The notes under the pieces: generated by a model
The model's database searches: none
What the model was told of the DNA's origin: nothing
Seen by the model: only the letters and a program-made list of their open reading frames with translations
Made by a program: the position numbers and the translations under genes
Shown here: positions 1-64,000 of the stretch, piece by piece
How positions within the stretch are numbered: the first letter of the stretch is position 1
How the letters are laid out: each line of letters begins with the position of its first letter
NCBI GenBank assembly: GCA_937888365.1
Contig: CALBFA010000101.1
Location: 54,035-118,034, forward strand
Direction: 5' to 3'
Source of the DNA: an uncultured Fidelibacterota bacterium
GTDB taxonomy: Bacteria; Fidelibacterota; UBA8477; JABMPR01
Length of the DNA stretch: 64,000 bases

Positions 1-419
1 TAAGAACAGACGAAAAAAATAAATTCGCTAAAACTTATGCTGACAGCATTCTTCAAACATTGACTCCTGTGGTCGATTTTGCACGTATTACATGTGATAG
101 ATCGGGTTATGGACAAAACCACGCTGAAAAAGTAAAACCTTCAGGCTATATAACAGGTCTTGGGCGATATGAAAATATTTCTGGTTTTCTATCATCTGCA
201 AAAGAAGGACAACTTTCTCCGGTTTTAGAGACGCCTCGCGGATCCGTTATTATAAGGCTCAATACCCGTAAAGAAATTGTTGAGACTGCTTACAAAGCTG
301 CATATGCGAACACAAAAGCATCGCTTATCACTAAAGCTCAAGAAACGGCTTGGAATACATATTTAAGCAATTTAAAAGAAAAATCTAAGATTATAGATAA
401 TCGGGTCAAATTTCTTTAG
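1..419 (+). CDS. Parvulin (PpiC)-type peptidyl-prolyl cis-trans isomerase domain protein (SurA/PpiD/PrsA-like). 3' end only; the 5' end lies upstream of the window.
   Basis: The frame is open from position 3. The rotamase-domain C-terminal signature G-Q-L-S-P-V-x-T-x-x-G-x-x-I-I is present. A rho-independent terminator follows. Confidence 0.55.
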   Translation, partial: RTDEKNKFAKTYADSILQTLTPVVDFARITCDRSGYGQNHAEKVKPSGYITGLGRYENISGFLSSAKEGQLSPVLETPRGSVIIRLNTRKEIVETAYKAAYANTKASLITKAQETAWNTYLSNLKEKSKIIDNRVKFL

Positions 420-443
420 GATATTGAATATTTATTTTTCTAA

Positions 444-471
444 GGGGCTGTTTTTCAGCCCCTTTTTTTTT
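444..471 (+). terminator. Rho-independent terminator
   Basis: Hairpin GGGGCTG/CAGCCCC (444-450 and 456-462) followed by a T9 run. Confidence 0.8.
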
Positions 472-621
472 AAACTGTCACGATGTTATGCAAACGGAGG
501 TGTAGTGAGTTTTATTTTTAAAACAAGTTTTTTCCCACACAAGTATACACTACTCATCTTCTTAACCTTACAGGTTTCATACATTTTTTCTTTATCAAAC
601 AATTTAAAAAGAGGTTATTAA

Positions 622-1452
622 ATGGATATTGCAACCTTAATCGGTCTTATTGTTGGCGTTGTTTTAGTTGCTTATGGGATGGCTGACCCTTCTACTATGA
701 TGCCCTCAAGCATGTTTTTTAATCCACAGGCATTTGCCATTGTTTTAGGAGGTACACTTGCCGCTACTTTAGTTAACTATCCTATCAAACGGATATTCGG
801 TTTATTTAAAGTCACTGCAAAAGTATTCTTACATCGTCAAAACGATGACCCTCTTTTACTTATTCAAGAGATGTCTGGTTATGCTCAAATTGCTCGTAAA
901 CAGGGCGTCGCTGCACTTGAAGGGAGCATTAGCAGAATTCAAAATGGATATCTGCAACGAGGGCTTGAAAATGCTATTCTTACAAGAGATCCTGCAAAAT
1001 TGCTTGATTTTTTAGACAATGAATTGGATTCCATGATAGAAAGACATCAAAGCGGACAAGAAATATTTTATAATATGGGCAGCTATGCTCCGGCCTTTGG
1101 TCTCCTTGGCACTGTTATGGGCTTGATTTTGATGATGGGAGGCCAATCTGATAATGGGACGGGTATGGCGAGTTTTGCGTCAGATAGTGAGGGAAGTATG
1201 AACATGCTTTTGACAGGAATGGGACGCGCCCTTGTAACTACTTTTTATGGTGTCCTTTTTTCGAACCTATTTTTTATTCCAATTGCTGGAAAATTAAAAA
1301 CTCGAACCGAAGATGAAGTCGCTCTCAACCGCATCATAAGAGCCGGTGTGTTGAGTATTCATGAAAGAGATCACCATTTAGTCTTAGAAGAAAAACTTTT
1401 AACTTTTGTTGATAAACAAACGAGAGAAATGCACCGTATTAACGGTTTATGA
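622..1452 (+). CDS. motA: MotA/PomA-type stator A subunit (MotA/TolQ/ExbB proton-channel family)
   Basis: 276 aa with four predicted TM helices and a long cytoplasmic loop between TM2 and TM3. Conserved prolines sit in TM3 (AP-AFGLLGTV) and TM4 (FIPIAG). Its stop overlaps the next start as ATGA. Confidence 0.7.
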   Translation: MDIATLIGLIVGVVLVAYGMADPSTMMPSSMFFNPQAFAIVLGGTLAATLVNYPIKRIFGLFKVTAKVFLHRQNDDPLLLIQEMSGYAQIARKQGVAALEGSISRIQNGYLQRGLENAILTRDPAKLLDFLDNELDSMIERHQSGQEIFYNMGSYAPAFGLLGTVMGLILMMGGQSDNGTGMASFASDSEGSMNMLLTGMGRALVTTFYGVLFSNLFFIPIAGKLKTRTEDEVALNRIIRAGVLSIHERDHHLVLEEKLLTFVDKQTREMHRINGL

Positions 1453-2120
1453 AAACTGGCCACTCTACAACTTGGATGGTGACTTACGGCTCTTTGCTGA
1501 CAGCCGTTTTAGCTTTTTTCTTGCTACTCGTGCAAAAGGCTGAAAGTGAAGCCGAATCGACGTTTCGTTTAGCTGACAAATTGAAGAGTCAATATTATGT
1601 GGATTTACTCGCCGAAAAAGAACGATTAAATCTGAGTTGGCTGCATATTGAAAACGCGGGGCAGCGCGGTATAAAAATACTTATACCTTCACAAATTGAT
1701 AATCAATCTCTTTTTAAATCAGGAGGCGATCGTATTGAGCCTAAATTTATTCCATTTCTAAGCAATATTTCACGTTTAATCAATGGATTAAATTTAGACA
1801 AAGTTTATGAGATCAATCAAAAGCATATTGCAAAGCTTCGAAAAGTGGACAAAGATCTAAAAGTGAAAATTCGAGTCGAAGGTCATACGGATGCAACGAG
1901 ACTCATGGAAGGATCTGAGTATGAAGACAATTGGGCACTCAGTACAGCACGAGCAAGAAATGTTTTAAATTTGATTCAATCTGATTTGAGCCTGCCATCA
2001 AACTTTTTTAGTCTTTCAGGATATGGTCCATTTCATCCTTTGCGAGATGTATCCAATTTTGATGAAAACCGTCGCGTAGAGATTTATCTCGATGTACAAA
2101 TTGTGGATTATAATTTATGA
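1449..2120 (+). CDS. MotB-like OmpA-domain protein, paralog 1. Lacks the conserved TM aspartate.
   Basis: A single N-terminal TM, WMVTYGSLLTAVLAFFLLL, aligns to the MotB YADFMT segment with Ser in place of the proton-binding Asp. The C-terminal OmpA-like peptidoglycan-binding motif NWALSTARARNV is present. ATGA overlaps couple it to both neighbours. Confidence 0.6.
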   Translation: MKTGHSTTWMVTYGSLLTAVLAFFLLLVQKAESEAESTFRLADKLKSQYYVDLLAEKERLNLSWLHIENAGQRGIKILIPSQIDNQSLFKSGGDRIEPKFIPFLSNISRLINGLNLDKVYEINQKHIAKLRKVDKDLKVKIRVEGHTDATRLMEGSEYEDNWALSTARARNVLNLIQSDLSLPSNFFSLSGYGPFHPLRDVSNFDENRRVEIYLDVQIVDYNL

Positions 2121-2815
2121 ATATGGACAAAAAAAGAGCGCTCTCGGAATTAAGCGTAAAAACGCGATCCATTTGGTTACTTTCATATGGCGATCTCATT
2201 ACCCTTCTTATTACATTTTTTATTATGATGATTTCTTTGAGAGCCGGGCAAATATCTCGCATCCATAAATGGGTTGAGGGTCGAATTGACGAAGCAATGT
2301 CTGAACTTCAAAATGTTGCGAATGAATTGAATTTAAATGAAATCAATATTTCACGAAATTCGAAAGGAATTCGAATTGCTTTAAATGATCCGCGATTGTT
2401 TGAAACAGGTAGTGCTGAACCTCGGACAAATCTTATTTATCAACTTGATGCCCTATCGTCAGGCATTAAATCACTGGAAATATTCCATTTAGAGAAAAGT
2501 AAATACGCCTCACTGATTAACAATCTAAATGCTGATGGCTATGCATGGAACGTTGAAATACGTATTGAGGGTCATACGGACAATATTCCTCTCACAAATA
2601 GTCAAACATATAAAGACAATTGGGAGTTAAGCGCGGCACGTGCTCAAACCGTTATGCGACTTCTTCAAGAAAGTACAAAATTACCCGAACGACAATTTGC
2701 CGTCGCTGGTTTCGGCGAATTTCAGCCGATTGACGTCAATAACACTGGGAAAGGTCGCGAAAATAATCGGCGCGTTGAAGTATATATTTCTGCTTCAATT
2801 ATCGAAGCTCAATAG
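2117..2815 (+). CDS. motB: MotB/OmpA-family stator B subunit, paralog 2. Has the conserved TM Asp.
   Basis: TM segment WLLSYGDLITLLITFF carries Asp at the MotB D32-equivalent position. The OmpA-like motif NWELSAARAQTV is present. Confidence 0.65.
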   Translation: MNMDKKRALSELSVKTRSIWLLSYGDLITLLITFFIMMISLRAGQISRIHKWVEGRIDEAMSELQNVANELNLNEINISRNSKGIRIALNDPRLFETGSAEPRTNLIYQLDALSSGIKSLEIFHLEKSKYASLINNLNADGYAWNVEIRIEGHTDNIPLTNSQTYKDNWELSAARAQTVMRLLQESTKLPERQFAVAGFGEFQPIDVNNTGKGRENNRRVEVYISASIIEAQ

Positions 2816-2854
2816 TGTTATGGAACTTTAATCACCAAAATATTCAATCAATTC

Positions 2855-3571
2855 TTAAAAATTTCCACCCACATTACGTAACAAAATCTCCTCTTGTACT
2901 GCATGATTTTCGCTTGTTAAGGCAGAAACAATGGCATGTACAACATCTTCAGGTTTAAGCATTTTACTAAACGGTAAATTTTTGCTTCCTTCAATTTTTT
3001 CCCACCAACTCGATGCAACGGCTCCTGGATGTATACCAATAACTCTTATACTATATTTTCTTAGCTCTTCTCGCATTACTTGCGTAAGACCATGCAATCC
3101 AAACTTAGAGGCGCAATAGGCCGAGGCATTTTTAAAAGGCTGTAATCCAGCCACAGAATTGATATTTATAATTGTTCCTGATTTTTTCTTTTTTAAGAAT
3201 GGAATAATTTCTTGGCTCATTAAAAATGGGCCTGTCAAATTTGTATCTATCATACGATTCCAATCTTCAAAAGTCGTATCCTCGGTATAGGCAAAATGAG
3301 CTACGCCAGCGGCATTGATTAATATTTCAGGCTGTCTATCAACCGTAAACTCTTTTGAAAAAAAGTGTTGCACGTCCTTTTTCTTTCGCACATCCAGTGG
3401 GTAGATATTTATATCCCATGGCAATTCTTTTTTTAAAATATTCAATTTTTCTTTATTCCGAGCAACCGCCCAAATTTCGCCCCCTAATCGACCTAATTCT
3501 TGGCATAACATCTTCCCTATTCCTTCGCTCGCTCCTGTGATGATAATTCTTTTTTTTTGTAGGGTGTTCAT
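2855..3571 (-). CDS. Short-chain dehydrogenase/reductase (SDR) family oxidoreductase
   Basis: TGASEGIG glycine-rich NAD(P)-binding motif, and the YxxxK catalytic motif in YCASKFG. Confidence 0.8.
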   Translation of the reverse strand: MNTLQKKRIIITGASEGIGKMLCQELGRLGGEIWAVARNKEKLNILKKELPWDINIYPLDVRKKKDVQHFFSKEFTVDRQPEILINAAGVAHFAYTEDTTFEDWNRMIDTNLTGPFLMSQEIIPFLKKKKSGTIININSVAGLQPFKNASAYCASKFGLHGLTQVMREELRKYSIRVIGIHPGAVASSWWEKIEGSKNLPFSKMLKPEDVVHAIVSALTSENHAVQEEILLRNVGGNF

Positions 3572-3707
3572 GCATAATTCCTTTGTTAGTTTTCAATCTC
3601 TTTTGCTTAGTCCAATATAGTTTCAAAGAATTTGAACGGTAGTACAAATATTCTTGTAGTCTCTTTCCTTTTGTTTAGAATCAATCCACCAAAATAAAAA
3701 GTTTATT

Positions 3708-6700
3708 TTGGAACTTTTTTTGATGAAAGGTCATTTTAGAATAGTGAAAATACTTAATATATTCTTCTTCCTTGTAACAATCGGATTTGCGACGGAAATT
3801 CATAATATTTTTGAAAATTCTCATTCCTTTAATTTTTCAATTGATATTCCTGAACCCAGCAAATCTTATCTTGACATAAATACAAATAACGAAATTGTCC
3901 CACATTGGTCAGATGTAAGTTGGGCTGTTTTCAATGATAATCACATATTGCCGTATTTTACAATTCCTATTGTTCTGCCTTCTATTAACGCAGATATTGA
4001 TATTCAATTTGTAATAAAATCAATGGACGATTTTCAATTTCAGGAACCGCACATTTTAGATATCCATAAAGAAAGTTTAGAGCATATTGATCTGAGTTCT
4101 CAAATACAAGTACAAATGGGAAATCGAGGCTACGCGAATAATATTCCCATTGGAACGATTGTAATTATCCCAACAGTGGAGAATAGACAAGCCATACAAT
4201 CTCTCGACATCACAATTGATTTCAAGGGTGTAATGAAAGGCAATAATCAATTATCTTTGCCACCATTCATCAATTCGAACCAAGCGAAAAATTGGGATAT
4301 TGAGACGTTTCATTTTATGTCATCCCTTCACAAAACGACAGATATTCCTGGAAGATGGTTTCGATTTAATGTGACAAATGGCGGCATTTTTAAAATTACG
4401 CCGAATTCATTTCCTTCAGGTACCAATCTGACGGACCCTGGCAGTTGGGAATTATATACACCCTCTTTCCAAGGAAGAGAGATGCCTCTGATTCTCCTCG
4501 ACGATTCTGCTGAACCCGATAATTTGAGCCAAATGAGCATGGATGGCCTCGGTGTAAGTGATGGTGTTTTTTCAGGAAATGACTATTTCCGATTCTATGC
4601 TCGGGGCATCAATGGAGAGATCGAAAATAATTTTCAGACACATTCTTATGCAAACTCTATGACCTACTGGCTCTTTTTACCCGATGACGAAACAACTATT
4701 GGGAATCGCATTCAAAGTATTCAATCTTTAAATATTGTTGCCGACGAAACAATTTCCACAATGACATCAGCGTATTATCATGAGAATGAAATTAATAATA
4801 TCCTGCACTCCGGAAAATCTTGGGTAGGTGAACAATTTAACGGTCCATCAGACAATTTATATTTCTATTTAGATTTACCCGTTGTTACGTCCTCAGGGAC
4901 TTGCACCATTAGCGCAAAATTAAATGGTACACTTGATTATACGACGAGTTATGTACACTATTTTGATGTCATTGTTAACAACATTGACCTTCACGCATCT
5001 CAAAATACACGAAGCAATACGGCGAATATCATGTTGTCTTCAACTGGTAATTTATTTCAAAAGGGTGGTAATACGCTTCAGTTTAAATATCAGTCATCAA
5101 GTTCGGCCGCTGCATATTTAGATTGGTTTAAAATAACTTATCCACGTGAAATCGAGTCCAGTAACGAACCTATATATGGATGGCTCACACTGAATGCTAA
5201 TTCAACTCAACTATCTGCCTTAGCATTATCATCAAACTGGCATTTTTGGGATTTTAATAATTATCTAGATCCTGAAGCACTTGTCTTTACAGGCAATAAT
5301 TTTAAGACTCAAAAACAAGGTAACGTACATTTATTGGGTTTTGCTGATGGGATGGAAGATGCTATTAGTCTCGAACTAGTTGATATCGACTTTAATAGAC
5401 TTCGAAATCCAAGTAATGAAGGCCAATATGTCATTATTTCTCCCGAAACGTTTATAAGTCAAGCAGAACGGCTAGCTGACATCCATGAAAATAAAGTTCG
5501 TTTGGATGAACAACTCAAGTGTTATACAGCCTCAATTTCAGATATCTATAATGAATTTTCTGGAGGCGTTGATGATCCAGGTGCAATTAAATATTTTCTG
5601 AGTTATGCTTTAAGAAACTGGGCAATTAAGCCTGAATACGTTGTTTTACTTGGTGATGCCGATTTTGATTACCGAAATTTGACGGGGCTTTCGCAGTTGC
5701 GAATTCCTACCATTCAAGTTGATGGATTAACTGAAATAAACAGTTATTCATCCGATGATTTTTTTACTCATTTGATTGGAAATGATGTTTTACCCGATAT
5801 TGCCTTAGGAAGAATTCCCGCTAAAAACGCAAGTAAACTTAATGTTTTTCTCGATAAACTAGAGCAATATTGTGTCAATAGCCCCGAGGGTTTGTGGCGC
5901 AATACTATCACCTTAGTTGCAGACGATCCCCTTAGACCAAGAGAGTATTTTGAAAGTTATCACATCGACGATACTGAAGATTTGGCTGATCAATTGCCCA
6001 AATCATTGCAAGTCAATAAAGTTTATTTGACAGAATATCCCGAGGTTCAAGACCCTACCTCACCGTATGTTCTGAAACCAGCCGCTAGAGATGCTTTGCT
6101 CCAACGTATTTATAATGGAACCGCCATCGTTAATTATATGGGACACGGTTCTCCTTGGGTTTGGGCACAGGAAGAAGTCTTTACAGAAAGTGATTTGTCA
6201 AACCTAAGGACTCATGGACAATGGCCACTTTTTTGTGCAGGAACATGTGATTGGGGTAAATATGATGACGTTGCTAGCCAGTCCATGGCTGAACACTTAT
6301 TACTGCTTGAAAATGAAGGTGGCATTGGTGTCATTGCATCAACTCGAAAATCTTTCGGTGGTTCAAACGCAGCATTATTCTCTAAATTCTACACATATTT
6401 ATTCCCCAATAATAATTCCTCTTATTCTATCCCAATTGGAAAAGCCATGCAATTAACAAAAATTGCCAGAAGCAGCGGCGGAGCGAGTCCTAATGATCTA
6501 AAATATGTCATTCTATCGGATCCAGCTCTTCGAATCCCGACGCCAAAATATTCGAGTGACTTCACTCAAATTAACCCCTTGAAACCGTCAGCAATGGAAA
6601 CATTTTCTTATGAGGGACAAGCTCCTAGCGATTTAATGAATGACGGATTTGCTTTGGTAACGGCATTTGATTCTCCAAGGCGCGTTACGCGACATATTGA

Positions 6701-7592
6701 ATGGCAAACCGCGACAGGGTCTTTTGAAAACAATATTTCCTACTATTTACCTGGTAGAAGAATTTTTAGAGGTTCAATCTCTTATACTAATTCGATTTTT
6801 TCAGGACAATTTATTATTCCAAAAGACATCAATTATTCGGGGAATAAAGGTAAAATTAATGTGCAATTTTGGGACGCCGATAAGGCGTCTGGTATTGCAA
6901 CTATTGACACTCTGGAATTTCAAGGAGGCGATAGCACAACACTCAACCAACAAGGTCCTGAAATAATTTTCGTGCAAGGAGATTTGCCTTTAATGCAAGG
7001 TGATGAATTATCTGCAAATGAAGAGTTTTTTATCGAATTAACGGATGAGCAAGGCATCAATTTAACAGGTGCTGCCGGACATGGAATCATCCTTTCGATT
7101 GATGATAATCTTAGCAATTCAACGGATATTACAGAACTTTTTCAATATAATCTTGATGATTCAAAATCAGGAAAAATAAGTCTAATCTTACCTGATATTG
7201 AACCAGGCCGACACAAATTGAGCCTTGAGGCTTGGGATAATCATAATAATCCATCAAATGAAAATATTGAGCTTAATTTTTTCGCTTCAGATAAATTTGT
7301 AGTTTTTGACGTTTATAACTTCCCGAACCCTATGTCTGATGACACTCAATTCACTTTTCGACTTAGTCACTCGTCGGATGTCTTTATTCATATTTTTTCA
7401 CTTTCAGGTCGAAAAATTACTACTCTCGAAGCCGGATATCTCAGTACTGGGTTCCATACAACATATTGGAATGGAGAAGATGATTACGCAAATAAGCTGG
7501 CAAACGGTGTTTATTTATATCAAGTACACGCAGAGTCTGATGCCTTCGAAGAACCCTCGGATGTCATTCAGAAACTCGTGATGAGTCGATAA
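3708..7592 (+). CDS. Peptidase C25 family (gingipain/PorU-like) protein with a T9SS C-terminal sorting domain
   Basis: 1294 aa with an N-terminal signal peptide. The central region has the C25 hallmarks: YVVLLGDADFDYRN, a catalytic His context NYMGHGSPWVW, and a Cys context LFCAGTCDWGKYDD. The C-terminal ~80 aa, FDVYNFPNPMSDD...GVYLYQVHA, is a type A T9SS C-terminal domain. The true start may be the internal Met at 3723. Confidence 0.6.
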   Translation: MELFLMKGHFRIVKILNIFFFLVTIGFATEIHNIFENSHSFNFSIDIPEPSKSYLDINTNNEIVPHWSDVSWAVFNDNHILPYFTIPIVLPSINADIDIQFVIKSMDDFQFQEPHILDIHKESLEHIDLSSQIQVQMGNRGYANNIPIGTIVIIPTVENRQAIQSLDITIDFKGVMKGNNQLSLPPFINSNQAKNWDIETFHFMSSLHKTTDIPGRWFRFNVTNGGIFKITPNSFPSGTNLTDPGSWELYTPSFQGREMPLILLDDSAEPDNLSQMSMDGLGVSDGVFSGNDYFRFYARGINGEIENNFQTHSYANSMTYWLFLPDDETTIGNRIQSIQSLNIVADETISTMTSAYYHENEINNILHSGKSWVGEQFNGPSDNLYFYLDLPVVTSSGTCTISAKLNGTLDYTTSYVHYFDVIVNNIDLHASQNTRSNTANIMLSSTGNLFQKGGNTLQFKYQSSSSAAAYLDWFKITYPREIESSNEPIYGWLTLNANSTQLSALALSSNWHFWDFNNYLDPEALVFTGNNFKTQKQGNVHLLGFADGMEDAISLELVDIDFNRLRNPSNEGQYVIISPETFISQAERLADIHENKVRLDEQLKCYTASISDIYNEFSGGVDDPGAIKYFLSYALRNWAIKPEYVVLLGDADFDYRNLTGLSQLRIPTIQVDGLTEINSYSSDDFFTHLIGNDVLPDIALGRIPAKNASKLNVFLDKLEQYCVNSPEGLWRNTITLVADDPLRPREYFESYHIDDTEDLADQLPKSLQVNKVYLTEYPEVQDPTSPYVLKPAARDALLQRIYNGTAIVNYMGHGSPWVWAQEEVFTESDLSNLRTHGQWPLFCAGTCDWGKYDDVASQSMAEHLLLLENEGGIGVIASTRKSFGGSNAALFSKFYTYLFPNNNSSYSIPIGKAMQLTKIARSSGGASPNDLKYVILSDPALRIPTPKYSSDFTQINPLKPSAMETFSYEGQAPSDLMNDGFALVTAFDSPRRVTRHIEWQTATGSFENNISYYLPGRRIFRGSISYTNSIFSGQFIIPKDINYSGNKGKINVQFWDADKASGIATIDTLEFQGGDSTTLNQQGPEIIFVQGDLPLMQGDELSANEEFFIELTDEQGINLTGAAGHGIILSIDDNLSNSTDITELFQYNLDDSKSGKISLILPDIEPGRHKLSLEAWDNHNNPSNENIELNFFASDKFVVFDVYNFPNPMSDDTQFTFRLSHSSDVFIHIFSLSGRKITTLEAGYLSTGFHTTYWNGEDDYANKLANGVYLYQVHAESDAFEEPSDVIQKLVMSR

Positions 7593-7596
7593 TTCA

Positions 7597-8178
7597 ATGG
7601 AATTGAAATTCCCTGTAATTCTAGCCAGTCAGTCTCCACGACGCGCAGATATTCTTAAAAAATCGGGCTTTAATTTTAAAATTATACCCACCAATATTAC
7701 AGAGCATCCTTATTCCGACGGCTCCATTAATGACTATGTTCAAAATCTAGCTATAGAAAAAGCTCAAATTGTTGCGTCAAATTATCCGAATCATCTCATA
7801 ATTGGAGCCGATACAATTGTTATGATTAATGGCCAAATACTCGGTAAACCATGTGATGAGGATGAAGGTCAAAAGATGCTCCAAACACTAAGCGGTAAAT
7901 GGCATAAAGTCAAAACAGCATTTTCGTTGGTACATGTCGATAGTAATTTCAAACAATCATATATTGAAGAGACCCTCGTACATTTCAGAGAAATAAGTGT
8001 TGATGAAATTCAATCTTACATTAAATCAGGCTCTTATAAAGATAAAGCGGGAGCTTATGGTATTCAAGACACTTCAGCCAGCTTCGTTGATAGTATTGAA
8101 GGGTGTTTTTACAATGTTGTTGGATTTCCCATTTCACGGTTTATTAAAATATTGAAATTATCTCCATTCTACAATTAG
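7597..8178 (+). CDS. maf: Maf-like nucleoside triphosphate pyrophosphatase (septum formation protein Maf)
   Basis: ILASQSPRRADIL, GADTIV and KAGAYGIQD motifs. Lies 4 nt downstream of the C25 gene. Confidence 0.85.
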   Translation: MELKFPVILASQSPRRADILKKSGFNFKIIPTNITEHPYSDGSINDYVQNLAIEKAQIVASNYPNHLIIGADTIVMINGQILGKPCDEDEGQKMLQTLSGKWHKVKTAFSLVHVDSNFKQSYIEETLVHFREISVDEIQSYIKSGSYKDKAGAYGIQDTSASFVDSIEGCFYNVVGFPISRFIKILKLSPFYN

Positions 8179-8238
8179 GTTAACTTGATTTCTGTATAAG
8201 AATGAATATTATATCAGGCTGAAACAAGAGGAGCTTCC

Positions 8239-9024
8239 GTGGCTGTTTACGAAGAACTAAAAAAATATCGAATAGAACAAAAAATATCGCTAGAATTCAT
8301 CGCTGAAAAAACAAAAATTGCTTTAGATATATTACAATCACTGGATGCAGGTCATTACGACGTTTTGCCGCTTCCTTATGCGAGACTGTTTCTTTTGTCT
8401 TATGCAAAAGTCATAGGCTACCCTCGTGAAGATATTATGAGACAATTGGAAGTTGAGCTGGCATCACCGCGGAAAAATACAGATATAAAAGTGGTTTCGC
8501 CTGATTCTGAGGTTGAGGATTTTGGACATCATCAATCAAATATAAATAATGCACTTTTTGACAATGATTCTCTATCCAACTCGAACTTAATTAAAGTTTT
8601 CGCGGCTGTTTTTATCATTATCCTTTTTATCGTGATTGGGAAGAATATTATTTTACCCTCTAATTCGGATAGCAATTTAAAGGAAGATTCCCAAATTTTA
8701 ATGGACATAAATGAGCAAGTTACTTTAGATTCCCTGTCTTTTACTTTTCATGATTCTTTAGTTATAAATATTTTGAGTATGGCTAAATTACATATTATTT
8801 ATGAAAACGATCAAAAACAAAAAGATACTTTAAGGCTAAAAGTTGAAGATCATAAAACCTTTTTAATCAATGATCTAAATTACGCCATTTTATGGCCATC
8901 CAATTCAGCCTTTGTTTCAATCGGAAATGATACGCTTCCAAATCAATTTAAAAATTCGGGAGAAGGTATCTCCATTAGAAAGATTCAAAATCGATTGGTT
9001 TTAGCGAGTCACCCTAGCTACTAA
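8239..9024 (+). CDS. RodZ-like protein: N-terminal helix-turn-helix domain, one TM segment, C-terminal DUF4115-like region
   Basis: GTG start with an AGGAG Shine-Dalgarno site 7 nt upstream. N-terminal XRE-type HTH (KISLEFIAEKTKIALDILQSLD). TM helix VFAAVFIIILFIVIG. Confidence 0.5.
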   Translation: MAVYEELKKYRIEQKISLEFIAEKTKIALDILQSLDAGHYDVLPLPYARLFLLSYAKVIGYPREDIMRQLEVELASPRKNTDIKVVSPDSEVEDFGHHQSNINNALFDNDSLSNSNLIKVFAAVFIIILFIVIGKNIILPSNSDSNLKEDSQILMDINEQVTLDSLSFTFHDSLVINILSMAKLHIIYENDQKQKDTLRLKVEDHKTFLINDLNYAILWPSNSAFVSIGNDTLPNQFKNSGEGISIRKIQNRLVLASHPSY

Positions 9025-9051
9025 AAACGAGGTAAATACTAATTTATAAAG

Positions 9052-9074
9052 ACTCGCTCCAGCGAGTTTTTTTA
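9052..9074 (+). terminator. Rho-independent terminator
   Basis: Hairpin ACTCGC-TCCA-GCGAGT followed by a T7 run. Confidence 0.6.
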
Positions 9075-9241
9075 CCTCTTTCCCCCACTCGTTTATTTTC
9101 GTAAAATCTTATCTTATGATAATTGCATATGTTGTTATTATTACGATACTTATAATATTCTACATCACCTAGCATCACTAGAATTTTACTTATCCATCTG
9201 AGTTATTATTCAGAATATTTTTAAATATTTACACATAATAC

Positions 9242-9285
9242 TTGCATGAGTGGGGGTTTTACCCTATAATATCCCTAATAGTGGG
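9242..9285 (+). promoter_or_regulatory. Sigma70-like promoter (TTGCAT-17-TATAAT) for the division and cell wall operon, overlapped by GTGGG repeats that are candidate MraZ operator sites
   Basis: TTGCAT at 9242-9247, 17-bp spacer, TATAAT at 9265-9270. GTGGG at 9250-9254 and 9281-9285, plus inverted copies CCCAC at 9293-9297 and 9084-9088, upstream of the mraZ start at 9323. Confidence 0.45.
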
Positions 9286-9322
9286 TAATTTTCCCACTTA
9301 ATAGCAGCAGAAATAGAGAGAC

Positions 9323-9799
9323 ATGGGAATAACAAGTTTTATAGGCGAATTCGAATACAGTGTTGACACTAAAGGTCGTGTCAATATTCCCGCTAAATTC
9401 AGAAAAGCCCTTCCTGAATCTAGCGAAGATACATTCGTTGTGACAAGAGGTTCAACTCAAAACATTGTCGCCTATTCACTTACAGAATGGATGAAAAAGG
9501 AAGATGAGTATATTGCCCTATCTACTCTAAATCCGACTCATCGCAATTTTATCCGAATCCAAACACGACACGCAACAACATGTAAATGCGATTCGCAAGG
9601 AAGAATAGCGATTCCCCAACGTCTACTCAGTTTTGCCAATATTGATCATAATGTTCTTATTATCGGAATGCTATCAGAGATTGAAATCTGGGATCCGAAT
9701 ACTTTTAAGACTTTTGAACAATCGGACTTTCAATTATCCAAGGATGATTATTTACAAGTGGCAAATTACATGAGTGAACATGGAAAAAAGCAAAACTGA
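9323..9799 (+). CDS. mraZ: Transcriptional regulator MraZ
   Basis: N-terminus MGITSFIGEFEYSVDTKGRVNIPAKFR and a duplicated MraZ domain. First gene of the cluster. Confidence 0.9.
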   Translation: MGITSFIGEFEYSVDTKGRVNIPAKFRKALPESSEDTFVVTRGSTQNIVAYSLTEWMKKEDEYIALSTLNPTHRNFIRIQTRHATTCKCDSQGRIAIPQRLLSFANIDHNVLIIGMLSEIEIWDPNTFKTFEQSDFQLSKDDYLQVANYMSEHGKKQN

Positions 9800-10715
9800 A
9801 TTTACACACATCCCCGTACTCTTAGATGAAGTTTTAGATTTTCTTATAACTACACCAAATGGTGTATATGTTGATGCGACCTTCGGTTTAGGTGGGCATA
9901 CAAAAGCCTTTTCAAGCCGGCTTTCAAAAGATGCCACTCTCATTGGTATCGATCAAGATAATTCGGTTCTCCAAGCAAATAGCACTCTAAAACTTCCTCA
10001 AATATTCTTCCCCGTTCACAATAATTTTAGGAATATCAAATCAATTCTATCAAAATTATCCATCAATGGCATTGATGCCATACTCATGGATTTGGGTCTT
10101 AATTCTTTCTCTTTAGATGATCCAAATCGTGGATTTGCCTTTGATAAGTCAGGTCCTCTCGACATGCGATTTAATCAAGAGAATCCTATATCAGCCTTCA
10201 ATATTATCAATGAATATAGTGAGCACGAACTGTCATTTATATTTCGCAAATATAGTGATGCAAAATATCATCGAAAAATTGCGAACGCGATTGTCACCGC
10301 TCGATTAAATGAACCTGTTTCGACGACAGACGCACTAAAATTAATCATTGCATCCGTCGTCCCAAGCTTCCAAGTTGTTAAATCGTATGCAAAAGTTTTT
10401 CAAGCGATTCGTATTGAAGTAAACGATGAAGTCGGTGCATTAGAGCAAGTATTAGTCAATATAATTGATGTTTTAAATCCTGGCGGGCGTATCGGAGTTA
10501 TTTCCTATCATTCACTTGAAGATAGAATCGTAAAACATTTTTTCAGAGATTTGTCCAAAGATATTCCCATGCAACCCGGTATGCTTCCAGAAGAATCATT
10601 TATTCCAAAAATCAAAATAATAACGCGTAAACCTGTTTCACCAACAGCCCATGAAGTCGCAAATAATTCTAGAGCAAGGAGTGCTAAATTTCGCGTCGCA
10701 GAAAAACTTGGCTAG
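9774..10715 (+). CDS. rsmH: 16S rRNA (cytosine1402-N4)-methyltransferase RsmH (MraW)
   Basis: HIPVLLDEVL, DATFGLGGH and SYHSLEDR motifs. Confidence 0.9.
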   Translation: MNMEKSKTEFTHIPVLLDEVLDFLITTPNGVYVDATFGLGGHTKAFSSRLSKDATLIGIDQDNSVLQANSTLKLPQIFFPVHNNFRNIKSILSKLSINGIDAILMDLGLNSFSLDDPNRGFAFDKSGPLDMRFNQENPISAFNIINEYSEHELSFIFRKYSDAKYHRKIANAIVTARLNEPVSTTDALKLIIASVVPSFQVVKSYAKVFQAIRIEVNDEVGALEQVLVNIIDVLNPGGRIGVISYHSLEDRIVKHFFRDLSKDIPMQPGMLPEESFIPKIKIITRKPVSPTAHEVANNSRARSAKFRVAEKLG

Positions 10716-10786
10716 CAAAATATCGTATCGCTATCATCGAAACGTTAAAAGCTTTTCGGCCTGTATTTTTAATTATCGCCGGTTTG

Positions 10787-11014
10787 ATGATTTTAGTCGG
10801 TCGCGTTTGGTTAGGCGACCAAGTGAGGCAATCTGGCGAGCAGTTAGAAAAACTCCACCTAAAAGAAAATCAGTTAATTGGTAGAAATCACTTTTTAGAT
10901 GCCAACCAAAAAAAACAAAGACGCGTTGATAATCTTTCCGAAATGGCAAGAAAGAAATTGAACTTTGTTCAACCTGTGCCTGAAGCACTCATCATCAAAG
11001 TCCCAAAACATTGA
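10787..11014 (+). CDS. ftsL: FtsL-like division protein. The start is uncertain: the frame is open from 10688 and encodes a fuller TM helix upstream of the first ATG.
   Basis: Position between rsmH and ftsI. One TM helix (AFRPVFLIIAGLMILVGRVWLG) is followed by a coiled-coil-like periplasmic segment. No ATG, GTG or TTG lies upstream of the TM within the open frame. Confidence 0.45.
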   Translation: MILVGRVWLGDQVRQSGEQLEKLHLKENQLIGRNHFLDANQKKQRRVDNLSEMARKKLNFVQPVPEALIIKVPKH

Positions 11015-12987
11015 AAATAAGTTATCACAAATATAGAACCCGGCTAAAATATTTTAGGAATATCGCTATCTTTGTGTGGCTTATTCTTTTAACTAAAGTT
11101 TTTACGATCCAAATTATGGACACGCAGGAGCTTAGTGAAATATTAATTAAAACGTTTGAGCGTAAGATGCCAATACCTTCAGAACGAGGAAATTTTTTCG
11201 ATCGAAATGGCAAACAGTTGACTCAAAATATTACGTATTGCTCTTTTGCCGTTCATCCAAGTCAGGTTAAAAGCCCGAATGACCTTTCAAAAGTATTCGC
11301 AAAACATTTCAACAAACCCGCATCTAGCTATCTCCAAAAAATTAAATCCAAAAAGAACTTTATTTATTTAGAAAGACATGTTCCGTCTGAAGGATGTAAA
11401 GATTTAATGGATTTAGATTTTGAGGGATTAGTCATTGAAAACTCGACGAATCGCTTTTATCCATACGGAGAAAGTATGGCGAGCTTAATAGGGTTTGTTG
11501 ACAAAGATAATGTCGGACTCTGTGGCCTTGAAGAACATTACGGACACTATTTAGTAGGCGAAGATGGGTCTAAGCTCACTGCTCGTGATGGAAAGAAAAG
11601 AAACCGTTTTATAAGCGATGATAACGCAATAGAGCCATCTGACGGCACTAATATTCATCTCAGTATTGATATCGATTTACAAGTAATTCTATTTGACGAA
11701 ATAAAACTCGCTGTCGAAAAGACAAAAGCAAAAAAAGGTATGGCTATTTTAATGTCGCCGATTACTGGAGAAATACTCAGTGCCGTCAATTATCCTTCTT
11801 TTGATCCAAACTCAGGAAGAGTTCAAAATTCACAATCCCTAATTATGGCCCCCTTTTCAGCAAGTTTTGAACCTGGTTCAACGTTTAAAGTCGTGGGTGC
11901 TTCGGCAGTTTTAGAGAAAAAAATGTTAAAACCAGAAGATATTATTAATTGTGAACATGGAGAATATCGCTTCCCTCATCACACGGTTCACGATTGGAAA
12001 GCATTTGATAATCTTACATTTGCTAATGTCATCGCCAATTCTTCAAATATTGGTGTCGTAAAAGCTACTTCAAAAATTCAAGACATCGATCTCTATGATG
12101 CGACGCTTGCATTTGGATTTGGTGAGGCAACAGGCATCACTTACCCTGGCGAAGCGAGTGGATCTTTAAAGAATTACACCGAATGGTCTATGATAAGTCG
12201 TGATCAGATTTCCATCGGCTATGAAGTCGCAGTAACAGCACTTCAGCTTAGCATGGCGTATGGTGCAATAGCGAACGGTGGATATTTAATGCAACCCATG
12301 CTGGTCAACTATCTTGAAACGTCAACAGGTTACCGCCGACAAGTAGATAAACCTAATGTCATTAGACAAGTCGCGAGTCCCAAAACAATCGAAACTTTGA
12401 AAGATATGTTGAGAACAGCTGTCATCAGTGGTACTGGGAAAAATGCAGATGTTCCAAACATGGGAATTTCTGGGAAAACGGGGACGGCAAAAAAACTTAC
12501 GGATGGGGAATATACCAATAATTACATAACATCCTTTATCTCCTTCTACCCATTTGAGCAGCCCGAATATGTTCTGGCCATTATTATTGATGATCCCCAC
12601 GGATCGAATAGAACGGGTGGAACCGTTGCGGCACCTATTGCTCGAAATATATATAATCGCATGTATAACCTATATCAACCATCAAAATTGGTTAACAATC
12701 ATAACGATGTTGTACAAGTATCACATGATACCGAATATCGTTTACCGACGGTTTCAAATGACCAGCTACTTTCAAGCTCGATGCTTGTTTCTAAAGTTCA
12801 AAATTCAACGATTGATAAAACGCCCAATTTTATAGGCAAAAGTCTTCGCTCTGCATTGCAGACATCAAGTCGATTAGGCATAAATCCTGAAATACATGGA
12901 AAAGGTCGCGTATATAGGCAATCTCCACGAAAAGGATCAAAGCTATCTGCAAATGATAAGATTATTTTATACTTGGATACGAAATGA
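11011..12987 (+). CDS. ftsI: Peptidoglycan D,D-transpeptidase FtsI (class B penicillin-binding protein) with a C-terminal PASTA-like domain
   Basis: Motifs STFK (SxxK), SSN and KTGTA. N-terminal TM anchor. Confidence 0.9.
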   Translation: MKISYHKYRTRLKYFRNIAIFVWLILLTKVFTIQIMDTQELSEILIKTFERKMPIPSERGNFFDRNGKQLTQNITYCSFAVHPSQVKSPNDLSKVFAKHFNKPASSYLQKIKSKKNFIYLERHVPSEGCKDLMDLDFEGLVIENSTNRFYPYGESMASLIGFVDKDNVGLCGLEEHYGHYLVGEDGSKLTARDGKKRNRFISDDNAIEPSDGTNIHLSIDIDLQVILFDEIKLAVEKTKAKKGMAILMSPITGEILSAVNYPSFDPNSGRVQNSQSLIMAPFSASFEPGSTFKVVGASAVLEKKMLKPEDIINCEHGEYRFPHHTVHDWKAFDNLTFANVIANSSNIGVVKATSKIQDIDLYDATLAFGFGEATGITYPGEASGSLKNYTEWSMISRDQISIGYEVAVTALQLSMAYGAIANGGYLMQPMLVNYLETSTGYRRQVDKPNVIRQVASPKTIETLKDMLRTAVISGTGKNADVPNMGISGKTGTAKKLTDGEYTNNYITSFISFYPFEQPEYVLAIIIDDPHGSNRTGGTVAAPIARNIYNRMYNLYQPSKLVNNHNDVVQVSHDTEYRLPTVSNDQLLSSSMLVSKVQNSTIDKTPNFIGKSLRSALQTSSRLGINPEIHGKGRVYRQSPRKGSKLSANDKIILYLDTK

Positions 12988-14435
12988 AATTATCGGCACT
13001 TATAAAACATACGCCAATTAAAGGTCAAATGGGTTCGATGGATGTTGAAATTACAGGGGTTTCAATCGATTCAAGAACCGTTAAGAAAAACTTCGTTTTT
13101 ATTGCCATAACAGGTGAAAATATTGATGGCCATAATTTCATTCATAAGGCGATACAAAAAGGTGCTGTCGCTGTCATTCATGAAAAGCCAATCCCGAATT
13201 TTCAAGATAATGTTTCCTATATTTTAAGTGGTGATACTCGTAATACACTGGCTCATGTGGCGAATACTTGGTTTGACAATCCATCCAAAAAGATGTTGGT
13301 TTACGGTATTACAGGCACAAATGGAAAAACGACTATAAGTTATTTTTTAGCACATCTGTTAAGGTCCGTCGGTTTGCCTAGTGCTATAATTGGTACAACC
13401 GGCGCCTGGACACTGAACAAACATATCCCACTAAAAAATACGACACCTGATATATTGACAATTAATTCCATCTTAAAAACACTTGTTGAACAGGGAGTTA
13501 AAGCCGTTTGTTTGGAAGTCTCTTCGCATGGCTTAGAACAAAAACGTGTCGAAGGAATCGATTTTGATGCTGGCATTTTCACAAATCTTACGCGTGACCA
13601 TCTCGATTATCACGTCACGTTTGAAAAATATTTAGCCGCAAAACAAATATTATTTAACCAGCTTAAACCTGATAGCCTAGCAATCGTCAATTCAGATGAC
13701 CCTGCATGGGGAAAAATCGTAGAAAATACGAAAGCGAAAATTATTAAAGTCGGCACTCATAAAGATGCTGACTATCAAATAATAAAAACTATTCCACATC
13801 CCTCTTTAAATACTTTAGTAATTTTACACCAATCGGAGAAAATGCGTATGAAAACGAACACGATGGGCAACTTTAATTACAGCAATTTATTGCAAGCATT
13901 TTCATTGATTTCTGAAAAGCATGAAGTTAATGAATCAGTATTAAAAACAATAAAAACACTCCCAAATGTGCCAGGACGCCTTGAGCGCATAGAAACCAAA
14001 TATAATTACCCCATATTCGTAGATTATGCTCATACACCCGACGCAATGGAAAATGTCTTAACAACATTGCGAGGCAGCTTCCCAGAAAAAAAAATCATCA
14101 CTATTTTTGGTTGTGGCGGTGATAGAGACAAAGGGAAAAGACCCCTAATGGGCGCCATCGCAGATAAATATTCCGATCGTATCATCATAACGGATGATAA
14201 CCCTCGTTTTGAAGATTCCCATTCCATCATCGACGATATCGTACTAGGCATACCTAATCTTAATAGATTCAATACAATAACGCCACGTATCAAGGCAATA
14301 TTAACGGCACTTGAGGTTTCGAATCATGATACCGTTTTAGCCATTTTGGGTAAAGGGCATGAAGATTATCAAGATATTCAAGGCGAACTTTTTCCTTACA
14401 ATGACATCGACATTATAAAGGGTTTCTTTAAATAA
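12984..14435 (+). CDS. murE: UDP-N-acetylmuramoyl-L-alanyl-D-glutamate--2,6-diaminopimelate ligase MurE
   Basis: GITGTNGKTT P-loop. The DNPR motif in TDDNPRFED indicates meso-DAP specificity. Confidence 0.9.
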   Translation: MKLSALIKHTPIKGQMGSMDVEITGVSIDSRTVKKNFVFIAITGENIDGHNFIHKAIQKGAVAVIHEKPIPNFQDNVSYILSGDTRNTLAHVANTWFDNPSKKMLVYGITGTNGKTTISYFLAHLLRSVGLPSAIIGTTGAWTLNKHIPLKNTTPDILTINSILKTLVEQGVKAVCLEVSSHGLEQKRVEGIDFDAGIFTNLTRDHLDYHVTFEKYLAAKQILFNQLKPDSLAIVNSDDPAWGKIVENTKAKIIKVGTHKDADYQIIKTIPHPSLNTLVILHQSEKMRMKTNTMGNFNYSNLLQAFSLISEKHEVNESVLKTIKTLPNVPGRLERIETKYNYPIFVDYAHTPDAMENVLTTLRGSFPEKKIITIFGCGGDRDKGKRPLMGAIADKYSDRIIITDDNPRFEDSHSIIDDIVLGIPNLNRFNTITPRIKAILTALEVSNHDTVLAILGKGHEDYQDIQGELFPYNDIDIIKGFFK

Positions 14436-15791
14436 ATGTCCATTTCTTTTCAACATATTAAATCCTTAAAGGACACATCAATACTGGGACAATTATCGTC
14501 GCCCATTAATGGTGTCTCTATTGATTCAAGAACGACAGTTCCGGGCAACTTATTTATTGCTTTTAAAGGGCAGACTGCAGATGGTCACAGCTACATCCCA
14601 AACGCCATTTCCCATGGTGCTGCTGCTGTTATGGCTTCTGACAGTTGGAGGGAGAGAGATACTTGGGATGACTCTCTTCCTCTTATTTTAAGTAAAATTC
14701 CTGAAAAAAGTCTCGGTGAATTGGCGACTCTGCATCGGCAAGATTTTGATATTCCCGTCATTGCCATTACAGGAAGCAATGGTAAGACGACGACGAAAGA
14801 TTTACTTTCATACATTTTGAGTGCAAAGCACGATGTTTTAGCAACAAAAGGTAATTTCAACAATCAATTGGGTCTCCCCATGAGCCTTTTGGATCTCAAC
14901 AATAATCACTCCGTGGCCATTATCGAAATGGGCGCAAGCAAACCCAATGATATTTCTGAACTTTGTGAAATCGCTCATCCAAATATTGGACTCATCACAA
15001 ATATTGCCTTTGCCCATACCGAATTTTTTAAAACCCTCGATGGCGTTTTAATGGCTAAAAAAGCCCTATTTGACGCCATTCCCGAAAACGGTACAATTTT
15101 CTTAAATGCCGATGATAAAAAACTTAGGAATCTTAATTTAGCCAATAAAACAATTATTAGTTTCGGTCAAAAATGTGGTGATAATCGCTTTAAGATTTTA
15201 AAAGCTGACCGTTTGGGTCGTCACCGTTTATTCATAGATGGCAATGAAATTCAGCTGGATATTCAAGGTGATGCCTTCCCTCTCAACGTAGCGGCGGCTT
15301 GGTATATCGCTCGTTATCTTGGCATTTCAGCAGCGGAAATCATTGAAAAACTTCATTCCTTTTCTCCAACACCAGGCAGAATGCAGCAAATTATAATAAG
15401 AAATGTTCATTTTATTCATGATGCCTATAACGCCAATCCACAATCCATGAAATCCGCTTTAAAAGCTTTTAGCAAAATGAAATCTGCATCGAATAAAATT
15501 CTTGTTCTTGCAGACATGCTTGAATTGGGTTCATCGTCCGAGATTTTTCATTCGGAACTCATACCCTTTATTAAAGATTCTGGTGCGCACACTGTATTTC
15601 TGATTGGCAAAAATATGTCGTCTTTGCATTCACATCTTTCAAAAGCTATCACAAATATTTACACAGGTCAAGATGTTGATAGTCTAAAAAATAAATTTCT
15701 AGAGACAATCCAAACAAATGATATTATTTTACTTAAAGGTTCAAATAGTTTTCATCTTGATAAACTTTTAAACATTTTTAGGGAAGCATAA
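14436..15791 (+). CDS. murF: UDP-N-acetylmuramoyl-tripeptide--D-alanyl-D-alanine ligase MurF
   Basis: ITGSNGKTTTKD P-loop, Mur ligase architecture, position after murE. Confidence 0.9.
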   Translation: MSISFQHIKSLKDTSILGQLSSPINGVSIDSRTTVPGNLFIAFKGQTADGHSYIPNAISHGAAAVMASDSWRERDTWDDSLPLILSKIPEKSLGELATLHRQDFDIPVIAITGSNGKTTTKDLLSYILSAKHDVLATKGNFNNQLGLPMSLLDLNNNHSVAIIEMGASKPNDISELCEIAHPNIGLITNIAFAHTEFFKTLDGVLMAKKALFDAIPENGTIFLNADDKKLRNLNLANKTIISFGQKCGDNRFKILKADRLGRHRLFIDGNEIQLDIQGDAFPLNVAAAWYIARYLGISAAEIIEKLHSFSPTPGRMQQIIIRNVHFIHDAYNANPQSMKSALKAFSKMKSASNKILVLADMLELGSSSEIFHSELIPFIKDSGAHTVFLIGKNMSSLHSHLSKAITNIYTGQDVDSLKNKFLETIQTNDIILLKGSNSFHLDKLLNIFREA

Positions 15792-15795
15792 GCGC

Positions 15796-16905
15796 ATGTT
15801 ATATCACTTTCTTGTTCCACTGACTGATTATTTTACGCCGTTCAATATTTTTAAATACATCACATTCCGATCAAGTATGGCAGCGATTTCAGCACTCACT
15901 ATTTCATTTGTTTTGGGTCCATGGGTTATAAGCAAACTCAAAGCACTTTCAATTGGTGAAACCATCAGAGAAACGGGTCCTGGGACGCATGCTGTAAAAG
16001 CTGGCACCCCTACAATGGGCGGAGTTCTTATCATTTTATCCATTCTGATTCCTACTCTCCTATTGGCGGATCTAAGCAATATTTACATTCAACTTTTAAT
16101 ACTGACAACTGTTTGGATGGGAATAATTGGTTTTATAGATGATTATTTAAAATCGATTAAGAAACGCAAAGAGGGATTAATCGCTCGTTACAAAATCGCA
16201 GGTCAAGTCAGCCTTGGTCTAGTATTAGGGGTCATCATCATTTTACACCCTGATTTACAACAATTCAAAATGCAAACGACGCTTCCATTTTTTAAGAATT
16301 ATTATTTAAATTTTCATGAATGGTGGATCTACATACCATTTGTTATTTTTGTTATTACGGCGACATCCAATAGCGTCAACCTAACGGACGGTCTTGACGG
16401 ACTCGCCTCAGGATTAATGGCTATTGCAGCCGCCGTGTTCGTATTTATCGCGTATGTATCAGGTCGTGCTGATTTTAGTAATTATCTCGGTATTTTTTTT
16501 CTCCCTGGCTCGGGAGAATTAGCCATATTCATTTCGGCTATTATTGGAGCCGTGGTGGGTTTCCTATGGTTTAATGCACGTCCTGCAGAAATTTTTATGG
16601 GAGATACAGGCTCTCTTACTTTGGGAGCAATTCTCGGTGCGATCACAATACTACTCAAAAAAGAATTCCTTCTCCCCTTCGCAGGCGGTGTATTTATTAT
16701 GGAATCTATTTCGGTCATTCTACAAGTTCAATATTTTCAATATACAAAAAAGAAATCGGGCACTGGAAAACGCATCTTTAAGATGGCGCCGTTACATCAT
16801 CATTTTGAATTAAAAGGCTGGGACGAAAACAAAATCGTTATCCGATTTTGGATTATCGGTATCATGTTCGCACTTCTAACGCTCACAACATTTAAAATTA
16901 GGTGA
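15796..16905 (+). CDS. mraY: Phospho-N-acetylmuramoyl-pentapeptide-transferase MraY
   Basis: Polytopic membrane protein with MraY motifs NSVNLTDGLDGLA and HHHFEL. Confidence 0.9.
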   Translation: MLYHFLVPLTDYFTPFNIFKYITFRSSMAAISALTISFVLGPWVISKLKALSIGETIRETGPGTHAVKAGTPTMGGVLIILSILIPTLLLADLSNIYIQLLILTTVWMGIIGFIDDYLKSIKKRKEGLIARYKIAGQVSLGLVLGVIIILHPDLQQFKMQTTLPFFKNYYLNFHEWWIYIPFVIFVITATSNSVNLTDGLDGLASGLMAIAAAVFVFIAYVSGRADFSNYLGIFFLPGSGELAIFISAIIGAVVGFLWFNARPAEIFMGDTGSLTLGAILGAITILLKKEFLLPFAGGVFIMESISVILQVQYFQYTKKKSGTGKRIFKMAPLHHHFELKGWDENKIVIRFWIIGIMFALLTLTTFKIR

Positions 16906-16909
16906 TGGC

Positions 16910-18277
16910 TTGAAAAACGTCCACAATAAAATCGTAACCATCTTCGGCGCTGAACGAAGCGGCATCGGAGCTGCAAAACTTTTGAGCCATTTTGGGGCAA
17001 AAGTTTTAATGAGCGAGCTCGATCCTTTCAAATTTTCCGAAGAGAAACGAGAGATATTTAAATCTATCAATGCAGAATTTGAATTTGGTTACCATTCCCC
17101 CGATGTATTGAAAGCTGATTTTTGCGTCCTTAGTCCGGGCATGCCAAGCAATGCACCCATTCTGGATAAAATGAGAGCAAAAAATATTCCCATATATTCT
17201 GAGTTGGAAGTTGCATCTTGGTTTTTTGATGCTCCTGTCATCGCGATTTCTGGCTCAAACGGCAAAACGACGACTGTCAATTTAATACATCATGTATTAA
17301 CGCATCTGGGTTTTGATTCGTTTCTAGGAGGAAATGTCGGAACAGCCATCTCCGAAATTATTCTTGATAGTTTGAAGATATCGACCCCTAAAAAAATATT
17401 TGTAGTGGAAGTCAGCAGCTTTCAATTGGATTATGTTTCGTCATTTAAGCCTGATGTCGCAACGCTTTTAAATTTCTCGCCGGATCATCTCGATCGATAT
17501 GATTCTGAAGAATCCTATTATGCTGCGAAGTTGAACTTATGGAAATATCTCGACAACGATTCCTTTGCCGTCATAAATAGCGACGACGACGTTCTTAATC
17601 ATTATTCAATGCCAAAACAATCGAAGCATTTGCGTTTTGGCAAACACAAAAACAGAAATGATGTCTTTATTCAAAATAATCGCATGATGGCAAAAATTGG
17701 AGATAATGCATTCGAAGTTTTGGATTTAGATAGATTCACATTGCCTGGCGAACACAATATCAGCAATGCTTTAGCGGCGGTTTGTTCCATTTTGCCTTTT
17801 TCCCAAGACGTGATGGCTATGGGTACAGGATTATCAACATTTTCACCGATTCCTCATCGCGTTGAATATTCTGGAAATATCAAAGGCATTAAATTTTATA
17901 ATGACTCTAAGGCTACAAATATTGCTTCTGCCAAAGTAGCGATTCAAAGTTTTACCAACATTTGGCTCATTTTAGGTGGCAAGGATAAGGGGGGAGATTT
18001 TGCCGAACTTATTTCCTATTTACCAAAACATGTCAAACAAATTCTATTGGTTGGGAATGCTGCCACGACGATAGCAACGCAAATTGGTGACGATTTCCCA
18101 TTAGTAATGTGTGAAACCATCGATAAAGCTATCGATTATGCTCTTAAAAATGGAGTCGCTGGAGACACGGTATTATTAAGCCCAGCTTGTGCAAGTTTTG
18201 ATCAATTCAGTGGCTACGAAGCGCGTGGTGATTTTTTCAAAAACTATGTAAAGGAACAATTTGTTAGAGATGTTTAA
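16910..18277 (+). CDS. murD: UDP-N-acetylmuramoylalanine--D-glutamate ligase MurD
   Basis: ISGSNGKTTT P-loop. TTG start 5 nt after the mraY stop. Confidence 0.85.
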   Translation: MKNVHNKIVTIFGAERSGIGAAKLLSHFGAKVLMSELDPFKFSEEKREIFKSINAEFEFGYHSPDVLKADFCVLSPGMPSNAPILDKMRAKNIPIYSELEVASWFFDAPVIAISGSNGKTTTVNLIHHVLTHLGFDSFLGGNVGTAISEIILDSLKISTPKKIFVVEVSSFQLDYVSSFKPDVATLLNFSPDHLDRYDSEESYYAAKLNLWKYLDNDSFAVINSDDDVLNHYSMPKQSKHLRFGKHKNRNDVFIQNNRMMAKIGDNAFEVLDLDRFTLPGEHNISNALAAVCSILPFSQDVMAMGTGLSTFSPIPHRVEYSGNIKGIKFYNDSKATNIASAKVAIQSFTNIWLILGGKDKGGDFAELISYLPKHVKQILLVGNAATTIATQIGDDFPLVMCETIDKAIDYALKNGVAGDTVLLSPACASFDQFSGYEARGDFFKNYVKEQFVRDV

Positions 18278-19367
18278 ATCCATACGATATGATCGCATTA
18301 CATTGCTACTTCTGTCGCTGATATTTGGTATTGGGCTTATTGTCATGTATTCGGCAAGCACATTGCAAAATGAAGATCCAACATTTTTTCTCAAGAAACA
18401 TGCGTTTAATTCTCTCATCGCGATTGCATCTATGATATTTTTTGCTCACCTACCTCATAAATATTTATCAACCGCCCGCTATTTCATACTGGGCCTCGTC
18501 ATTTTAATGCTTCTCATTAGTTTTCAATTTACGCGAGCCCATACGAGCCGGTGGATTTATCTTTTTGGATTTTCGATTCAAACTTCTGATTTCGCCAAAA
18601 TTGGCTTACTCATCTTCGTTTCAGATCATATTAGTCGTTACTTTGAAAGGAGTGAGAAAGAGCCGTATCTCAATGTTTATTTGTATCTTACAATAAGTTT
18701 TGTATTGCTGTTAATCCTCATTCAGCCTGATTTATCCACGACGGTTGTTATAACGATCATTATCCTGAGTTTGTGTCTTTTAGGGAATCATAAAATTCAA
18801 CATCTTGCGTATTTAGGAAGTTTTTATCTTTTTGGTGGTGGTGTTTATATCGTAAATAACAGCTATATGCTCAAACGATTGACCTCTCATTTTGATGCAA
18901 ATGCTGATAAAACAAATGAAGCATGGCAGGCCACGCAATCACTTCTTACGCTTGCTAATGGTTCATTATTTGGGGTTGGAGCAGGCAATAGCGTCGCTAA
19001 AAACTTCTTTTTACCACAACCTCACACAGATTACATCTTTTCTGTTCTCGGAGAAGAATATGGTTTTGTTGGGGCATCCATTACAATGCTATTATTCCTT
19101 TTACTTTTTTTAAGGGGTTTAAAAATTGCTCGCGATTCGTCGAACCAATTCAGTATGCTCCTAGCAACTGGCATTAGTGTCTCAATTTTTATCTACGCCA
19201 TTTTTCATATTATGGTTGTAACGGGCCTCGGTCCCGTTACGGGTCTTCCCCTCCCCTTTATTAGCTACGGCGGCTCAAGCTTAATCTCTAACTTCATTAT
19301 GATGGGCATCCTCTTTAATATTGCCAATCAAAATGGTTCTGGGCAAACATTTGGAAATACGAAATGA
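18261..19367 (+). CDS. ftsW: SEDS-family peptidoglycan glycosyltransferase FtsW
   Basis: 10-TM SEDS protein with the conserved PFISYGGSS segment. Sits between murD and murG. Confidence 0.85.
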   Translation: MLEMFKSIRYDRITLLLLSLIFGIGLIVMYSASTLQNEDPTFFLKKHAFNSLIAIASMIFFAHLPHKYLSTARYFILGLVILMLLISFQFTRAHTSRWIYLFGFSIQTSDFAKIGLLIFVSDHISRYFERSEKEPYLNVYLYLTISFVLLLILIQPDLSTTVVITIIILSLCLLGNHKIQHLAYLGSFYLFGGGVYIVNNSYMLKRLTSHFDANADKTNEAWQATQSLLTLANGSLFGVGAGNSVAKNFFLPQPHTDYIFSVLGEEYGFVGASITMLLFLLLFLRGLKIARDSSNQFSMLLATGISVSIFIYAIFHIMVVTGLGPVTGLPLPFISYGGSSLISNFIMMGILFNIANQNGSGQTFGNTK

Positions 19368-20494
19368 GTCCTAAGGTTTTAAAAGTCATTTTCGCTGCTG
19401 GAGGAACGGGAGGTCACATTTTCCCAGCCTTTGCATTGGCTGAGACTCTCAAAAGTACGATAGATTCCAATATTCGATTTGATACACTTAATATTCTCTT
19501 TATCGGTTCAGATTATGGTTTAGAAACACGCCTTGTTCCTGAAGCAAATTATGCATTGGAAATGCTTCCAATTCGTGGTATTGCACGTTCCCTTTCCATT
19601 AAAAATATCATTCGTAATCTCCAATTTCCATTTAGAGTTTTGATTTCCATTCTAAAAATGAATCGAATATTACAAGATTTCAAACCCGATTTAGTCATCG
19701 GTACAGGCGGCTATGCCAGCGGTATTCCTGTTCGACAAGCTATCAAAAAAGGAATCCCTGTTTTCTTACAAGAACAAAATAGCTACCCAGGATTAACAAC
19801 TCGAATGTTCTCAGATGCAGCGACACATGTATACATTACCTATGATGATGCAAGAAAACATCTAAATACGCATCATATTTCAAATTTCGGTAATCCTGTT
19901 CGTTCTAATCTAGTTAGACGACCTCCGATGGAGGTTTATTCGAAATTTGCGCTCAATCCAAAACGGAAAACACTTTTTATCTTCGGTGGATCACAAGGCG
20001 CTCATGCTATAAATCAGTTTCTAATCACGTATATCCGCGAATTTGCCTACCAGATAAATTTTCAAATTTTATGGCAAACCGGCGAAAAGGATTTCGAGGC
20101 CTGTAATAAAGCCGCGTCACAGAGTTTAAATATTTCAGTTGTTCCCTTTATAAAGGATATGGGTGCTGCGTTTTCCATGGCAACCCTCGTTATTTCACGA
20201 GCTGGTGCAATGGCACTTGCAGAAATCATTTCTTTTGGATTGCCCAGTATTTTGATTCCCCTCCCATCCGCCACAGCAAATCATCAATATCACAATGCTA
20301 AAACCCTTGAAAACGAAGGCGCAGCTATAATTATTGAAGAATCAAAGCTTGAATTCGACCCTCTCCTTGAACTTTTTCAAGACCTATTTTCACATGAGGA
20401 AAAATTAAAATTAATGAGTCAAAATACATTTCAACTGGCAAAGCCTCATGCATCACAAGACATTATCAACTCGATTTTGGAGCACATCAATTGA
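19364..20494 (+). CDS. murG: UDP-N-acetylglucosamine--N-acetylmuramyl-(pentapeptide) pyrophosphoryl-undecaprenol N-acetylglucosamine transferase MurG
   Basis: GGTGGHIFPA N-terminal motif and GT28 architecture. Confidence 0.9.
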   Translation: MSPKVLKVIFAAGGTGGHIFPAFALAETLKSTIDSNIRFDTLNILFIGSDYGLETRLVPEANYALEMLPIRGIARSLSIKNIIRNLQFPFRVLISILKMNRILQDFKPDLVIGTGGYASGIPVRQAIKKGIPVFLQEQNSYPGLTTRMFSDAATHVYITYDDARKHLNTHHISNFGNPVRSNLVRRPPMEVYSKFALNPKRKTLFIFGGSQGAHAINQFLITYIREFAYQINFQILWQTGEKDFEACNKAASQSLNISVVPFIKDMGAAFSMATLVISRAGAMALAEIISFGLPSILIPLPSATANHQYHNAKTLENEGAAIIIEESKLEFDPLLELFQDLFSHEEKLKLMSQNTFQLAKPHASQDIINSILEHIN

Positions 20495-21861
20495 ATTTAG
20501 GAAAAGCCTATAAATCAATCTATTTCGTAGGTGTTGGCGGTATCGGAATGAGTGCACTTGCTTTAGTGTTGAAAAGCATGGGATATTGGGTTTCGGGTTC
20601 CGATTCAAAACAATCCACTATTACAGATATGCTTCAGGAAAAGGATATCAACGTTTCCATTGGTGACAACGCTATTATCCCAGACAATATTGATTTATTA
20701 GTTTACAGTTCTGCGGTTCCCACAACCCATCCACATCGTCTTTTCGCTAAAGAAAATAATATTCCTGAAATGAGACGAGCTGAGCTTTTAGGCGGTATAT
20801 TTTTGACGCATAAATCGCGTCTCGCTATTGCTGGAACCCATGGAAAAACCACGACAACTGCAATGGTCGGACATATTTTTGAGCGTAATGGAATGAAACC
20901 AACGGTCTTGGTTGGCGGCATTTTACAGAATTCCAAATTAAATGGAATTTATGAAAAAGGTGATGTTTGTATCGTTGAAGCCGATGAATATGATCGTTCA
21001 TTTCTTGCTTTAAGTCCGACAGGGTCAATTGTTACCACTCTTGATGAAGACCACTTAGATATTTATAAAGATTTAAATGATATTAAAGCGACATTTATTT
21101 CCTTCTTAGAAAAAACGCCTTCTTCGGGACTCAATATCCTCTGTAATGATGCACCCAATATTCGTGATATCTTGCCAAATTTGACAAAGCCGTATGTGCT
21201 TTATGGATTTAATAATGAGGCCGATTTTCACGTAAGCATCAATGAAATTATAGAAGGCAAAACATATTTCTCAATTAAACATGAAAATGATGTCTATAAT
21301 TTGACCCTTCAACTTCCTGGGGAACATAATGTACTCAATGCGGCAGCGGCTTTTATAATAAGTCTTCATAATGGTATTGATGCTATAGGTGCGATTTCAG
21401 CACTTTCTAATTTTTCAGGCGTTGAACGACGGTTCGAATTTATAGGTGAGGCTGGCAATATCAAAATATATGATGACTATGCACATCATCCTGCTGAGGT
21501 TACGGCAACATTGAGTGCGGTCAAATCAGTTTTCCCTCATAGACGCATCGTTGTGATTTTTCAACCTCATCTTTATTCTCGAACCCGTGATTTTGCAAAT
21601 GAATTCGCCGAAGCGTTATCAATGGCTCATTTCGTTTTGCTCGCAGATATATACCCAGCTCGTGAAAAAGCTATAGAAGGTGTCAGCAGTCAAATGATCT
21701 ATGCTAAAATTACATCAGCGAAATTGTCCCTAGGTCCAATTTATAATGCTGAATCTGTTATTTTTGATGCCTTACAGCCAAATGATATCGTTTTGACAAT
21801 GGGCGCAGGTGATGTTTGGAAAATGGGTCGACAACTTTTAACTCGGATTGCTGCAAATTGA
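20491..21861 (+). CDS. murC: UDP-N-acetylmuramate--L-alanine ligase MurC
   Basis: GVGGIGMSALA and IAGTHGKTTTT motifs. Confidence 0.9.
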   Translation: MNLGKAYKSIYFVGVGGIGMSALALVLKSMGYWVSGSDSKQSTITDMLQEKDINVSIGDNAIIPDNIDLLVYSSAVPTTHPHRLFAKENNIPEMRRAELLGGIFLTHKSRLAIAGTHGKTTTTAMVGHIFERNGMKPTVLVGGILQNSKLNGIYEKGDVCIVEADEYDRSFLALSPTGSIVTTLDEDHLDIYKDLNDIKATFISFLEKTPSSGLNILCNDAPNIRDILPNLTKPYVLYGFNNEADFHVSINEIIEGKTYFSIKHENDVYNLTLQLPGEHNVLNAAAAFIISLHNGIDAIGAISALSNFSGVERRFEFIGEAGNIKIYDDYAHHPAEVTATLSAVKSVFPHRRIVVIFQPHLYSRTRDFANEFAEALSMAHFVLLADIYPAREKAIEGVSSQMIYAKITSAKLSLGPIYNAESVIFDALQPNDIVLTMGAGDVWKMGRQLLTRIAAN

Positions 21862-22631
21862 TTCCATCAAAACATAGTTACACGCTTCATATTAAGAGCT
21901 TTTTACCTTTGCTTGTGTTTGTTCTTGTACTCATCACTCTGTCCGCATTAAGTCTTACTTATGGTGCATATTCCCAGCACAATTTATTATCAGAAGCCAA
22001 TGTTTATGGGAATCAATCAATGGGGAGGCAGCGTTTACAGGATTTGCTCGAAGCACATTATAATCAACCTCTTTCAGAGATTGACATCCCATATATGCAA
22101 TCAAAATTTATGGTATTCCCTCTCATTCGTGATGTAAAAATTTCGAAATCATATCCGAACCAAATTAATATTCATTTACGCGAGTCAAACCCCATCGCCT
22201 ATTTACGCTTGGATAAATTTTATTGTTATGGTGATGACGGTCGATTGCTTCCATTACCCGATAAAGGGATGATCTATAATTTACCGATTTTATCCGGTAT
22301 AAGTGGCCGTCCGACAAACAAAATTGCCGAGGATTTTGTCAACACAACTGCGGATAGCTTAAGAGATATTTTAACGCTCATTCGAAAAGATTATCCATCG
22401 ATATATACGGATATTTCCGAAATATCTTTTCAAAAAAACAAGCATGTCGAACTCGTTTCCGCTTTATACGGTACGTTGGTTCGCCTAGGTCCCACTGAAA
22501 CGATTGAAGAAAAACTCGCTATTTTAAATGAGTTTAATCGTGCAAAAGAAAAAGGTAAAACGATTGGGGAATACGAATATATCGACATACGGTTTAAGCA
22601 TCAACTTATTGTTAAAGAGAGAAACTCATGA
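21816..22631 (+). CDS. ftsQ: Cell division protein FtsQ/DivIB-like (POTRA domain)
   Basis: A single TM helix (FLPLLVFVLVLITLSALSL) is followed by a POTRA-like periplasmic domain. It overlaps the murC 3' end by 46 nt and precedes ftsA. Confidence 0.7.
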   Translation: MENGSTTFNSDCCKLIPSKHSYTLHIKSFLPLLVFVLVLITLSALSLTYGAYSQHNLLSEANVYGNQSMGRQRLQDLLEAHYNQPLSEIDIPYMQSKFMVFPLIRDVKISKSYPNQINIHLRESNPIAYLRLDKFYCYGDDGRLLPLPDKGMIYNLPILSGISGRPTNKIAEDFVNTTADSLRDILTLIRKDYPSIYTDISEISFQKNKHVELVSALYGTLVRLGPTETIEEKLAILNEFNRAKEKGKTIGEYEYIDIRFKHQLIVKERNS

Positions 22632-23875
22632 CAGATAAGCGATTCATTGCCAGTTTAGATATTGGTACTTCAAAAGTATGTGCATTTATTTTTGAAAATA
22701 CACCGAACGGACTTTCCTTTTTAGGAGCCGGTTGTGCTGCAAACGAAGGTGTAGAAAATGGAAAAGTCGTTGATGTAGAAAAAACGACGCAGTCCATTTA
22801 TGCGGCTCTTGAAAATGCGGACAGCATGGCTGGGAAAACAATTATCAATGTCTGGGTTGGCGTTTCAGGTAAGCATATTCACAGTTTAAAAGCTGTGGGA
22901 AAATTCACACTCGTTGGGGATGATGAAAATGACGGAAATCAAGTTGAAGTAAGTCAGGAATCCATACAGGCAGCTATCGAGTCAGCAAAGGCCATTCAAC
23001 TACCGTCCGATAGGATTCTATTACACGCGATTCCTCAATCTTACAGCATTGACAATGGCGAATCCCTTCGAAATGCAATCGGTATGCCTGCGAAGAAATT
23101 AGAAGCGAGTGTGAATATCATAACAGCAGACAATCGTGAATTGGCGGGTTTATATGCGAGCCTACAAAAAAATGATTTAATCATTAAAAAGCTCATTCTC
23201 GAGCCTCTAGCCTCTTCTTATTCTGTCCTTTCAGAAGAAGAGAAAGAGAGTGGTGTCGCTTTGGTTGATATAGGCGCTGGAACCACTGATGTCGCTATAT
23301 ATTTTAGTAATGCATTGGTTCATACTTCCGTTATTCCATTTGGTGGATTGAATATTACAAAAGACATCGCTCAAATTTTACATGTAACGGAAAAAGATGC
23401 AGAAGAATTAAAACTCGTACACGGTACATGCTTTCCAAAGCATGCTTTGCAGGATAAAATATTTGATATTCAATCTATTGGCGATCAACCTTATCGAAAT
23501 ATCAATGAATCTGAATTAGCGATGTATATCGAAGCACGCATGGAAGAAATCTTGGCATTCCTTCATCAAAATATAAAAGAATCTGGATATTTAACGCGAT
23601 TGACGGCTGGAATTGTTTTCACAGGTGGTGGTAGTCATCTAAAAGGTTTATTGGAATTATCATCCAAACTTTTTGATATACCGATTCGTTTAGGAGAGCC
23701 TAAAAATATCGAAAATATGCCTGCAGAATTTCTAAAAGCCGAATATTCAACGGCTATTGGTTTGGCTCAAGTCGGTTTAGAAGAAATGCGACTGATTGAG
23801 GAAAAGAGAAAGGAACAATTCAAAATCAAAGAATTGTTTGGACGTATAAAGAAATTTGCACAGAAACATTTTTAA
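22628..23875 (+). CDS. ftsA: Cell division protein FtsA
   Basis: Actin-like ATPase motifs LDIGTSKV and DIGAGTTD. C-terminal amphipathic helix ELFGRIKKFAQKHF. Confidence 0.9.
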   Translation: MTDKRFIASLDIGTSKVCAFIFENTPNGLSFLGAGCAANEGVENGKVVDVEKTTQSIYAALENADSMAGKTIINVWVGVSGKHIHSLKAVGKFTLVGDDENDGNQVEVSQESIQAAIESAKAIQLPSDRILLHAIPQSYSIDNGESLRNAIGMPAKKLEASVNIITADNRELAGLYASLQKNDLIIKKLILEPLASSYSVLSEEEKESGVALVDIGAGTTDVAIYFSNALVHTSVIPFGGLNITKDIAQILHVTEKDAEELKLVHGTCFPKHALQDKIFDIQSIGDQPYRNINESELAMYIEARMEEILAFLHQNIKESGYLTRLTAGIVFTGGGSHLKGLLELSSKLFDIPIRLGEPKNIENMPAEFLKAEYSTAIGLAQVGLEEMRLIEEKRKEQFKIKELFGRIKKFAQKHF

Positions 23876-23898
23876 TACTAATAAGATAGGAGAAAACA

Positions 23899-25119
23899 AT
23901 GTTATTTGAGTTTGACAGTTTTAATGAGCAAAGAGCGAAAATTAGAGTTGTTGGTGTAGGTGGTGCAGGCGGAAACGCAATTAACCGCATGATCAATTCT
24001 CAACTTTCTGGAGTAGAGTTTATCGCTATAAACACGGATGCCCAAGCATTGGAAAATAATAATGCTGATATGAAGCTCCAAATTGGGCTCCAGATTACAA
24101 AAGGTCTCGGCGCTGGCGCTAATTTAGAAGTCGGCGAAAAAGCAGCGGTTGAAGATTATCAAGCCATCACTGCAAGTTTAGAAGGATCAGACATGGTCTT
24201 TATAACAGCTGGGATGGGTGGTGGAACAGGTACAGGAGCTGCACCCATTGTAGCAAAAATTGCAAAAGAATTAGGTGCGTTGACGATTGGAGTCGTCACG
24301 TCACCTTTCCGTTTCGAAGGTCGCCCTCGTACAAACCGTGCCAATGTCGGTATTGAGAAACTTAAGAAATCAGTCGATACACTTATTGTCATTCCTAATC
24401 AACGATTATTATCAATTGTTGAAAAAGGGACATCGATGGCTGATACCTTTAATGAAGCCGACAGTATTTTGCATCAAGCGACAAAGGGCATTGCTGATGT
24501 CATCAATATTAATGGTCTTATTAACCTCGATTTTGCGGATGTTAAAACAACCATGTCTAATATGGGTGATGCTGTTATGGGAACAGGTGTTGCAACGGGG
24601 GACGAGCGTGCCGTTTTAGCCGCTCAAACCGCTATATCCTCACCGTTGCTTAGCGAAACAAACATACGTGGCGCACGGGGTCTTCTCGTCAATATAACTG
24701 GTGGAGAGGATCTCTCCATGCATGATGTTGATGAAGCGATGACGGTAATTTTTGATGAAGTTGGCGAAGATGCAAATATTATTTTTGGTGCCGTGATAAA
24801 TCCAGAGCTAAATGGCGAAATGCATGTTACGGTAATCGCTACAGGATTTGGCGAACCTAATGATGATTCTGATTTTTCTCTCGCGACTGATAAAGAAACC
24901 GAAACATCTCCTGAAATTGAACCTGAAAATAATATTGGATTAGATGACATGGAGCCAGAGATTATTTTCCCCCCCTCTCACCCTAGCAAAGAACGCTATT
25001 CTGCGAGTTCAACAAATGAAACACGTCAAAACCAAAGTCCTGAAATTTCATTTAATGACGATGAGGACTTTTCGACACCCGCTTACGACAGAAAAAAGCC
25101 ACGCTATACGTTTAAGTAA
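23899..25119 (+). CDS. ftsZ: Cell division protein FtsZ
   Basis: Tubulin signature GGGTGTGAAP, GVGGAGGNAINRM, and a C-terminal conserved peptide of the STPAYDRKK type. AGGAG Shine-Dalgarno site upstream. Confidence 0.95.
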   Translation: MLFEFDSFNEQRAKIRVVGVGGAGGNAINRMINSQLSGVEFIAINTDAQALENNNADMKLQIGLQITKGLGAGANLEVGEKAAVEDYQAITASLEGSDMVFITAGMGGGTGTGAAPIVAKIAKELGALTIGVVTSPFRFEGRPRTNRANVGIEKLKKSVDTLIVIPNQRLLSIVEKGTSMADTFNEADSILHQATKGIADVININGLINLDFADVKTTMSNMGDAVMGTGVATGDERAVLAAQTAISSPLLSETNIRGARGLLVNITGGEDLSMHDVDEAMTVIFDEVGEDANIIFGAVINPELNGEMHVTVIATGFGEPNDDSDFSLATDKETETSPEIEPENNIGLDDMEPEIIFPPSHPSKERYSASSTNETRQNQSPEISFNDDEDFSTPAYDRKKPRYTFK

Positions 25120-25143
25120 CAGAACAAAACTATCTTATTAAAA

Positions 25144-25170
25144 CAAAAGTCCGGGTAAAACCCGGACTTT
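25144..25170. terminator. Bidirectional rho-independent terminator between ftsZ and the convergent aminotransferase gene
   Basis: Hairpin GTCCGGG-TAAAA-CCCGGAC flanked by AAAA on the 5' side and TTTT on the 3' side. Confidence 0.8.
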
Positions 25171-25198
25171 TGAACTATCTCTATAAAAAAATATTTTT

Positions 25199-26545
25199 TT
25201 ATAGAGATTTGACAACTTCGCGAATTGCTTCACCAATTAAATCAATTTCTCTATTTCTTACAGTTAAAGCAGGTGCTAATCTGACAATATTAGTGTGTGT
25301 TTCTTTTGCATAAACGCCGCGAGCAAGCAATCCAAGTGAGACTTTGTGCCCGTTTAAATGGGGGGCATTAAACATTTCAAATGCTGTTAATAAACCTTTG
25401 CCTCTACCCTCTTTAATTTTATCAGGGAATTCCGCTTTGATAGCATTAAAATGACCTATTAAACGCTCTCCCATTGCTTTAGCATTTTCAGCCAAAGCGG
25501 CATCGACGAGTGTTTTAATGGCGTATGTCCCAATCACCGCGGCTAAAGGGAATCCACCGAATGTTGATCCTTCTGAACCCGGTGTTAAAACATTGATAAT
25601 GTCTTTTTTCCCTGCTACGAATGACACTGGCATGATACCGCCACCCGCCGCTTTTCCACATGCCATGAGATCAGGCTGAACACCGTAGAGCATGTGTGCG
25701 AAGTTTGCTCCGGTGCGTCCAAATCCTGTTTGAACTTCATCGACACAATACAGTACATTATGTTTTTTTAATAATGCAGCAACTCTTGGATGATAATCGT
25801 CTGAAGGTACAATGACGCCTGCCTCACCTTGAATGGGTTCGACAATAAAGCTGGCGATTCTATCACCTTTTTCGATGAGTTTCCTTTCGAGGGCATCAAT
25901 ATCATTGAACGGAATCGCTTCTATGCCTGGCAAGAATGGACCGAATCCTTCTTTACTTTCTTGGTCCGTCGATGCAGATACGGCAAACAATGAACGTCCG
26001 TGAAAATTTTCTTCGGCAACAAGAATGATGGCTTCATCCTGAGGGACGCCTTTTTTCTGATAAGCCCAACGTCTGGAAAGCTTTGCCATTAGTTCTGGCG
26101 CTTCCACACCGGCGACTTTAGGCACAACTTTGTCCATTTTGGTCACTTCTGTTGCAGCCAATAAAAAAGCGGCCATATATTTATGTCGAATAGAGCGTGG
26201 AACGGTGGGGATTTGCTCCGTCGTTAAATGCGCCACAACGGCATCGACTATTTCTTGATTCAGCTGACCTTGATTCACAGCGGAATAGCAACATAAGCCA
26301 TCAATTAGTTCTTCTTCGATATAAGGTTTAGTATGCGTTGGATCAGGTTTTCGACATATTAATGTTGAAGAATCAAGAACGCGGGATACAACTACATTTT
26401 CCAAGGGAGCATAATTTTGGCCACCTTTTTCCAATTCAATATCTTCGTGTTGTTGTGGCGATAGATCGCCGATTCGAATGCCATTTACGGTTAAATCGTC
26501 ACCATAACCCGTAATTTTTAAAGTCTTATCCATATAAATCTCCAT
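25199..26545 (-). CDS. Class III PLP-dependent aminotransferase (ornithine/acetylornithine aminotransferase-like)
   Basis: DEVQTGFGRTG motif and a PLP-lysine context CGKAAGGG. Confidence 0.7.
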   Translation of the reverse strand: MEIYMDKTLKITGYGDDLTVNGIRIGDLSPQQHEDIELEKGGQNYAPLENVVVSRVLDSSTLICRKPDPTHTKPYIEEELIDGLCCYSAVNQGQLNQEIVDAVVAHLTTEQIPTVPRSIRHKYMAAFLLAATEVTKMDKVVPKVAGVEAPELMAKLSRRWAYQKKGVPQDEAIILVAEENFHGRSLFAVSASTDQESKEGFGPFLPGIEAIPFNDIDALERKLIEKGDRIASFIVEPIQGEAGVIVPSDDYHPRVAALLKKHNVLYCVDEVQTGFGRTGANFAHMLYGVQPDLMACGKAAGGGIMPVSFVAGKKDIINVLTPGSEGSTFGGFPLAAVIGTYAIKTLVDAALAENAKAMGERLIGHFNAIKAEFPDKIKEGRGKGLLTAFEMFNAPHLNGHKVSLGLLARGVYAKETHTNIVRLAPALTVRNREIDLIGEAIREVVKSL

Positions 26546-26622
26546 TCAGTATTTGTATTAAAAAACATGGACGAATTTGATTGTTTTCGATTCAAAGTCA
26601 TCCATTAATTATATTTTTATTG

Positions 26623-26648
26623 AAAAAAAGGCTCGAATAAATCGAGCC
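26623..26648 (-). terminator. Rho-independent terminator at the end of the pilus super-operon
   Basis: On the minus strand, hairpin GGCTCGA-TTTAT-TCGAGCC followed by T7. Confidence 0.7.
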
Positions 26649-26686
26649 TGAAAAAAAATATTTTCATACTTCTATATCAAAATAAT

Positions 26687-27892
26687 TTATAAACCCGATC
26701 TCATTGCTTGCCCCATATAGAAAATGGGCAGATAGGTTATAACAAGAATCAATAAAATTAAGCCACCGACAAAAATAATCATAACGGGCTCAATAATAGA
26801 CGTCATACGGTTTACGATGGCATCAATTTGTTTCGAATAAAAATCGGATGTTTTATGCAATAGGTTATCAATTTCTCCCGTTTCTTCACCGGTGGTAAGA
26901 AGCTGCAACATAATGGAGGGGAAACGTTCCGTAATGCGAAGCGATGCCGATATTGTATAGCCATCTCGAATATATTCCGAAGCTAGTTTCACCGACGCCG
27001 CATATACTTTATTATCCACGATACGCTGTAAAAGCATCATGGACGGGATGACGGGTACACCAGCACCTAAAAGGATTCCCATCGTTTTAGAAAATTTGTT
27101 AAAAATCGTATATTTAAGAAGTGTCCCAAAGACAGGAAAATTAAGTTTAAATGAATCAATAGCATATCCACCTCTTTTCGTGAGGCCAATAAACCACATA
27201 ACAATAAGAAAAAGACCAAAAGCGAGCAGAACACCCAACCAGTTATTTTGAACTAATTCACTTATATCAACAAGTTTTTGGGTGGGGCCCGGCAATTTTG
27301 AACCCAGTTGAGCGTATACATCGGCGAAACTGGGTACAATTTTTATGAGCATTACAAGAATAACGACAATCAAAAATCCCAGAACCAGAAAAGGGTAGGT
27401 TAATGCTGAAACGACCTTTTGGTTCGTATCACTAATGTTTTCCAAATAATTTGCTAATTCATCAAGAATATCCTGGAGACTTCCTGAAACCTCACCGGCT
27501 TTAACCAGTGCGACATATAGCGTCGAAAATATTCCAGGGTGTTTTTCCATGGCGTCCGAAAGCGAATAGCCTTTCCGAATATCATCCGAAATATTTTCAA
27601 GCGCTTTTTTGAATTTGGGATTTTTTTCTTCGATGGAAAGATTGGAAACTGATTTTTCAAGTGTCAAACCTGCTGCAAACATTGTTGCAAGCTGTCGCGT
27701 AAAGAATACCATGACTTTGAGGGGGACTCTTGTCCTCATTTTTACGATGGAGCCTTGCAACTCCTCAATAAAATCGTCTCCCCATTCTTTTTTCTTTTTT
27801 TTCTTTTTCCCGAGGGCAATTTTCGCAAACGCTGCTTCTTTTTCTAAGTCTCGCTTCTGCTCAGCACCCATACTTACTTTTTCAGACATCAA
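26687..27892 (-). CDS. pilC: Type IV pilus inner-membrane platform protein PilC (GspF family)
   Basis: Duplicated GspF domain and three TM segments. The N-terminus contains a KKKKKKK tract encoded by long A-runs. Confidence 0.8.
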   Translation of the reverse strand: MMSEKVSMGAEQKRDLEKEAAFAKIALGKKKKKKKEWGDDFIEELQGSIVKMRTRVPLKVMVFFTRQLATMFAAGLTLEKSVSNLSIEEKNPKFKKALENISDDIRKGYSLSDAMEKHPGIFSTLYVALVKAGEVSGSLQDILDELANYLENISDTNQKVVSALTYPFLVLGFLIVVILVMLIKIVPSFADVYAQLGSKLPGPTQKLVDISELVQNNWLGVLLAFGLFLIVMWFIGLTKRGGYAIDSFKLNFPVFGTLLKYTIFNKFSKTMGILLGAGVPVIPSMMLLQRIVDNKVYAASVKLASEYIRDGYTISASLRITERFPSIMLQLLTTGEETGEIDNLLHKTSDFYSKQIDAIVNRMTSIIEPVMIIFVGGLILLILVITYLPIFYMGQAMRSGL

Positions 27893-29601
27893 AAATCCTC
27901 TACCGTTGAACGCAATATTTCGTCAAAAGTTGTGATGCCAGCAACCAATTTTTGGACACCTGAATCACGCAGTGTTTGCATGCCGTTTTCGATGGCTTTC
28001 TCGCGAATAATTTCTTGGTTTTTATTTTCAAAAACAAGCTTCCGAATGTCTTGGCGCAGCTCAAGTATTTCAAATATACCCGTTCTTCCACGATAGCCCG
28101 TTTGCCTACAATGAATGCAACCCTTACCTTTGTAATAAGTTTTTTTACGATGCTCTTCTGGCATATTAATTCTATCAAAGTCCTCTACCGTAGGTACATA
28201 CTCGGCTTTACAGTGCTTACAAATCGTACGAACAAGTCGCTGAGCCATCACTAAGTTTACGGAAGATCCCACTAAAAATGGTGGAATACCAATATCAATT
28301 AAACGGGTAATAGTCGAAGGTGCATCATTGGCGTGGACCGTTGAGAACACAAGGTGACCTGTTAAAGCAAATTTAATGGCAATATCCGCCGTCTCTTCAT
28401 CTCGAATCTCACCAATAAGCAAAATATCCGGATCTTGACGTAAAATAGCGCGAATCGTAGATCCAAATGTTAAGCCAATTTTTTCTCTCACTTGAACTTG
28501 GTTAATACCACTCAATTGATACTCAACAGGGTCTTCAACCGTCGTTATGTTCGTACCTTCACTCTTTATTTCTTTAAGTGACGCATACAGCGTTGTTGAC
28601 TTTCCTGATCCCGTTGGACCTGAAATAATAATCATCCCATAAGGTTGAGCAATCCATCGTTTAAACGGTATATATTGATGTTTGGGGAATCCTAGTGTCG
28701 TTAAATCCATACTGAAACTGGTTTTATCCAGTAAACGCATAACGATTTTTTCGCCATAAATTGTTGGTAATATGGAAACACGAACATCAATCTCTTTTTC
28801 GCCCATTTTAATACTAAAACGGCCGTCCTGCATTAAACGACGTTCAGCAATATCCATGTTGCTAAGAATCTTTATACGCGTCGTAATTCCGTTTAACGAT
28901 GAAGAAGGTGGGTTCATTACTTTTTGAAGCACGCCGTCAATTCTCAATCGAACTGCAATTTCATGAGGCTGAGGCTCAACGTGAATATCTGTCGCCCGTT
29001 CTTTTATGGCTTCTTGCAGAATAATATTAACGAGTTTTACATAAGGAGCTTCGTCATCAGAGATTGAATCTTGGGTTAAATTGACGAGATCGCCATCGTC
29101 TTCATCACCTACAAAGACTTCCAATTTTGATAAAGCAGCATCCACTTGTCCACTTTGGCGAATTTTTCCATAATGAAATTCGAGAGCGGCTTCAAGTGCG
29201 GATTGGCCCGCGACTAACACTTCGACTTTTAAGCTAGTATTCCCTTCAACAGCGTCAATGGTTGCGAGGTCTTCTGGATCTTCCATAGCGACCATAACCG
29301 TTGTCGCTGTCTTAGCCATGACAAGTACCAAATTTTCCATGGCAAAATCTTCTGACAAGGTCTTGACAATGCTAACATCAACGCGCATCAATTCTTCTTC
29401 GTACACAGGTTTGTGTCCCAATTGAGAAGCAAAGGTTGTGACCAGTTGATCCTCCGTCACGGCTCCCATTTGAACAAGGATTTTACCTAATTTTTCCTTG
29501 GTTGTATTCTGACGTTCCAAAGCCTCATTAAGTTTTGATTCTGTTAGAATATTCTCATGAAGCAGAATATCACCTAGTTTTTGAAATTGTGGATTAAACA
29601 T
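27889..29601 (-). CDS. pilB: Type IV pilus assembly ATPase PilB (GspE family)
   Basis: Walker A SGPTGSGKSTT, an N-terminal T2SSE_N domain, and a C-terminal tetracysteine motif CKHC...CIHC. Confidence 0.85.
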   Translation of the reverse strand: MFNPQFQKLGDILLHENILTESKLNEALERQNTTKEKLGKILVQMGAVTEDQLVTTFASQLGHKPVYEEELMRVDVSIVKTLSEDFAMENLVLVMAKTATTVMVAMEDPEDLATIDAVEGNTSLKVEVLVAGQSALEAALEFHYGKIRQSGQVDAALSKLEVFVGDEDDGDLVNLTQDSISDDEAPYVKLVNIILQEAIKERATDIHVEPQPHEIAVRLRIDGVLQKVMNPPSSSLNGITTRIKILSNMDIAERRLMQDGRFSIKMGEKEIDVRVSILPTIYGEKIVMRLLDKTSFSMDLTTLGFPKHQYIPFKRWIAQPYGMIIISGPTGSGKSTTLYASLKEIKSEGTNITTVEDPVEYQLSGINQVQVREKIGLTFGSTIRAILRQDPDILLIGEIRDEETADIAIKFALTGHLVFSTVHANDAPSTITRLIDIGIPPFLVGSSVNLVMAQRLVRTICKHCKAEYVPTVEDFDRINMPEEHRKKTYYKGKGCIHCRQTGYRGRTGIFEILELRQDIRKLVFENKNQEIIREKAIENGMQTLRDSGVQKLVAGITTFDEILRSTVEDF

Positions 29602-29625
29602 GTATACGTTCTCTTCTCGCTAAGG

Positions 29626-32184
29626 TTAGGGCAGTGTACGAACTAGTTGAATTGAGACTTGGTCACTTGTTGCACCCTGAGGATCTAATAATCTACAAAA
29701 AACCATGGATGTGAAAGGCGTATAAGAAATGATATTACCATCAGCATCTTCAACGGGTTCGCATAAACCCTGATCAAATACACCTATAATTTGAGCGATA
29801 CCATTGTTGTCTGTATATACGATGGGTGCTCCTGTTCCATCAGGATCAAGAGGGTAACCGTCTGCTTCGGACCAAGATTGAACACCGTCTGCAAAGAATA
29901 ATATCCGTCCATTTTTAATGGGATTATTATAAACATCCTGCAAAATTGCAGTAAGTGTCAATTCAAATGGATTGCCAGCTAAGAAATCATAATAAGTTGC
30001 TGAGGGAATAATACCCAGTACGCCAGGATAAAACGGTAAAAGCATGAGACCATCTTCTTCGGCATTTACAACATTGATAATCTCATTACCGTCGCCATCA
30101 AACACTTTTGAAATGACATGAACATTGTCAAATGTATTATCCGAATTCCAGTAAATAGTTGTCCATGCAATACCAGGATAAGAATCATCATTTAAATTGC
30201 CGTTTCCTGTGAAACTCGACCCAATAATATTTCCCACATTGGGTGGATCTAAATACCAATAGACTTGCGTTGAATCTTCAACAGGATTTGAGAATTCATC
30301 CCAAACACGAGCGCCTAATTCCATACGGTAAATTCCGCCACCGATGGGTTCTATTGTACTTTGATCCATATCAGGATAGATATAGGCGGGTGGACCTGCC
30401 GCAATCGTTACTGGAATGGCCGTCGAAGATATGGTTGTTCCGCCTACCGTTATTGATGCCGTAACGCGAACGTTTCCAGGTTGCGTTCCAGCGTTTAGTG
30501 TTGCAACAGCAATACCTTGATTGGTCGTTACGACAATACTGGCTCCACCACCTGTAATATTAGCTCCTGTTGGATAAACGGGTCCTAAGACAAACGTAAC
30601 GAGCGTTGGTTCCGTAACAATTTCACCATTTGCATCGCGAATTTCAGCACGAATTGTTGTCGATTGAAGTCCCCATCCACCCGCTACCACAATCGTATTT
30701 GGGTTCGATGGAAGCATTTGTACATAGGCAGCTTCGCTGAAAGCTTTCACTTGCACGGTAATTGAATCTGTAACGCCACCAATTGTTGCGCGAATCAATG
30801 AATAACCAGATGTATCATTTGCTGTGAAGTTGGCCGTTGCAACTCCAATAGTATTTGTCATGGCTTGTTGAGAAATCACACCAAAGGTAGCAGAAAAGTT
30901 GACCAGATGGCCTTGTTCTACCGTAAAACCATTTGAATCTGTAACAGTGGCACTAATCAATGCTTCAACACTTCCACTTTCCAAATCAGGAATAACGGAA
31001 TAATTCGTCGTCAATTCTATATTATCAGGAGGCGCATTTCCAATGATTGGGTTTTCGGCTAAAATTATAATTGAATGTTGTTTTGTCATGGAACCGTAAA
31101 AAGGATGTTCCACGCGTGCGGTAATAATTGCGATAGTATCTCTATCAATTTGTGAACCTAAGTCAGAAAATATGCTTGACGCGATACCAGATCCATTTGT
31201 AAAAATTCCTGATTGGATGGTACCTAAATTAGCCGAATAAAAAACCTTCATTGTATCAACTGCTTCACCGTTTTCATCACTTAAACGTACCGAAATTTGT
31301 GCTGTCGAAACGCCATTATCTGCATAGATACGATTCGTATTACTAAAAATATTCATTGTCCATGTAAAAGGAGGTAGGAAATTTATCGTCACCGTATCTT
31401 TAAACGCAATTGCCGATACTTTTCCCAGTTGATTAAACGTATAGACCCCAGGATTATTGTGCATTAAGGTAATTATATTAGAGGTTTCGATATAGGCTTC
31501 TACGATAACTTGCCCAAATTCGCCCATATCTGTTGAAAAGACAGATTGACTCACGCCTGCGCCATTGGTCGAATCAACGGACACATTCAAATAACCGTGC
31601 TCAGATCCACTCAATACGCGATAATTAACTCGAACATTTTCAACTGCAACACCGTTGTCATCGCGAACCGTCGATAAAATTTTGCAGCTATAAATACTGT
31701 CGATAGCTGTCATCCTAATGGAAGGGATATGTGGGTTTGTTGATGTATTAAACGCTCCGACCAAATCTTCTAACGGTAAGACATCAATATAAACTGTATC
31801 ACGAACGGTTACTTGTTGAGCATCCGTATAACGAGCCGTTATGCGAATATTTTCTCCCGCGATTCCGTCGTCATCAAAAACTGCATTTGCTCGACCCGCT
31901 GATGTCGTCGTAATATTTGATGCCATTGTCCCTTGTGTCGCAGAAAATACAACCGTCACGCCTGAAATAGGTTCACCTTGATCATTTGTAAGCCGAGCAC
32001 TAAGAGTTGCTACTGTTTTACCGTTATCGGCGTAAATAATTGTATCATTTGCAGTGAGTACCAATTTATAGATACTATTTCCTGAATTATTGGGCGTTCG
32101 TGTATCACAGGCATTCATCATCAGCATTAGAAACATGCTGAGAATTATTAAACCAATTCTTAAAAAATATTTTGTTGTTTTCAT
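29626..32184 (-). CDS. Putative lipoprotein with multiple bacterial Ig-like (Big) repeat domains, embedded in the pilus operon
   Basis: Start assigned to the internal Met at 32184, which has a GGAG Shine-Dalgarno site 7 nt upstream and lies 22 nt after the pilQ stop. The ORF track extends it to 32250. Signal peptide with a lipobox-like LMMNAC. Repeated Ig-like segments follow. Confidence 0.5.
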   Translation of the reverse strand: MKTTKYFLRIGLIILSMFLMLMMNACDTRTPNNSGNSIYKLVLTANDTIIYADNGKTVATLSARLTNDQGEPISGVTVVFSATQGTMASNITTTSAGRANAVFDDDGIAGENIRITARYTDAQQVTVRDTVYIDVLPLEDLVGAFNTSTNPHIPSIRMTAIDSIYSCKILSTVRDDNGVAVENVRVNYRVLSGSEHGYLNVSVDSTNGAGVSQSVFSTDMGEFGQVIVEAYIETSNIITLMHNNPGVYTFNQLGKVSAIAFKDTVTINFLPPFTWTMNIFSNTNRIYADNGVSTAQISVRLSDENGEAVDTMKVFYSANLGTIQSGIFTNGSGIASSIFSDLGSQIDRDTIAIITARVEHPFYGSMTKQHSIIILAENPIIGNAPPDNIELTTNYSVIPDLESGSVEALISATVTDSNGFTVEQGHLVNFSATFGVISQQAMTNTIGVATANFTANDTSGYSLIRATIGGVTDSITVQVKAFSEAAYVQMLPSNPNTIVVAGGWGLQSTTIRAEIRDANGEIVTEPTLVTFVLGPVYPTGANITGGGASIVVTTNQGIAVATLNAGTQPGNVRVTASITVGGTTISSTAIPVTIAAGPPAYIYPDMDQSTIEPIGGGIYRMELGARVWDEFSNPVEDSTQVYWYLDPPNVGNIIGSSFTGNGNLNDDSYPGIAWTTIYWNSDNTFDNVHVISKVFDGDGNEIINVVNAEEDGLMLLPFYPGVLGIIPSATYYDFLAGNPFELTLTAILQDVYNNPIKNGRILFFADGVQSWSEADGYPLDPDGTGAPIVYTDNNGIAQIIGVFDQGLCEPVEDADGNIISYTPFTSMVFCRLLDPQGATSDQVSIQLVRTLP

Positions 32185-32206
32185 TTTATTCTCCAAAAAC
32201 TGATAT

Positions 32207-33661
32207 TTAGTTACCGGTTTTTTCGTCTGTTGTTTCATCGTCCGTATCATCGGACTCTGTTGCTATATAAGTATCCTCAAATTTTTCCATTCTGTCTGTT
32301 CGCTCAATACCAGAATATGCATCACGAATAATATGTGGCGTAATTTCAATAATTAAATCCGTTTTTGAATCGCTAAATGATTGATGCGTAAAAAATTTCC
32401 CGACATAAGGTAGATTCCCAAAGAATGGGAGTTTATTTTCAACACTTTTACGATCGACACCCAGTAGCCCTGCAATGATGATAGACTCGCCATCTCGAAC
32501 ACGAACCGTCGTCTCTGACAGACGTTTTTTTACCCATGGGATATTACGTTCTGGCCCAATAAAATCGTAGATAGAACTAACTTCAGGAATGACTCTTGTC
32601 GTAATATATCCATCCGTATTGACGGTGGGCAAAATGCTTAATTTTATGCCGACTTCCTCGCGTTGAACCTGAACCTGACCGCCAATGCCTCCACTTGAGA
32701 GAATGTAAGGAACGATATCGACCATTGCGATTGATGCAGCTTTACCGTTAATCGTTACGACCTGACTATTCGCTAAAATGTTAGCTTCATTCTTTTTCTG
32801 AAGCAAATCTAAGGTTAAATCAAAAGCGGAAAGTTGACGACTAAAACCTATTTGACCCGTTCCTATTCTTTGGAAGTACATATTTTGTGGAAGCAGTCCA
32901 TTGGGGAGTGGTGAATATTGCTCAATTAGAGAGCCATCACTTTGCATTTGTTGACTCATACCAGGAACAAAACTTCCACCTATTGTGATGTTTGGAGCGG
33001 CATTTTCAGCAATAATTGTGGTGATCTGCGCCAAACGAGCCCAGTCAATACCATACGATTCTTCTCCCGCCATCGTCACTTCAATTAATCGTGCTTCAAG
33101 CTTTATTTGGAGGACTGGGACATCAATCGCTTTTATAACCTCAAGAACTTCAGCAATCTTCTTGGGACTTGTATTGATGAGTAATTTGTTCCCACCGTGA
33201 TGAACTTCAACCTGCTCTGTAATATTAACGAGCAATTCTTTTACTTCTGTGGCATTTGCATACTGTAAAGGTACGACATATGATTTTATACCAATTTCTT
33301 CTTTAAGTTTGGCTGTTTCAGCCACTAAAAAGGAATTACCAACAATTTCATAACTGAGTCCCGCGGCTCTCACCACGAGGTTGACAGCTTGTTCAATTGG
33401 GACTTTGTTTAAATGTATCGAGATTCTATCCTTAATATTGACACCTGGCCCCGTTACAATATTGAAGCCACTTTCTTCAGCAAGGATAGCTAAAACGCTT
33501 GGTAAATGTGCATCTTCGGCACTAATTGAGACAAGACTCGATTTGAGTTTTTCCATATCAGGTTCAGACTCAGTCTCTTCTGCAAAGGCATAAGCCAGTG
33601 TTAACACAAATATAATGATTATTAGTTTGAACAGTTTTTTCATTTTATTCTTCTCCGGCAC
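32207..33661 (-). CDS. pilQ: Type IV pilus secretin PilQ
   Basis: C-terminal secretin domain with VRVRDGESIIIAGL and KLPFFGNLPYVGKFF. N-terminal signal peptide. Confidence 0.85.
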   Translation of the reverse strand: MPEKNKMKKLFKLIIIIFVLTLAYAFAEETESEPDMEKLKSSLVSISAEDAHLPSVLAILAEESGFNIVTGPGVNIKDRISIHLNKVPIEQAVNLVVRAAGLSYEIVGNSFLVAETAKLKEEIGIKSYVVPLQYANATEVKELLVNITEQVEVHHGGNKLLINTSPKKIAEVLEVIKAIDVPVLQIKLEARLIEVTMAGEESYGIDWARLAQITTIIAENAAPNITIGGSFVPGMSQQMQSDGSLIEQYSPLPNGLLPQNMYFQRIGTGQIGFSRQLSAFDLTLDLLQKKNEANILANSQVVTINGKAASIAMVDIVPYILSSGGIGGQVQVQREEVGIKLSILPTVNTDGYITTRVIPEVSSIYDFIGPERNIPWVKKRLSETTVRVRDGESIIIAGLLGVDRKSVENKLPFFGNLPYVGKFFTHQSFSDSKTDLIIEITPHIIRDAYSGIERTDRMEKFEDTYIATESDDTDDETTDEKTGN

Positions 33662-33671
33662 TTCTAATTAC

Positions 33672-34193
33672 TTAGTTCGTATAATTTTCGATTTTAGAGG
33701 GATCCATGGCAAGGCTTTGCACCGGATGAAATTTTTTCTTACCCTCTTTTATGGTCAAAATCCCATCTGGATTTATCATGATGATTTTGTAACCACCTAA
33801 TTTGTCGCCAACTTCGACTCTTCTATGCTCTTTATTGTACTGCACTAAAGCATAACTCTTTTCACCACTAATGATGGATGAAACGCGTATGGAGTTCGCC
33901 CACATAGTGCTTATCATATTTCCGTTTTCGTCTAACATCATCACAACTTTTGTTAATTTCATTGGATCATTTCGCAATGTCATGACATAGTCGTTTCGTT
34001 TTTTTAAACGCGTTTCGAGGGTCTCAATAACAGAAACGAGTTGTTCGTCTGTTCCAATAATTTTAGACTCTGTAAGCTCTTCATATTCAAGTCTCGTCTC
34101 ATGAACAGAGTTTAAAGTAAAACCCTCAACAATAGAGACAATCGTAGCAATCGTAATTGTCAAGTACCAGAAAAAGCGTGCTCTTCTATCCAT
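33672..34193 (-). CDS. PilP-like pilus assembly protein (assigned by position)
   Basis: 173 aa with an N-terminal TM. Lies between pilO and pilQ. Confidence 0.4.
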   Translation of the reverse strand: MDRRARFFWYLTITIATIVSIVEGFTLNSVHETRLEYEELTESKIIGTDEQLVSVIETLETRLKKRNDYVMTLRNDPMKLTKVVMMLDENGNMISTMWANSIRVSSIISGEKSYALVQYNKEHRRVEVGDKLGGYKIIMINPDGILTIKEGKKKFHPVQSLAMDPSKIENYTN

Positions 34194-34761
34194 TTGCGCC
34201 TCTTTTCAAGCTGGATTTTATAAGGGTCATCGTTGAAAGTCTCATGTCCACGGTTTGTTTTTCGAGAGCAGCTTCTGATTTTACAGATTTAAGTCGTTCA
34301 ATTCCGTTCTTCATCACGAACTCATTAATTTTAACAATACGAGGTAATTTTTCGAGTGCGACCATTAAGTCACCAAATTGTTTATATGTGCACCGAATCG
34401 TTAAATCATAAGGTGTTTCTTTGATATTGCCTTTTTTTATCCCAAAACGAGGACGTATGTTTTTAATATCAATTTCAAGTCTCTCCGTTGTTTCCGTAAG
34501 CCAATTGAGAAAAGGCATGGATGCATCATCGGCTAAGGAATCAGTCGCTGAAAGCGCGAGGTTTTGCTCAAAAAGGAAATAAACATTTTCGAGTTTAGAG
34601 TCGAGAATCTGTGCTGTAATGAGTTTCTCATTTAGTTTTTCAATTTCTTTATCAAGAAAACGAATATCTGATGGCTTTTCGGAAAAGCTGTAGGTATAAA
34701 CGCCATAAAAGCCTGCGGAGAGTAATAAAACTACAATCGCTAATAATTGGAGACGTCTCAT
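34186..34761 (-). CDS. pilO: Type IV pilus assembly protein PilO-like
   Basis: N-terminal TM then a coiled-coil periplasmic domain. Position after pilN. Confidence 0.55.
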   Translation of the reverse strand: MRRLQLLAIVVLLLSAGFYGVYTYSFSEKPSDIRFLDKEIEKLNEKLITAQILDSKLENVYFLFEQNLALSATDSLADDASMPFLNWLTETTERLEIDIKNIRPRFGIKKGNIKETPYDLTIRCTYKQFGDLMVALEKLPRIVKINEFVMKNGIERLKSVKSEAALEKQTVDMRLSTMTLIKSSLKRGANG

Positions 34762-35363
34762 GATTTTTTCCTTAGAGGTGGTACAATAAATTTCAGTTTT
34801 TTTAATTCTCCCCGTATTTCAAAAGAAATCAAATCTTGTTCTAAAACTGTCATTTGCATGGATTGATTAAAAATAATTTTATCGAAGTCCTTCATAAATT
34901 GAGCATCATTCTCAAGTCTAGCAATAAATTCATTAATAACATCGAATTCCCGCTCATCGTTGTAGATACGTGAGATGCCCGTCATAATTAAATAATTGTC
35001 TTTAAAAACAACATTCGTTAAGGCCATATCATGCGGCATAAGTCGACCAATATTTTCGAGCTTTTCAGCCCAAAGAACACGTTCCGATTCAAGTTTTGCA
35101 AGTGCGAATATATCATCTCGCGACAAATCTTTTCCGGATGCTTTTAATTTGTCAAGATCCGACGTCATTTTTTCAATTTGAGATTCTTTTTGAGCAACCA
35201 AATCTGCCATTTTCTGATCTTCTTGATACATAAAAAGCAATGTTATAATTAAGACAAGAGATGTAACAGCAAAGACTGCCCAACGACCTCTTTCTCGTAT
35301 GGTTTCTAATCGAGCCGCTTTGCCAGCAGCCTGATTTAAGTTAATTTTAATGGCGTTTATCAT
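34758..35363 (-). CDS. pilN: Type IV pilus assembly protein PilN-like
   Basis: Short cytoplasmic N-terminus, one TM, then a coiled coil. Position after pilM. Confidence 0.55.
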   Translation of the reverse strand: MINAIKINLNQAAGKAARLETIRERGRWAVFAVTSLVLIITLLFMYQEDQKMADLVAQKESQIEKMTSDLDKLKASGKDLSRDDIFALAKLESERVLWAEKLENIGRLMPHDMALTNVVFKDNYLIMTGISRIYNDEREFDVINEFIARLENDAQFMKDFDKIIFNQSMQMTVLEQDLISFEIRGELKKLKFIVPPLRKKS

Positions 35364-35396
35364 ACTAATTCCAATCCTATTCCGTTCATTCTAAAA

Positions 35397-36458
35397 CTAT
35401 TCCAATTCGCCACGAATTGCCAAACCAACAGCAATGGCATATTTTGATGCATCTTCCATAACATCTTTCATGTCATGATGAAGCTGAGCAATAGGATTAT
35501 ATATTTCTGTATGGATATTTAACTTCTCAGTAATAAACTCAACGAGACCATTTGTTCGAGCGCCTCCACCTGTTAGAAATAACTTATGAAAATTACTCTC
35601 GCTGCTTTCTTTAATATAAAAACGTAGGGAACGACGAATTTCATCAACAAGCGAATCATAAATAGTATGTTCAGCTACAGCGATAGAAAAACTACCTTCA
35701 GCACCACTCGCAACTCCTGCTTGACTCACGTTGAATTCAGAGGATTTTTTTAAATTCTCAGCTTCGTTGTACGAAATATTTCGTTTGTCCACGAGTTCTT
35801 TTGTCATGTGATGTCCACCAATTTGGATATCACGCGTAAAAAATGGTGCGACTCTTCCCCACACAACAAGTGTTGACGTCGTTGAACCAATATTCAAAAA
35901 CACATGAGCCCCGTCTTCAGGCAATCCATGTTCCACAAGATACGAATTTGCAATAGCGACAGCGTCTGCATCTACAATTCCTTGAGGGAAGCCCATCTGT
36001 TTTACATTTTCTAGATGTCGATTAAGATTTTTCTGCGTTGAAGCAACGAGTAAAATATTAACCATTTCAGGATTTTGTGGATCTTCACCTAAAATCTGGA
36101 AATCAATCGTTACATCAGAGCCATCCATCGGAATATGTTTTCGAGCTTCCAGCTGAAGAGATTCTTTCATTTCGTCTTCTTCTTCCGTATTCATGAGTTT
36201 TACCTGACGAACATTGCTGATCTGATTATTAAGATTCGTGACTAATTTCTTCAAGCTTTTGGGTTTAATTTTCATACGATCCACAAGTCTTAAAATAGCT
36301 GCACTGGATTGCTCAAATTTTATTTTCTCGGGGTCGTATTCTTTGTCAGGGCTAACGAGAGGTTCCGAACCATATCCAAGAAGAGCATAGCCCTTGGGTG
36401 TTTTTTGGATATGCACAATTTTAACTTCATAGCGCCCAATATCTAAGGCAACACTCAT
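35397..36458 (-). CDS. pilM: Type IV pilus assembly protein PilM (actin-like ATPase fold)
   Basis: PilM/FtsA-like fold with LDIG and GGG motifs. Confidence 0.75.
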   Translation of the reverse strand: MSVALDIGRYEVKIVHIQKTPKGYALLGYGSEPLVSPDKEYDPEKIKFEQSSAAILRLVDRMKIKPKSLKKLVTNLNNQISNVRQVKLMNTEEEDEMKESLQLEARKHIPMDGSDVTIDFQILGEDPQNPEMVNILLVASTQKNLNRHLENVKQMGFPQGIVDADAVAIANSYLVEHGLPEDGAHVFLNIGSTTSTLVVWGRVAPFFTRDIQIGGHHMTKELVDKRNISYNEAENLKKSSEFNVSQAGVASGAEGSFSIAVAEHTIYDSLVDEIRRSLRFYIKESSESNFHKLFLTGGGARTNGLVEFITEKLNIHTEIYNPIAQLHHDMKDVMEDASKYAIAVGLAIRGELE

Positions 36459-36461
36459 TCT

Positions 36462-38252
36462 TTAATTAACTCCATAACTTGCTAGTGTAAGGTTAACAGA
36501 TCCATCATTTGTACGCATTTCCGGCCAGCTTGGAGGTGGATAATCGCGTAAATTGTAATCATAATTATAATCTTTATCGTAACCGATTCCTGACATAATA
36601 TTGTAAGGGCCCGTTTGATTTCGTTTAACATAACCGCGTTTTGATTGAATAACGGAGCCATAAATGATAATATTACCTCGATAATCATTTGTGCCCGTAT
36701 TATTAAACGCCGAACCACCTCGTCCATCGCCTTTTATAAATTGACCGTCTAAAAAATAATAACCAGCTGTTGAATTTTGCCAATATTGAACCACAAAGGA
36801 TTCATCCATTGCAATCATGGCGGCATTAATTTTAATATTACTAGCAATGGCGCTATTTTTCTTACCATTTGGAAATGTATTGGCGATAATAATATTGGCC
36901 CCACTCAGTAATCCCATTCTATTTGTAGAACCTTCCGTTACAGCACCTGATGTCTGACTATCGGCGTAAACTAAATCGTCCGTCAACCAAATATTCGTAA
37001 ACAGCGTGTCAATCGTTGCGTTGTCAAAATGCATACGATAAAGTTGAGGTCCAGACGTCGCAATTGTAAAACGACCTCTTACGGTTCCGCTCACACGTAC
37101 TTGGCCGCCTTCTATCCAGATAACATCTTCATTTGAAAATATTTGTTGGTAAGTAACATAATCAAGAAAATTAGCTGGGGCTTGGTTATCGACATCAAAG
37201 AGGGGCCAATCCCTGTAGCTGTCGTATCCTCCAACGTTGGGACCGTAGGCATTGGGGTTATACATTTGGGCATATTTTAAAGGATAATCCTTTTTTAATG
37301 AATCTCTATCTGCTGCGTTAAAAATAAAAGCAGATGTATAGGGAGGCTGTACATATTTCCATTGTTTAACAACATAGTAATCATCAAAAAATTGAATGTC
37401 CGTCATCACAAGCTTGTCACGATCCGTGCTACCAGGCGCTAAAATAAATTGATTTGCCGTAAATGTATGGGTCGCATGGCTTTTGACGCGATCTTGTCCC
37501 ACAAAAGGGGGCCACTCAATTTCCGGCATTGAGTCCCGATGCGTAATCTCATTATCTCCTGATCCAAAAACACCACTCTCATTACAACCATTGTTATAAT
37601 TAAACACTTTTGCTGTTCCGACTTCGGCATTTTCGTCAAAGGTTGGGCAACCATTTCCTGCCCCAATTTGAATAACATCATTTGAAAATATTTTACCTTC
37701 CAAATCGTCCGTACCACCAAACTTTACAGTGGCTCCCAACCAAGGGCCACCGCCTGGCAACTCTCGATCCGAGAAATACATATATTCTTCAAAACCAACA
37801 GGTTGATAAGCGATTTGGGCTGTGTCAGTGACTTGAATGGGTTTCCCGTCAAAACCTGGATATGTTGCATATCCAATTGCGTTACCTATAAAATTAGTTC
37901 GGAGATTCGTTGCCGTCGTGTCAAAAAAATTCACTTTTAGAACACCACCGCTCATTTCTTTAATTTCACTCGAACCAAAGACAGTATCGACAAATGTTCC
38001 GCTGGCGATATAGCCATAGTTTTTGCCGAGGCCGTTTTCGGCATTATAGTGCGCTTGAATTTTAGCCAACCTGCTTAAATAATTAATACGCTCACCCATA
38101 ACGGTTCGGTAATATCCAAGAGTCAAAGCCATCACAATCGTTATGAAAATTACGGATGTTATTAAAACTGATCCCTTTGGATTTAAGAAATTATCAATCT
38201 TATTATTTTGCAGATTTGATTGATGGTTGAAAAGTTTAATTTTTATACTCAA
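36462..38252 (-). CDS. Large minor pilin / pseudopilin-like protein (GspK/PilX-type N-terminus without Glu5) with a ~550-aa C-terminal domain. Possible pilus tip adhesin.
   Basis: The N-terminus KGSVLITSVIFITIVMALTLGYY resembles a prepilin leader plus hydrophobic helix with no Glu at +5. Confidence 0.5.
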   Translation of the reverse strand: MSIKIKLFNHQSNLQNNKIDNFLNPKGSVLITSVIFITIVMALTLGYYRTVMGERINYLSRLAKIQAHYNAENGLGKNYGYIASGTFVDTVFGSSEIKEMSGGVLKVNFFDTTATNLRTNFIGNAIGYATYPGFDGKPIQVTDTAQIAYQPVGFEEYMYFSDRELPGGGPWLGATVKFGGTDDLEGKIFSNDVIQIGAGNGCPTFDENAEVGTAKVFNYNNGCNESGVFGSGDNEITHRDSMPEIEWPPFVGQDRVKSHATHTFTANQFILAPGSTDRDKLVMTDIQFFDDYYVVKQWKYVQPPYTSAFIFNAADRDSLKKDYPLKYAQMYNPNAYGPNVGGYDSYRDWPLFDVDNQAPANFLDYVTYQQIFSNEDVIWIEGGQVRVSGTVRGRFTIATSGPQLYRMHFDNATIDTLFTNIWLTDDLVYADSQTSGAVTEGSTNRMGLLSGANIIIANTFPNGKKNSAIASNIKINAAMIAMDESFVVQYWQNSTAGYYFLDGQFIKGDGRGGSAFNNTGTNDYRGNIIIYGSVIQSKRGYVKRNQTGPYNIMSGIGYDKDYNYDYNLRDYPPPSWPEMRTNDGSVNLTLASYGVN

Positions 38253-38854
38253 CTTCCATACTCCTTCCCAACAAAAAAACGATCTCTAATTTTTAGGATT
38301 TCAAAACCCTCTTCACCGTCAGGATATTTGGTAGAGACCTTAAGATTTAGCTCAATTAGCCACACGGATTTTCTGAATTTTTTATATAAACTTGCACTAA
38401 ATCCATGATCTTCGAGACCATCTAAATTTCTGCAAACGAATTTATCGATGGTTACTTTTCGTTGGTCACCGACTCTGTATGCACCACCATTTGGAAATTT
38501 AACATGTGGATCCATCGGTCGGTCTTCAATAAAAAATCCTTCATTTTCAAGTGCATAAATATTAATTAAACCGTTATTCTTTTGATTAACACTCAATCTA
38601 TCGTAACCATTCCAGTTATCAACGCTAACGTTTTCAGCAGAACGAACATATTCTTTAATTGTTTTGACGGAGTAATAACCATAATTACGTAGTTCATTCA
38701 TCACCCAATCATTTTGATACGATCCTGTACTGGCGATTACAGTAATTCCAAGACCGGTTAAAATAATGCCTGTAATGAGTGAAGCGATTGAAAGCTCAAT
38801 AAGCGTCAAACCCTTATTATCGTAGACAATCTTTTTTAATCGATTGATCATCAT
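38249..38854 (-). CDS. Type IV minor pilin (prepilin-type N-terminal cleavage/methylation domain)
   Basis: KG-LTLIELSIASLITGIILTGL: a G/L-T-L-I-E prepilin motif with Glu5. Confidence 0.7.
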   Translation of the reverse strand: MMINRLKKIVYDNKGLTLIELSIASLITGIILTGLGITVIASTGSYQNDWVMNELRNYGYYSVKTIKEYVRSAENVSVDNWNGYDRLSVNQKNNGLINIYALENEGFFIEDRPMDPHVKFPNGGAYRVGDQRKVTIDKFVCRNLDGLEDHGFSASLYKKFRKSVWLIELNLKVSTKYPDGEEGFEILKIRDRFFVGKEYGS

Positions 38855-39327
38855 TATTGCAAAGGAATAACGTTCGTCGATAAACGAATTTCATGTGGTT
38901 TTTCAGGATCGCAGAAAGGATCGACCCATTCGATCCAAACTTCTAAATTATAATATCCGAAATAGGCTGGATTATAGGACGAATATTTTTTTTGGGATTT
39001 ACTTCGATACAACGTTCCCTTTATCACATCGTCAACCAATTCATCGGCTGCAGTTTCTGAAAAGGGGGAATAGATTATTACTTCCTCACCTCTTCTATCG
39101 CCTGCTAGATCAGATGCCGAAATATGATTGTCGTGAAATCGACTGACCCATAATTCCATATATGAAGTGACTTCGTCAAGAGCTCTATGCTTTATAGCGA
39201 TGGCTTTTAGCTGGCCCCTCGCATAGACAACGCCATATCCTAACGAAACAGACGCTGCCGCCACAACAAGCACGGCAACCATTGCTTCAATGTATGTAAA
39301 ACCACTTCTATTTGATTTAATATTCAA
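38854..39327 (-). CDS. Type IV minor pilin (prepilin-type N-terminal domain)
   Basis: SG-FTYIEAMVAVLVVAAAS prepilin motif with Glu5. Confidence 0.7.
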   Translation of the reverse strand: MNIKSNRSGFTYIEAMVAVLVVAAASVSLGYGVVYARGQLKAIAIKHRALDEVTSYMELWVSRFHDNHISASDLAGDRRGEEVIIYSPFSETAADELVDDVIKGTLYRSKSQKKYSSYNPAYFGYYNLEVWIEWVDPFCDPEKPHEIRLSTNVIPLQ

Positions 39328-39329
39328 AT

Positions 39330-40388
39330 TTAAAGAATACCTTGCTCAAAGATTTTGGGGTTGTCTGCAACTTGTGCTGCTGTCGATCTGTCAATTTTAT
39401 TGCTTCCGACAAGTCGTTGCAAATCCTGATCAAGCGTTTGCATGCCATCAACACCACCCGATTGAATAACGGAAGGCAATTGATAGATTTTATCTTCGCG
39501 AATGAGATTTCGAATCGCAGAGTTCGCAATCATAATTTCACAAGCTGGAATGCGACTTTTTCCATCTTTTGAGGGCAAAAGCTTTTGGGCAATAACGGCC
39601 ACGATACTTTCTGAAAGCATGGTCCGTACTTGACCCTTTTGCTCTGAAGGGAAAATATCAATGATCCGGTCAATCGTTTTGGCGGCACTAGATGTATGAA
39701 GAGTCGCCATCACTAAATGGCCTGTTTCTGCGGCTGTAAGTGCAAGTTGCACGGTTTCTAAGTCTCGCATCTCACCCACAAGCATCACATCAGGGTCCTC
39801 TCTTAAGGCTGAACGTAAGGCCGTTGCAAAACTATCCGTAGAAATGCCCACTTCTCTTTGATTTATCAAACAATTTTTGCTATGATGCAAATACTCAACA
39901 GGGTCTTCGATTGTAATAATATGAACTCTTTTTTGCTCATTTATATGATCAACCATTGCTGCAAGGGTCGTTGATTTTCCGCTACCTGTTGGACCTGTCA
40001 ATAAAATCAGTCCCCTGTCTTTCAATGCGAGTCTTGCTAAGGCAGGCGGAACGCCCAATTCATCAAAACTTTTGATGTCAGAAGGAATGGTACGAAAAAC
40101 GCCTGCGATTCCCCGTAATTGACGAAAGAAATTTACACGAAAACGACCTCTGTCTTCTAATTCGACAGAAAAATCGACTTCTTTCTTTTCTTCAAAACGA
40201 TTTTTTTGGCTCTCATTCATGACATCATTCAAAATGGTGTCCATTTGGTCAGCCGATAGCAAGGGCAAATTCAAAGGCTTCATAATACCATGAATTCGCA
40301 CCATAGGAATAGCACCCACACTTAAGTGTAAATCAGATGCCTCACTATCTAAGGCATATCCAAGTAGTTCGAAAATCTTTAAGGACAT
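39330..40388 (-). CDS. pilT: Twitching motility / pilus retraction ATPase PilT
   Basis: 352 aa. Walker A GPTGSGKSTT and the PilT signature AIRNLIRE. Confidence 0.85.
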   Translation of the reverse strand: MSLKIFELLGYALDSEASDLHLSVGAIPMVRIHGIMKPLNLPLLSADQMDTILNDVMNESQKNRFEEKKEVDFSVELEDRGRFRVNFFRQLRGIAGVFRTIPSDIKSFDELGVPPALARLALKDRGLILLTGPTGSGKSTTLAAMVDHINEQKRVHIITIEDPVEYLHHSKNCLINQREVGISTDSFATALRSALREDPDVMLVGEMRDLETVQLALTAAETGHLVMATLHTSSAAKTIDRIIDIFPSEQKGQVRTMLSESIVAVIAQKLLPSKDGKSRIPACEIMIANSAIRNLIREDKIYQLPSVIQSGGVDGMQTLDQDLQRLVGSNKIDRSTAAQVADNPKIFEQGIL

Positions 40389-40403
40389 AATAATTGCGAC
40401 TAA

Positions 40404-40826
40404 CTATTCATTGTCAAAACCAAAACCAGAGAATCTTCCAGTTTCAGTATCAAATATAATTTCGTTACCAGCGCCTTGTTTCATTTCTTCAGTACTTGTA
40501 GCCGTAATTTGACTAGGGGGATTTTCGCCACCACCACCAACAAGAACAAATGTCCAAGATTTTTTCGTCGCTCTGTTTATTTGCAAATAGCGGGGTTCCA
40601 GTTGTGCTTCGACATCTTCAGGATAGGTACCCATATCTTGATAATACATTTGTGATGCATTCATGATGGCGCCAATTGTGGCTTGAGCTTCTGAGGCATA
40701 GGCACTTTTTACGTATTGTTGATAAATTGGGAAAGCAACTGCAGCCAATACAGCTACAATTATAACGACGACAAGGACTTCGATAAGTGTGAAGCCTTTA
40801 TTGTTGCTTCTGAGTGTGTGTTTCAT
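40404..40826 (-). CDS. pilA: Type IV major pilin PilA-like
   Basis: KG-FTLIEVLVVVIIVAVLAAVAFP prepilin leader with Glu5. 140 aa. GAGGAG Shine-Dalgarno site. Confidence 0.8.
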   Translation of the reverse strand: MKHTLRSNNKGFTLIEVLVVVIIVAVLAAVAFPIYQQYVKSAYASEAQATIGAIMNASQMYYQDMGTYPEDVEAQLEPRYLQINRATKKSWTFVLVGGGGENPPSQITATSTEEMKQGAGNEIIFDTETGRFSGFGFDNE

Positions 40827-40965
40827 TTTTTCTCCTCAAATAATTTAATATCTATTGTTGCTCCATTGTGGGCACAAAGTAAACGTCTCCTCCTTGCTGC
40901 CAATAGCTTAAAGATTTTTCGAGATAAAGAAATTATAACAAAACGTCAAACAATCTAACATTTAG
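40827..40965 (-). promoter_or_regulatory. Promoter/5'UTR module, copy A: extended -10 (TGTTATAAT) plus a conserved ~100-nt leader upstream of pilA
   Basis: Minus-strand TTGTTATAAT lies at plus coordinates 40932-40941. The conserved leader is ~85% identical to 43005-43145. Confidence 0.5.
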
Positions 40966-41127
40966 CTCAACGGTAAATGTAATAAAAGTCACTTCGATTA
41001 GTGGAATCAAGCAAAGACGGATTTTTAGCCCTACATTAATCCTTGAATTCTCACATATTCAGTGGAAATAATTAAAGGCATCAGCATTTTTACAGAGGAT
41101 TAAGCAAATGAGAAAGATGGAATAATG

Positions 41128-41154
41128 AAAAAAAGCCCCATATGATAATGAGGC
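41128..41154 (-). terminator. Rho-independent terminator after the GLUG-repeat gene
   Basis: On the minus strand, hairpin GCCTCAT-TATCAT-ATGGGGC with one G-U pair, followed by T7. Confidence 0.55.
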
Positions 41155-41183
41155 CTGATAATCTTTTATTAATGCTACAAATA

Positions 41184-43004
41184 TTACTTAATTAATGCAA
41201 TCTCTCGTGTTTGTACATTATTACCCATGCGAATACTTAAGAAGTAGAGACCCGAGCTTAAATTCGCTGTGTTAACGATATGGCTATATTCGCCTGGACT
41301 CATTTCTTGGTCAAAAATAAGTTGAACTTGTCGACCCGTAATGTCATAAATAGACGCTGTAACAAGCATCGTTTCATTGAGTGTAAATGGAAGTGTAAAC
41401 GCTGCGTTGAAAGGGTTTGGATAGGTATGACCCAATGCAAATTCCTTACTTACAAACGTTTGGTCGATAGGTAATGTATTATCGGCACCTGATTGCCAAG
41501 ATAAAATCATATAACCATCATTCACCGTAGCAAGCTGATCAGCATCCCAATAATTATTAGTGCCATTGGCCGTTTCGCTTACAAAATCCCATCCAGCCGC
41601 AAGAAATGTCAAATAATCTTTCATTTCAGCTGTTGTTTTTCCTGTACCGCCGTCACTTGTCATCTTACCTGATGTCTCAACATCCCAGAAAGAATAACGC
41701 GTCGTTGTGGTTGAAAAATTACTACCACCAACGAGACCACCTACGCGAGAACTTTGCCCACTGACAGCGCCAGTACTATAGCAATAATTTATATTTGATG
41801 ATGTATAATGACGCCCGATAAAGCCGCCTACATAGTCGTTTCCTGTTACAGAACCTGTGCTGTAGGAATTATTGACCGTTGAATATGAATTATATCCGAC
41901 TAAACCGCCGATATTATTGCCACCGGCAACAACATTGCCGCTGTTAAATGATTTGCTTGTTGTAGAAGCTGAACTATAGCCGATAAGTCCACCTACAAAG
42001 TTCATCCCGGTTACATTACGTGAACTTGAACAATTCGAAAGATCCCCACCGCCTTCACTATTACCGACGAGTCCCCCTATATAATCACCACCGACTAGGA
42101 TTCCTGAACTTGAGCAAGCAGTTAAAGTACCATTATTATCATTGAGACCCACAATACCACCGACATAATTACTATTACCTGTTACAGTATTGTTGCTGTA
42201 ACTATTTTGAATCGTTGAGCCAGAATAGTTGAGTCCTACTAAACCACCCACATAATCACCACTTCCTAATACTGAGCCACTCGCATGCGAATAACTAATG
42301 ACGGATGAATAACTGTTGTCACCCGCTAGCCCACCAATATAACGACCGCTTCCGTTAACATACCCCGAGCTCAACGAACTATTTATAGTGGATGATGAAT
42401 TATAACCAACCAGTCCTCCGATATAGTCATTCCCGAGGATCACTCCATAGCAATGAGAATGATCGATTGTCGATGAAGCATAATTTCGACCCACCAATCC
42501 ACCAACATAATTATGCCCCGTAACGTTGATGTTCATGAGTACGACATCCTCAATTGTTGCACCACTTAAATATCCAAAAAAACCAACGAAATTGCTTGAA
42601 GCTCTATTAATTGTCACGTCTAGAATGGTATCGTTTTGCCCGTAATAGAAACCTGTAAAAAGGGTACTGCCGTTTCCTAGGGGCGCAAATCCCTCATTCA
42701 ATCCAGTATCTGTTGCATCATTAGGATCATTATATTTATCATTATCACTATTGTCATCAATGTCATCCCAAAATTGAGTAATCGATGCATCGATAGTCCC
42801 CGATTGTTTATATGCTTTATCCCAAGCACTTGGATTTTGAGTAAGCCAGCTTAAATGGCCCATTGTCGAGATTATGTATGGATTGCTGACCGCATCATAT
42901 GCTGAATTTACATCTTCTAAAGATGGTTGAACCGCAATAACTTGCGCTTGAACGAGGTTCGATAAGCTCATAATTAAAATCAATAACAGAATCATTCTTT
43001 TCAT
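41184..43004 (-). CDS. GLUG-motif beta-helical repeat protein with a T9SS C-terminal sorting domain
   Basis: Signal peptide MKRMILLLILIMSLSNLVQA. About ten ~19-aa repeats of the Y-[IV]-G-G-L-[VA]-G form. The C-terminal YPNPFNAAFTLPF...GLYFLSIRMG is a type A T9SS C-terminal domain. Confidence 0.65.
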   Translation of the reverse strand: MKRMILLLILIMSLSNLVQAQVIAVQPSLEDVNSAYDAVSNPYIISTMGHLSWLTQNPSAWDKAYKQSGTIDASITQFWDDIDDNSDNDKYNDPNDATDTGLNEGFAPLGNGSTLFTGFYYGQNDTILDVTINRASSNFVGFFGYLSGATIEDVVLMNINVTGHNYVGGLVGRNYASSTIDHSHCYGVILGNDYIGGLVGYNSSSTINSSLSSGYVNGSGRYIGGLAGDNSYSSVISYSHASGSVLGSGDYVGGLVGLNYSGSTIQNSYSNNTVTGNSNYVGGIVGLNDNNGTLTACSSSGILVGGDYIGGLVGNSEGGGDLSNCSSSRNVTGMNFVGGLIGYSSASTTSKSFNSGNVVAGGNNIGGLVGYNSYSTVNNSYSTGSVTGNDYVGGFIGRHYTSSNINYCYSTGAVSGQSSRVGGLVGGSNFSTTTTRYSFWDVETSGKMTSDGGTGKTTAEMKDYLTFLAAGWDFVSETANGTNNYWDADQLATVNDGYMILSWQSGADNTLPIDQTFVSKEFALGHTYPNPFNAAFTLPFTLNETMLVTASIYDITGRQVQLIFDQEMSPGEYSHIVNTANLSSGLYFLSIRMGNNVQTREIALIK

Positions 43005-43145
43005 GTTTGTTCCTCAAATAATTTAATATCTATTGCACTTCATTGTGGGCACAAAGTAAACGACTCCTCGTTGCTGCCAATATCTTTAAGATTTTTTGAG
43101 ATAAAGAAATTATAACAAAATATCTGACCATTTAGCATTGAGCTT
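43005..43145 (-). promoter_or_regulatory. Promoter/5'UTR module, copy B: extended -10 plus the conserved leader upstream of the GLUG gene
   Basis: Minus-strand TGTTATAAT lies at plus coordinates 43109-43117. Near-identical to copy A. Confidence 0.5.
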
Positions 43146-43373
43146 TATAATAGATGTAACTCAAATCACGCAAATACGCGAACAATAGTATCTCAATTTA
43201 CATTTTTCATAATCAATTCTATTGTATAAAAGGACTTCAACGAAATCAATATTTTTGTAAATATAAGGTAGCTTGTCTAGTCTTGCAGAATGCGTTTTTA
43301 ACTTTATGTTTGCGGGCAATGCAAAGGCAAACTCCTAAAGCAAAATCATTCGTCACTATTGACCGTTTAAACC

Positions 43374-45416
43374 ATGAAAGTTCCTAAAATGAAAAATTTT
43401 CATAAAATCAATCTCATTATACTTTTTACATTCACACTTGTTTTTAGCCAAGAATTAGGCATTGAATGGAAACATCCTAAACAAGAATCTAAACTTTGGT
43501 TTAGACAGGTTGAAATAGCTTTTAATACGGAAGCCAACGCTCAAGTTACTATTTTAGACAGCACGTTTAAAGCAGATGAAGCTGGATTATATCGCCATGT
43601 TTATAATTTGGAGACTTCAGACGGATTTATTCCTGTTCGACTCGAATCAAAAGGTAAATCTTATGAGGAGATTCTGCACGTTTACTTTATGATCAATGAT
43701 GAAAAACCTGATTCAATCTATATTAATAATAACATACCAAGTGATGGCCACATTCATTTTGTATATCCACAAAATGATGACTTATTTTATGGAAATCAAG
43801 TTGGATTGAGAGCTTATACACATCCAAAGGCTGAAGTTTATTTAGAGGGGAATCCTATACCTGTTTTCCCCTCAGGTGCTTTAACAACCGTTCTCCAATT
43901 TAACAAAGGTGTTAACACCTTTGTTTTCACGAGTCTTTTGAATGACGTAGAACTATCGGACACATTAACAATTACGCAACCAGAACCACATCAAAGTGAC
44001 GCTAGAAAAGAGATGTGGCCGAATTCTCGTAATATTCTGTGGCGCAAAGCGGGTTCCAACCTCCCTATCAAAATTTATTGGGAGAAATCTAAAAAGCTTT
44101 CCTTCCGTATAAAAGGACTCACTAATTGGATCAAGTTCAATGAAAACCTATTTAATAAAGGTGAATATCTTGGTGAAATTCTGCTCCCTCTAGGAATAGA
44201 GCCGAAAACGTATGTCATTCAATTTAGAGATGATGAGGGTCTTTTCTCAAGAAAATTACCCAAACGTTACTTTAAATCATTAAAAATTATGGATCATGTT
44301 TATCATGGTCGGACCTCTGTTGATGATTCTCGCGTGTATGATCAAGAAGATGGAAATCAACTAATACTCCCTCTGAACAAAGACATAGATTTAGCAATTG
44401 AGGGTCGAGTTGGGCATTATTATCGTGTTTTATTGGATGAAAATCGTCATGGCTATATCAATATCAATCAGGTCGAGATTGTGTCTCATAATCCACCCCC
44501 AATAGTCACATTAGGTTCTCTTGAGGGTCAAATTCAGGAGGATTGGGAAGTGTATCGCATGTCGGTGGGTTCGAATCATCCCCCTTATGAAATTCGTGAA
44601 TACCTAAACCCCACTCGCGTAGAGCTAACTTTTTATGGCGCTAAACAAGGCTGGGAATGGACAAAATATGCTGAGGAAAATGATGTTGTTGAAACAATCG
44701 AACGCTATCAAGTATCTGATCGCATTTGGAAAATGACGTTCACGACTAAAAATAAACAATTATGGGGATGGTATGGACATTATGAAGGAGATTTTTTTGT
44801 TGTCGGTATCCGAAAACCACCTGTCATAAATCCTACTGCTGTTTTTGAAGGCATCCGATTCGAAATTGATCCTGGCCATGGCGGTTGGGAACGCGGCGCT
44901 TTAGGTGTTAGTGGTTATGGTGAAGCAGATGCAAATTTGCGATATACAATGATGATTAAAAGACTACTTGAAGATGCAGGCGCGACGGTTTTTATGACGA
45001 GAGAAGATGACCGACAACTCAGTCTCAACGAAAGAGCAGAAAAATCGGTGTCTGATAGTATACACATTTTTATTATGGCTCACAATAACGCCCCGGCAAC
45101 AAGTACTGATTTAATGACGGTTCGAGGGTCATCAACCTATTACACTTGGCCAAGTTCTAAGCCTCTTTGCGACACGACGTATCCATATTTGTTGGGTATG
45201 GGTTTGCCAGCAAATGGTAAAGTTACGCGATATTATTACTATTTAACGCGTCAAACAGAATACCTGATTTTCCTTATAGAAGGCGGATATATGACGCATC
45301 CAGACGATGAACTTTTCCTTTTATCAAATGAAGGATTAGACGCTTTAGCAAACGCCACTGTTAACGGGATACAGGATTTTTTAAAATCTCAAATAGAAAA
45401 AAAGAAAGCAAATTAG
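43374..45416 (+). CDS. N-acetylmuramoyl-L-alanine amidase (Amidase_3) family protein with a large N-terminal domain
   Basis: Signal peptide. C-terminal Amidase_3 motifs FEIDPGHGG, GALGVSGYGEADANL and ESV-type FIMAHNNA. Confidence 0.7.
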   Translation: MKVPKMKNFHKINLIILFTFTLVFSQELGIEWKHPKQESKLWFRQVEIAFNTEANAQVTILDSTFKADEAGLYRHVYNLETSDGFIPVRLESKGKSYEEILHVYFMINDEKPDSIYINNNIPSDGHIHFVYPQNDDLFYGNQVGLRAYTHPKAEVYLEGNPIPVFPSGALTTVLQFNKGVNTFVFTSLLNDVELSDTLTITQPEPHQSDARKEMWPNSRNILWRKAGSNLPIKIYWEKSKKLSFRIKGLTNWIKFNENLFNKGEYLGEILLPLGIEPKTYVIQFRDDEGLFSRKLPKRYFKSLKIMDHVYHGRTSVDDSRVYDQEDGNQLILPLNKDIDLAIEGRVGHYYRVLLDENRHGYININQVEIVSHNPPPIVTLGSLEGQIQEDWEVYRMSVGSNHPPYEIREYLNPTRVELTFYGAKQGWEWTKYAEENDVVETIERYQVSDRIWKMTFTTKNKQLWGWYGHYEGDFFVVGIRKPPVINPTAVFEGIRFEIDPGHGGWERGALGVSGYGEADANLRYTMMIKRLLEDAGATVFMTREDDRQLSLNERAEKSVSDSIHIFIMAHNNAPATSTDLMTVRGSSTYYTWPSSKPLCDTTYPYLLGMGLPANGKVTRYYYYLTRQTEYLIFLIEGGYMTHPDDELFLLSNEGLDALANATVNGIQDFLKSQIEKKKAN

Positions 45417-45509
45417 GATCGACGAATTACCATTTTAAATGAATCTTATTTAATTAAGTTGACGACCAATGAAAAACAATGACTCACACCTCTGGAGGAA
45501 ATTTTAGGA

Positions 45510-46997
45510 ATGCGAATTACCACTCAATCATTTGATACTCTCAAAGATTTAGATATCTATACTATCGGCCTTTTCGAAGGCGAAGATTTATCCGAAAAGC
45601 ATCAACTTGTAGATGCAGCCTGTAATGGTCAACTCTCTTACGCCTTAAAAGAAGACAGCTTTAAAGCAAAACTCAATAAGAAGATGTTACTTTATACTAG
45701 TGGGAGCACCGTTTTTAAGCGATTGCTTGTTATTGGTTTAGGTAAGAGAGACGAATACACGACTGATAAATGTCGTCAAGTTGCTGCCACAGCGGTAAAA
45801 GAATTGATTTCTTTAAAAAAAGAAAATGTAGCGAGCGAGTATCTTGGTGGCCCGGCTTTAGGTAAAGATTTCGTCAATGTCTTAGTAGAAGGTTTTGGGA
45901 TGGGTGCTTATACCTTTAACCATTACAAATCGAAAGATGAAGAAAATCCTGAGTTTGTACTTGAGCACATCATTTTAAGCTGCAAGCACGACATCCAGAG
46001 CTCAATTAAGAAAGGTCTCACAACTGCAAAAGCTGTCAATACCGCTCGAGATTTAGGCAATCATCCTGGAAATGTAGCGACCCCTACATACCTTGCAAAT
46101 GCAGCGTCAGAGATTGCTAAAGCGCCTAATTTTAAGTTGACAATCTTTAATAGAGAAGATTTTGAAAAAATGGGTTTCGGCGGCATCAAGGGTGTTAGTG
46201 ATGGGTCAGACGAACCACCAAAGTTTATTATTATGCATTATACAGGCGACGAAAAAGATGGCAAAACACTTGGTCTCGTTGGAAAAGGTCTCACGTTTGA
46301 TTCAGGTGGTATTTCGATAAAACCTCCAGCCAGTATGGACGAGATGAAATTTGACATGCTTGGCGGAGCAGCCGTATTAGGCATCATGCAGGCCGTTGCA
46401 ACGATGCAGCCAAAACTAAATATTGTGGCAATTGTACCCTCTACGGAAAACCTGTTAGGGGCAAAAGCATACAAGCCGGGTGATATTCTAAAAGCGTATA
46501 ATGGTAAAACGATAGAGGTTTTAAATACAGATGCAGAGGGTCGTCTTATTCTCGCTGATGCATTATCCTATCTAACAGAAAATTTTAAAGTTGATGGACT
46601 GGTTGATTTTGCAACGCTGACCGGCGCCGTTGTTGTTGGTTTAGGCCATCGTTATAGTGCCGTTATTAGTAATAATCAAGATTTTGCTGACGAGATTAAA
46701 AGTGTCTCCGATTTTACACACGATAAAGTCTGGCAATTACCTCTTGATGAAGACTTTACAGAAGATATTAAAAGCAAGATTGCCGACGTTAAAAACACGG
46801 GGAATGGTCGAGCAGCGGGTGCTATAACAGCCGGAGCTTTTTTACAAGAATTTGTTAAAAAAGGGACTCCATGGTGCCACATTGATATCGCGGGTTCGGG
46901 ATGGAACAAAAGCGGTAAGTCCTATAATCCAGATGGTCCAACAGGTGTGGGTGTTCGACTTATCTTAGAACTAATCGATCGCTGGAAAAAAGAGTAA
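45510..46997 (+). CDS. pepA: Leucyl aminopeptidase (M17 family)
   Basis: M17 signature NTDAEGRL and VGKGLTFDSGG. GGAGG Shine-Dalgarno site. Confidence 0.9.
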   Translation: MRITTQSFDTLKDLDIYTIGLFEGEDLSEKHQLVDAACNGQLSYALKEDSFKAKLNKKMLLYTSGSTVFKRLLVIGLGKRDEYTTDKCRQVAATAVKELISLKKENVASEYLGGPALGKDFVNVLVEGFGMGAYTFNHYKSKDEENPEFVLEHIILSCKHDIQSSIKKGLTTAKAVNTARDLGNHPGNVATPTYLANAASEIAKAPNFKLTIFNREDFEKMGFGGIKGVSDGSDEPPKFIIMHYTGDEKDGKTLGLVGKGLTFDSGGISIKPPASMDEMKFDMLGGAAVLGIMQAVATMQPKLNIVAIVPSTENLLGAKAYKPGDILKAYNGKTIEVLNTDAEGRLILADALSYLTENFKVDGLVDFATLTGAVVVGLGHRYSAVISNNQDFADEIKSVSDFTHDKVWQLPLDEDFTEDIKSKIADVKNTGNGRAAGAITAGAFLQEFVKKGTPWCHIDIAGSGWNKSGKSYNPDGPTGVGVRLILELIDRWKKE

Positions 46998-47008
46998 AAG
47001 AGCTTATT

Positions 47009-48091
47009 ATGAATAGAATACACTTAGCAGTTGATGCCATGGGCGGCGATTTCGCTCCCAAAGTTATCATAGAGGGCGTCATTAATTCCCTTAGAAAAGC
47101 GAATCTAGAATATCAAAATGATTTAAGCGTGACGCTGGTTGGCGATGAAGCAAAAATTCTCTCCTACCTTGAAAAGCACTCTGATATTCGAAAACAAATA
47201 AAAATTCACCACACGGATCAAGCTATTCCAATGGATGCGAAACCAAAAGATGCTATTATCAAATTCCCAAAAGCATCTATGATTGAAGCCGCTAAATTGG
47301 TCGCAAATAAAGAAGCGGATGCACTCATTTCCGCTGGAAATACAGGCGCTTTAGTATTGTCATCAGCGCAACAAATTCCGCGCATTAAAGGAGTGCATCG
47401 TACAGCTCTAGCTGCCGTTTATCCTACCAAAAATGAACTTAAACGAAGAGATCGTTTTTCGTTGATACTTGACGTCGGTGCAAATGTTTTTGTTGAAAGC
47501 GAACATCTCGTTCATTTTGCCCTCATGGGCGCTGCTTATGCAAAAGAGATTAAAAACATTGAATTACCTACCGTAGCTCTATTAAATATGGGAGCGGAAT
47601 CGAATAAAGGTGGTGAGCGTTACACAAATGCTTATGAAATCTTATCCTCCCTTCCGGACTTAAATTTCATCGGGAATATCGAAGGTAATGATTTGATGCG
47701 GGGTGTTGCAGATGTTGTTGTCACCGAAGGTTTTATTGGAAATATTGCCATAAAAACCATGGAAGGCGCCGCAGAAACGGTGATGGGACTGGGTAAATAC
47801 GCATTTAAGAAAAACTTTATTTGGAAAATGGGACTTATCTTTCTTTCCTCAGGGATTAAAGGTTTAAAGCGCATCACAGACTATCAAGAATACGGTGGTG
47901 CTCCGATTCTTGGCCTCGAACGGCTCGTTTTAAAATGTCATGGGAAATCAACTTCCTTAGCCATTGAAAACGCCCTTACGCTTACTATTAAAGCTGTTCG
48001 TGATGATTTAACCGGCAATATGCAACGTGCGATTTCAGCATTTGAAAATGAATTTACAAGACCAGAATTTGATAAGGTTCCAGGATATTGA
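47009..48091 (+). CDS. plsX: Phosphate acyltransferase PlsX
   Basis: N-terminus RIHLAVDAMGGDFAP and the PlsX fold. Confidence 0.85.
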   Translation: MNRIHLAVDAMGGDFAPKVIIEGVINSLRKANLEYQNDLSVTLVGDEAKILSYLEKHSDIRKQIKIHHTDQAIPMDAKPKDAIIKFPKASMIEAAKLVANKEADALISAGNTGALVLSSAQQIPRIKGVHRTALAAVYPTKNELKRRDRFSLILDVGANVFVESEHLVHFALMGAAYAKEIKNIELPTVALLNMGAESNKGGERYTNAYEILSSLPDLNFIGNIEGNDLMRGVADVVVTEGFIGNIAIKTMEGAAETVMGLGKYAFKKNFIWKMGLIFLSSGIKGLKRITDYQEYGGAPILGLERLVLKCHGKSTSLAIENALTLTIKAVRDDLTGNMQRAISAFENEFTRPEFDKVPGY

Positions 48092-48097
48092 CGTAAT

Positions 48098-48535
48098 ATG
48101 AAAAACCAAATCAACATTAATCGCGTCGCCATATTAGTAGTTCTGTTGTTGTGTACAAGTCCCTTTGCTTTTGGACAGGCTCTTGATGATCATGATTTGA
48201 TTTTACAAACGCAAGACATCCTTCGACACAATGGCATTAATATTGGCAATACGGGTATCCGTATTCAAAATTTAAATGATAAACGAAGCTTAGTCATAAA
48301 TTTAAGTGGACGACGAACGATCATTGTCGATATGGTTTACAATACGTTTTATAATGTTGGCGGGGTTATACAAAAGGCAAAAGAGCCTATTGATCAAATT
48401 GTTATCAATGCATCTGCTCAATACAAAGGAACAGAAACATACTATTTTCAAGCATTGGCGAAACATGTTGAACAACTCTATAATAGGACCATATCAGCCG
48501 ATGAATTCATCAATAATTGTTTAATAATAAGATAG
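48098..48535 (+). CDS. Secreted hypothetical protein (cassette copy 1, gene A)
   Basis: Signal peptide. Paralog of 48861-49301 at roughly 35-40% identity, with shared blocks VINLSGRRTIIVD and IVINASAQYKGTETYYF. Confidence 0.55.
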   Translation: MKNQININRVAILVVLLLCTSPFAFGQALDDHDLILQTQDILRHNGINIGNTGIRIQNLNDKRSLVINLSGRRTIIVDMVYNTFYNVGGVIQKAKEPIDQIVINASAQYKGTETYYFQALAKHVEQLYNRTISADEFINNCLIIR

Positions 48536-48547
48536 GAGAGACATTTT

Positions 48548-48841
48548 ATGAACGGAACACTTAGGAAATTAAGTTTAACTTTGTTTTTAATCCCAAGCTT
48601 TCTTTTAGCTGCTTCACCCTTTGAAACATCTATTTGGATGCGCTATTTAGAAGGAATTGGATGGGCCATTGCGGCTTCAATCGGTTTTTCAGTTGGAGTT
48701 GCGATAGCGATTAAAGTCTTTGATTGGTTCTCAAGCGATATTGATGAGTGGGAAGAAATTTCGAAAGGCAATTGGAGCGTCGCGATGATTCACGTAGCAC
48801 TCATTGTCATGATAGGTTTACTTGTATTTAAAGTCATCTAA
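48548..48841 (+). CDS. Small two-TM membrane protein, DUF350-like (cassette copy 1, gene B)
   Basis: 97 aa with the motif KVFDWFSSDIDEWEEISKGNWSVAMIHVALIVMIGLLV. About 90% identical to 49314-49607. Confidence 0.6.
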   Translation: MNGTLRKLSLTLFLIPSFLLAASPFETSIWMRYLEGIGWAIAASIGFSVGVAIAIKVFDWFSSDIDEWEEISKGNWSVAMIHVALIVMIGLLVFKVI

Positions 48842-48860
48842 TTAACAACATGGGACATTT

Positions 48861-49301
48861 ATGAAATCTTCAAAATTAAGTATTTTTCTAATTTCTTTAT
48901 CGGTTTTTAGCTTTTTGTTGCCAAATGTTGCATTAGGACAAGAATACGATGACTACCAAATTATTACACATTCAAAAGAAGCACTCCAAAAACTAGGGCG
49001 CAGTATTGATGCTCCAAAAATGGAGATTCAAACATCGGCTGAAAAGGGACGTGTTTTAGTTATAAATGTAACAGGTAGACGTACTTTATTGATGGAAATA
49101 GCCTATAAAGCGTTTTTAGCAGGTGCTTCCGTTATTAAAGATGCTAAAAATCCTATAAACGAAATTGTCGTTATTGCATCTGCACAATATAAAAATGTAG
49201 AAACATTCTACTTTTCGTCTACGGCAGCTTGCTCAATTGATTTATTTAATCGTCTTATATCAATTGAAAAATTCACATCAGATTGTATTAATATTAACTA
49301 A
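48861..49301 (+). CDS. Secreted hypothetical protein (cassette copy 2, gene A)
   Basis: Signal peptide. Diverged paralog of 48098-48535. Confidence 0.55.
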   Translation: MKSSKLSIFLISLSVFSFLLPNVALGQEYDDYQIITHSKEALQKLGRSIDAPKMEIQTSAEKGRVLVINVTGRRTLLMEIAYKAFLAGASVIKDAKNPINEIVVIASAQYKNVETFYFSSTAACSIDLFNRLISIEKFTSDCININ

Positions 49302-49313
49302 TAAAGGAATATT

Positions 49314-49607
49314 ATGAAAATTCTAACAAAGAAAATGGTCGCTTTATTATTTTTCCTACCAACATTTTTGATGGCTGCTTCTCCCTTTGAGAAATCAATT
49401 TGGGTCAGCTATTTAGAGGGTATCGGCTGGGCTATTGCTGCTTCAATTGGTTTTTCGATTGGTGTCGCCATTGCTATCAAGGTTTTTGATTGGTTCTCCT
49501 CAGATATCGATGAATGGGAAGAAATTAAAAAAGGGAATTGGAGTGTTGCCATGATTCATGTAGCACTTATCGTTATGATTGGATTACTTGTTTACAAAGT
49601 AATTTAA
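49314..49607 (+). CDS. Small two-TM membrane protein, DUF350-like (cassette copy 2, gene B)
   Basis: 97 aa, about 90% amino-acid identity to 48548-48841. Most nucleotide differences are synonymous. Confidence 0.6.
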   Translation: MKILTKKMVALLFFLPTFLMAASPFEKSIWVSYLEGIGWAIAASIGFSIGVAIAIKVFDWFSSDIDEWEEIKKGNWSVAMIHVALIVMIGLLVYKVI

Positions 49608-49680
49608 CTGAGATTTTTCACCTTTTTTCGTATTGCCAAGGGGATAACACTCGTATATCTTCGCGGGCTTTCAAAAAAGT

Positions 49681-49754
49681 GGCAGGGTAGCTCAGTCGGT
49701 TAGAGCGCAGGCTTCATAAGTCTGATGTCGGCGGTTCAAGTCCGCCCCCCGCTA
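49681..49754 (+). tRNA. tRNA with a CAU anticodon (tRNA-Met elongator, or tRNA-Ile2 if lysidine-modified). CCA is not encoded.
   Basis: D-arm GCTCAGTCGGTTAGAGC, anticodon stem-loop CAGGC-TTCATAA-GTCTG, T-arm GGCGG-TTCAAGT-CCGCC, acceptor GGCAGGG/CCCCGCT with an A4-C69 mismatch, discriminator A. Confidence 0.85.
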
Positions 49755-49758
49755 CAAA

Positions 49759-49788
49759 GCCACCTCAGAAATGAGGTGGCTTTTTTTT
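49759..49788 (+). terminator. Rho-independent terminator after the tRNA
   Basis: Hairpin GCCACCTCA-GAAA-TGAGGTGGC followed by T8. Confidence 0.85.
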
Positions 49789-49792
49789 GCTC

Positions 49793-50128
49793 ATGACTAA
49801 TATTTATAGCATTGATTCCGCTTTGATAGAGGATATATTGATTCAAAGAAGGAATGGATTTTTGCATTACAATAACACTCTCTATAGTGCCATACATAAT
49901 CAACTCACAATTGGGATGACAGCTGATTTGTTCAAACAATTTTTACATTTTAACGAGACGCCTAATGGGGAGAACGGGGCGAAAATATATCGTCCATGGG
50001 AATGTAATTTCTTTGAGCATTTTGCCCCCATGCATCAACCTCAAAAAAGAGATGATGAATTATCCATCCTAAAAGACCGCCTTTTTATCAAGATGATCTT
50101 ATTAAATAAAGTTCAAACACCTGATTAA
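49793..50128 (+). CDS. Hypothetical protein
   Basis: 111-aa ORF with no recognisable motifs. Begins inside the tRNA terminator T-run. Confidence 0.3.
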   Translation: MTNIYSIDSALIEDILIQRRNGFLHYNNTLYSAIHNQLTIGMTADLFKQFLHFNETPNGENGAKIYRPWECNFFEHFAPMHQPQKRDDELSILKDRLFIKMILLNKVQTPD

Positions 50129-50152
50129 TCTGTTTTACATAAAACTTTCACT

Positions 50153-51502
50153 ATGATTTATCGAATTATTAAATTTTTTGCTATAATTGGACTCAATCTT
50201 TTCTTTAAAAAAATTGTCGTTTCAGGTAAAGGACGTTTACCATTGTTTGGGCCCGTACTCCTCGCCGCCAACCATCCAAATACCCTAATGGATCCGATGC
50301 TTGTGTCTTACACTTCTTCCAGAAATCCTCATGTTTTAGCGAAAAGTACATTATTTGACAATAATGTTTTACGCTGGATTTTTACGCGTTTACCCATCAT
50401 CCCCGTTTATCGAAAAGCAGACGTCGGTAACAATACGTCAAAAAATGAAATGACGTTTGAAGCGTGTTACGATTTCTTGAGCAAAGGCAAATCAATCATG
50501 ATCTTCCCCGAAGGTATCAGCCAAATGGATCGACAACTGCATCCTATTAAAACGGGAATAACGCGCATAGGCTTAGGTGCAGAATTGGCTCATAATTTTG
50601 AATTAGGTGTCACAATCATGCCTATAGGCATCAACTATTCTGATCCGACATCATTCTATAGCAATGTGTATGTTAAGTATGGCAATCCCATCAAACTTCA
50701 AGATTATAGGCAAGCATACTATAAAGACGAAATCGCAACGGTGAATGCCATCACGGAGAAAATTAGATCTGACTTAGAATATTTGACCGCGACGGTGCAA
50801 AAAAGCGAGGTAACTCAAGCCGTTGAAGCATTAGAAATAATCTACAAAAAAGAGCTAATGGTCGATGAATCCCTTTTATTTCGAACGATTAAGCAAGATT
50901 TTCTTGTCACAAAAGGTATTATTGATGCTGTACATTGGTTGTACGACAATAACCCTATTCAATTCAATGCGATCTTTGAACAGCTTCAAAATTACATGGA
51001 TCAATTAAAACTTTATCATTTAGAAGACGAGTTCCTTTCAGATTCCCATACAGGCATTGGTGCATACAAAATTTCGAGGGCCATATTCCAAGGTTTTATC
51101 GGTTTGCCACTTTTTCTATTTGGCTTCTTAACAAGTGGTATCCCCTATCAACTTCCTAGACTCATTTTAAATAGAATCAATATAGAAATCGAATATTACT
51201 CAACCGTTAAATTTCTCGTTGGTATGGTTGCATATTTGATAATTTATAGTTTAGAAATTTGGCTTGTTGCCGCCTATTTTCAATCACCATTTTGGACAAT
51301 TATGTTTATTTTTCTCTTATTACCCTCGGGTAAGTACTCACTTTTTTTTAAGGACAAATTAAAAGAGTATTGGCGATATTTTCAATTTCTTGTTTTACGA
51401 AAGCAACAACCCAATCTCGTAATACAACTTAAAACACGTCGTAATGATATCTTAGAAATCCTTGATGATCTGAAACATATCTATTTGAATCAAAACGATT
51501 GA
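50153..51502 (+). CDS. Lysophospholipid acyltransferase family protein (PlsC-like 1-acyl-sn-glycerol-3-phosphate acyltransferase) with a C-terminal membrane extension
   Basis: HxxxxD motif in AANHPNTLMDP and the FPEGIS motif. C-terminal TM helices. Confidence 0.7.
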   Translation: MIYRIIKFFAIIGLNLFFKKIVVSGKGRLPLFGPVLLAANHPNTLMDPMLVSYTSSRNPHVLAKSTLFDNNVLRWIFTRLPIIPVYRKADVGNNTSKNEMTFEACYDFLSKGKSIMIFPEGISQMDRQLHPIKTGITRIGLGAELAHNFELGVTIMPIGINYSDPTSFYSNVYVKYGNPIKLQDYRQAYYKDEIATVNAITEKIRSDLEYLTATVQKSEVTQAVEALEIIYKKELMVDESLLFRTIKQDFLVTKGIIDAVHWLYDNNPIQFNAIFEQLQNYMDQLKLYHLEDEFLSDSHTGIGAYKISRAIFQGFIGLPLFLFGFLTSGIPYQLPRLILNRINIEIEYYSTVKFLVGMVAYLIIYSLEIWLVAAYFQSPFWTIMFIFLLLPSGKYSLFFKDKLKEYWRYFQFLVLRKQQPNLVIQLKTRRNDILEILDDLKHIYLNQND

Positions 51503-51565
51503 TAAACATTTTTTTTTAACAATTTATTCACTTCTAGCCGTCAACTATTTTCTTAGTTTAGACCC

Positions 51566-52621
51566 ATGGAACAATTAATTTCGGTACTCACAAAATATTT
51601 TAATTTTATGATTAACACGCCTCTTCTTATGAGCTTAGTCATTTTTCTTTTTACCGTCATTGCAGGTAAGTTTATACAAACTTTGATCAGTCGAGTATTT
51701 ACAAAACTAGCAAAAGACAGGCGAAGCGCTTGGAATTCTGAAATGGTAAGGGGTATTAACCAATCCATCTATTTATCAATTTTAGGTGCTGGATTTTTCT
51801 TTGCATTTTCTCAACTAACATTACCTGAATTAGCACATTTTTTTATAAACGGAATAATCAAAACTGTACTTATTATTACATGGGCTAAAACAAGTCAACT
51901 AATTATATATGAAACCTTAAAATGGTTTTCAAAACGTAAAAAACGTGGAATTGTAATTCAACCGTCAACGCTACCTTTTTTTGAAAATATTGCGTTTATT
52001 TTAATTTGGGGCGGGACCATTTATTTTACGCTTATTTCATGGGATGTTGATTTAACCGCATGGATGGCTTCTGCTGGTATTATTGGTATCGCATTAGGTT
52101 TTGCAGCTAAAGATAGTTTGGCAAATTTCTTTGCTGGTATTTTTATCATTGCCGATAGCCCCTATAAAATTGGGGATTTTATTATACTCGATGGTTCTGA
52201 ACGCGGTAAAGTTACGGAAATTGGTATTCGTTCTACACGCATGCTGACACCAGATGATGTCGAAATTACCATACCCAATTCAATTATTGGGAATTCAAAA
52301 ATTATAAATATTACGGGTGGTCCTTACGAAAAGAGTCGCGTCAAAGTGCAAGTTGGTGTTTCCTATAGCTCCGATATTGATTTAGTGCGAGAAATCCTTT
52401 ATAAAGTTGGTGCAGATTCGCCTCTTGCCGATCATGTGATTGAACCTAAAGTTCGTTTTATGGAATTTGGTGATTCATCTCTTAATTTCGAATTATGGGT
52501 CTGGGCGCAACCCGAGGATTTACTTCACGTTAAAGACGATTTAAATAGTGCCATCTTCAAAGCTTTTAAACAGCATAATATCACTATTCCGTTTCCTCAA
52601 GTTGTGGTGCACAAAGCCTAA
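51566..52621 (+). CDS. Mechanosensitive ion channel, MscS family
   Basis: Three TM helices plus the MscS beta-domain GIALGFAAKDSLANFFAGIFIIADSPYKIGDFI. Confidence 0.8.
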   Translation: MEQLISVLTKYFNFMINTPLLMSLVIFLFTVIAGKFIQTLISRVFTKLAKDRRSAWNSEMVRGINQSIYLSILGAGFFFAFSQLTLPELAHFFINGIIKTVLIITWAKTSQLIIYETLKWFSKRKKRGIVIQPSTLPFFENIAFILIWGGTIYFTLISWDVDLTAWMASAGIIGIALGFAAKDSLANFFAGIFIIADSPYKIGDFIILDGSERGKVTEIGIRSTRMLTPDDVEITIPNSIIGNSKIINITGGPYEKSRVKVQVGVSYSSDIDLVREILYKVGADSPLADHVIEPKVRFMEFGDSSLNFELWVWAQPEDLLHVKDDLNSAIFKAFKQHNITIPFPQVVVHKA

Positions 52622-52779
52622 TTAGCAACGAACTCACTATTTCTACATTAATCAATGATGTCTAACAAAAACGTTGTCGATTTACATAAATTCTAGACTC
52701 AGACTCTCTTCTATTTTCCGAATTTTTTAACTTTCAAAACAAGCCATTTCAACTACTTTCACTTCGCTATTAGACAATT

Positions 52780-52923
52780 GGCGGTGCAATGATGGAAGCT
52801 CGTGAAAATCGAGCACAGTCGCGCTACTGTAACCGAGGACAAACTCAACAAAGGCCACTATGATACGATGGGAAGGCGTTGAGATTTGGTTGATTCGGGA
52901 GTCAGGATACTTCATTACCGCCC
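52780..52923 (+). ncRNA. Candidate cobalamin (AdoCbl) riboswitch upstream of a TonB-dependent receptor
   Basis: Ordered conserved elements: GGTG-cAA near the 5' end, the hairpin GCTCG-TGAAAAT-CGAGC, CGCGCTACTGTAAC (consensus CCCGCCACTGTAA), GCCACT, GGGAAGGC, and the B12-box-like GAGTCAGGATAC. Closed by the 5' GGCGGT and 3' ACCGCC. Position matches the classic btuB-type arrangement. Confidence 0.55.
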
Positions 52924-53227
52924 TTAAATTCATAAACCTTCGCGAAAAAGGCAAAGAATTATCCTTCTCTTCCCACAACATTCCAATCAAACTCTCCTAA
53001 GGCTTTTCGTATTTTTTCTAAGTTTCCATACTGTCATTTGGGCGATTCCGACCATCTCAGGGCAAATTGTCGACGCTAATAACAATGGCATTTCCTTTGT
53101 CCAAATTCAAAATCTCAAAACAAACGTTTGGGATACATCCGATATAAATGGGTATTTTAGTGTAAGCGGAAATATTTCTTTAGGAGATGTCTTTAAGCTG
53201 TCAAGAATTGGCACTATCACTGATACG

Positions 53228-55039
53228 GTGCTTATTCAAAATTTCAATTATCAAATCTGGCGTTTAAATTTCGATGTCATTAGGCTTAATGATATTACGG
53301 TGGATGCAGACTATCAGCAGCAGGAATTACGAAGTCCGAAATACCTGATTTCAAATCATGACGAACCTGTTTCAATCCGATCCTCGACTTTTTTTAAGCA
53401 ATTACCTGGCGTAACGATTAAACGCTATGGTGGACCTGCAGGCATTAGTCAAATAAGCTCAGACGGCGGCTCAGCTTCTCAAACCAAGATTCTTCTGAAC
53501 GGCTTTGATTTGACATCCGCTCAAAATGGTAGCACGGATATTTCCCAATTACCGCCTCAACTTTTTAATACAATTTCTTTTGATTTAAGCCAAAGACAAA
53601 AACAATCTGGTATGAGTGATGGCGTAATCGGCATCCAAACTGATTTTGATAAACGATATATTTCTATGACGGCTGGGAGCTTTGGTGAAAGGCAAATCTC
53701 TGGCGCATGGAATTTGAATACCGAAAATAAAAAGCTCTTTTTTGCGGGAGGACACTCAGAATATGAGGGAAATTATCCTTCGATTTGGCGAGATATTGAG
53801 ACATCAAGACGAAATAATAACTTTAGGCAGGATTACGTTTTTTCCCAAGGGCAACTCCTTATTCCAAACCTCGCCTATTTACGCATCATTGGCCTAGAAT
53901 CGCAACAAAATCGAGGTGTAGCAGGACAATCATGGAATCCCGATACGGTTTCCAGGCGCTCTGATAAATTATCCCTGTTGGGATTTCAATCAGCAATGAT
54001 GTTTAAAAAGGGCAGCCTTTTTGGGCAACTCATGCGACGGAGTTCGGAAGAATATTTTGATCAAAAGTTGGGTATGCTAATTCGCCACTACCAACACAAT
54101 AGTGAAACAAACCTTATTCATCTCCGAGGGTCAATTGAGTATAATGCTATTAAATTTATTGCATCGAGAGAAGATCGCTTTGAATCGTTATCGTCGGACG
54201 CCGTAGAGAATAATGTCCATCGTCGCATTACTCAAATGACGGCGAATCTAATAGTTTCTCTTGCTTTAGGGTTTCGTGGAACGGCAAATATTCATTCCCA
54301 TCAAGAAAACTTAAAATCTCAACTTACACATTATGGCTATTCAATATCCTGGGAATCAAAGCTCCCCTATTTGCCCGAAATTTTTCTAAGTCAAGAGTCG
54401 TATTACCGCATCCCAACACTAAACGACCTGTACTGGCAACCAGGCGGTAATCCTGCCCTATTGGCAGAGACAACACAGTCACACCTGGCTTCATTAAATT
54501 GGATATTTCCCTCTACTCATTTTCGAATTTTGGCTTATGGAAAAATCAGCCAAAATTTAATTCAATGGATGCCGCAAAACGCCTATTGGCGACCCGTCAA
54601 TATTCTGGAAGCCAAACGCTCCGGTATCAAAGCATCGGGGCATTTTCAAATACATTCAAATTTAGAATTCAACATGCATTACGGATGGCATCATTCAGAA
54701 AGTTTGAGTGGCGATTTTCATAATGGCAAAGCCTTACGATTTGCACCTAATCAAACGGGAATGGGCAATTTCCGGGCATCATGGCATCGCCTAAATGCAA
54801 CATTCCAAGCCGATTACATCGCATCTCGCATCAGTATGTATGGCTACCCTGAAGATATCATTTTGCCTGAAGCGACATTCTATTCCCTTGGAATCGGTAC
54901 AACTTTGCAGCCCATTTCCATCCATCTAAAAATAGATAATATTTCAGATGTTTATTACGAAACAATTTTAGGCTACCCAGAACCACCTCGATCTTTTTCT
55001 ATAAATATTCTCTATAATTTTAGGAACCCTGAAGAATAA
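53228..55039 (+). CDS. TonB-dependent receptor-like outer-membrane protein (BtuB-like by context). The N-terminus probably extends upstream: the frame is open from 52928.
   Basis: Plug domain (LPGVTIKRYGGPAGISQISSDGGSASQTKILLNGFDL) and a beta-barrel. Upstream, in the same frame, lie a carboxypeptidase-regulatory-like domain (SGQIVDANNNGISFVQIQ...NGYFSVSG) and a hydrophobic signal-like segment, with no canonical start codon. Confidence 0.6.
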   Translation: MLIQNFNYQIWRLNFDVIRLNDITVDADYQQQELRSPKYLISNHDEPVSIRSSTFFKQLPGVTIKRYGGPAGISQISSDGGSASQTKILLNGFDLTSAQNGSTDISQLPPQLFNTISFDLSQRQKQSGMSDGVIGIQTDFDKRYISMTAGSFGERQISGAWNLNTENKKLFFAGGHSEYEGNYPSIWRDIETSRRNNNFRQDYVFSQGQLLIPNLAYLRIIGLESQQNRGVAGQSWNPDTVSRRSDKLSLLGFQSAMMFKKGSLFGQLMRRSSEEYFDQKLGMLIRHYQHNSETNLIHLRGSIEYNAIKFIASREDRFESLSSDAVENNVHRRITQMTANLIVSLALGFRGTANIHSHQENLKSQLTHYGYSISWESKLPYLPEIFLSQESYYRIPTLNDLYWQPGGNPALLAETTQSHLASLNWIFPSTHFRILAYGKISQNLIQWMPQNAYWRPVNILEAKRSGIKASGHFQIHSNLEFNMHYGWHHSESLSGDFHNGKALRFAPNQTGMGNFRASWHRLNATFQADYIASRISMYGYPEDIILPEATFYSLGIGTTLQPISIHLKIDNISDVYYETILGYPEPPRSFSINILYNFRNPEE

Positions 55040-55094
55040 TGATAAAATATTTCATAGTCATAAGCACACCTCATCAACCTTTGAAAGGGAAATA

Positions 55095-56402
55095 ATGAAA
55101 CACATTCTACTCCTATTAATACTCACTTTGTTGGCATTTGCTCAAGACGGTCTCTTCGTCTTATGCGAAGGCAATTATGGCTCGACGAATGCGTCTCTCT
55201 GGTCTCTGGACATAAATAATTCTTCGGCTTCGATTCCAGCGTTTATAGGATTTGATGCCTCTCAGATGGGCGACACAGGACAATCCATGAAAATCGTCGA
55301 TTCTAAAATGTACGTTTGTATGAATAACAGCCACAGTATCGAAATTTTTAGTGTCACTGATAACGCCAATCCAACTCATGTCCATACAATTGACGTTTCT
55401 GGTGTGTCACCTCGATACTTAGCGATATTGGACAATTCCGCCTATGTTACATCATGGAATTTGAACGCTATTCTGAAGATTAATCTTGATAATTATCAGA
55501 TCGAGGACACGATAAACGTAAACGGAATGCCTGAAGATATTTTGACTTATGACGGAAAACTCTATGTGTCGCTAACGATGAATGCAGATTGGTCCAGTTC
55601 AAATCAAGTATTGGAATTAGCAAATACCAACGGTGAATGGTCGACTCTAAATAGTTATAATGTAATACCTGGGCCAGGTCGTTTGCTTATTCATGATGAC
55701 AATCTTTACATTGCCAGCACGTATTATAATGATGCATGGGAAACGTTTGCAGGGACCTCTCGAATCAATCTTCTAACAGGTGATGTTCTCGCTGTTGATT
55801 ACGGCCTTAGTTATAGCTATGGAGGCGATCTAGCCATCATGAATAATAGTATATACCGTTCTACGTTCACTGGCGCTGCTATGATGGATGATAGTCTTCA
55901 ACTTGTATCAGATGGTGAAATCAGTGATATGGAAAATGTCTATATGTTCTCAATTATTAATGATAATTTCTATTTTGGTCTTACAGACTATGTGGCTCCT
56001 GATAATATCCGTGTTTATAATGCCGATGGCGAATTTATTAATAATTTTGTTGTGGGAGCGCTACCGACTGAAATTGTATTAAGTGTGGCATCTAATGCCG
56101 TAGCAGCGACACCACTGCAGGCAAGAGAATTTGAAATTAATGGAAATTATCCGAATCCATTTAATCCAAATACGATGATTGATTTTGAAGTGGAAAAAGA
56201 GACACGTTTATCAGCTCATATAATTGATATTAATGGACATATCATCAGTGAATATCCCACTCAAACTTTCGCAGCGGGGCATTATAGTATCAACTGGAAT
56301 GGTCTCACTTTTGACGGAGAACCTCTACCAAGTGGGATTTACTTTGTAAAAATATTTACCAATAATAGCTCCGATATTTTGAAAATAACCTTATTAAGAT
56401 AA
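55095..56402 (+). CDS. Beta-propeller (YVTN-type repeat) protein with a T9SS C-terminal sorting domain
   Basis: Signal peptide MKHILLLLILTLLAFA. C-terminal NGNYPNPFNPNTMIDF...SGIYFVKIF is a T9SS C-terminal domain. Confidence 0.6.
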   Translation: MKHILLLLILTLLAFAQDGLFVLCEGNYGSTNASLWSLDINNSSASIPAFIGFDASQMGDTGQSMKIVDSKMYVCMNNSHSIEIFSVTDNANPTHVHTIDVSGVSPRYLAILDNSAYVTSWNLNAILKINLDNYQIEDTINVNGMPEDILTYDGKLYVSLTMNADWSSSNQVLELANTNGEWSTLNSYNVIPGPGRLLIHDDNLYIASTYYNDAWETFAGTSRINLLTGDVLAVDYGLSYSYGGDLAIMNNSIYRSTFTGAAMMDDSLQLVSDGEISDMENVYMFSIINDNFYFGLTDYVAPDNIRVYNADGEFINNFVVGALPTEIVLSVASNAVAATPLQAREFEINGNYPNPFNPNTMIDFEVEKETRLSAHIIDINGHIISEYPTQTFAAGHYSINWNGLTFDGEPLPSGIYFVKIFTNNSSDILKITLLR

Positions 56403-56434
56403 TTCTCGAAACTTTTCATAACTATAAAAATAAT

Positions 56435-56458
56435 CCCACTTCATTGTGGGATATTTTT
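56435..56458. terminator. Terminator hairpin between convergent genes
   Basis: CCCAC-TTCATT-GTGGG followed by ATATTTTT. Confidence 0.5.
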
Positions 56459-56488
56459 GTATGAGTTCTTGTGATATCTTTTACAGAA

Positions 56489-58102
56489 TCAATTCATAAA
56501 CGCCCATGTTACGGTTAAAACATGGAAGCTTGATTCTGTGGGAGTATTGGTCAATGAAATAAATGATTGTGGCAGATTAAGGGCAGAAATATTCGTTAAA
56601 AGGGGATCATAATTGGCGTTATAATTTGTATAATTGATACTTAATGTTTGAATTACAGCCGTGATATTTGCATGGACAAGGTGCACGTTATCACGATTAA
56701 AAATAAAGGGTGACGGTTCTACGCGCAGTTTACCCGGATTAAATACTCCTGAATTTACATTGAAATAATGTTCTCCCATAAGACCTGGGAAAATAAGCAA
56801 GGCACCGGATCGCAAACGAATAGGCAAGTAGATCGACCACGTTAATTTTTCATCCGCAAAATTGAATATTTCATTCTCATGCTTTAATAGTTGGTCATAT
56901 TGTATGGTAAATAATTTTCTTGAGTCCGTCTGTATTGCATAACGTGCTTTCCAGCCCATTGCCCCATGGTTTGTTTCCCAAAATTGAATTGATTGCGAAC
57001 CAAATTGATCAAATTGGTAAAATACGTTTAGGGAGGAAACAGTCTGTAAATGTGCCGTCACTTCTTTGATATCAGTCTGTAGTAGCGGTTTCGTTAGGAA
57101 ACTGAGTTTAAATTTATTCCATTTTTTTTCGATTCTAATATCGGGACTTATTTCAACATTGTGATGATAAAGGCTTTTAAAACCCACGTTAAAGGCATCA
57201 AAATGACGGATATTCATTTTGAAATTGGCATCAAACACAGGGTAAGTCAAACGCGTACTATCATTTTTAAAATGTACGCCACCGCTTAAGAAATCCATTG
57301 ATTCAGACCTATTATAAAAGCCCATCAAAGCGATTGTTCGGGTTTCATGAGATTCATTTCCAAGCCATTTTCGAGACCCAACTCTCTCCCACAGTTCAAA
57401 GTTGCGAATCCATTTTTGAGTTGAATCATGAATTTGAATACCCCCCGTCGCATACTGATGCTCATACACTGATAATCCGAGAATCCCAGTTAGTCCCAAT
57501 TCATCATAATTTAAATCATTGAAAGGAAGCAATGCTTTATGCAATTGTGCCGTCAATCGCATGGATTTTTTGTCCTCTTTGACGATCCATTGTGCACGAT
57601 GATCTTCCACGCTATAAGAATCAGAACCAATATATCTTGGGAATTTGCGTATCTCATGTAATTGACCATAATATTGATGGGGTGAAATTGAAGTATGGTA
57701 CCAAATCCCAAAGTTCATAATATTATAATCGCCTTGTTTATAATGTACTTCTAACCAAGTGGCGGCTGTATCGTTTGAGGATGTCAACGGCACGTCTAAA
57801 CCCATTTTAGATGAAGTATAAGGCAGCGATCCGGCAATCCAGATAGCTTGAAGCGAACTCCCTGTGGGATTTAAATCGAGGCTTTGATTCCAATGATTAA
57901 GCGTAAAACCTTCGCTACCATAGGGTCGGGAGACATCCCAGGTTCCAGCTTCTCCGACACGTACACCAAAATTAGGTTCAATATTCGGTGCGTAACTCGG
58001 AAATAAAAGTTGTCCATTCAAATTTAAATAAAACAGAGACAGCAGAATCAATCGAACTGCATGATTTATTCTCGGCTTTGTAAATTCTAGGGATTTATAC
58101 AT
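56489..58102 (-). CDS. Hypothetical protein with an N-terminal signal-like segment. Possibly an outer-membrane protein.
   Basis: 537-aa ORF with no recognisable catalytic motifs. Confidence 0.4.
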   Translation of the reverse strand: MYKSLEFTKPRINHAVRLILLSLFYLNLNGQLLFPSYAPNIEPNFGVRVGEAGTWDVSRPYGSEGFTLNHWNQSLDLNPTGSSLQAIWIAGSLPYTSSKMGLDVPLTSSNDTAATWLEVHYKQGDYNIMNFGIWYHTSISPHQYYGQLHEIRKFPRYIGSDSYSVEDHRAQWIVKEDKKSMRLTAQLHKALLPFNDLNYDELGLTGILGLSVYEHQYATGGIQIHDSTQKWIRNFELWERVGSRKWLGNESHETRTIALMGFYNRSESMDFLSGGVHFKNDSTRLTYPVFDANFKMNIRHFDAFNVGFKSLYHHNVEISPDIRIEKKWNKFKLSFLTKPLLQTDIKEVTAHLQTVSSLNVFYQFDQFGSQSIQFWETNHGAMGWKARYAIQTDSRKLFTIQYDQLLKHENEIFNFADEKLTWSIYLPIRLRSGALLIFPGLMGEHYFNVNSGVFNPGKLRVEPSPFIFNRDNVHLVHANITAVIQTLSINYTNYNANYDPLLTNISALNLPQSFISLTNTPTESSFHVLTVTWAFMN

Positions 58103-58136
58103 AGGAGCAATTCAATGGAAACTTTTTTTTGATGCA

Positions 58137-58751
58137 TTAGACTTTATCTGTGAGTGCGTTGAAATGAATATCCGTAACACTTTTTTCAGTTAATTGTAAT
58201 TGAAATTGAATGATTTGCATATGGGTACTTTTGATTAACTCTGGCATAACCCAGGCGAAAATCACCACATTAGCGACCATATGTATTGAGAAAAACGGTA
58301 ATCCCACGAGCAAGGTCTTCCAAGTTCCTGACCAATCCATCCCTGCTGTCAATGGGTAACTTAGCGCCGTAATGCCATCATAACTAAGGGTTAATAAAGC
58401 ACCTATGATTCCATTTAATAATCGTGTTTTGTATGTAAGTGATTGATTGATAAGAACTTTTGAAAGTAATGCACCGAAATAGGCTATGAATCCCATACCG
58501 ATAATTTGGGACATAAAAAGAGCTGGGAATGCGAGTCCCGAGCCAATTGGATTGAGTGCAGAATAGAGCCCTTCTCCCATCACGGCAACAGCAATTCCAT
58601 TTTTATAAGAAAGTAAAACACCGGCGAGAAAAGCCAATAATGTTACAAATTCTACATTTGGAATCATGGCAAAAAGAAAACCGATTGAAAAGATTAACGA
58701 GACCCAAAATGCCATAAAAGACAATTTACGGTAGTCATTCAGATTCATCAA
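58137..58751 (-). CDS. Polytopic membrane protein, possibly an ECF-transporter S-component-like protein
   Basis: 204 aa with 5-6 TM helices. Overlaps the 3' end of the yhaM-like gene by 17 nt. Confidence 0.3.
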   Translation of the reverse strand: MMNLNDYRKLSFMAFWVSLIFSIGFLFAMIPNVEFVTLLAFLAGVLLSYKNGIAVAVMGEGLYSALNPIGSGLAFPALFMSQIIGMGFIAYFGALLSKVLINQSLTYKTRLLNGIIGALLTLSYDGITALSYPLTAGMDWSGTWKTLLVGLPFFSIHMVANVVIFAWVMPELIKSTHMQIIQFQLQLTEKSVTDIHFNALTDKV

Positions 58752-59715
58752 AAAACAAATCTTTCTTTAATAGAGACACCCTAAAATAGTTGCGACGTGA
58801 GGTCCAAGTGCCCTGTTCTTTGTCCTCAAGGATGGCATTTTCCATCATATTCATACGCGCGTCCATTTCGTCAATGAAGTGTACGAGTAGAGCTTCTTTA
58901 AATTTGGGTGGTGCGGGTGATTGCCATTCATATTTGCCTTGATGGCTCAAGACAATGTGTTCGAGTTTAATCAATGTTTCTTTCGGGAAATCAGTAATGT
59001 CTTTCGCCGTCTCAATGAGCATATCGCGGCCCATTACGACATGACCCAATAAAATTCCTTCGTCTGTATAGCCGGGCTTTTCGACTGTTTTAAGCTCTTT
59101 AATTTTGCCAATATCATGAAGCAATACGCCCGTGAGTAAAAGATCGGGGTCGGCATTATAATGCTTTGCAACAAATGCCGCGAGTTTAAGCATTGAGAGC
59201 ACATGCTCTTGAAATCCGCCGTAAACGGCATGATGTAATGTCATAGAAGCGGGATGCGTTTTAATGATGGACTCATATTTTGAATACAGTTTCAATGATA
59301 GTGTCTTTAGAAATTGGTTAGACATTCCGTTGATTATTTCCATTATTTCTTGCCACATTTCATCAGGATTTTGCTTTGAAGCTGGTAACAAATCAATGGC
59401 ATCAAATCCATAGTCTCTATGTTTTTCGTGGTTTGCAATGGCAATTTCTATGATGTCTAATTGCACAATATTTTGAAATGTCGTAACCCTTGCTTTTACA
59501 GCAACAGGGTCGCCTTGTTCAAACGTTTTTTGAAATGCAGCAGCATTTTCCCAAATTTTTCCGTCGATTTTTCCGCTTTTATCGGATAAGGTTACGTGAA
59601 TATACGGTGAGCCTGTTTTCGTATTCCGCACTTCTTTGATATTGCATCGAAAGAAGCCTTGAATCTGATCTCCGGCCTTAAATTCTTGAATCATCTGTGT
59701 TTTAATTTTCATCAT
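58735..59715 (-). CDS. yhaM: OB-fold plus HD-domain protein (3'-5' exoribonuclease YhaM family)
   Basis: N-terminal OB-fold (GDQIQGFF...KSGKIDGKIWEN). HD motif LLTGVLLHDIGKIKEL. Confidence 0.65.
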   Translation of the reverse strand: MMKIKTQMIQEFKAGDQIQGFFRCNIKEVRNTKTGSPYIHVTLSDKSGKIDGKIWENAAAFQKTFEQGDPVAVKARVTTFQNIVQLDIIEIAIANHEKHRDYGFDAIDLLPASKQNPDEMWQEIMEIINGMSNQFLKTLSLKLYSKYESIIKTHPASMTLHHAVYGGFQEHVLSMLKLAAFVAKHYNADPDLLLTGVLLHDIGKIKELKTVEKPGYTDEGILLGHVVMGRDMLIETAKDITDFPKETLIKLEHIVLSHQGKYEWQSPAPPKFKEALLVHFIDEMDARMNMMENAILEDKEQGTWTSRRNYFRVSLLKKDLFFDESE

Positions 59716-59879
59716 AGAAAGCTAATTTTCCTTTATGTAAATGGCAGTAAAATCTCCGGCAAAATATAAAAGATTTTAAGGCCAAATAAAGGGATTAAAT
59801 CAATTTAGATTTAACACATGGAAGGATCATTATTGACATTTTCTTAAGCATCAAACGATCATGAATATTTGATATGAAT

Positions 59880-60044
59880 TTATTTTTTTATCGTGATAAG
59901 GGGGATCGACTTTTTTTGATTCGGATTGATAGTACAATGACTGCATTTAATATCCGTTTCGACATGATAAAATTGACGCGCAAACTTACGTGCGACGTAT
60001 ATCATTGATAACACAAACAATATGATAGCGATTATTTCTTGCAT
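59880..60044 (-). CDS. Unannotated 54-aa small ORF: N-terminal TM helix plus a C-terminal CxxC motif. Resembles FeoB-associated Cys-rich membrane proteins.
   Basis: GGAGG Shine-Dalgarno site 5 nt upstream of an ATG that lies 1 nt after the feoB stop. Sequence MQEIIAIILFVLSMIYVARKFARQFYHVETDIKCSHCTINPNQKK... Confidence 0.5.
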   Translation of the reverse strand: MQEIIAIILFVLSMIYVARKFARQFYHVETDIKCSHCTINPNQKKSIPLITIKK

Positions 60045-60045
60045 T

Positions 60046-62190
60046 TTAGCCTCCTATTCCCAGGATTTTTCCGCCTTGGAATACTAATAAAGAAGCAAAA
60101 TAGGCTAGCGAAGTCATATAACCCGTCATGATAAGTGGCCATTTCCAGGAATTTGTTTCTTTTTTTACAATGGCAAATGTCGCCATACACTGTGCCGCAA
60201 ATACATAGAAGACGAGCAAGGATAAAGCCGTCAGAATTGAATACGTTTTTTTACCAGTCTGTTCATTCGTATCATTGACAAGGGCTCTGGAAAGGTTCAC
60301 CATTTCCCCACTGCCGTCCTCAACATTATAGATAGTCGAAAGTGTCGAAACCATGACTTCTCTTGCGGCGAATGATGTAACCAAACCAATGCCAATTTTC
60401 CAATCGAAGCCAAGAGGTGCAATAAAGGGTTCCATCTTCTTCCCCAATTGTCCGGCGTAGCTTGCCTCGATTTTAGTCATCATCTCACCTGTTTCCTGAT
60501 GCTGAACTTTGGGAAAAGACGCTAAAAACCATAGAACGATAGATATAGCCAAGATGATTTTACCCGCATCCGTTAAAAAGCCCCTCGCTCTTTGATACAC
60601 TTGATAGAGTGTAGAGCGTAAAAGGGGTACTCTATATGGAGGCAATTCCATTACAAAATTCGAATGACTTTTCAGTGTAATGAATCGGGAAAATATTTTT
60701 GCGATTACTAAAGCCGTTGCTGTTCCTAAAAAATACATAAATACCAGAACGAGACCCTGTAAACCAAAAATTCCAGACACTTTTTCGGATGGAATAAACG
60801 CACCAATAAGCATGGCATAAACGGGCAATCTCGCGCTACAGGATATAAGAGGAACGATTAGAATAGTGATCAGTCGCTCTTTCCAACTATCGATTGTTCG
60901 CGTCGCCATAACGCCTGGTATCGCACAGGCAAACCCACTCATAAGGGGTAGAACAGATCGACCATGAAGCCCTACTTTCGTCATAAATTTGTCCATCATG
61001 ACCACGACTCGAGCCATATAGCCTGTATCTTCTAAAATGGCGAGGAAGAAAACTAAAATAAGTATTTGTGGTAAGAATATCAATATGGCACCAACGCCTC
61101 CGATGACGCCTTCTACGAGTAAATCCCTTAATATTCCAGGACTCATCATTTGATGGATGGAATGTCCGAAAGCAGCGACGCCAGAATCAATCCATTCCAT
61201 AGGATAGCTGGAAAATGTAAAGATAGTTTGAAAAATAAAATATAGGATCCCTACAAATATTATGGGTCCCATATATTGATGTGTTAATACTTTGTCTAAT
61301 TTTTCGCTAAAAGAAGATTCTTTTATTTTATCGACTCTAGCATTTTCCGTTGATCCTAATTGTTTGTCAAGCCAATGATATCGTAGTGTTGCCTCAATGA
61401 TTTTATAGGAGATCCCCTTCTTTTCCATAGCGTCGCGACTTTGCTGAACGATGGATTCAAGTTTGGTCAATTTATAATCTAAAGCGTTATTATTCTTTTT
61501 AAAATAATTTTTGTAAAGCTTGAATGTGGAATTACGTGTCACCAATCTTAATCCTTGAGCTATTGCAGCTTCCTCGGTGTACGCGAATTCAGATTGAAGC
61601 CATTGAATTAGTGGCGTAATGGACGATATATTAGAAAGTTTTACAGCGTGATTTACGTTTGCAGAATGTGGTCTCAATGCAAAGGATAGTGTTGATTTTA
61701 ACGCATCAATGCCAGTTTTTTGAGAAGCGGAAACATAGACGGCAGCTTCTGCACCAAACATATTTTTAATATCTTCTTCAGCGATTCTCTTCGCTTCGTC
61801 AGTGCGGTCAGACATATTGAGGGCAATTACAACGGGAATCCCTAAATCCATGACTTGTGATGTTAAATATAAATTCCGGCTCAAATTCGATGCATCGACG
61901 ACTGAAATTATTACTTCAGGTTTTTCGTCAGAATGCAACCAATGCAACACTTGCTCTGTAACGACCTGTTCATCAAAAGATTCAGCTGTTAAACTATATG
62001 TCCCTGGTAAATCAAGTAGGTCAATATGCTGATTATTATTTAATTTTAGTTTCCCGATTTTCCTATCAACCGTTACGCCAGGATAGTTTGATACCTTTTG
62101 ATGCATACCCGTTAATTGATTAAATAATGCTGTTTTCCCTGAATTAGGATTCCCAATGAGGGCGATAAATCGGTTAAAATCGGTTTTCAT
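60046..62190 (-). CDS. feoB: Ferrous iron transporter FeoB
   Basis: N-terminal G-domain IALIGNPNSGKTALFNQLTG followed by a polytopic membrane domain. Confidence 0.9.
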   Translation of the reverse strand: MKTDFNRFIALIGNPNSGKTALFNQLTGMHQKVSNYPGVTVDRKIGKLKLNNNQHIDLLDLPGTYSLTAESFDEQVVTEQVLHWLHSDEKPEVIISVVDASNLSRNLYLTSQVMDLGIPVVIALNMSDRTDEAKRIAEEDIKNMFGAEAAVYVSASQKTGIDALKSTLSFALRPHSANVNHAVKLSNISSITPLIQWLQSEFAYTEEAAIAQGLRLVTRNSTFKLYKNYFKKNNNALDYKLTKLESIVQQSRDAMEKKGISYKIIEATLRYHWLDKQLGSTENARVDKIKESSFSEKLDKVLTHQYMGPIIFVGILYFIFQTIFTFSSYPMEWIDSGVAAFGHSIHQMMSPGILRDLLVEGVIGGVGAILIFLPQILILVFFLAILEDTGYMARVVVMMDKFMTKVGLHGRSVLPLMSGFACAIPGVMATRTIDSWKERLITILIVPLISCSARLPVYAMLIGAFIPSEKVSGIFGLQGLVLVFMYFLGTATALVIAKIFSRFITLKSHSNFVMELPPYRVPLLRSTLYQVYQRARGFLTDAGKIILAISIVLWFLASFPKVQHQETGEMMTKIEASYAGQLGKKMEPFIAPLGFDWKIGIGLVTSFAAREVMVSTLSTIYNVEDGSGEMVNLSRALVNDTNEQTGKKTYSILTALSLLVFYVFAAQCMATFAIVKKETNSWKWPLIMTGYMTSLAYFASLLVFQGGKILGIGG

Positions 62191-62192
62191 AA

Positions 62193-62435
62193 TTATGAAT
62201 AAATTTCAATGTGAGCAGCGTCATTTTTTCGAACTGAGACATAATAATCTCGGACTTTAAATTCGAGAGGCCCATTAAAGGGCGTTCGTTTAATCATACG
62301 AATTTCAGTCCCTGGCAGAATTCCCATTTCGACTAAACGAGATTGAAGTTCGGACGATTCCAAAAATCCTTTTATTTGTGCAACTTGATTTTTTTTCATA
62401 TCTAATAATGTCATTTGTTTAGGCAATCCTGACAA
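62193..62435 (-). CDS. feoA: Ferrous iron transport protein FeoA
   Basis: 80-aa SH3-like FeoA domain immediately upstream of feoB. Confidence 0.8.
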   Translation of the reverse strand: MSGLPKQMTLLDMKKNQVAQIKGFLESSELQSRLVEMGILPGTEIRMIKRTPFNGPLEFKVRDYYVSVRKNDAAHIEIYS

Positions 62436-62836
62436 ATGCCAAATAATTGATGTACATGTCGTTCTAATTTAAAATCAAATTTCTTTGCAATAGAAACTTG
62501 AAGCGATTCAATTTCCTCATTAAAAAACTCTTCAACCTTGCCACAGTCAATGCAGATTAGATGATCATGGTGTGATGCCGAAGTTCGCATTTCATATCGA
62601 GCTCTACCGTCACCGAACTCTAATTTTCGTACAATGCTGTTTTCAACTAAAGCATCTAAGACCCTGTAAACGGTTGCTCTACTTACATTATCTTCAGTTT
62701 TTCGCAATTCGAAATAGAGTTCATCAGCGTCAGGATGTGCGTTTATTTTTCCGAGTAAAGTCAAAATTGCAAGCCGTTGAGGCGTAACCTTGAGATTCCC
62801 TGCTTTGAGTTGCTGTCTATTGTCTGGTGTTTCCAT
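62411..62836 (-). CDS. fur: Fur-family transcriptional regulator
   Basis: DNA-binding helix ATVYRVLDALVE. Metal-site residues HHDHLIC, plus C-x-x-C. Confidence 0.85.
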   Translation of the reverse strand: METPDNRQQLKAGNLKVTPQRLAILTLLGKINAHPDADELYFELRKTEDNVSRATVYRVLDALVENSIVRKLEFGDGRARYEMRTSASHHDHLICIDCGKVEEFFNEEIESLQVSIAKKFDFKLERHVHQLFGICQDCLNK

Positions 62837-62943
62837 ATGAAGGTCCCTTTCCTCTTCTCAAATGAAGATACATAAAGGAGGCTCTATTGCAAGTGATATT
62901 CATTCGCATTTAGAAAATATTTATTTATGGAACGAAATGTAAC

Positions 62944-62970
62944 AAAAAAAGGGCTCAGAAGAGCCCTTTT
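62944..62970 (-). terminator. Rho-independent terminator downstream of the T9SS cargo gene and its relic
   Basis: GGGCTC-AGAA-GAGCCC flanked by A7 and T4 on the plus strand, so it reads as a hairpin plus T7 on the minus strand. Confidence 0.7.
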
Positions 62971-62990
62971 CAAACTATAAAAGAATCAGA

Positions 62991-63167
62991 TTATTTAAGC
63001 AATAACATTTTGTTAGTTGCTGTAAATCCGTCTGCTTCCATTGAATAGAAATATAAACCTGAAGGCATTGCTTTACCCATGGAATTTGTACCTTTCCATG
63101 AGGCAGTGTAATTTCCAGATGTAAATTTTGTATCCTTACAATTCTGATTATTCTTCAAGCGGAAACA
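62991..63167 (-). pseudogene. Relic C-terminal half of a T9SS C-terminal sorting domain, with no start codon and in the +1 frame relative to the upstream gene
   Basis: Translation RCFRLKNNQNCKDTKFTSGNYTASWKGTNSMGKAMPSGLYFYSMEADGFTATNKMLLLK followed by a stop. It matches the C-terminal consensus W-x-G-x-x-x-x-G-x-x-x-x-S-G-x-Y-F-Y...K-K-x-x-L-x-K. Confidence 0.55.
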
Positions 63168-64000
63168 CCGCTAACTTTAATATTTTGTTCCCCATATTTT
63201 CAACTTCGATATGTATGATATACATTCCTCGTGCTATAGTTTTGCCTGCACTATTTTTCAAGTCCCATTGGTCAAACGTACTGCCACTAAAAGCCGAGTT
63301 ATGATGTTCAATTTTGTTTACGAGATGTCCACCGACGGAATATATGCGGATGATGCATTTAATATCCTCGCGAGCCGGAAGATGTGAAAACATAACATAA
63401 TGATTTAGAGACATAACTTCTTCATTATAAGTACCATAATAAGGATTTGGGAAAACATTAATGAGGTCGATTTGTTTATCGAGTTCAGCCTGATTCGTTG
63501 TTGTTTTTAATACTTCCGGAGTAAAGATATATTCATCAATACCTGGCTTGACAGGGTTCAAGAAATATAGGTTAACTGTATCGCCGATTGAATATTTGGA
63601 AGCGCTGCTAAAGGTAAACATCCATCCGGATGCATCATTATTATATAGAGGATAAATCGTATTCTCATTTTCGTAATAATCTTCGTGCATGGTCACAACC
63701 CAGTCATTATCAAGGGTCAATAATGTTTCTTCACCATCTATTATCATGCCACTGTTAGAACCGGAATTATTATTATCAGCTATACCCACGCCGAGTCTTA
63801 CATTACGCTCTATATCCCATATTTCATATGGAACATGCGTTAAGGTATCAGCTGGTTGATAATCTCGTGAAAGTGACCAGATACTGGCATTCGAGCCTTC
63901 CTCTGTAAACCTAATTTGTAAATCTGATTGAATAAGTTCAGGGTCTGTAATGCCACCACCAATTCCGCGCAAAGAGCTAATTAAGTCGTTAGTCGCTCCT
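63148..64000 (-). CDS. T9SS cargo protein. 3' portion only; the 5' end lies beyond the window.
   Basis: The frame stays open to position 64000. The C-terminal INVFPNPYYG...RIYSVGGHLV...ARGMYIIHIEV...KILKLAVFPLEE is a complete type A T9SS C-terminal domain. Confidence 0.6.
   Translation of the reverse strand, partial: GATNDLISSLRGIGGGITDPELIQSDLQIRFTEEGSNASIWSLSRDYQPADTLTHVPYEIWDIERNVRLGVGIADNNNSGSNSGMIIDGEETLLTLDNDWVVTMHEDYYENENTIYPLYNNDASGWMFTFSSASKYSIGDTVNLYFLNPVKPGIDEYIFTPEVLKTTTNQAELDKQIDLINVFPNPYYGTYNEEVMSLNHYVMFSHLPAREDIKCIIRIYSVGGHLVNKIEHHNSAFSGSTFDQWDLKNSAGKTIARGMYIIHIEVENMGNKILKLAVFPLEE

Follow-up and report, generated by a model that had tools for sequence, protein, structure and literature searches.

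The motA-motB-motB operon of an uncultured Fidelibacterota bacterium encodes a MotB paralog, B1, which has lost the ion-binding Asp of its transmembrane (TM) helix and which, judged from its sequence evolution, is clearly functional, with strong purifying selection despite this loss. We tentatively propose, at slightly less than even confidence, that B1 enters a heteromeric stator, MotA5-B1-B2, together with the second paralog, B2, which would bring the only coupling Asp of the complex.

Operon organization and architecture of the three subunits

The operon lies in a 64-kb window, which is the whole stretch of DNA that was analysed (Table 1). The three open reading frames and their translational coupling, as described in the initial annotation, are borne out by the ORF list and by reading of the sequence, where ATGA stop/start overlaps at 1449-1452 and 2117-2120 join motA, B1 and B2. 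The stator transcription unit is delimited on its 5' side by the strong terminator of the preceding gene, and a promoter scan of the leader (475..621) retrieved no convincing sigma-70 match, FCB-group promoters lying outside the coverage of that scan. A 65-aa ORF listed at 424..621 is probably spurious. The neighbours of the trio are an SDR gene, PpiD, PorU, Maf, a RodZ-like gene and a dcw block. The claim that flagellar genes are absent nearby holds for the 64-kb window, both in Pfam scans covering ORFs of 150 aa or more outside the murE-ftsA segment of the dcw block, which is a presumptive assignment, and, for FliF and FliG, in tblastn searches with Marinimicrobia FliF-like and FliG proteins.

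Table 1. Position and supporting evidence of the features of the stator operon and its surroundings in the window
Feature	Position	Strand	Evidence and remarks
Intrinsic terminator of the upstream PpiD/SurA-like gene	442..474	+	Stem of 9 bp including 6 GC pairs, then a T-run
Non-coding leader	475..621	+	AAAGAGG, resembling a Shine-Dalgarno sequence, about 7 nt upstream of the motA start codon (ATG)
motA (MotA-like)	622..1452	+	276 aa; Pfam PF01618, NCBIfam and PDB matches, conservation among 60 orthologs
motB paralog B1	1449..2120	+	223 aa; Pfam MotB_plug and OmpA, alignments, AlphaFold model, dN/dS
B1 Ser15 codon TCT	1491..1493	+	Sequence and alignments; counterpart of Asp32 in E. coli MotB and of Asp24 in B. 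subtilis MotB
motB paralog B2	2117..2815	+	232 aa; Pfam, NCBIfam, residues invariant in 60/60 orthologs
B2 Asp26 codon GAT	2192..2194	+	Sequence and ortholog alignment; sole ion-coupling carboxylate encoded by the operon
PorU, type IX secretion sortase (neighbour)	3708..7592	+	NCBIfam NF033707, 669 bits (cut-off 420)

MotA contains a MotA_ExbB domain (Pfam PF01618, 7.8e-24) and four TM segments. The prolines previously noted in TM3 and TM4 are present as P157 (YAPAFG) and P220 (FIPIAG), in blocks that are near-invariant across the 60 orthologs, and we take their E. coli counterparts to be P173 and P222. R92 and E100 show the same 8-residue spacing as R90 and E98 of E. coli, the charged pair contacting FliG; among the 60 orthologs E100 is invariant and the R92 site is occupied by R, K or Q. 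The PDB matches are led by the C. sporogenes MotA (8UCS/6YSF, 7e-37, full length) and also include 9LU9, 6YSL and the PomA structure 8BRI, the alignments with 6YSF, 6YSL and 8BRI spanning the full length. Scores against the NCBIfam MotA/PomA/MotP models range from 147 to 176 bits, all under the equivalog cut-offs (best NF005997, 175.9 vs 340), and the only Exb-type NCBIfam match is TIGR02805, at 16 bits. The periplasmic loop between TM3 and TM4 carries a family-specific insertion of about 15 residues (approximately residues 175-195). On this sequence evidence, MotA belongs to the flagellar PomA/MotA type rather than to the Tol/Exb/GldL type, flagellar stators forming the 'FIT/TGI4' class of Puente-Lelievre et al. 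2025 (PMC12505986).

The TM segment of B2, WLLSYGDLITLLITFFIMMI, is of the canonical MotB type and retains, as initially reported, the conserved Asp (Asp26 in SYGDLIT), Gly25-Asp26 and Thr29 being invariant in 60/60 orthologs. It is followed by a plug region and an OmpA-like domain (PF00691) with invariant GHTD, NWxLSxxRA and NRRVE motifs and predicted peptidoglycan binding. B2 reaches at most 134 bits against the NCBIfam MotD/MotB models, under the cut-off.

B1 displays the corresponding architecture, with a short cytoplasmic tail, a TM segment (W9-V28), a long post-TM helix in the plug region and an OmpA-like peptidoglycan-binding domain (PF00691) in which the same three motifs are intact; residues G145, H146, D148, N161, R168 and N207-E211 are invariant among orthologs and predict peptidoglycan binding. 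The MotB_plug matches of both paralogs are over the Pfam gathering score (2.1e-07 for B1 and 1.4e-08 for B2). In the TM segment of B1, the sequence TYGSLLT places Ser15 at the MotB Asp site, on which the MAFFT alignment with canonical MotBs, HMMER (WLVPYADILT of B. subtilis MotB, 6YSL, aligned with WMVTYGSLLT) and the Pfam MotB_plug match all agree, so that alignment with MotB confirms the proposed Asp loss. A compensating acidic residue, whose discovery would have undermined this proposal, is ruled out, as the B1 TM (W9-V28) contains no Asp or Glu and none occurs within the four MotA TMs. The conserved Glu32 is located 17 residues past Ser15, at the periplasmic/plug end, as in ordinary MotBs. 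The 8-residue cytoplasmic tail given in the initial annotation also stands, since the ORF can not be extended upstream and a 93%-identical homolog (P0001) shares the start Met; tails of B1 orthologs comprise about 15-25 residues. W9, T18, L21, A22, F23 and F24 of the TM are kept in at least 58 of 60 sequences. The AlphaFold model of B1 (pLDDT 90.2) has a MotB-like fold, with best structural matches to the periplasmic domains of H. pylori MotB, B. subtilis MotS and Salmonella MotB, and also to PomB. B1 and B2 are 28% identical overall and differ in their TMs, and the family-specific insertion of about 25 residues that they share before the GHTD motif supports their paralogy.

As compared with the solved MotA5B2 and PomA5B2 stators (6YSF/8UCS, 6YSL, 8BRI), the trio has in common the full-length MotA similarity (E-values from 1e-30 to 1e-37), the TM3 and TM4 prolines and the succession of a MotB TM, a plug and an OmpA-like domain. 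It differs from them by scores under all NCBIfam equivalog cut-offs, by the MotA loop insertion and by B periplasmic domains with the 25-residue insertion and short linkers, as well as by the presence of two B genes and the lack of a flagellar context.

Distribution of the trio and evolution of the B1 site

A search for the motA-motB-motB triplet in other genomes, as the initial annotation had proposed, recovered an identical A-B1-B2 order in 56 species-level genomes from two phyla, 44 of them Marinimicrobia/Fidelibacterota and 12 Thiomicrospirales. The two B genes are never separated and neither has been lost alone in any of these 56 complete species-level loci, and B1/B2 start-stop overlaps occur in the window as well as in three further loci (L001, L003 and L005), as judged from their gene calls. 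A standard flagellar regulon around the operon, which would have told against the initial reading, is not seen in the 56 related genomes.

The selective constraint on the Asp-less B1 (dN/dS 0.045-0.17) is comparable to that on B2 (0.03-0.16) in ortholog comparisons at dS 0.7-2, and it is because of this constraint that we consider B1 functional. The idea of a duplicate in decay, with B1 on its way to becoming a pseudogene beside an ordinary motAB pair, is consistent with the disappearance of a residue considered universally indispensable; it is however scarcely credible and was rejected on the dN/dS values, B1 being moreover intact in 56/56 loci, kept across two phyla and endowed with a high-confidence fold.

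Among 60 orthologs, the B1 site is occupied by Ser (27), Asp (20), Ala (9) or Gly (4), and the B2 site by Asp in all 60. Asp is absent from 17 of the 18 readable B1-type clusters (50%-identity representatives). The Asp loss described for the first paralog is thus real in this genome, but it is not fixed, one third of the orthologs (20/60), including a sister marine clade, having Asp. On the B2-rooted tree (the B1/B2 trees being neighbour-joining only), the site passes from S(TCN) to A(GCC) in L009 and to D(GAY) in the marine clade; Ser then arose anew within the Asp clade, this time with AGY codons. This history amounts to 3 changes when reversals are allowed, versus about 8 independent losses. 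The B1 site can therefore, apparently, regain Asp as far as the trees tell, which fits with a B1 located in the canonical B position and lining an intact ion path. In addition, an unrelated genome (L085) carries an independent MotA-B(Asp)-B(Gly) trio with the opposite order of the B genes.

Possible assemblies of the stator

We suggest that the operon product would be a self-contained, peptidoglycan-anchored and ion-driven rotary stator of the flagellar PomA/MotA-MotB type, in which two obligately co-inherited paralogs would fill the central B-dimer position. B2 would supply the ion-binding Asp and B1 would take the second B position without needing one, giving a MotA5-B1-B2 complex with B2 Asp26 as single coupling Asp and with the cell wall bound by both B subunits. 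We infer the B1/B2 heterodimer in the A5 ring from the co-inheritance and the asymmetric constraint on the two genes, and the 5:2 stoichiometry is assumed from known stators. A B1 homodimer channel is unlikely as a working form, since the Asp loss would kill the channel, yet the gene persisted through the radiation of the phylum. The B1/B2 heterodimer and the non-conducting B subunit put forward by the initial annotation were thus the right hypotheses to consider, given that B1 is functional.

In the current 5:2 model, accepted for MotAB, PomAB, ExbBD and GldLM, the two B-subunit carboxylates alternate in ion binding as the A pentamer rotates, and mutation of Asp32 makes E. coli MotB non-functional and dominant-negative. 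Operation of a motor on one Asp is thus mechanistically unproven, which counts against the heteromer. In TolQ-TolR-TolA and ExbB-ExbD-TonB an A5B2-type engine also accommodates a TM partner without coupling Asp, which shows that a helix devoid of this residue can be a working partner in motors of this kind; TolA and TonB are however not B-subunit paralogs, are not thought to replace a B chain and have different periplasmic domains. In the present family, evolution has, throughout the history of a phylum, fixed the B2 Asp and left Ser, Ala or Gly, and apparently a restored Asp, at the B1 site, both chains being under equal purifying selection. If B1 and B2 share a complex, they constitute a natural experiment on the sufficiency of one coupling site and on the contribution of the second site to torque, speed or ion economy, for which clade-matched Asp-plus and Asp-minus versions of B1 exist for comparison.

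As a rule, each alternative stator set comes and goes on its own, and this bears on a rather unlikely second reading, in which one MotA would form two alternative homodimeric stators. MotA5(B2)2 would be the motor and MotA5(B1)2, non-conducting in the Asp-less lineages, a regulator acting as brake, place-holder or competitor at the rotor, or as static cell-wall anchor. B1 retains all features for entry into the MotA ring and for peptidoglycan binding, and where it bears Asp, in a third of the orthologs, it could be a second active stator, a possible argument against the heteromer in those lineages. On the other hand, the inseparability of the B genes in 56 genomes is unlike the usual behaviour of alternative sets, a purely inhibitory unit conserved phylum-wide, streamlined marine lineages included, at a dN/dS as low as that of B2 is less economical, and the apparent regain of Asp would convert a brake into a motor.

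The two-homodimer reading has a precedent, which is also the nearest one to the trio itself, in the flagellated Aquifex aeolicus, whose motA-motB1-motB2 operon encodes two MotBs that both contain the Asp. In chimeras, either of them functions with MotA without the other (Takekawa et al. 2015, PMC4525482). The gene order is consequently not unprecedented, as the initial annotation could lead one to believe, and the resemblance extends to a PomA-like MotA with the R/E rotor-contact pair and to OmpA-like domains on both B subunits. The Aquifex paralogs have near-identical, Asp-containing TM regions (PMC4525482), unlike the divergent TMs of B1 and B2, and in the present operon one of the two B subunits is devoid of Asp.

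A further reading, very unlikely in our opinion, would place B1 outside the MotA ring, as a membrane-tethered accessory (a MotY/FliL-like scaffold or a peptidoglycan clamp) of an ordinary MotA5(B2)2 stator. Loss of the Asp is expected for a MotB copy gone from the channel, and the OmpA domain is kept, but the 97-100% conservation of the MotB TM signature (W, T at +3 from the Asp site, LAFF) and the MotB_plug match would be hard to account for in a simple anchor, and Asp reappears at the very same site in one clade.

Rotor partner and relation to other ion-driven motors

The heteromeric stator, if it exists, would push a FliG-type rotor through MotA R92/E100. Many Marinimicrobia possess a separate, non-canonical TPR-MotAB-FliF-like-FliG cluster with another motAB pair, because of which a FliG-type rotor appears, from the gene content, the likeliest partner of the trio. 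About 65 clusters of FliG and FliF-like genes were retrieved in the phylum by a six-sequence profile; the apparent rarity of FliG in a single-sequence search, limited to 12 relatives, was a sensitivity artefact. In Marinimicrobia the rotor would probably be such a FliF-like/FliG module from another locus, and the stator of the Thiomicrospirales would act on their polar flagellum. This link is circumstantial, with no FliG in the window and a MotA Arg that is not strictly conserved, and FliG/FliF-like genes are found within 7 kb of the trio in L003/L040. That the operon drives something other than a flagellum, as first suggested, is not established, in view of the flagellar-type MotA with its Arg/Glu pair, of the polar-flagellated hosts of the trio and of the FliG and FliF-like genes found beside another motAB in many Marinimicrobia. 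An unlikely combination of these elements is a single-Asp MotA5-B1-B2 driving a non-flagellar rotor, either the minimal FliF-like/FliG/TPR module that is conserved in Marinimicrobia or a type IX secretion-linked structure, in a phylum without known flagella. If true, it would mean that one ion-binding site suffices to run a 5:2 motor, and that rotor and stator of the flagellum were co-opted together as a stand-alone machine. A literature search returned no description of an Asp-less MotB paralog or of the Marinimicrobia FliG cluster, which gives weak support for their absence from the literature.

The PorU adjacency in several Marinimicrobia clades points away from a FliG output, and a decidedly improbable alternative is that the trio forms a non-flagellar envelope motor for type IX secretion/cell-surface processing (PorU) or for envelope or division functions, like Tol-Pal or GldLM. 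In the window and in the marine clade the trio is directly followed by a PorU homolog in the same orientation, other Marinimicrobia clades (L008, L010, L019, L020, L022, L025 and L038) have PorU-like genes that are divergent, convergent or 2.5-8.6 kb off, and the window context of PpiD, PorU, Maf, RodZ-like and dcw genes is in line with this idea. So is the non-motility of the only cultured member of the phylum (PMC11652737). Against it stand the Thiomicrospirales loci, which have no PorU-like neighbour, several Marinimicrobia clades without PorU within 10 kb, and a MotA of flagellar (FIT) type with the FliG-contact residues; the weak PorU matches (23-34%) may moreover be other C25/CTD proteins. 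Conservation of a flagellar-type stator across Marinimicrobia, which rank among the most abundant deep-ocean phyla and are regarded as non-motile, indicates that their envelope biology is partly unexplained.

To our knowledge, AglQ and AglS carry no OmpA domain. Both B subunits of the trio do, and this feature, together with the 16-bit Exb match, sets it apart from the TolQR/ExbBD/AglRQS (GIT) systems, which are characterised by an A subunit that is condensed or has three TMs and by TolR/ExbD-type B subunits lacking OmpA domains. The Myxococcus xanthus AglR-AglQ-AglS gliding motor resembles the trio in having one A-type subunit and two distinct B-type paralogs that probably work together in a single motor, and in the non-flagellar use of a 5:2-type engine, but it is of the TolQ/TolR type, in the GIT class (PMC12505986), and the proton-binding site of AglQ is essential (PMC9120999). 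The Zorya ZorAB complex is likewise a MotAB-derived, peptidoglycan-anchored 5:2 unit outside the flagellum, and the B subunits of the trio match ZorB models. A Zorya defence system was nonetheless rejected, as the ZorA model gives MotA a score of just 14 bits across 90 residues, MotA has no long cytoplasmic tail, and the neighbours are SDR and PorU genes; the trio is without ZorC/D/E genes and is chromosomal, vertically inherited and phylum-wide.

The gammaproteobacterial trio, which belongs to some flagellated sulfur oxidisers, sits between glyQS-gmhB-plsC-like genes and udg/parE, a context uninformative on function. Its hosts include the polar-flagellated Hydrogenovibrio and Thiomicrorhabdus as well as Sulfurivirga, and its presence in cultivable flagellated strains of these three genera makes it genetically testable.

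Composition of the operon

The initial annotation had described a motA gene followed by two motB paralogs, of which the first (B1) would have lost the proton-channel aspartate kept by the second (B2), and all the particulars of this observation were confirmed. Direct reading of the sequence retrieved the ATGA stop/start overlaps joining motA to B1 and B1 to B2. Together with the terminator located upstream and the convergent short-chain dehydrogenase gene located downstream, these overlaps indicate that the trio forms its own transcription unit. A 65-aa ORF upstream of motA (424-621) overlaps the terminator and the leader, is devoid of support and is probably not a gene.

Coordinates of the trio, of its surroundings in the window and of the FliG clusters retrieved from other genomes
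Feature	Position	Strand	Support or location
Strong intrinsic terminator ending the upstream PpiD-like gene	about 442-464		5' of the trio
motA	622..1452	+	ORF; Pfam MotA_ExbB
B1 (motB paralog)	1449..2120	+	ORF; Pfam MotB_plug transmembrane segment and OmpA domain
B2 (motB paralog)	2117..2815	+	ORF; Pfam MotB_plug transmembrane segment and OmpA domain
Short-chain dehydrogenase gene, convergent			3' of the trio
PorU, type IX secretion (T9SS) sortase	3708-7592		directly 3' of the trio
Type IV pilus/T2SS-like cluster	26687-40388	minus
T9SS C-terminal sorting-domain proteins, at least two (GLUG-repeat protein; DUF5074-like protein)	41184-43004, 55095-56402
FliG-cluster copies	L006:3120-10936; L007:2959-10963; L088:3255-12158; L090:3117-12156; L091:3167-10933		outside the window

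The components of the trio are ordinary members of the MotA and MotB families. Their nearest NCBIfam models are MotA/PomA/MotP for the A subunit and MotB/MotD/MotS for the B subunits, all three products scoring far under every equivalog threshold. MotA aligned over its full length to solved flagellar stator A subunits of the PDB, with Clostridium sporogenes MotA as best match (8UCS/6YSF, E = 7e-37) and Paenibacillus MotA1 (9LU9), B. subtilis MotA (6YSL) and Vibrio PomA (8BRI) as further structural matches. It possesses the expected conserved prolines in TM3 (P157) and TM4 (P220), and an Arg/Glu pair (R92, E100) with the same spacing as E. coli R90/E98; among 60 orthologs, E100 is invariant and position 92 is occupied by R, K or Q. 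By the classification of Puente-Lelievre et al. 2025 (PMC12505986), it belongs to the flagellar-type (FIT, PomA-like) stators and not to those of Tol/Exb type. A Zorya identity was excluded for the trio. The periplasmic TM3-TM4 loop of MotA contains a family-specific insertion of ~15 residues (residues ~175-195, window ~1144-1206). This insertion keeps its length in both Marinimicrobia and Thiomicrospirales, has no counterpart in the solved MotA/PomA structures and is placed where the plug helices of the B subunits would dock.

The transmembrane motif of B1, W9-MVTYG-S15-LLT, differs from that of B2, W20-LLSYG-D26-LIT. Ser15 was found at the Asp position in three independent alignments (MAFFT with canonical MotBs, HMMER against B. 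subtilis MotB and the Pfam MotB_plug model), and a compensating acidic residue was found neither in the B1 transmembrane segment nor in any of those of MotA. B2 presents every MotB feature looked for, and B1 lacks the defining Asp. The AlphaFold model of B1 (pLDDT 90.2) consists of a long helix, combining the transmembrane segment and the plug, and an OmpA-like domain that in structure most closely matches the periplasmic part of H. pylori MotB, B. subtilis MotS and Salmonella MotB. B1 and B2 are 28% identical; they share an insertion of ~25 residues ahead of the GHTD motif that is missing from ordinary MotBs, and are therefore considered paralogs of one MotB subfamily.

Distribution of the trio and evolution of the B1 site

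An exhaustive profile search over 1.8 billion representatives retrieved ~20 B1-type clusters at 50% identity; at 90% clustering, B1 has ~100 relatives, nearly all named Marinimicrobia, Neomarinimicrobiota or Fidelibacterota, which assigns the window to this phylum. Scanning one genome per GTDB species yielded a B1 relative at 58 loci; the trio is complete in 56, and the order MotA-B1-B2 is kept in 56/56. These complete loci comprise 44 of Marinimicrobia type and 12 from Thiomicrospirales gammaproteobacteria (Hydrogenovibrio, Thiomicrorhabdus including T. arctica DSM 13458, and Piscirickettsiaceae), to which cluster look-up added T. indica and Sulfurivirga caldicuralii as hosts. In the Thiomicrospirales loci (L050-L061), the trio always lies between genes for a gmhB-like HAD phosphatase and a plsC-like acyltransferase on one side and udg/parE on the other. 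The pattern of sequence divergence suggests one ancient transfer of the trio between Marinimicrobia and Thiomicrospirales. Five records of the GTDB collection titled “uncultured Lentisphaeria bacterium” (L009, L012, L014, L018 and L036) carry a trio of Marinimicrobia type, several with the PpiD-trio-PorU-Maf-RodZ-dcw synteny of Marinimicrobia, and their organism labels are probably wrong. Directly 5' of the trio, two loci (L022:6155-7695 and L025:6765-8305) harbor an extra motA-motB pair, whose MotA is 46% identical to that of the trio and whose MotB possesses the Asp and shares the periplasmic insertion; this pair is possibly a picture of the ancestor that gave the trio by motB duplication.

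In 60 non-redundant trios, the B2 position is always Asp, and the adjoining Gly and the Thr three residues further are equally invariant (60/60), whereas the B1 position is Ser in 27, Asp in 20, Ala in nine and Gly in four. When the 50%-identity representatives are considered, the Asp is lacking in 17 of the 18 readable B1-type clusters. The whole operon hence always keeps exactly one guaranteed carboxylate, carried by B2. Decay of the B1 gene was excluded, since pairwise dN/dS (at dS 0.6-2) is as low for Asp-less B1 (0.045-0.17) as for B2 (0.03-0.16), revealing purifying selection of the same strength. Essentially invariant residues in B1 include W9, T18, L21, A22, F23 and F24 of the transmembrane segment and those binding peptidoglycan. 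It follows that B1 is functional and does not need the carboxylate. An accessory role of B1 outside the MotA ring appears very unlikely, and poorly fits such a conserved MotB-type transmembrane segment.

With B2 as the root, the B1 tree obtained by neighbour joining is congruent with that of MotA and B2. Asp is found in the deepest Marinimicrobia pair (L062/L063), Ala, Gly or Ser in the gammaproteobacterial clade, and Ser encoded by TCN codons in most Marinimicrobia clades. A large marine clade with Asp (GAY) has the window sequence (Ser, TCT) and L009 (Ala, GCC) as its successive sister lineages. Within this clade, Ser is present in three species, with AGY codons, a family other than TCN. If regain of Asp is allowed, parsimony requires three changes (one loss, S-to-A-to-D, and a second loss), against ~eight independent losses if it is disallowed. 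Because these are distance trees, the reversal to Asp is proposed as a hypothesis and not as a result; with or without regain, the lability of the site is confined to B1.

Putative arrangement of the two B subunits

Strict co-inheritance, overlapping genes (B1 and B2 also overlap in the three other loci with gene calls), equal constraint and the opposition between an invariant and a dispensable Asp argue for B1 and B2 acting jointly and not as alternatives. In the simplest arrangement, one chain of each would occupy the centre of the MotA pentamer, a reading that we favor tentatively, at slightly less than an even chance. It is supported by an independent trio in an unrelated MAG (“bacterium isolate SKS1.bin104”, L085:813-3025), where the first B subunit has Asp (VYSDLIT) and the second Gly (PYIGVMT), in reverse order to the window family, which suggests that the pairing with one Asp arose more than once. 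The main rival, rather unlikely in our opinion, is that B1 and B2 form alternative homodimeric stators, in which case MotA5(B1)2 would be a silent regulatory or anchoring unit. Its precedent is Aquifex aeolicus, which shares with the trio a single motA and two motB genes (motA-motB1-motB2), and in which the two MotBs have near-identical Asp-bearing transmembrane segments and each works with MotA (PMC4525482). In the Myxococcus AglRQS gliding motor, two B paralogs likewise accompany a single A subunit (PMC9120999). Our literature search, although imperfect, found no description of a MotB paralog without Asp that is conserved, under selection and tied to a partner with Asp, nor of its presence throughout Marinimicrobia or in Thiomicrospirales. 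For the two-site alternating mechanism of 5:2 motors, the trio is a natural test case that is amenable to genetics.

Possible rotor and genomic surroundings

The absence of flagellar genes, previously noticed near the operon, extends to the whole 64-kb window according to Pfam scans of ORFs of 150 aa or more and tblastn with a FliF-like and a FliG protein of Marinimicrobia. These proteins belong to a separate conserved Marinimicrobia cluster encoding a hypothetical protein, three TPR/CpoB(YbgF)-like proteins, MotA (264 aa), MotB (~229 aa, Asp present), a FliF-like protein, FliG and usually another TPR protein. The FliF-like protein (386-525 aa) has only the C-terminal domain of FliF detectable and matches no NCBIfam model, and FliG (310 aa) scores 140 bits for a cut-off of 227; its family comprises ~65 clusters, of which many bear the name Marinimicrobia. 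Genes for an export apparatus, rod, hook or filament were not detected within 10 kb of any copy, and the single cultured representative of the phylum lacks motility (PMC11652737). The cluster, which lies 7 kb from the trio in L003/L040, has the look of a minimal rotor-stator module, no flagella being known from this phylum. Gammaproteobacterial hosts, which include bacteria motile by a polar flagellum such as Hydrogenovibrio thermophilus (PMC5733100), carry a PilZ gene and a motAB pair of conventional type at a distance of a few kb from the trio (within ~8 kb after it in Hydrogenovibrio). We infer that the trio would most probably act on a rotor of FliG type, which in Marinimicrobia may not be a conventional flagellum. 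The trio also indicates that an abundant ocean phylum has motor machinery still to be explained.

In several Marinimicrobia clades, PorU homologs neighbor the trio in differing orientations and despite rearrangement; they are absent from this position in other Marinimicrobia clades and in all gammaproteobacterial loci. The window also includes the dcw cluster and T9SS cargo genes. Its type IV pilus/T2SS-like cluster encodes PilM, a PilO-like protein, a secretin, a large Big_1/invasin-like protein, a PilB-like ATPase with a MshEN domain, PilC, a PilT-like ATPase and several ORFs without Pfam match.

Follow-up and report, generated by a model that had tools for sequence, protein, structure and literature searches.

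The control region of a type IV pilin gene is found twice in the stretch of DNA that we analysed (64,000 nucleotides, in the following called the window), once in front of the pilin gene itself and once in front of a gene coding for a GLUG-repeat protein. In our judgement the probability is about 70% that this module is the native pilin expression cassette of a Marinimicrobia clade, which has been captured by the GLUG gene and co-expresses the pilin and an adhesin-like protein. The two copies occupy positions 40827-40991 and 43005-43169 of the window, about 2.2 kb apart, with the minus strand as the coding strand, and the exact 3' end of each is the ATG of its own gene, the pilin gene (40404-40826) and the gene for the GLUG protein with a T9SS tail (41184-43004).

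A repeat search of the window matched 40861-40992 with 43038-43169 (82% identity) and 40821-40857 with 42999-43035 (92%), and blastn of one copy against the other gave 87.4% over 135 nt. A global alignment of both copies, numbered from the ATG, was used to calculate the identity for each segment. It is 36% from -260 to -166, which is the background, 64% from -165 to -121, 90% from -120 to -81, 92% from -80 to -41 and 85% with one gap from -40 to -1; from +1 to +30 it is 37%, and ATGAAA alone is common to the two. The region from -120 to -1 is thus 89% identical overall between flanks that on both sides are at the background of about 36%, and the 64% of the segment from -165 to -121 is also above the 36% of the background (Fisher p = 0.002). 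There are exactly two occurrences of the 21-mer TTGTTATAATTTCTTTATCTC in the window, and a match of any kind was seen in 0 of 100 shuffles. The preliminary description of this DNA had located the repeat correctly, as the repeat search, blastn and the global alignment all agree, and the alignment bears out that each copy abuts the start codon of a minus-strand gene; its upstream limit has to be moved from -140 to about -165. The similarity also extends beyond the Shine-Dalgarno sequence and the AT-rich DNA, to which it might have been confined. The same two copies with equal spacing are present in four assemblies (L001-L004, which come from ENA, JGI and two Logan runs) and are therefore no assembly artefact.

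The pilin gene codes for 140 amino acids (Pfam N_methyl, E = 5.5e-10) and is the first gene of a pilin-pilT-minor pilin-pilMNOPQ cluster. Its product (sequence KGFTLIEVLVVV) has the N-terminal methylation/cleavage motif (G/FTLIE) followed by the hydrophobic helix of a type IV pilin of the major type. The GLUG gene codes for a lineage-specific protein of 606 amino acids (Pfam Glug, E = 8.8e-31), which has the Por_Secre_tail domain (PF18962, E = 5.1e-12) at residues 528-601 and a Sec signal peptide-like N-terminus, MKRMILLLILIMSLSNLVQAQ, as found in T9SS cargo of type A. Both genes had been named in this way from the sequence, and Pfam confirms the names. The GLUG gene is missing from this slot in the relatives. 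The slot upstream of the pilin gene is a rearrangement hotspot, where the inserts differ by lineage. The best match to the GLUG protein covers 56% of the query with 44% identity, and there is no close ortholog which could reveal the original leader of the gene. The reading frame is intact in all assemblies, and a terminator-like hairpin with a T-run, which follows the gene (41133-41156, minus strand), lies between the GLUG unit and the pilin promoter and keeps them apart.

The pilin orthologs in Marinimicrobia are 60-75% identical and have the same synteny. One orthologous module, at an equal distance from the ATG, is found at the pilin gene of L006, L008, L009/L027, L013, L014, L021, L029 and L036, and likewise of L037, L041, L044, L153, L155, L156 and L158. 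Since the pilin orthologs of about 15 lineages carry one module at the same place, the pilin copy is the ancestral one and the GLUG copy is a species-specific duplicate. As there are two bounded paralogous copies, of which the pilin one occupies the orthologous ancestral position, we are dealing with a segmental duplication of a regulatory cassette. Searched with an nhmmer profile, the 64-kb window contains two copies and the locus of each relative a single one, and these sequences have no others. When species-representative genomes were scanned for the promoter block, nine Neomarinimicrobiota genomes gave one match each, always about 107 nt before the pilin gene. The search for further copies, which had been proposed together with the original observation, thus gives one per genome in the relatives, always at the pilin and never in front of housekeeping genes. 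Loose copies of the promoter block before other genes in the window are as frequent as expected (25 matches vs 26.6). A metagenome scan with TTTTGTTATAATTTCTTTAT, a pattern which is too AT-rich for this use, returned 106 stretches, all of which matched by blastn in a seed of 20-28 nt only, and a scan of viral contigs with TTTGTGCCCACAATG gave chance matches only.

Each copy has an extended -10-like element, TGTTATAAT, at 40932-40940 in the pilin copy and at 43109-43117 in the GLUG copy (both minus strand). The distance from the -10 hexamer to the ATG is 105 nt in the pilin copy and 104 nt in the GLUG copy, in agreement with the 105 nt estimated earlier. TGTTATnnT followed by TTCTTTAT is conserved in 16 lineages; 13 relatives have TGTTAT followed by CAT, AGT or GAT, and L155, L156 and L158 have GTTATAnnT forms. 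A TGn next to a TATAAT-like hexamer, at a suitable distance and conserved in the orthologs, is what characterizes an extended -10 promoter of the sigma-70 type, and we infer such a promoter here, with transcription probably starting about 7 nt downstream of TGTTATAAT. Owing to its poor -35, this promoter was not listed by a simple sigma-70 scan. The distal part of the module, from about -115 to -165, with the -35/spacer region (40941-40991 in the pilin copy and 43118-43169 in the GLUG copy, minus strand), is less conserved according to the identity by segment, and the repeat search and the alignment include it in the GLUG copy. In clade B a palindrome, TGTGAYATATRTCA, overlaps the -35/spacer region. 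A second, proximal promoter (TATAAT at -29) was considered; it is confined to clade B and lacks conservation between lineages. The pilA promoters of Pseudomonas, Myxococcus and Geobacter depend on sigma-54 and PilR. They resemble the present module in being a dedicated and conserved control region before the major pilin gene; the difference is that the module has TGnTATnnT and no conserved GG-N10-GC. Inspection of the aligned leaders showed no conserved sigma-54 -24/-12 element (GG-N10-GC; TGGCAC-N5-TTGC) in the module. A TTGC does occur in the GC-rich motif described below, but 12 nt further upstream the sequence varies and is never GG, and a sigma-54 pilin promoter was therefore rejected in favour of the sigma-70 extended -10 type.

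The leader which follows the promoter is 105 nt long before the pilin gene (40827-40931, minus strand), where it includes an A/U-rich tract and the Shine-Dalgarno sequence GAGGAG (40832-40837), and 104 nt before the GLUG gene (43005-43108, minus strand), where the Shine-Dalgarno sequence is the slightly weaker GAGGAA (43010-43015). About 50 nt before the ATG of the pilin gene lies a GC-rich motif, TTTGTGCCCACAATG (40864-40878, minus strand), which is exactly repeated in the GLUG copy (43041-43055, minus strand). Its counterpart in the relatives is TTGCGCCGC and is kept down to 53% pilin identity. The orthologous leaders are 98-110 nt long, and the orthologous module is made up of the extended -10, the TTCTTTAT block, the leader with the GC-rich motif at about -50, the A/U tract and a strong Shine-Dalgarno sequence. 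The leader is under purifying selection, because it is 75-97% identical among relatives in which synonymous (four-fold) sites of pilT are 25-55% identical; for the DNA beyond -140 the identity is 10-50%, and for the four-fold sites of the adjoining pilin gene it is 62%. The roles as promoter and Shine-Dalgarno sequence alone do not account for such a strong constraint. Leader peptides or small reading frames (e.g., ATG GAG CAA CAA TAG in the pilin copy) were looked for by inspection and are conserved neither between the copies nor in relatives.

The model which we prefer is the following. The native pilin cassette would consist of an extended -10 promoter of the sigma-70 type, a constrained leader of about 100 nt, an A/U-rich tract and a strong Shine-Dalgarno sequence. 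In this one species a second copy, reaching from about -165 to the ATG, lies directly in front of a lineage-specific gene for GLUG T9SS cargo in the variable slot. The GLUG gene would then be transcribed and translated by the signals of the pilin gene, as a monocistronic unit which is separate from the pilin gene and has a terminator of its own, and the pilus subunit and the adhesin-like surface protein would be produced jointly and in large amounts. As both genes have the same promoter-like element and the same long leader, shared control is the natural reading of the sequence. Most likely the conserved parts of the leader, i.e., the start-proximal block, the GC-rich motif at about -50 and the A/U tract with the Shine-Dalgarno sequence, act as linear recognition sequences, and candidates for reading them would be the ribosome (protein S1) and a putative trans-acting factor. 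The co-regulation proposed in the preliminary description can thus be kept in so far as promoter and leader are shared; the control of CsrA type that it suggested, and likewise a control by RNA structure, finds no support, for the reasons presented below.

Tentatively, one could go further and see the Marinimicrobia pilin leader of about 100 nt as an undescribed, portable post-transcriptional element which is read by a dedicated sRNA or RNA-binding protein through the GC-rich motif at about ATG-50; we consider this possible but not probable. Rather doubtful is the more general proposal that the leader is the target of a trans-acting post-transcriptional regulator, either CsrA bound to GGA motifs or an sRNA or RNA-binding protein bound to the GC-rich motif. 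Bacillus subtilis hag offers a precedent for CsrA control of the leader of a filament subunit (PMC6529632), and what the two cases have in common is a long leader, which belongs to a very abundant filament subunit, and GGA motifs, one of them at the Shine-Dalgarno sequence. Both of our own copies are GGA-rich in the middle of the leader and at the Shine-Dalgarno sequence, and GGA motifs are present in each leader as first reported; the strings are not the same, being AAGGAGGAGACG and GAGGAG before the pilin gene and AACGAGGAGTCG and GAGGAA before the GLUG gene. What sets the module apart from hag is the second GGA site, which is not conserved among the relatives. Our own copies and L156 do have a GGA string in mid-leader, but in all clade-B relatives (11 lineages) an alignment gap takes its place, and the leaders of these have GGA solely at the Shine-Dalgarno sequence. 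A CsrA-type architecture, with at least two conserved GGA sites of which one is at the Shine-Dalgarno sequence, is therefore not the conserved feature. The GC-rich motif is another matter, since 7-9 nt of it are kept as primary sequence without a fixed pairing partner, which fits a single-stranded recognition site. An sRNA or a protein may bind this motif, and the leader strings which might be complementary to an sRNA are GUGCCCAC or GCGCCGC; the motif could equally well be a site at the DNA level.

A folded ligand sensor is unlikely, i.e., that the leader is a structured cis-regulatory RNA (riboswitch or thermosensor) which governs both genes by refolding. A leader which is long (98-110 nt), keeps its length and is under purifying selection would suit such a function, and riboswitches precede pilin and adhesin genes in other bacteria, for example one of the c-di-GMP type in front of Clostridioides difficile pilA1 (reviewed in PMC11477304). 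The GEMM-I/II riboswitches have in common with the present module that one type of leader serves pilin and surface or adhesin genes and coordinates surface structures. The analogy is functional only, as the module lacks an Rfam match, a conserved fold and covariation. Rfam, including c-di-GMP-I/II, was searched with our own leaders without a match at the gathering threshold or at E <= 10, and with five relatives without a match at E <= 1. None of seven leaders folds better than shuffled sequence (z-scores from -0.75 to +0.66), and RNAalifold gave no consensus structure (-0.03 kcal/mol, 0 compensatory pairs). The covariation was 0.126 vs 0.129 in shuffles, 299 of 500 of which reached the observed value; it should be noted that these tests of structure and covariation used 12-15 sequences and hence have limited power. 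The predicted pairing partner of the GC-rich motif is inconsistent between lineages: this most conserved motif pairs upstream or downstream depending on the lineage, and differently in our own two copies. The leader of L007 tolerates about 220 extra nt. Helices proposed by eye (the 5' UCUUU.UCC with the Shine-Dalgarno region, UGUAC/GUACA, a central hairpin on the GC motif, and GGYR/YRCC) have positions which are invariant or do not compensate; the central hairpin has two compensatory changes, each in a single sequence. The structure prediction and the covariation analysis that had been recommended thus show no conserved fold, and the structured post-transcriptional leader finds no support.

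The second copy might also have arisen neutrally, by a recent local rearrangement or by gene conversion, and have no regulatory significance. This is improbable, although just two copies are known, 2.2 kb apart, the pilin-upstream slot is a hotspot with lineage-specific inserts, and the module is identical in all sampled strains, which makes polymorphism uninformative. The copy stops right at the ATG and preserves the Shine-Dalgarno spacing; it has an intact -10, start-proximal block and GC motif, and the GLUG reading frame is unbroken. Promoter and leader differ at 13 of 119 positions and the distal duplicated part at 16 of 45 (p = 4.9e-4). An identity of 89% vs 64% is not expected from a recent neutral duplication, and the roughly fourfold lower divergence means that the GLUG copy has been preserved by selection or by gene conversion; the high identity between the copies could stem from gene conversion and not from selection on the GLUG copy. 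Finally, a mobile or dispersed intergenic repeat (MITE or REP-like) or an assembly artefact, of which contig ends 126 nt (L155) and 313 nt (L005) upstream of the pilin ATG might be a hint, is effectively refuted by the lack of terminal inverted repeats, the two copies only in the window and single ones in the relatives' loci, the single match at the orthologous position in nine relative genomes, and the identical structure in four assemblies.

The presumed capture of the pilin cassette by the GLUG gene has the features of regulatory-region duplication or promoter capture, in which a gene obtains promoter and 5' UTR from a highly expressed neighbour: promoter, leader and Shine-Dalgarno sequence are copied as one unit and joined to an unrelated gene at its start codon, and the ancestral copy is retained at the orthologous gene. 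It differs in that the copied unit includes a leader of about 100 nt which is itself under selection, and in that a T9SS cargo protein is here linked with a type IV pilin. The Marinimicrobia (SAR406) are an abundant, uncultured lineage of the ocean, and to our knowledge almost nothing is known about their gene regulation. The locus gives a clearly bounded pilin promoter and leader, conserved well past the neutral expectation, a natural experiment on the transfer of the pilin cassette to another gene, and a short list of conserved leader motifs to test. A prediction is that in metatranscriptomes the GLUG and pilin transcripts have equivalent start positions and vary together. If the plain reading alone holds, this would be an ordinary and neat case of a new surface-protein gene wired to an existing strong promoter. 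If the leader were a portable element, its transplantation onto a T9SS adhesin-like gene would have created a small regulon in which the production of pilus and surface protein is coupled.

The two genes lie on the minus strand, and Pfam confirmed what the preliminary description had called them: a type IV pilin of 140 amino acids (40404-40826; N_methyl) and a GLUG-repeat protein of 606 amino acids with a T9SS Por_Secre_tail domain (41184-43004). On the coding strand a two-copy repeat is found, each copy immediately 5' of a start codon. The repeat search of the window returned it as two pairs, 40861-40992 vs 43038-43169 (82% identity) and 40821-40857 vs 42999-43035 (92%). In a segment-wise global alignment, with positions counted from the ATG, the copies are at background identity from -260 to -166 (36%), rise to 64% from -165 to -121, 90% from -120 to -81, 92% from -80 to -41 and 85% with one gap from -40 to -1, and are 37% identical from +1 to +30, where ATGAAA is the only common part. 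The module is therefore ~165 nt long and its 3' limit is exactly the start codon. The window has two occurrences of a 21-mer with TGTTATAAT, against none in 100 shuffles; the duplication claimed earlier is real. An assembly artefact is ruled out because the identical layout is present in four assemblies of the organism (L001-L004), and the module is not a mobile repeat.

The -10-like hexamer ends 105 nt and 104 nt from the ATG in the two copies, and the Shine-Dalgarno sequence of the GLUG gene, GAGGAA, is slightly weaker than the GAGGAG of the pilin. Gene callers differ on the GLUG start (606 aa from 43002-43004 or 603 aa from 42993-42995). The alignment to the pilin module, the equal Shine-Dalgarno-to-ATG spacing and the common ATGAAA favour the upstream ATG at 43004.

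The window belongs to an uncultured Candidatus (Neo)Marinimicrobiota (SAR406) bacterium sampled in aquatic metagenomes. Relatives of this bacterium have pilin orthologs (60-75% identical) in kept synteny: an Amidase_3 gene, a variable slot, the pilin, pilT, minor pilins and pilM. An equivalent module precedes every pilin ortholog and consists of TGTTATnnT followed by TTCTTTAT, a GC-rich motif ~50 nt before the ATG (TTGCGCCGC in orthologs, TTTGTGCCCAC in the window copies) and an A/U-rich tract with AGGAG, the -10 to ATG spacing being 98-110 nt. With an nhmmer profile of the module, two copies are found in the window and one per relative locus, and the 64 kb have no further match at E <= 10. 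A degenerate version of the promoter block, TTYTGTTATMRTTTCTTTATYYY, scanned against one genome per species in a collection without the window species, matched nine Neomarinimicrobiota genomes once each, always ~107 nt 5' of the pilin ATG; the remaining 28 matches fell in unrelated AT-rich taxa, and a metagenome pattern scan for the module gave chance matches only. The GLUG gene occupies the slot in the window species only; in relatives the slot is empty or contains a GIY-YIG gene, a tRNA, a hydrolase gene, a xanthine/uracil permease, or a permease together with a 1036-aa SBBP/FlgD_ig protein. The GLUG protein is without a close ortholog, its best match being 44% identical and covering part of the repeats. 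Since the module stands at the orthologs, once per relative, the copy at the pilin is the ancestral one, and that at the GLUG gene is a duplicate specific to the window species and joined to a lineage-specific gene.

Some observations concern the same interval in other loci. Between Amidase_3 and the pilin promoter (window 40991-43373; L006-L009, L153, L157, L158) lies a hotspot with contents varying by lineage, tRNA genes and an alpha/beta hydrolase among them. Two independent contigs, L155 and L005, start 126 nt and 313 nt 5' of the pilin ATG; a repeat may have broken the assemblies at these points, or strains may vary in the upstream slot, and the lineage of L155 may also have a second leader copy. 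The relative locus L237 (3860-4003, on a 2.1-Mb contig) has a distant Marinimicrobia-like pilin, 49% identical, with a very AT-rich leader of ~115 nt after a TTGTATAAAT element and without the GC-rich motif, so the long-leader architecture predates the motif.

Constraint on the leader was judged in clade B, 11 closely alignable related lineages. Four-fold synonymous sites of pilT are 25-55% identical, near saturation, and beyond -140 the DNA can hardly be aligned. In these pairs, identity of the leader from -100 to -1 is 75-97%. Even in the strongly conserved pilin N-terminus adjoining the leader, synonymous sites are 62% identical (pooled), less than the leader. Purifying selection therefore acts on the leader sequence itself. 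Between the window copies, 13 of 119 positions differ in promoter and leader vs 16 of 45 in the distal part (Fisher p = 4.9e-4; Jukes-Cantor distances 0.12 and 0.48); either selection or gene conversion kept the functional part of the GLUG copy intact while less constrained DNA diverged substantially.

The preliminary description suggested that the leader could be a post-transcriptional element such as a CsrA-type target, and this part went too far. A CsrA-type two-site architecture is out as a conserved feature because the mid-leader GGA string that it pointed to is an alignment gap in clade B. The leaders have no match in Rfam (a cobalamin riboswitch, RF00174, lies elsewhere in the window at 52794-52910 on the plus strand, 73.4 bits, E = 3.4e-16, 5' of an ORF starting at 53228). 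Minimum free energies of the two window leaders and five from relatives are no better than those of dinucleotide shuffles (z -0.75 to +0.66). RNAalifold on 15 leaders gave -0.03 kcal/mol, the sole pairing joining the TTCTTTAT block, probably at or before the transcription start, to the Shine-Dalgarno region, invariant and with 0 compensatory changes. When the best single-sequence fold was imposed on 12 clade-B leaders, covariation scored 0.126 vs 0.129 in shuffles (299 of 500 reach it) and 85.0% of cells were paired vs 84.3%; with 12-15 sequences, many of them similar, these tests have limited power and amount to no support rather than disproof.

The most widely conserved leader feature is the GC-rich motif. 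Its pairing partner is on the 5' side in some lineages, on the 3' side in others, and differs between the window copies; the motif behaves as a primary-sequence motif. The relative locus L007 keeps promoter block, motif and Shine-Dalgarno despite ~220 extra leader nt. In this locus (5655-6003, pilin P0014; motif TTTTGCGCCGC) the extra sequence lies between motif and Shine-Dalgarno, giving a leader of ~320 nt; it contains a strong GCCTGCC...GGCAGGC hairpin, and one gene caller annotated an 83-aa ORF in this stretch.

A near-perfect palindrome, TGTGAYATATRTCA (TGACATATGTCA in L006), precedes the -10 hexamer in clade-B relatives; it spans ~-35 to -20, ends 7 nt 5' of that hexamer and resembles the operator of a dimeric transcription factor. 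Sites are found in L008 (about 5868-5885), L021, L006, L027, L153 and others, 20-35 nt 5' of the -10; the window counterparts, ATGTTAGATTGTTTGA and ATGCTAAATGGTCAGA (40943-40962 and 43120-43139), are degenerate. The module is not a sigma-54 pilin promoter.

Shared control of the two genes, the other half of the earlier interpretation, remains plausible. Most likely the module is the pilin's own expression cassette, captured in the window species by a newly acquired GLUG/T9SS gene. A terminator-like hairpin of its own (41133-41156) follows the GLUG gene, so the two would be separate transcription units with near-identical promoters and leaders, and the pilin and an adhesin-like surface protein are expected to be expressed in parallel at high level. 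We favour a leader that is read as linear sequence, by the ribosome and, at the GC motif, by a putative trans-acting factor.

In Clostridioides difficile, c-di-GMP riboswitches provide a leader type common to pilin and adhesin genes (PMC11477304), and a filament-subunit leader bound by CsrA is known (PMC6529632). The likeness to both is functional, as the module fell outside either family. The searchable literature yielded nothing on a Marinimicrobia pilin leader. Mechanistically the window case resembles the capture of a promoter and 5'-UTR through duplication, and the locus is a new instance of this known type of event, here with a pilin leader that is uncharacterised yet under clear constraint.

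Follow-up and report, generated by a model that had tools for sequence, protein, structure and literature searches.

The locus considered here raises the question of why a cassette of two small genes should stand twice in tandem beside a tRNA gene, with one of the encoded proteins strongly diverged between the copies and the other hardly changed. The genome belongs to the Marinimicrobia (SAR406/Fidelibacterota), abundant and uncultured ocean bacteria. The first gene of the cassette (A) encodes a secreted protein and the second (B) a membrane protein related to DUF350/YjfL, a widespread membrane-protein family for which, to our knowledge, no function is known. A first-pass annotation of the sequence had interpreted the arrangement as a module of a variable and a conserved partner, of a toxin-immunity-like or ligand-receptor-like kind, linked to the tRNA gene.

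Structure of the duplicated locus

The window, which is the whole 64-kb stretch of DNA that was analysed, has the following features in and around the repeat:

47009..48091, + strand: plsX (phosphate acyltransferase; PF02504), upstream neighbour, outside the repeat
48098..48535, + strand: A1, open reading frame of 145 amino acids, secreted protein with a predicted Sec signal peptide cleaved at about AFG/Q
48548..48841, + strand: B1, open reading frame of 97 amino acids, single-repeat DUF350 membrane protein with the acidic loop DIDEWEEISKGN
48861..49301, + strand: A2, open reading frame of 146 amino acids, secreted paralogue of A1
49314..49607, + strand: B2, open reading frame of 97 amino acids, single-repeat DUF350 membrane protein, paralogue of B1
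49681..49755, + strand: tRNA-Met with anticodon CAU (ARAGORN, Rfam)
49756..49783, + strand: strong intrinsic-terminator-like hairpin with a 12 bp stem and a T-run (terminator scan)

All four reading frames of the two cassettes described by the first-pass annotation were recovered, with the same 12 nt between A and B in each, and both ARAGORN and Rfam place the tRNA-Met(CAU) just downstream as it had claimed. The start codon of A1 lies 6 nt past the stop of plsX, and 19 nt separate B1 from A2. At the DNA level the tandem repeat has a period of 766 nt and ends 73 nt before the tRNA gene; it is best preserved across 261 nt of B (78% identity), and an 84-nt block of A is 71% identical. Searches with the A and B family profiles found no further copy of either gene in the window. 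The same arrangement is found in contigs of four independent metagenome assemblies that differ by 0-1 nt from pepA to plsC, and the locus is therefore not an assembly artefact.

A single-repeat DUF350 membrane protein

The first-pass annotation had assigned the membrane protein to the DUF350 type, and this assignment holds. With the Pfam gathering cut-off of 26 bits as the threshold for membership of PF03994, B2 passes with 27.3 bits (profile positions 57-132 of 133) and B1, which is 84% identical to B2, falls 1.1 bits short with 24.9 bits (profile positions 71-131 of 133). PF03994 is also present in nearly all of the at least 120 listed relatives of B, and B1 scores 161 bits against the profile of the B family itself. 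The B profile gave no meaningful match among PDB sequences.

Three segments of B are hydrophobic: the first, at the N-terminus, is a signal peptide or anchor that has an AxA-type site (LMA/AS), and the other two are TM helices. The earlier description as a two-TM protein was thus right about the two helices and overlooked the N-terminal segment. The claimed identity of about 90% between B1 and B2 similarly applies to the mature two-TM part (92%) and not to the full length, where it is 80% (84% by BLASTP, 77/92). The motif DEWEEI-x-KGNWSVAMIHVAL was found in both copies as claimed. An AF2 model of B2, of moderate confidence (pLDDT 73.5), predicts helices at residues 2-20, 29-63, 66-72 and 76-96.

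The mature protein is arranged as a short N-tail (PFExSIW), TM1, an invariant acidic loop (FDWxSxDIxEWEEIxKGN) and TM2. TM1 is rich in small residues and has a conserved ladder of G38, A43, G46, G50 and A54. Altogether 29 columns of the B alignment are invariant, including F58, D59, W60, S62, D64, I65, E67, W68, E69, E70, I71, K73, G74 and N75 in the loop. The family comprises at least 595 sequence clusters in two main forms, one of 97 amino acids that has both a signal peptide and the motif NWSVA, and one of 77 amino acids that lacks the signal peptide. Within the loci kept, no genome among about 79 sampled had both types.

Compared with DUF350/UPF0719 (PF03994; YjfL in E. coli), B has the same signature of a TM helix, an acidic loop and a TM helix with 'GN-x-x-VA'. 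It differs in that YjfL is built from two repeats with 4 TM helices in about 130 amino acids, whereas B has one repeat with 2 TM helices, corresponding to the second half of the 133-position model. The cleavable-type signal peptide of the 97-amino acid form is a further difference from YjfL.

A secreted family without annotation

A1 and A2 are 38% identical (BLASTP, E 2e-32), which agrees with the 35-40% given for the secreted partners in the first-pass annotation. A word-index search for homologues with A1 only retrieved A1 itself and one relative, and a profile built from the open reading frames upstream of B was needed to find the family. A1 and A2 score 119 and 113 bits against the A-family profile. 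A search with this profile rendered 762 proteins, none of which is named or has a Pfam domain, and an exhaustive HMM search for A among 1.84 billion cluster representatives gave only 117 matches.

The family is equally poor in matches to described domains. No Pfam domain was found above the cut-off in A1, A2 and 62 family members, there was no match above the cut-off in NCBIfam and none in PADLOC, and the A profile found nothing meaningful among PDB sequences. A1 is labelled as 'calcineurin-like phosphoesterase' by JGI; this label was rejected because the YmdB/TIGR00282 similarity behind it stays below threshold, at 13.5 bits (cut-off 27) and 18.1 bits (cut-off 254). There are also longer proteins with an A domain, 289-309 amino acids in length (P0278, P0295, P0314, P0329 and P0347). 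Their C-terminal extension has no Pfam match, and the contigs are too short to give a genomic context.

The mature A protein has about 120 residues and bears cysteines. Modelled alone, with an alignment (A4) built from distant members of the subfamily, A1 is confidently predicted by AF2 to be a generic alpha/beta sandwich (pLDDT 86.4, pTM 0.77). The model has the signal-peptide helix, a helix at 22-44, strands at 54-59 and 62-71 and a helix at 73-92, followed in the C-terminal half by strands at 100-107 and 114-120 and helices at 121-128 and 134-141. A fold search with the model returned only generic sandwiches. A can be set beside small periplasmic alpha/beta domains, namely the ring-building motif (PrgK/EscJ/FliF, SpoIIIAH) and BON (OsmY, BonA, DolP). 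According to the alignment, a C-terminal pair of cysteines is kept in A2 (C124 and C142), in the A1 orthologue P0002 and in the plsX-linked orthologues, whereas A1 has lost one of the two.

Conservation of the pair in Marinimicrobia

Comparison with other genomes shows that Marinimicrobia conserve the A-B operon, normally in a single copy. Of 80 loci from other Marinimicrobia genomes, 77 have A immediately upstream of B, and all 80 have B only once per locus, within about ±6 kb. Two of the three loci without an upstream A are at contig edges, and the third (L053) truly has B without a detectable A. Both genes are thus ordinary single-copy conserved genes in relatives, which is the observation that the first-pass annotation had itself named as speaking against its interpretation.

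In the clade with the 97-amino acid form of B the gene order is Amidase_3-pepA-plsX-A-B. The plsX gene is found upstream of A-B in 22 relatives (L001-L010, L012-L022) and also in L085-L087 and L093, and the genes downstream of A-B vary among these plsX-linked loci. Loci of the clade with the 77-amino acid form have A-B in other housekeeping contexts, for example hutU-hutI-A-B, and in a third group the pair is flanked by the genes of a Crp-type regulator and of a Por_Secre_tail protein. Because the contexts differ in this way among the subfamilies, the conserved unit is the A-B pair itself. The linkage to plsX is restricted to the 97-amino acid clade.

The tRNA gene does not belong to this unit. 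None of the 22 syntenic relatives that were checked has a tRNA-Met beside A-B, and since the adjacency is not kept, the proposed link between the module and the tRNA falls away.

A tRNA-linked genomic island was also considered as an origin of the repeat and rejected. The cassettes are on the 5' side of the tRNA, a repeat of the tRNA end was looked for and not found, there is no integrase in the flanks, and the GC content of the cassettes (0.34-0.37) is near the window mean (0.38). Syntenic loci in relatives, moreover, exist without the tRNA.

Selection and unequal rates of change

By the Nei-Gojobori method dN amounts to 0.58 in the A pair and 0.155 in the B pair, and to 0.056 when only the mature part of B is counted. 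For A this corresponds to a dN/dS of about 0.36, a poorly determined value because dS is near-saturated. These counts place both genes under purifying selection, which is extremely strong in B. The first-pass annotation had drawn the same conclusion for the membrane partner, which a pS (the proportion of synonymous sites differing) of 0.75 beside such low dN values bears out. Its statement that most nucleotide differences in B are synonymous is clearly true of the mature part, with 38.2 such differences and 9.8 non-synonymous ones, and less clearly so of the whole gene (46.9 against 32.1).

The faster change of A is a property of the whole family. Pairwise identity over 2775 locus pairs averages 29% in A and 71% in B, the two values being correlated (Spearman 0.84), and the mean column identity of the A family is 26%. 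The asymmetric divergence that had been noticed between the two cassettes is therefore real but not peculiar to the duplicate, and it is explained by A changing faster than B throughout the family.

Whether the A copies have gone beyond this family baseline is the most serious of the alternative questions. In the case of neofunctionalisation the two A proteins would have diverged further than the family does, towards new ligands or partners in a ligand-receptor-like manner, with B held constant; this would be a benign version of the idea put forward in the first-pass annotation. The pair in the window has an A identity of 39.5% at a B identity of 91.9%, the lowest among the 99 locus pairs of the 97-amino acid clade with a B identity of 90-95% (mean A identity 62.6%, range 39.5-87.5%), but the comparison is a coarse one because B barely changes and its identity scale is compressed. 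The cysteine missing from A1 and kept by A2, P0002 and the orthologues would also fit, as would the duplication of A alone in another lineage, where L039 has the order A-A-B. Measured against orthologues, however, A1 (27.5%) and A2 (23.7%) are roughly where they would be expected at a B identity of 81%. The dN/dS of A gives no sign of positive selection, and four independent assemblies of the population that are at most 1 nt apart leave no visible diversification. Some extra divergence of A after the duplication is possible, and neofunctionalisation as the explanation of the locus is unlikely.

Comparison with toxin-immunity cassettes

The idea of a polymorphic effector, in which a variable secreted A would be neutralised by a conserved membrane immunity protein B and the module amplified at a tRNA hotspot, is based on a real likeness. 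As in toxin-immunity and polymorphic toxin cassettes, a secreted and fast-evolving protein precedes a small membrane protein in a module that is repeated in tandem; the module also adjoins a tRNA gene. Unlike such cassettes, A-B has no toxin domain, no linkage to a secretion system or to mobile elements and no strain variability, and it occurs as a syntenic single-copy pair across the phylum. No toxin or defence domain was found above the cut-off in A1, A2 and 62 family members with Pfam, NCBIfam and PADLOC. A is itself under purifying selection, the region is essentially invariant among assemblies (0-1 nt), and the asymmetry between the partners is found in the family as a whole. The toxin-immunity explanation is thus largely refuted and has very little probability left, and the variable-partner interpretation of the first-pass annotation does not survive the comparison with relatives. 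The A-B pair looks like cell-envelope housekeeping instead.

Age and origin of the duplication

In a neighbour-joining tree that comprises about 90 sequences of the family, B1 and B2 come out as sisters. A1 and A2 match one another (E about 1e-25) more closely than they match any orthologue (E 1e-12 to 1e-18) except the A1 orthologue P0002. The orthologue P0002 comes from a relative (L093) in which PlsX is 90% identical and plsX is followed by an A1-like gene and the start of a B1-like gene; the contig stops before any second cassette could be visible. P0002 is 59% identical to A1, compared with 38% between A1 and A2, and in phmmer it matches A1 with E 2e-54 and A2 with E 1.5e-29. Because P0002 is so much closer to A1 than to A2, the split between A1 and A2 is older than the speciation from the L093 lineage.

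The synonymous sites lead to the same estimate of age. The pS is 0.66 for the A pair and that of the B pair is still higher, both at or near saturation, which makes the duplication old and rules out recent gene conversion. The likely account of the locus, in evolutionary and architectural terms, is therefore that a two-gene operon was duplicated in tandem long ago, an event so far found only in this lineage.

The deep synonymous divergence would be equally compatible with a foreign origin of the second cassette, acquired from another Marinimicrobia lineage and inserted beside the resident one, and the P0019/P0005 clade, which comes nearest after these two in the B tree, does have another genomic context. 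Such an acquisition is highly improbable given that B1 and B2 are sisters, that A1 and A2 are mutually closest, that the two cassettes agree in register in both spacing and gene order, and that the GC content of the cassettes is close to that of the window. Homogenisation of the B segment only by recent gene conversion, instead of selection, would account for the nucleotide repeat being best kept over B, but it has next to no probability, since about 75% of the synonymous sites differ between B1 and B2 when conversion would erase such differences, the mature proteins differ by a dN of only 0.056, no long tract of identical nucleotides is shared, and B is conserved to an equal degree between species. 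The B copies have not been homogenised since the duplication.

Possible role of the A-B pair

With the old duplication of a conserved operon as the preferred account, the function of the unit can be approached from its parts. B might act as a dimer or a higher oligomer, the dimer mimicking the two-repeat, 4-TM architecture of YjfL; this is proposed because B has one DUF350 repeat against two in YjfL and because of the ladder of small residues in TM1. With the signal peptide of the 97-amino acid form, the conserved PFExSIW tail would lie on the periplasmic side and the acidic loop on the cytoplasmic side, and the periplasmic, cysteine-bearing A may dock from the periplasm onto B, which would sit in the inner membrane. 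The complex could then serve envelope or membrane homeostasis, a role suggested by the neighbouring genes (the cell-wall amidase and plsX) and by the published PspA/polyamine envelope-stress context of DUF350. After the duplication B1 and B2 may pair as heterodimers, served by A partners that have become specialised.

The specific mechanism of docking and dimerisation is tentative and on balance doubtful. If the topology holds, the loop is cytoplasmic and a periplasmic partner is left with no more than about 13 residues at the N-terminus of B and 3 at its C-terminus, which speaks against docking. The locus L053, with B and no detectable A, and the restriction of the plsX linkage to one clade also speak against the account. 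The most far-reaching version, an undescribed envelope module specific to Marinimicrobia in which B must dimerise and has a dedicated A, and in which B1 and B2 here form an obligate heterodimer served by two A subunits that have each specialised, is improbable. If it were true, the locus would be a separate-gene snapshot of the step that led to the fused two-repeat YjfL proteins, and it would offer a way into the function of DUF350.

Relation to described DUF350 operons

In the literature only comparative-genomic mentions of DUF350/YjfL were found. The protein is known only from such comparisons as a membrane protein in PspA/polyamine envelope-stress operons, and the operon partners described are PspA/CesT, polyamine-synthase, DUF4178, DUF1190 and DUF2491 (PMC11237479). 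The partner in A-B differs from these in being one dedicated secreted protein. Within about 6-8 kb of A-B there were no PspA or polyamine genes, the neighbours being Amidase_3, pepA and plsX or hutU and hutI.

What is new here is a previously undescribed, phylum-wide association between a minimal DUF350 protein and an unannotated family of secreted proteins, together with one lineage that has kept both duplicated copies. Few small proteins of the phylum are as conserved as the minimal single-repeat protein, and it is almost always preceded by one secreted family; with these two results the pair offers a concrete and testable two-component system for the study of DUF350. The tandem duplication is ordinary genome evolution, useful mainly as evidence that selection keeps both genes as a unit, and the remaining interest is modest.

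Transcription

The intergenic gaps from plsX through B2 are 6-19 nt, and a terminator scan of the + strand from pepA to 49756 gave no strong site, with one weak 6-bp stem inside A1. With such short gaps and no strong terminator-like site before 49756, the A-B cassettes are probably co-transcribed with pepA and plsX. The tRNA is possibly part of the same transcript. A promoter-like match at 49633-49661 could drive the tRNA separately.

Sequence variation in the A family

The secreted paralogues of the duplicated pair differ at a conserved C-terminal Cys...Cys pair. The first cysteine of this pair is found in A2, in the A1 orthologue from a close relative (P0002) and in the orthologues located beside plsX in other relatives, while A1 itself has a histidine at this position (residue ~123), which leaves Cys141 of A1 without a partner. 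A1 has thereby recently lost what is probably a disulfide.

One public source (JGI) labels A1 (48098-48535) as a calcineurin-like phosphoesterase. The label derives from sub-threshold similarity to YmdB/TIGR00282, at 13.5 bits (cut-off 27) and 18.1 bits (cut-off 254), and seems to be a mis-annotation.

The A domain is also part of longer proteins. Five metagenome proteins of 289-309 amino acids (P0278, P0295, P0314, P0329 and P0347) combine it with a conserved C-terminal extension of ~150 amino acids, which carries the motif ...DxxFENLxxxRIAxExKxNP... and has no Pfam match. Another homologue, P0341, has an N-terminal extension of ~80 residues with repeated D/N-rich segments before the A domain; this extension was judged by eye to be dockerin-like and has no match in Pfam.

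Arrangement of A and B genes in relatives

Duplication of A without B was found in a Marinimicrobia genome (JAOZSR01, L039:4797-6231), where the gene order is A-A-B with two 147-amino-acid A copies followed by a single DUF350 gene of the 77-amino-acid type. Only one relative (L053:5534-5964) has no detectable A upstream of B. A thioredoxin gene is there followed by ~430 nucleotides and then by B, and no plus-strand ORF of at least 60 amino acids is listed in the intervening stretch, which may be a decayed A gene.

Genomic neighbourhood

The following features are located downstream of the duplicated pair:

49681-49755, plus strand: tRNA with anticodon CAU, called as Met by ARAGORN
50153-51502, plus strand: PlsC-type acyltransferase of 449 amino acids (PF01553), just downstream of the tRNA
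51566-52621: MscS-type channel, after the acyltransferase
52794-52910, plus strand: cobalamin riboswitch (Rfam RF00174, 73.4 bits)
~53131-54942: ORF of 603 amino acids with a weak Plug-domain match, called in same-species contigs

The anticodon stem of this tRNA does not have the three G-C pairs that initiator tRNAs typically carry, and on its sequence the tRNA is predicted to be either an elongator tRNA-Met or of the tRNA-Ile2 (lysidine) type.

The PlsC-type acyltransferase, which has a long and hydrophobic C-terminal extension, forms a local cluster of membrane and lipid genes together with the MscS-type channel and the upstream plsX. Synteny of the downstream part is not kept in relatives. 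The cobalamin riboswitch is situated upstream of the 603-amino-acid ORF, which probably encodes a TonB-dependent receptor under B12 regulation.

Same-species contigs (L081 and L082) show that the flanks at 41000-43300 and 55000-56300 of the window hold two Por_Secre_tail (T9SS-sorted) proteins as well as genes resembling those of type II secretion and type IV pili, for T2SSE ATPase and N_methyl pilin.

What the first reader, a model, noticed from the sequence alone, without database searches (positions are those of the whole stretch)
52780..52923. Cobalamin riboswitch-like element upstream of a TonB-dependent receptor
The intergenic region carries, in the expected order, GGTG..AA, the hairpin GCTCG-N7-CGAGC, CGCGCTACTGTAAC (consensus CCCGCCACTGTAA), GCCACT, GGGAAGGC and a B12-box-like GAGTCAGGATAC, all closed by a GGCGGT/ACCGCC helix. 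A plug-plus-barrel TonB-dependent receptor (BtuB-like) lies directly downstream. The ORF caller's 87-aa minus-strand ORF (52727-52990) overlaps this element and is probably spurious.
Basis: partly seen in the sequence, partly recalled or inferred. Interest (0 to 1): 0.5.

Follow-up and report, generated by a model that had tools for sequence, protein, structure and literature searches.

The report
B12 riboswitch controlling a btuB–btuG operon
This is a genuine, ordinary vitamin-B12 (cobalamin) riboswitch that most likely shuts off translation of a two-gene outer-membrane B12-uptake operon, and its one unusual feature is that the receptor gene has ATT where its relatives have a normal start codon.

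Summary
Rfam RF00174 (Cobalamin) matches window 52794-52910 (+) at 73.4 bits (gathering score 31.5, E 3.4e-16). A 13-bp P1/P3 helix (52780-52794 / 52910-52922) closes the aptamer.

The two genes downstream match solved Bacteroides BtuB and BtuG structures, and a bidirectional terminator follows at 56433-56452. The riboswitch-receptor-BtuG layout recurs in 39 of 41 related loci, all attributable ones being Candidatus Neomarinimicrobiota.

The probable mechanism is the standard one. B12 binding locks a kissing loop between L5 (UCGCG, 52819-23) and the loop of a two-tier hairpin P13 (CGCGAAA, 52941-47). That hairpin buries the ribosome-binding site AAGG (52948-51) and the start codon. The loop pair co-varies across relatives.

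Refinements:
- The receptor ORF starts near 52958, not at the called GTG 53228.
- No ATG, GTG or TTG is available. An in-frame ATT sits where the closest relatives have ATG, and it is identical in seven other assemblies, so it is not an error.
- The aptamer has the large P6 extension of class Cbl-I but lacks the P2 module.
- The 87-aa antisense ORF is spurious.

Verdict: a new member of a known kind, of low-to-moderate interest.

The parts
52780..52922 (+). Complete cobalamin riboswitch aptamer, including the closing helix. P1 is 52780-85 / 52917-22. Its continuation into P3 is 52788-94 / 52910-16. There is no P2 hairpin between them.
   Evidence: RF00174 hit at 52794-52910, 73.4 bits, E 3.4e-16. 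The helix was read from the sequence. P2 is also deleted in relative L094, where 23 model positions are replaced by 1 nt.
52798..52814 (+). P4 hairpin, GCUCG-UGAAAAU-CGAGC.
   Evidence: Compensatory changes at 4 of its 5 pairs across 33 related aptamers.
52817..52825 (+). P5 (A17-U25, G18-C24) with loop L5, UCGCG (52819-52823). This is the aptamer-side partner of the kissing loop.
   Evidence: Rfam alignment. L5 type co-varies with the downstream hairpin loop across 39 loci.
52833..52898 (+). P6 (CCGA 52833-36 / UCGG 52895-98) with a large peripheral extension. The extension holds helix CUCAAC 52844-49 / GUUGAG 52878-83, GCCACU 52854-59 and GGGAAGGC 52870-77. This is the Cbl-I-type extension.
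   Evidence: P6 pairs show 6-14 double compensatory changes. Class definition from PMC7367189.
52899..52910 (+). B12 box, GAGUCAGGAUAC.
   Evidence: AGUCAGGA is invariant in all 33 aligned relatives.
52927..52960 (+). Regulatory two-tier hairpin P13. Lower stem: AAUUC 52927-31 / GAAUU 52956-60. Upper stem: CCUU 52937-40 / AAGG 52948-51. Loop L13: CGCGAAA 52941-47, whose CGCGA is complementary to L5 UCGCG.
   Evidence: Local MFE fold. CGCGA in a hairpin loop arises in 21 of 5000 dinucleotide shuffles of 52924-53010. The same hairpin is present in L006, L085, L094 and L096.
52948..52951 (+). Shine-Dalgarno-like AAGG, forming the 3' arm of the upper P13 stem, 6 nt upstream of AUU.
   Evidence: SD-like 4-mers occur at -15 to -6 of 15/46 long-ORF starts against 8% background, and AAGG(A/G) recurs, for example before btuG.
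52958..52960 (+). Inferred initiation codon AUU (ATT), in frame with the receptor and paired in the lower P13 stem.
   Evidence: The frame is open from 52928, with no in-frame ATG/GTG/TTG before 53228. ATT lies 17 nt after the L13 motif, where group C has ATG at 18-19 nt. It is identical in 7 independent assemblies.
52958..55039 (+). btuB-like TonB-dependent receptor, about 693 aa from the ATT. It comprises a signal peptide, a CarboxypepD_reg-like N-terminal domain, a plug and a barrel. Pipelines call only 53228-55039.
   Evidence: PDB hits are all BtuB. Pfam Plug, and a weak CarbopepD_reg_2. Homologue P0002 aligns from residue 23 of the extended translation.
55095..56402 (+). btuG-like surface B12-binding propeller protein, 435 aa. 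It has an ordinary signal peptide and a C-terminal type IX secretion sorting domain instead of a lipid anchor.
   Evidence: PDB hits to BtuG chains 8p97_B, 8blw_B, 8bmx_D and 8okv_B (E 2.5e-13 to 2.4e-9). Pfam DUF5074 and Por_Secre_tail at 34.9 bits.
56433..56452 (.). Bidirectional intrinsic terminator closing the riboswitch-btuB-btuG unit, shared with the convergent gene 56489-58102.
52727..52990 (-). 87-aa antisense ORF, judged spurious.
   Evidence: No Pfam match. It overlaps the aptamer, P13 and the receptor start. No conserved counterpart in relatives.

Best explanation
Window 52780-52960 is the 5' leader of a two-gene operon, a btuB-like receptor (52958-55039) and a btuG-like gene (55095-56402), ended by a terminator at 56433-56452. 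The organism is probably a member of Candidatus Neomarinimicrobiota.

The leader contains a cobalamin riboswitch of Rfam family RF00174. It has the conserved four-way-junction core, the B12 box and the large P6 extension typical of adenosylcobalamin-sensing class Cbl-I, but no P2 module.

Inferred mechanism, a translational OFF switch:
- When intracellular cobalamin (most likely adenosylcobalamin) binds, loop L5 (UCGCG) forms a kissing loop with CGCGA in the loop of hairpin P13.
- This stabilises P13's two stems.
- The upper stem holds the Shine-Dalgarno-like AAGG. The lower stem pairs the initiation codon.
- Ribosomes therefore cannot load, and synthesis of the outer-membrane B12 uptake pair falls.
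- At low B12 the kissing loop is absent, the weak P13 (about -3 kcal/mol) breathes, and translation starts.

Translation of the receptor most likely starts at the near-cognate AUU 52958, or the adjacent AUC, which would give intrinsically low expression.

Shown here: family membership, gene identities, conservation of the arrangement, L5-L13 complementarity and covariation, and the reproducibility of ATT. Inferred: ligand identity, direction of regulation, SD use, and AUU as the functional start.
For: Family membership:
- RF00174 at 73.4 bits, E 3.4e-16.
- Aptamer helices P3, P4 and P6 carry compensatory changes in 10 of 17 consensus pairs across 33 related aptamers, and the window fits each helix.

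Gene context:
- Downstream proteins match solved BtuB and BtuG.
- RF00174 lies upstream of the orthologous receptor in 38 of 40 relatives scanned, plus L001.
- A btuG-like gene follows in most.

Kissing loop:
- L5 UCGCG and L13 CGCGA are 5-nt complementary.
- CGCGA in a hairpin loop arises in 0.4% of shuffles.
- Across loci, L5 xCCCG pairs with loop CGGG(A)/GCGGG in about 30 loci. L5 UCGCG pairs with CGCGA in the window plus L006, L085, L094 and L096. No mixed combinations occur.
- The motif is unpaired in a hairpin loop in 33 of 39 local folds.
- The literature establishes the cobalamin-dependent L5-L13 kissing loop, with the RBS on stem-loop 13, as the regulatory mechanism common to all classes (PMC5028336; PMC7367189).

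Ribosome-binding site:
- SD-like motifs are enriched 4-fold before long ORFs in this window, with AAGG(A/G) recurring.
- In relatives the 3' arm of P13 always carries AAGG(A/G) or GGGAG, 6-8 nt before the first start codon.

Start codon:
- No canonical start in any frame from 52946 to 52986. In-frame ATT lies 17 nt after the L13 motif, against ATG at 18-19 nt in the four closest platforms.
- P0002 aligns from residue 23 of the extended ORF.
- ATT and the whole leader are identical in 7 further assemblies from other samples and assemblers.
- Orthologues already use weak starts often: ATG 12, GTG 6, TTG 3.

Output type: no intrinsic terminator lies between aptamer and ORF.
Against: - Single-sequence MFE folding of the leader is no better than shuffles (z = 0.39). 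That is usual for this tertiary-structure-rich class, but it gives no independent support.
- P13 in the window is weak (-3.3 kcal/mol).
- The L5/L13 covariation amounts to essentially one evolutionary event, shared by five related loci.
- CGCG is self-complementary, so L13 could also self-pair between molecules.
- AUU initiation is rare in bacteria and discriminated against by IF3 (PMC5499595). All eight assemblies are clonal, with 0 differences in 2.4 kb. They exclude error but say nothing about selection, so a recently fixed start-codon loss remains possible.
- Absence of canonical codons over the 90 codons from 52958 to 53227 has about 3% probability under the ORF's own codon usage. It is unusual but not extreme.
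- Ligand and direction of regulation are untested.
- Without P2 the aptamer does not meet the full Cbl-I definition, so AdoCbl selectivity is an extrapolation.
Confidence: 0.72

Rival explanations
1. The riboswitch is intact, but the receptor gene has recently lost its start codon (ATG to ATT) and is no longer translated. The locus is an early pseudogene in a clonal population, and the riboswitch now regulates at most mRNA level or btuG.
For: - There is no canonical start in 100 codons, an outlier among 45 long ORFs in the window, where the next largest is 31.
- The four closest platforms all have ATG at the equivalent place.
- All assemblies are identical, so there is no evidence of purifying selection on this allele.
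- AUU is a poor initiator under IF3 scrutiny.
Against: - The 693-codon frame has no stop or frameshift in a 38% G+C genome.
- The aptamer, the kissing-loop complementarity and the SD are all intact.
- btuG and the terminator are intact.
- The same allele is recovered from eight samples across several projects.
- AUU-initiated genes such as infC are expressed at substantial levels (PMC5499595).
- U52960 extends the lower P13 stem by a pair with A52927.
Confidence: 0.2
2. The main output is transcriptional. Ligand binding leads to premature termination, either Rho-dependent or at a cryptic terminator, rather than to direct occlusion of the ribosome-binding site.
For: - Several relatives carry a G+C hairpin plus T-run just after the first start codon: L006, L085, L094, L096, L018, L027, L024 and L101.
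- Translational riboswitches commonly also reduce mRNA abundance. [quoted passage not shown]
Against: - No terminator-like site exists on the + strand between 52400 and 53400 in the window.
- The position homologous to the relatives' terminator is degenerate (AGGCTTTTCGTATTTTTT, with no stem).
- Rho dependence cannot be assessed from sequence. If present it would be secondary to translational repression.
Confidence: 0.1
3. The region encodes the 87-aa (84-aa as called) minus-strand protein, and the riboswitch resemblance is incidental.
For: Gene callers of JGI, ENA and Logan annotate an 84-aa minus-strand gene here.
Against: - E 3.4e-16 for RF00174.
- No Pfam match for the ORF.
- Antisense ORFs in relatives differ in position, length and frame.
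- The ORF overlaps the conserved 5' end of the receptor ORF.
Confidence: 0.02

Closest known systems
Rfam RF00174 / class Cbl-I adenosylcobalamin riboswitches (e.g. T. tengcongensis, PDB 4GMA)
   Same: Four-way-junction core, B12 box, large P6 extension with the conserved GCCACU and GGGAAGGC (the adenosines that shape the adenosyl pocket), and an L5-L13 kissing loop.
   Different: There is no P2 loop-stem-loop module between P1 and P3, so the Rfam hit is local, covering model positions 47-167. The P6 extension is compact at 66 nt.
E. coli btuB leader riboswitch
   Same: A cobalamin riboswitch directly upstream of the outer-membrane B12 receptor gene, repressing its translation. The E. coli part rests on established knowledge and on PMC3866643, listed.
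   Different: Different phylum. The operon also contains btuG. The start codon is AUU rather than AUG. P2 is absent.
env8 Cbl-IIa riboswitch (Polaski et al. 2016, PMC5028336)
   Same: The regulatory logic is the same. L13 is presented on a stem-loop that carries the RBS, and the cobalamin-dependent kissing loop with L5 blocks ribosome loading. Both have a short single-stranded J1/13 linker.
   Different: env8 has a small P6 extension and prefers hydroxo- or methylcobalamin. Here the SD lies in the 3' arm of P13 rather than in the loop, and a second, lower stem pairs the start codon.
Bacteroides thetaiotaomicron B12 loci (riboswitch-btuB-btuG; Abellon-Ruiz et al. 2023, PMC10404256)
   Same: BtuB is adjacent to a BtuG beta-propeller under a B12 riboswitch, with sequence homology to the solved complexes.
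   Different: Bacteroides BtuG is an N-terminally lipidated surface lipoprotein. The window's homologue has no lipobox and carries a type IX secretion C-terminal domain. No btuFCD or btuH genes are adjacent.
B. subtilis yvrC 'hybrid' cobalamin riboswitch (Chan et al. 2020, PMC7367189)
   Same: It also mixes class features and so sits outside the simple Cbl-I/Cbl-II scheme.
   Different: The combination is the reverse. yvrC has P2 with a small P6 extension. The window has no P2 with a large P6 extension.
infC and pcnB (AUU-initiated bacterial genes)
   Same: A near-cognate AUU/AUC start preceded by an SD.
   Different: In infC the AUU is the sensor for IF3 autoregulation and is phylogenetically conserved. 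Here AUU is seen in one clonal lineage only, and its function is inferred.

Membership tests
Rfam RF00174 Cobalamin riboswitch | Covariance-model score at or above the curated gathering score (31.5 bits) | tested here: met
   73.4 bits, E 3.4e-16
Rfam RF00174 Cobalamin riboswitch | B12 box and conserved core motifs in order (GGAA..., CUACUGUAA, GCCACU, GGGAAGGC, AGUCAGGA) | tested here: met
   The core motifs are invariant across 33 relatives.
Rfam RF00174 Cobalamin riboswitch | Helices of the four-way junction (P3-P6) supported by base pairing and covariation | tested here: met
   RNAalifold on 33 aptamers: P3, P4 and P6 with compensatory changes at 10 of 17 pairs. The P5-region pairs are invariant and so uninformative.
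Rfam RF00174 Cobalamin riboswitch | L5-L13 kissing loop to a stem-loop in the expression platform | tested here: met
   UCGCG/CGCGA complementarity. 0.4% of shuffles give the motif in a hairpin loop. The two loops co-vary across 39 loci, though as essentially one event.
Rfam RF00174 Cobalamin riboswitch | Direct binding of a cobalamin and ligand-dependent gene control | not testable with these tools
   Needs in-line probing or ITC, and reporter assays.
Rfam RF00174 Cobalamin riboswitch | Association with B12 transport, biosynthesis or B12-independent isozyme genes | tested here: met
   btuB-like and btuG-like genes lie downstream, conserved in 39 of 41 relatives.
Class Cbl-I (as defined in PMC7367189) | Large P6 extension (P7-P11) folding back on the core | tested here: met
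   66-nt extension at 52833-52898 with GCCACU and GGGAAGGC, aligned to the model. The tertiary fold-back itself was not tested.
Class Cbl-I (as defined in PMC7367189) | Loop-stem-loop P2 module between P1 and P3 | tested here: not met
   Only 14 nt precede GGAA, and they pair with the 3' flank as one continuous helix. Model positions 1-46 are unaligned. The same deletion occurs in L094.
Class Cbl-II (as defined in PMC7367189) | Small P6 extension (loop or short hairpin) | tested here: not met
   The large extension is present.
BtuB (TonB-dependent B12 receptor) | Plug plus 22-strand barrel, with closest similarity to characterised BtuB proteins | tested here: met
   All 10 PDB hits are BtuB, covering the plug (119-250) and the C-terminal barrel (491-693). 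Pfam Plug at 29 bits. The full barrel topology was not modelled.
BtuB (TonB-dependent B12 receptor) | Transport of cobalamin | not testable with these tools
   Inferred from homology, the riboswitch and the BtuG neighbour.
BtuG (Bacteroidota surface B12-binding protein) | Beta-propeller homologous to BtuG, encoded next to btuB | tested here: met
   E 2.5e-13 to 2.4e-9 to BtuG chains of 8p97, 8blw, 8bmx and 8okv. Adjacent gene, 55-nt gap.
BtuG (Bacteroidota surface B12-binding protein) | N-terminal lipoprotein signal with a lipidated cysteine and export signal | tested here: not met
   The N-terminus MKHILLLLILTLLAFAQDGLFVLCEGN has no lipobox. The first Cys lies in the conserved propeller motif. 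A Por_Secre_tail domain occupies residues 352-430.

The most novel reading that the evidence does not exclude
The regulated receptor is really translated from a near-cognate AUU that is itself base-paired in the lower stem of the riboswitch's P13 hairpin. Expression of the B12 receptor would then be gated twice: by cobalamin through the kissing loop, and by initiation fidelity (IF3 level, temperature, growth state) through the weak codon. This would be an extreme case of a trend towards weak start codons for this riboswitch-controlled gene, since 9 of 21 orthologues use GTG or TTG.
Probability: 0.45. Interest if true: 0.4.

Novelty: new member of a known kind. Interest (0 to 1): 0.27.

Why it matters
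Practical value:
- It corrects the annotation of this locus in at least eight public assemblies. The riboswitch is unannotated, a spurious 84-aa gene is called over it, and the B12 receptor is truncated by 90 codons, which removes its signal peptide.
- It shows that the riboswitch-btuB-btuG module known from gut Bacteroides extends across the uncultured phylum Neomarinimicrobiota. That is relevant to who scavenges B12 in oceans and lakes.

If the AUU start is functional, it would be a documented natural case of a riboswitch-gated gene using a non-canonical initiation codon.

The riboswitch itself adds nothing conceptually new.

Tried and rejected
- Single-sequence MFE folding of 52770-53010 gave a non-native fold no better than shuffles (z = 0.39). 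It was not used.
- The sigma-70 promoter scan found nothing convincing upstream of the aptamer, so the transcription start is unknown.
- The first genome-contig scan, with the single protein as query, found nothing. An alignment query was needed.
- The word-indexed protein search found only 5 homologues because the receptor is very divergent.
- I considered that the ATG at 52860, inside the P6 extension and preceded by AAGG, starts a translated 46-aa leader ORF ending at 53000, as in the M. tuberculosis metE aptamer ORF. I rejected this because the ATG is absent from all four closest relatives and lies in a conserved helix.
- I considered ATT 52928, the first codon of the open frame, as the start. 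It is less likely because it lies upstream of the SD and P13, and it would add a 10-residue highly basic extension with no counterpart in homologues.
- I considered sequencing or assembly error for ATT. I rejected this after finding seven further identical assemblies.
- I looked for more window-type platforms (CCTTCGCGA...AAGG) among all 160+ fetched loci. Only the four group-C loci and the window's own contig carry it.
- RNAalifold's 'P5' (ACAG/CUGU) differs from Rfam's 2-bp P5. All of its pairs are invariant, so the data cannot discriminate between the two.

Full report
**1. Observation**

- GGCGGT 52780-85 and ACCGCC 52917-22
- Hairpin GCTCG-N7-CGAGC, 52798-52814
- CGCGCTACTGTAAC, 52820-33
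- GCCACT, 52854-59
- GGGAAGGC, 52870-77
- GAGTCAGGATAC, 52899-910

A cmscan of the whole window against all 4227 Rfam families returns one riboswitch hit. It is RF00174 (Cobalamin) at 52794-52910 on the + strand, 73.4 bits against a gathering score of 31.5, E = 3.4e-16. A permissive rescan of 52600-53300 gave the same hit. The only other Rfam hit in the window is a tRNA at 49681-49754. The aptamer is a 50% G+C island in a 30% G+C spacer of a 38% G+C window.

**2. Anatomy of the aptamer**

The Rfam alignment is local and covers model positions 47-167 of 189. It includes these elements:
- The P3 closing pair G52794-C52910.
- P4, 52798-52814.
- P5 with loop L5, UCGCG at 52819-23.
- The CUACUGUAA junction.
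- P6, CCGA 52833-36 / UCGG 52895-98.
- A 66-nt P6 extension, which holds a perfect 6-bp helix (CUCAAC 52844-49 / GUUGAG 52878-83) and the conserved GCCACU and GGGAAGGC.
- The B12 box.

The unaligned flanks form one continuous helix. G52780-C52922 through U52785-A52917 pair, then comes a GC bulge, then A52788-U52916 through A52792-U52912, a U.U mismatch, and G52794-C52910. Only 14 nt precede GGAA, so there is no room for the P2 loop-stem-loop that the model expects at positions ~21-46.

This is not an artefact of the window. In the closely related aptamer L094 the model aligns end to end, with the 23 P2 positions replaced by one nucleotide. In L085 P2 is degenerate, and in L091 it is present.

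Under the published scheme, Cbl-I is defined as a P2 module plus a large P6 extension, and Cbl-II has neither (PMC7367189). The window is therefore Cbl-I-like in the element thought to shape the adenosyl pocket, and Cbl-II-like at P1/P3. It is the reverse of the B. subtilis yvrC hybrid. The same paper notes that P2 contributes little to the binding site in the Cbl-I structure, so losing it is plausible without loss of function.

**3. Genes under control**

*The receptor.* The ORF list gives 53228-55039 (GTG, 603 aa), but the frame is open from 52928. The extra 100 codons encode a signal-peptide-like stretch (LLRLFVFFLSFHTVIWA) and a CarboxypepD_reg-like domain, with a weak Pfam hit. Homologue P0002 has that domain annotated and aligns from residue 23 of the extended translation over 96% of its length. 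All ten PDB sequence hits of the receptor are BtuB proteins, namely Bacteroides BtuB1/2/3 and E. coli BtuB. Pfam finds the Plug domain.

*The second gene.* The next gene (55095-56402, 435 aa) matches the BtuG chains of the solved BtuB-BtuG complexes at E 2.5e-13 to 2.4e-9. It also carries a C-terminal Por_Secre_tail domain.

*Boundaries.* A bidirectional terminator at 56433-56452 separates it from a convergent gene. Upstream lies an MscS-type channel gene ending at 52621. The regulated unit is therefore riboswitch-btuB-btuG.

**4. Relatives**

The receptor is very divergent. The best relatives are 30-35% identical, and every one with an organism name is a Candidatus Neomarinimicrobiota (Marinimicrobia/SAR406) MAG or SAG. 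I infer the window's phylum from this.

RF00174 lies just upstream of the orthologous receptor in 38 of 40 relatives scanned, and also in L001. A btuG-like gene follows in most.

An alignment of 33 of these aptamers with the window gives an RNAalifold consensus with P3, P4 and P6. Ten of 17 pairs keep pairing through changes on both sides.

The window's aptamer core is almost identical to four loci that I call group C: L006, L085, L094 and L096.

**5. Expression platform**

Downstream of P1 the window folds locally into a two-tier hairpin:
- Lower stem: AAUUC 52927-31 / GAAUU 52956-60.
- Upper stem: CCUU 52937-40 / AAGG 52948-51.
- Loop: CGCGAAA, 52941-47.

CGCGA is the exact complement of L5 UCGCG. 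In 5000 dinucleotide shuffles of 52924-53010, CGCGA occurs in 2.6% and occurs in a hairpin loop in 0.4%.

Across the relatives the two loops co-vary:
- About 30 loci with L5 xCCCG have CGGG(A) or GCGGG in the downstream hairpin loop.
- The window and the four group-C loci have UCGCG with CGCGA.
- There are no mixed cases.
- The group-C/window state is probably one evolutionary event.

The complementary motif is unpaired in a hairpin loop in 33 of 39 local folds.

This is the L5-L13 kissing loop that published structures and genetics show to be cobalamin-dependent, to require L13 on a stem-loop, and to control ribosome access (PMC5028336). It is common to all classes (PMC7367189).

The 3' arm of P13 is AAGG, 6 nt before the inferred start. 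In relatives the same arm always carries AAGG(A/G) or GGGAG, 6-8 nt before the first start codon. SD-like 4-mers are enriched four-fold before long ORFs of this window, 15 of 46 against 8% background, and AAGG(A/G) is a recurrent form.

The lower stem varies in sequence but is kept in group C: UUCC/GGAA, UCC/GGA and CAUG/CAUG.

No intrinsic terminator lies between the aptamer and the ORF.

The best-supported mechanism is therefore a translational OFF switch. The ligand locks the kissing loop, P13 is stabilised, and the SD and start codon are occluded.

**6. The start codon**

There is no ATG, GTG or TTG in any frame from 52946 to 52986, and none in the receptor frame before 53228. A 100-codon stretch without a canonical start is an outlier among the window's 45 long ORFs, where the next largest is 31.

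In-frame ATT 52958 lies 17 nt after the first base of the L13 motif. In the four group-C loci the receptor's ATG lies at 18-19 nt. A single T-to-G change at 52960 would restore ATG.

The leader (52622-53240) and the whole receptor ORF are identical, with 0 differences, in seven other contigs from other samples and assemblers: ERR2206786, SRR29660419, ERZ1283782, ERZ964650, SRR29660418, ERZ23486293 and ERZ887841. P0006 differs from P0001 only by M versus V at the miscalled GTG. Sequencing or assembly error is therefore excluded. Because the population is clonal, the data cannot show selection on the allele.

Orthologues already use weak starts frequently: ATG 12, GTG 6, TTG 3.

AUU and AUC are known but rare bacterial initiators that IF3 discriminates against. 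Even so, infC is expressed at thousands of copies per cell (PMC5499595).

I judge AUU (or the adjacent AUC) initiation somewhat more likely than a freshly inactivated gene. The 693-codon frame, the aptamer, the kissing-loop complementarity, the SD, btuG and the terminator are all intact.

**7. The antisense ORF**

The 87-aa minus-strand ORF has no Pfam match. It lies wholly over the aptamer, P13 and the receptor's 5' end. It has no counterpart of conserved position, length or frame in relatives. It is spurious, though pipelines call it.

**8. Comparison and novelty**

This is a member of RF00174 by every testable criterion. In function it resembles the E. coli btuB leader and the Bacteroides riboswitch-btuB-btuG loci (PMC10404256). 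Its regulatory geometry resembles env8.

It departs in three ways:
- It lacks the P2 module, so it is not a textbook Cbl-I.
- The start codon is non-canonical.
- The BtuG partner is anchored differently.

None of these changes the kind of system. I rate it a new member of a known kind, with low-to-moderate interest.

**9. Confidence**

| Claim | Confidence |
|---|---|
| Cobalamin riboswitch | about 0.97 |
| Controls btuB-btuG | about 0.9 |
| Kissing-loop translational OFF mechanism | about 0.7 |
| AdoCbl as the preferred ligand | about 0.6 |
| AUU/AUC as the functional start | about 0.5 |

Noticed in passing
window 55095-56402; relatives L004, L006, L015, L022, L087, L092, L095, L103 (long form) versus L001, L010, L013, L016, L017, L083, L090, L091, L094, L099 (short form): The btuG-like neighbour exists in two forms in Neomarinimicrobiota. 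A ~340-370-aa form has an N-terminal lipobox cysteine, as in Bacteroides BtuG. A ~430-450-aa form, the window's included, has an ordinary signal peptide and a C-terminal type IX secretion sorting domain (Por_Secre_tail) instead. Only one paper in the library, on an unrelated topic, mentions both BtuG and type IX secretion. A T9SS-anchored BtuG may therefore be undescribed.
   Followed up: partly
L013, L016, L017, L022, L024, L025, L099, L101, L103 (also L018, L023, L001): In about a third of the related loci, the first ATG after the P13 hairpin opens a short leader ORF of 23-26 codons rather than the receptor. The receptor's own start (often TTG) lies 5-11 nt upstream of the leader's stop codon, which suggests riboswitch-controlled leader translation with termination-reinitiation coupling. 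A precedent exists for the M. tuberculosis ppe2 B12 riboswitch (PMC11260477).
   Followed up: partly
L006 ~2900-2930, L096, L085 ~2897-2926, L094 ~3000-3028, L027 ~968-994, L018, L024 ~2960-2997, L101 ~3022-3057: A G+C-rich hairpin followed by a T-run (intrinsic-terminator-like) lies after the riboswitch-controlled start codon. It sits inside the leader ORF or inside the first ~20 codons of the receptor, where it encodes a conserved 'RGFF'. This suggests translation-dependent antitermination layered on the translational switch. The window retains only a degenerate remnant (AGGCTTTTCGTATTTTTT, ~53000-53017) with no stem.
   Followed up: partly
L018 2944-3076, compared with L027: L018's receptor frame also has no canonical start after its leader ORF. 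Its close relative L027 has the leader fused in frame to the receptor. The two probably differ by an indel near the T-run, which could be a frameshift, a homopolymer error or recoding.
   Followed up: no
L014 ~1640-1700: L014 appears to have lost the P13/kissing-loop hairpin that its close relatives L013 and L017 keep (…CCACTGATTTTATTCGG… versus …CCACTGACTTTCGGGAGAAAAGGTCATG…). It may be a naturally deregulated allele.
   Followed up: no
window 52860-53000 (+): An ATG inside the P6 extension, preceded by AAGG at a 5-nt spacing, opens a 46-aa ORF that runs through P1 and P13 and ends 42 nt past the AUU. It is not conserved in group C, so it is probably fortuitous.
   Followed up: yes
window 48098-49607 (+): There is a tandem duplication of a two-gene module: a 145/146-aa protein with no Pfam match, followed by a 97-aa DUF350 membrane protein, twice in a row. 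A tRNA with a CAU anticodon loop follows at 49681-49754.
   Followed up: no
window 56489-58102 (-): A 537-aa ORF convergent on the btuB-btuG unit has a signal-peptide-like N-terminus and no Pfam match. It shares the bidirectional terminator at 56433-56452. Its function is unknown.
   Followed up: no
window 52622-53240 and 53228-55039; L164-L166, L169-L172: This locus is 100% identical over 2.4 kb in eight assemblies from several sequencing projects and assemblers. That indicates a clonal, repeatedly sampled population. The contig names suggest aquatic or lake metagenomes.
   Followed up: partly
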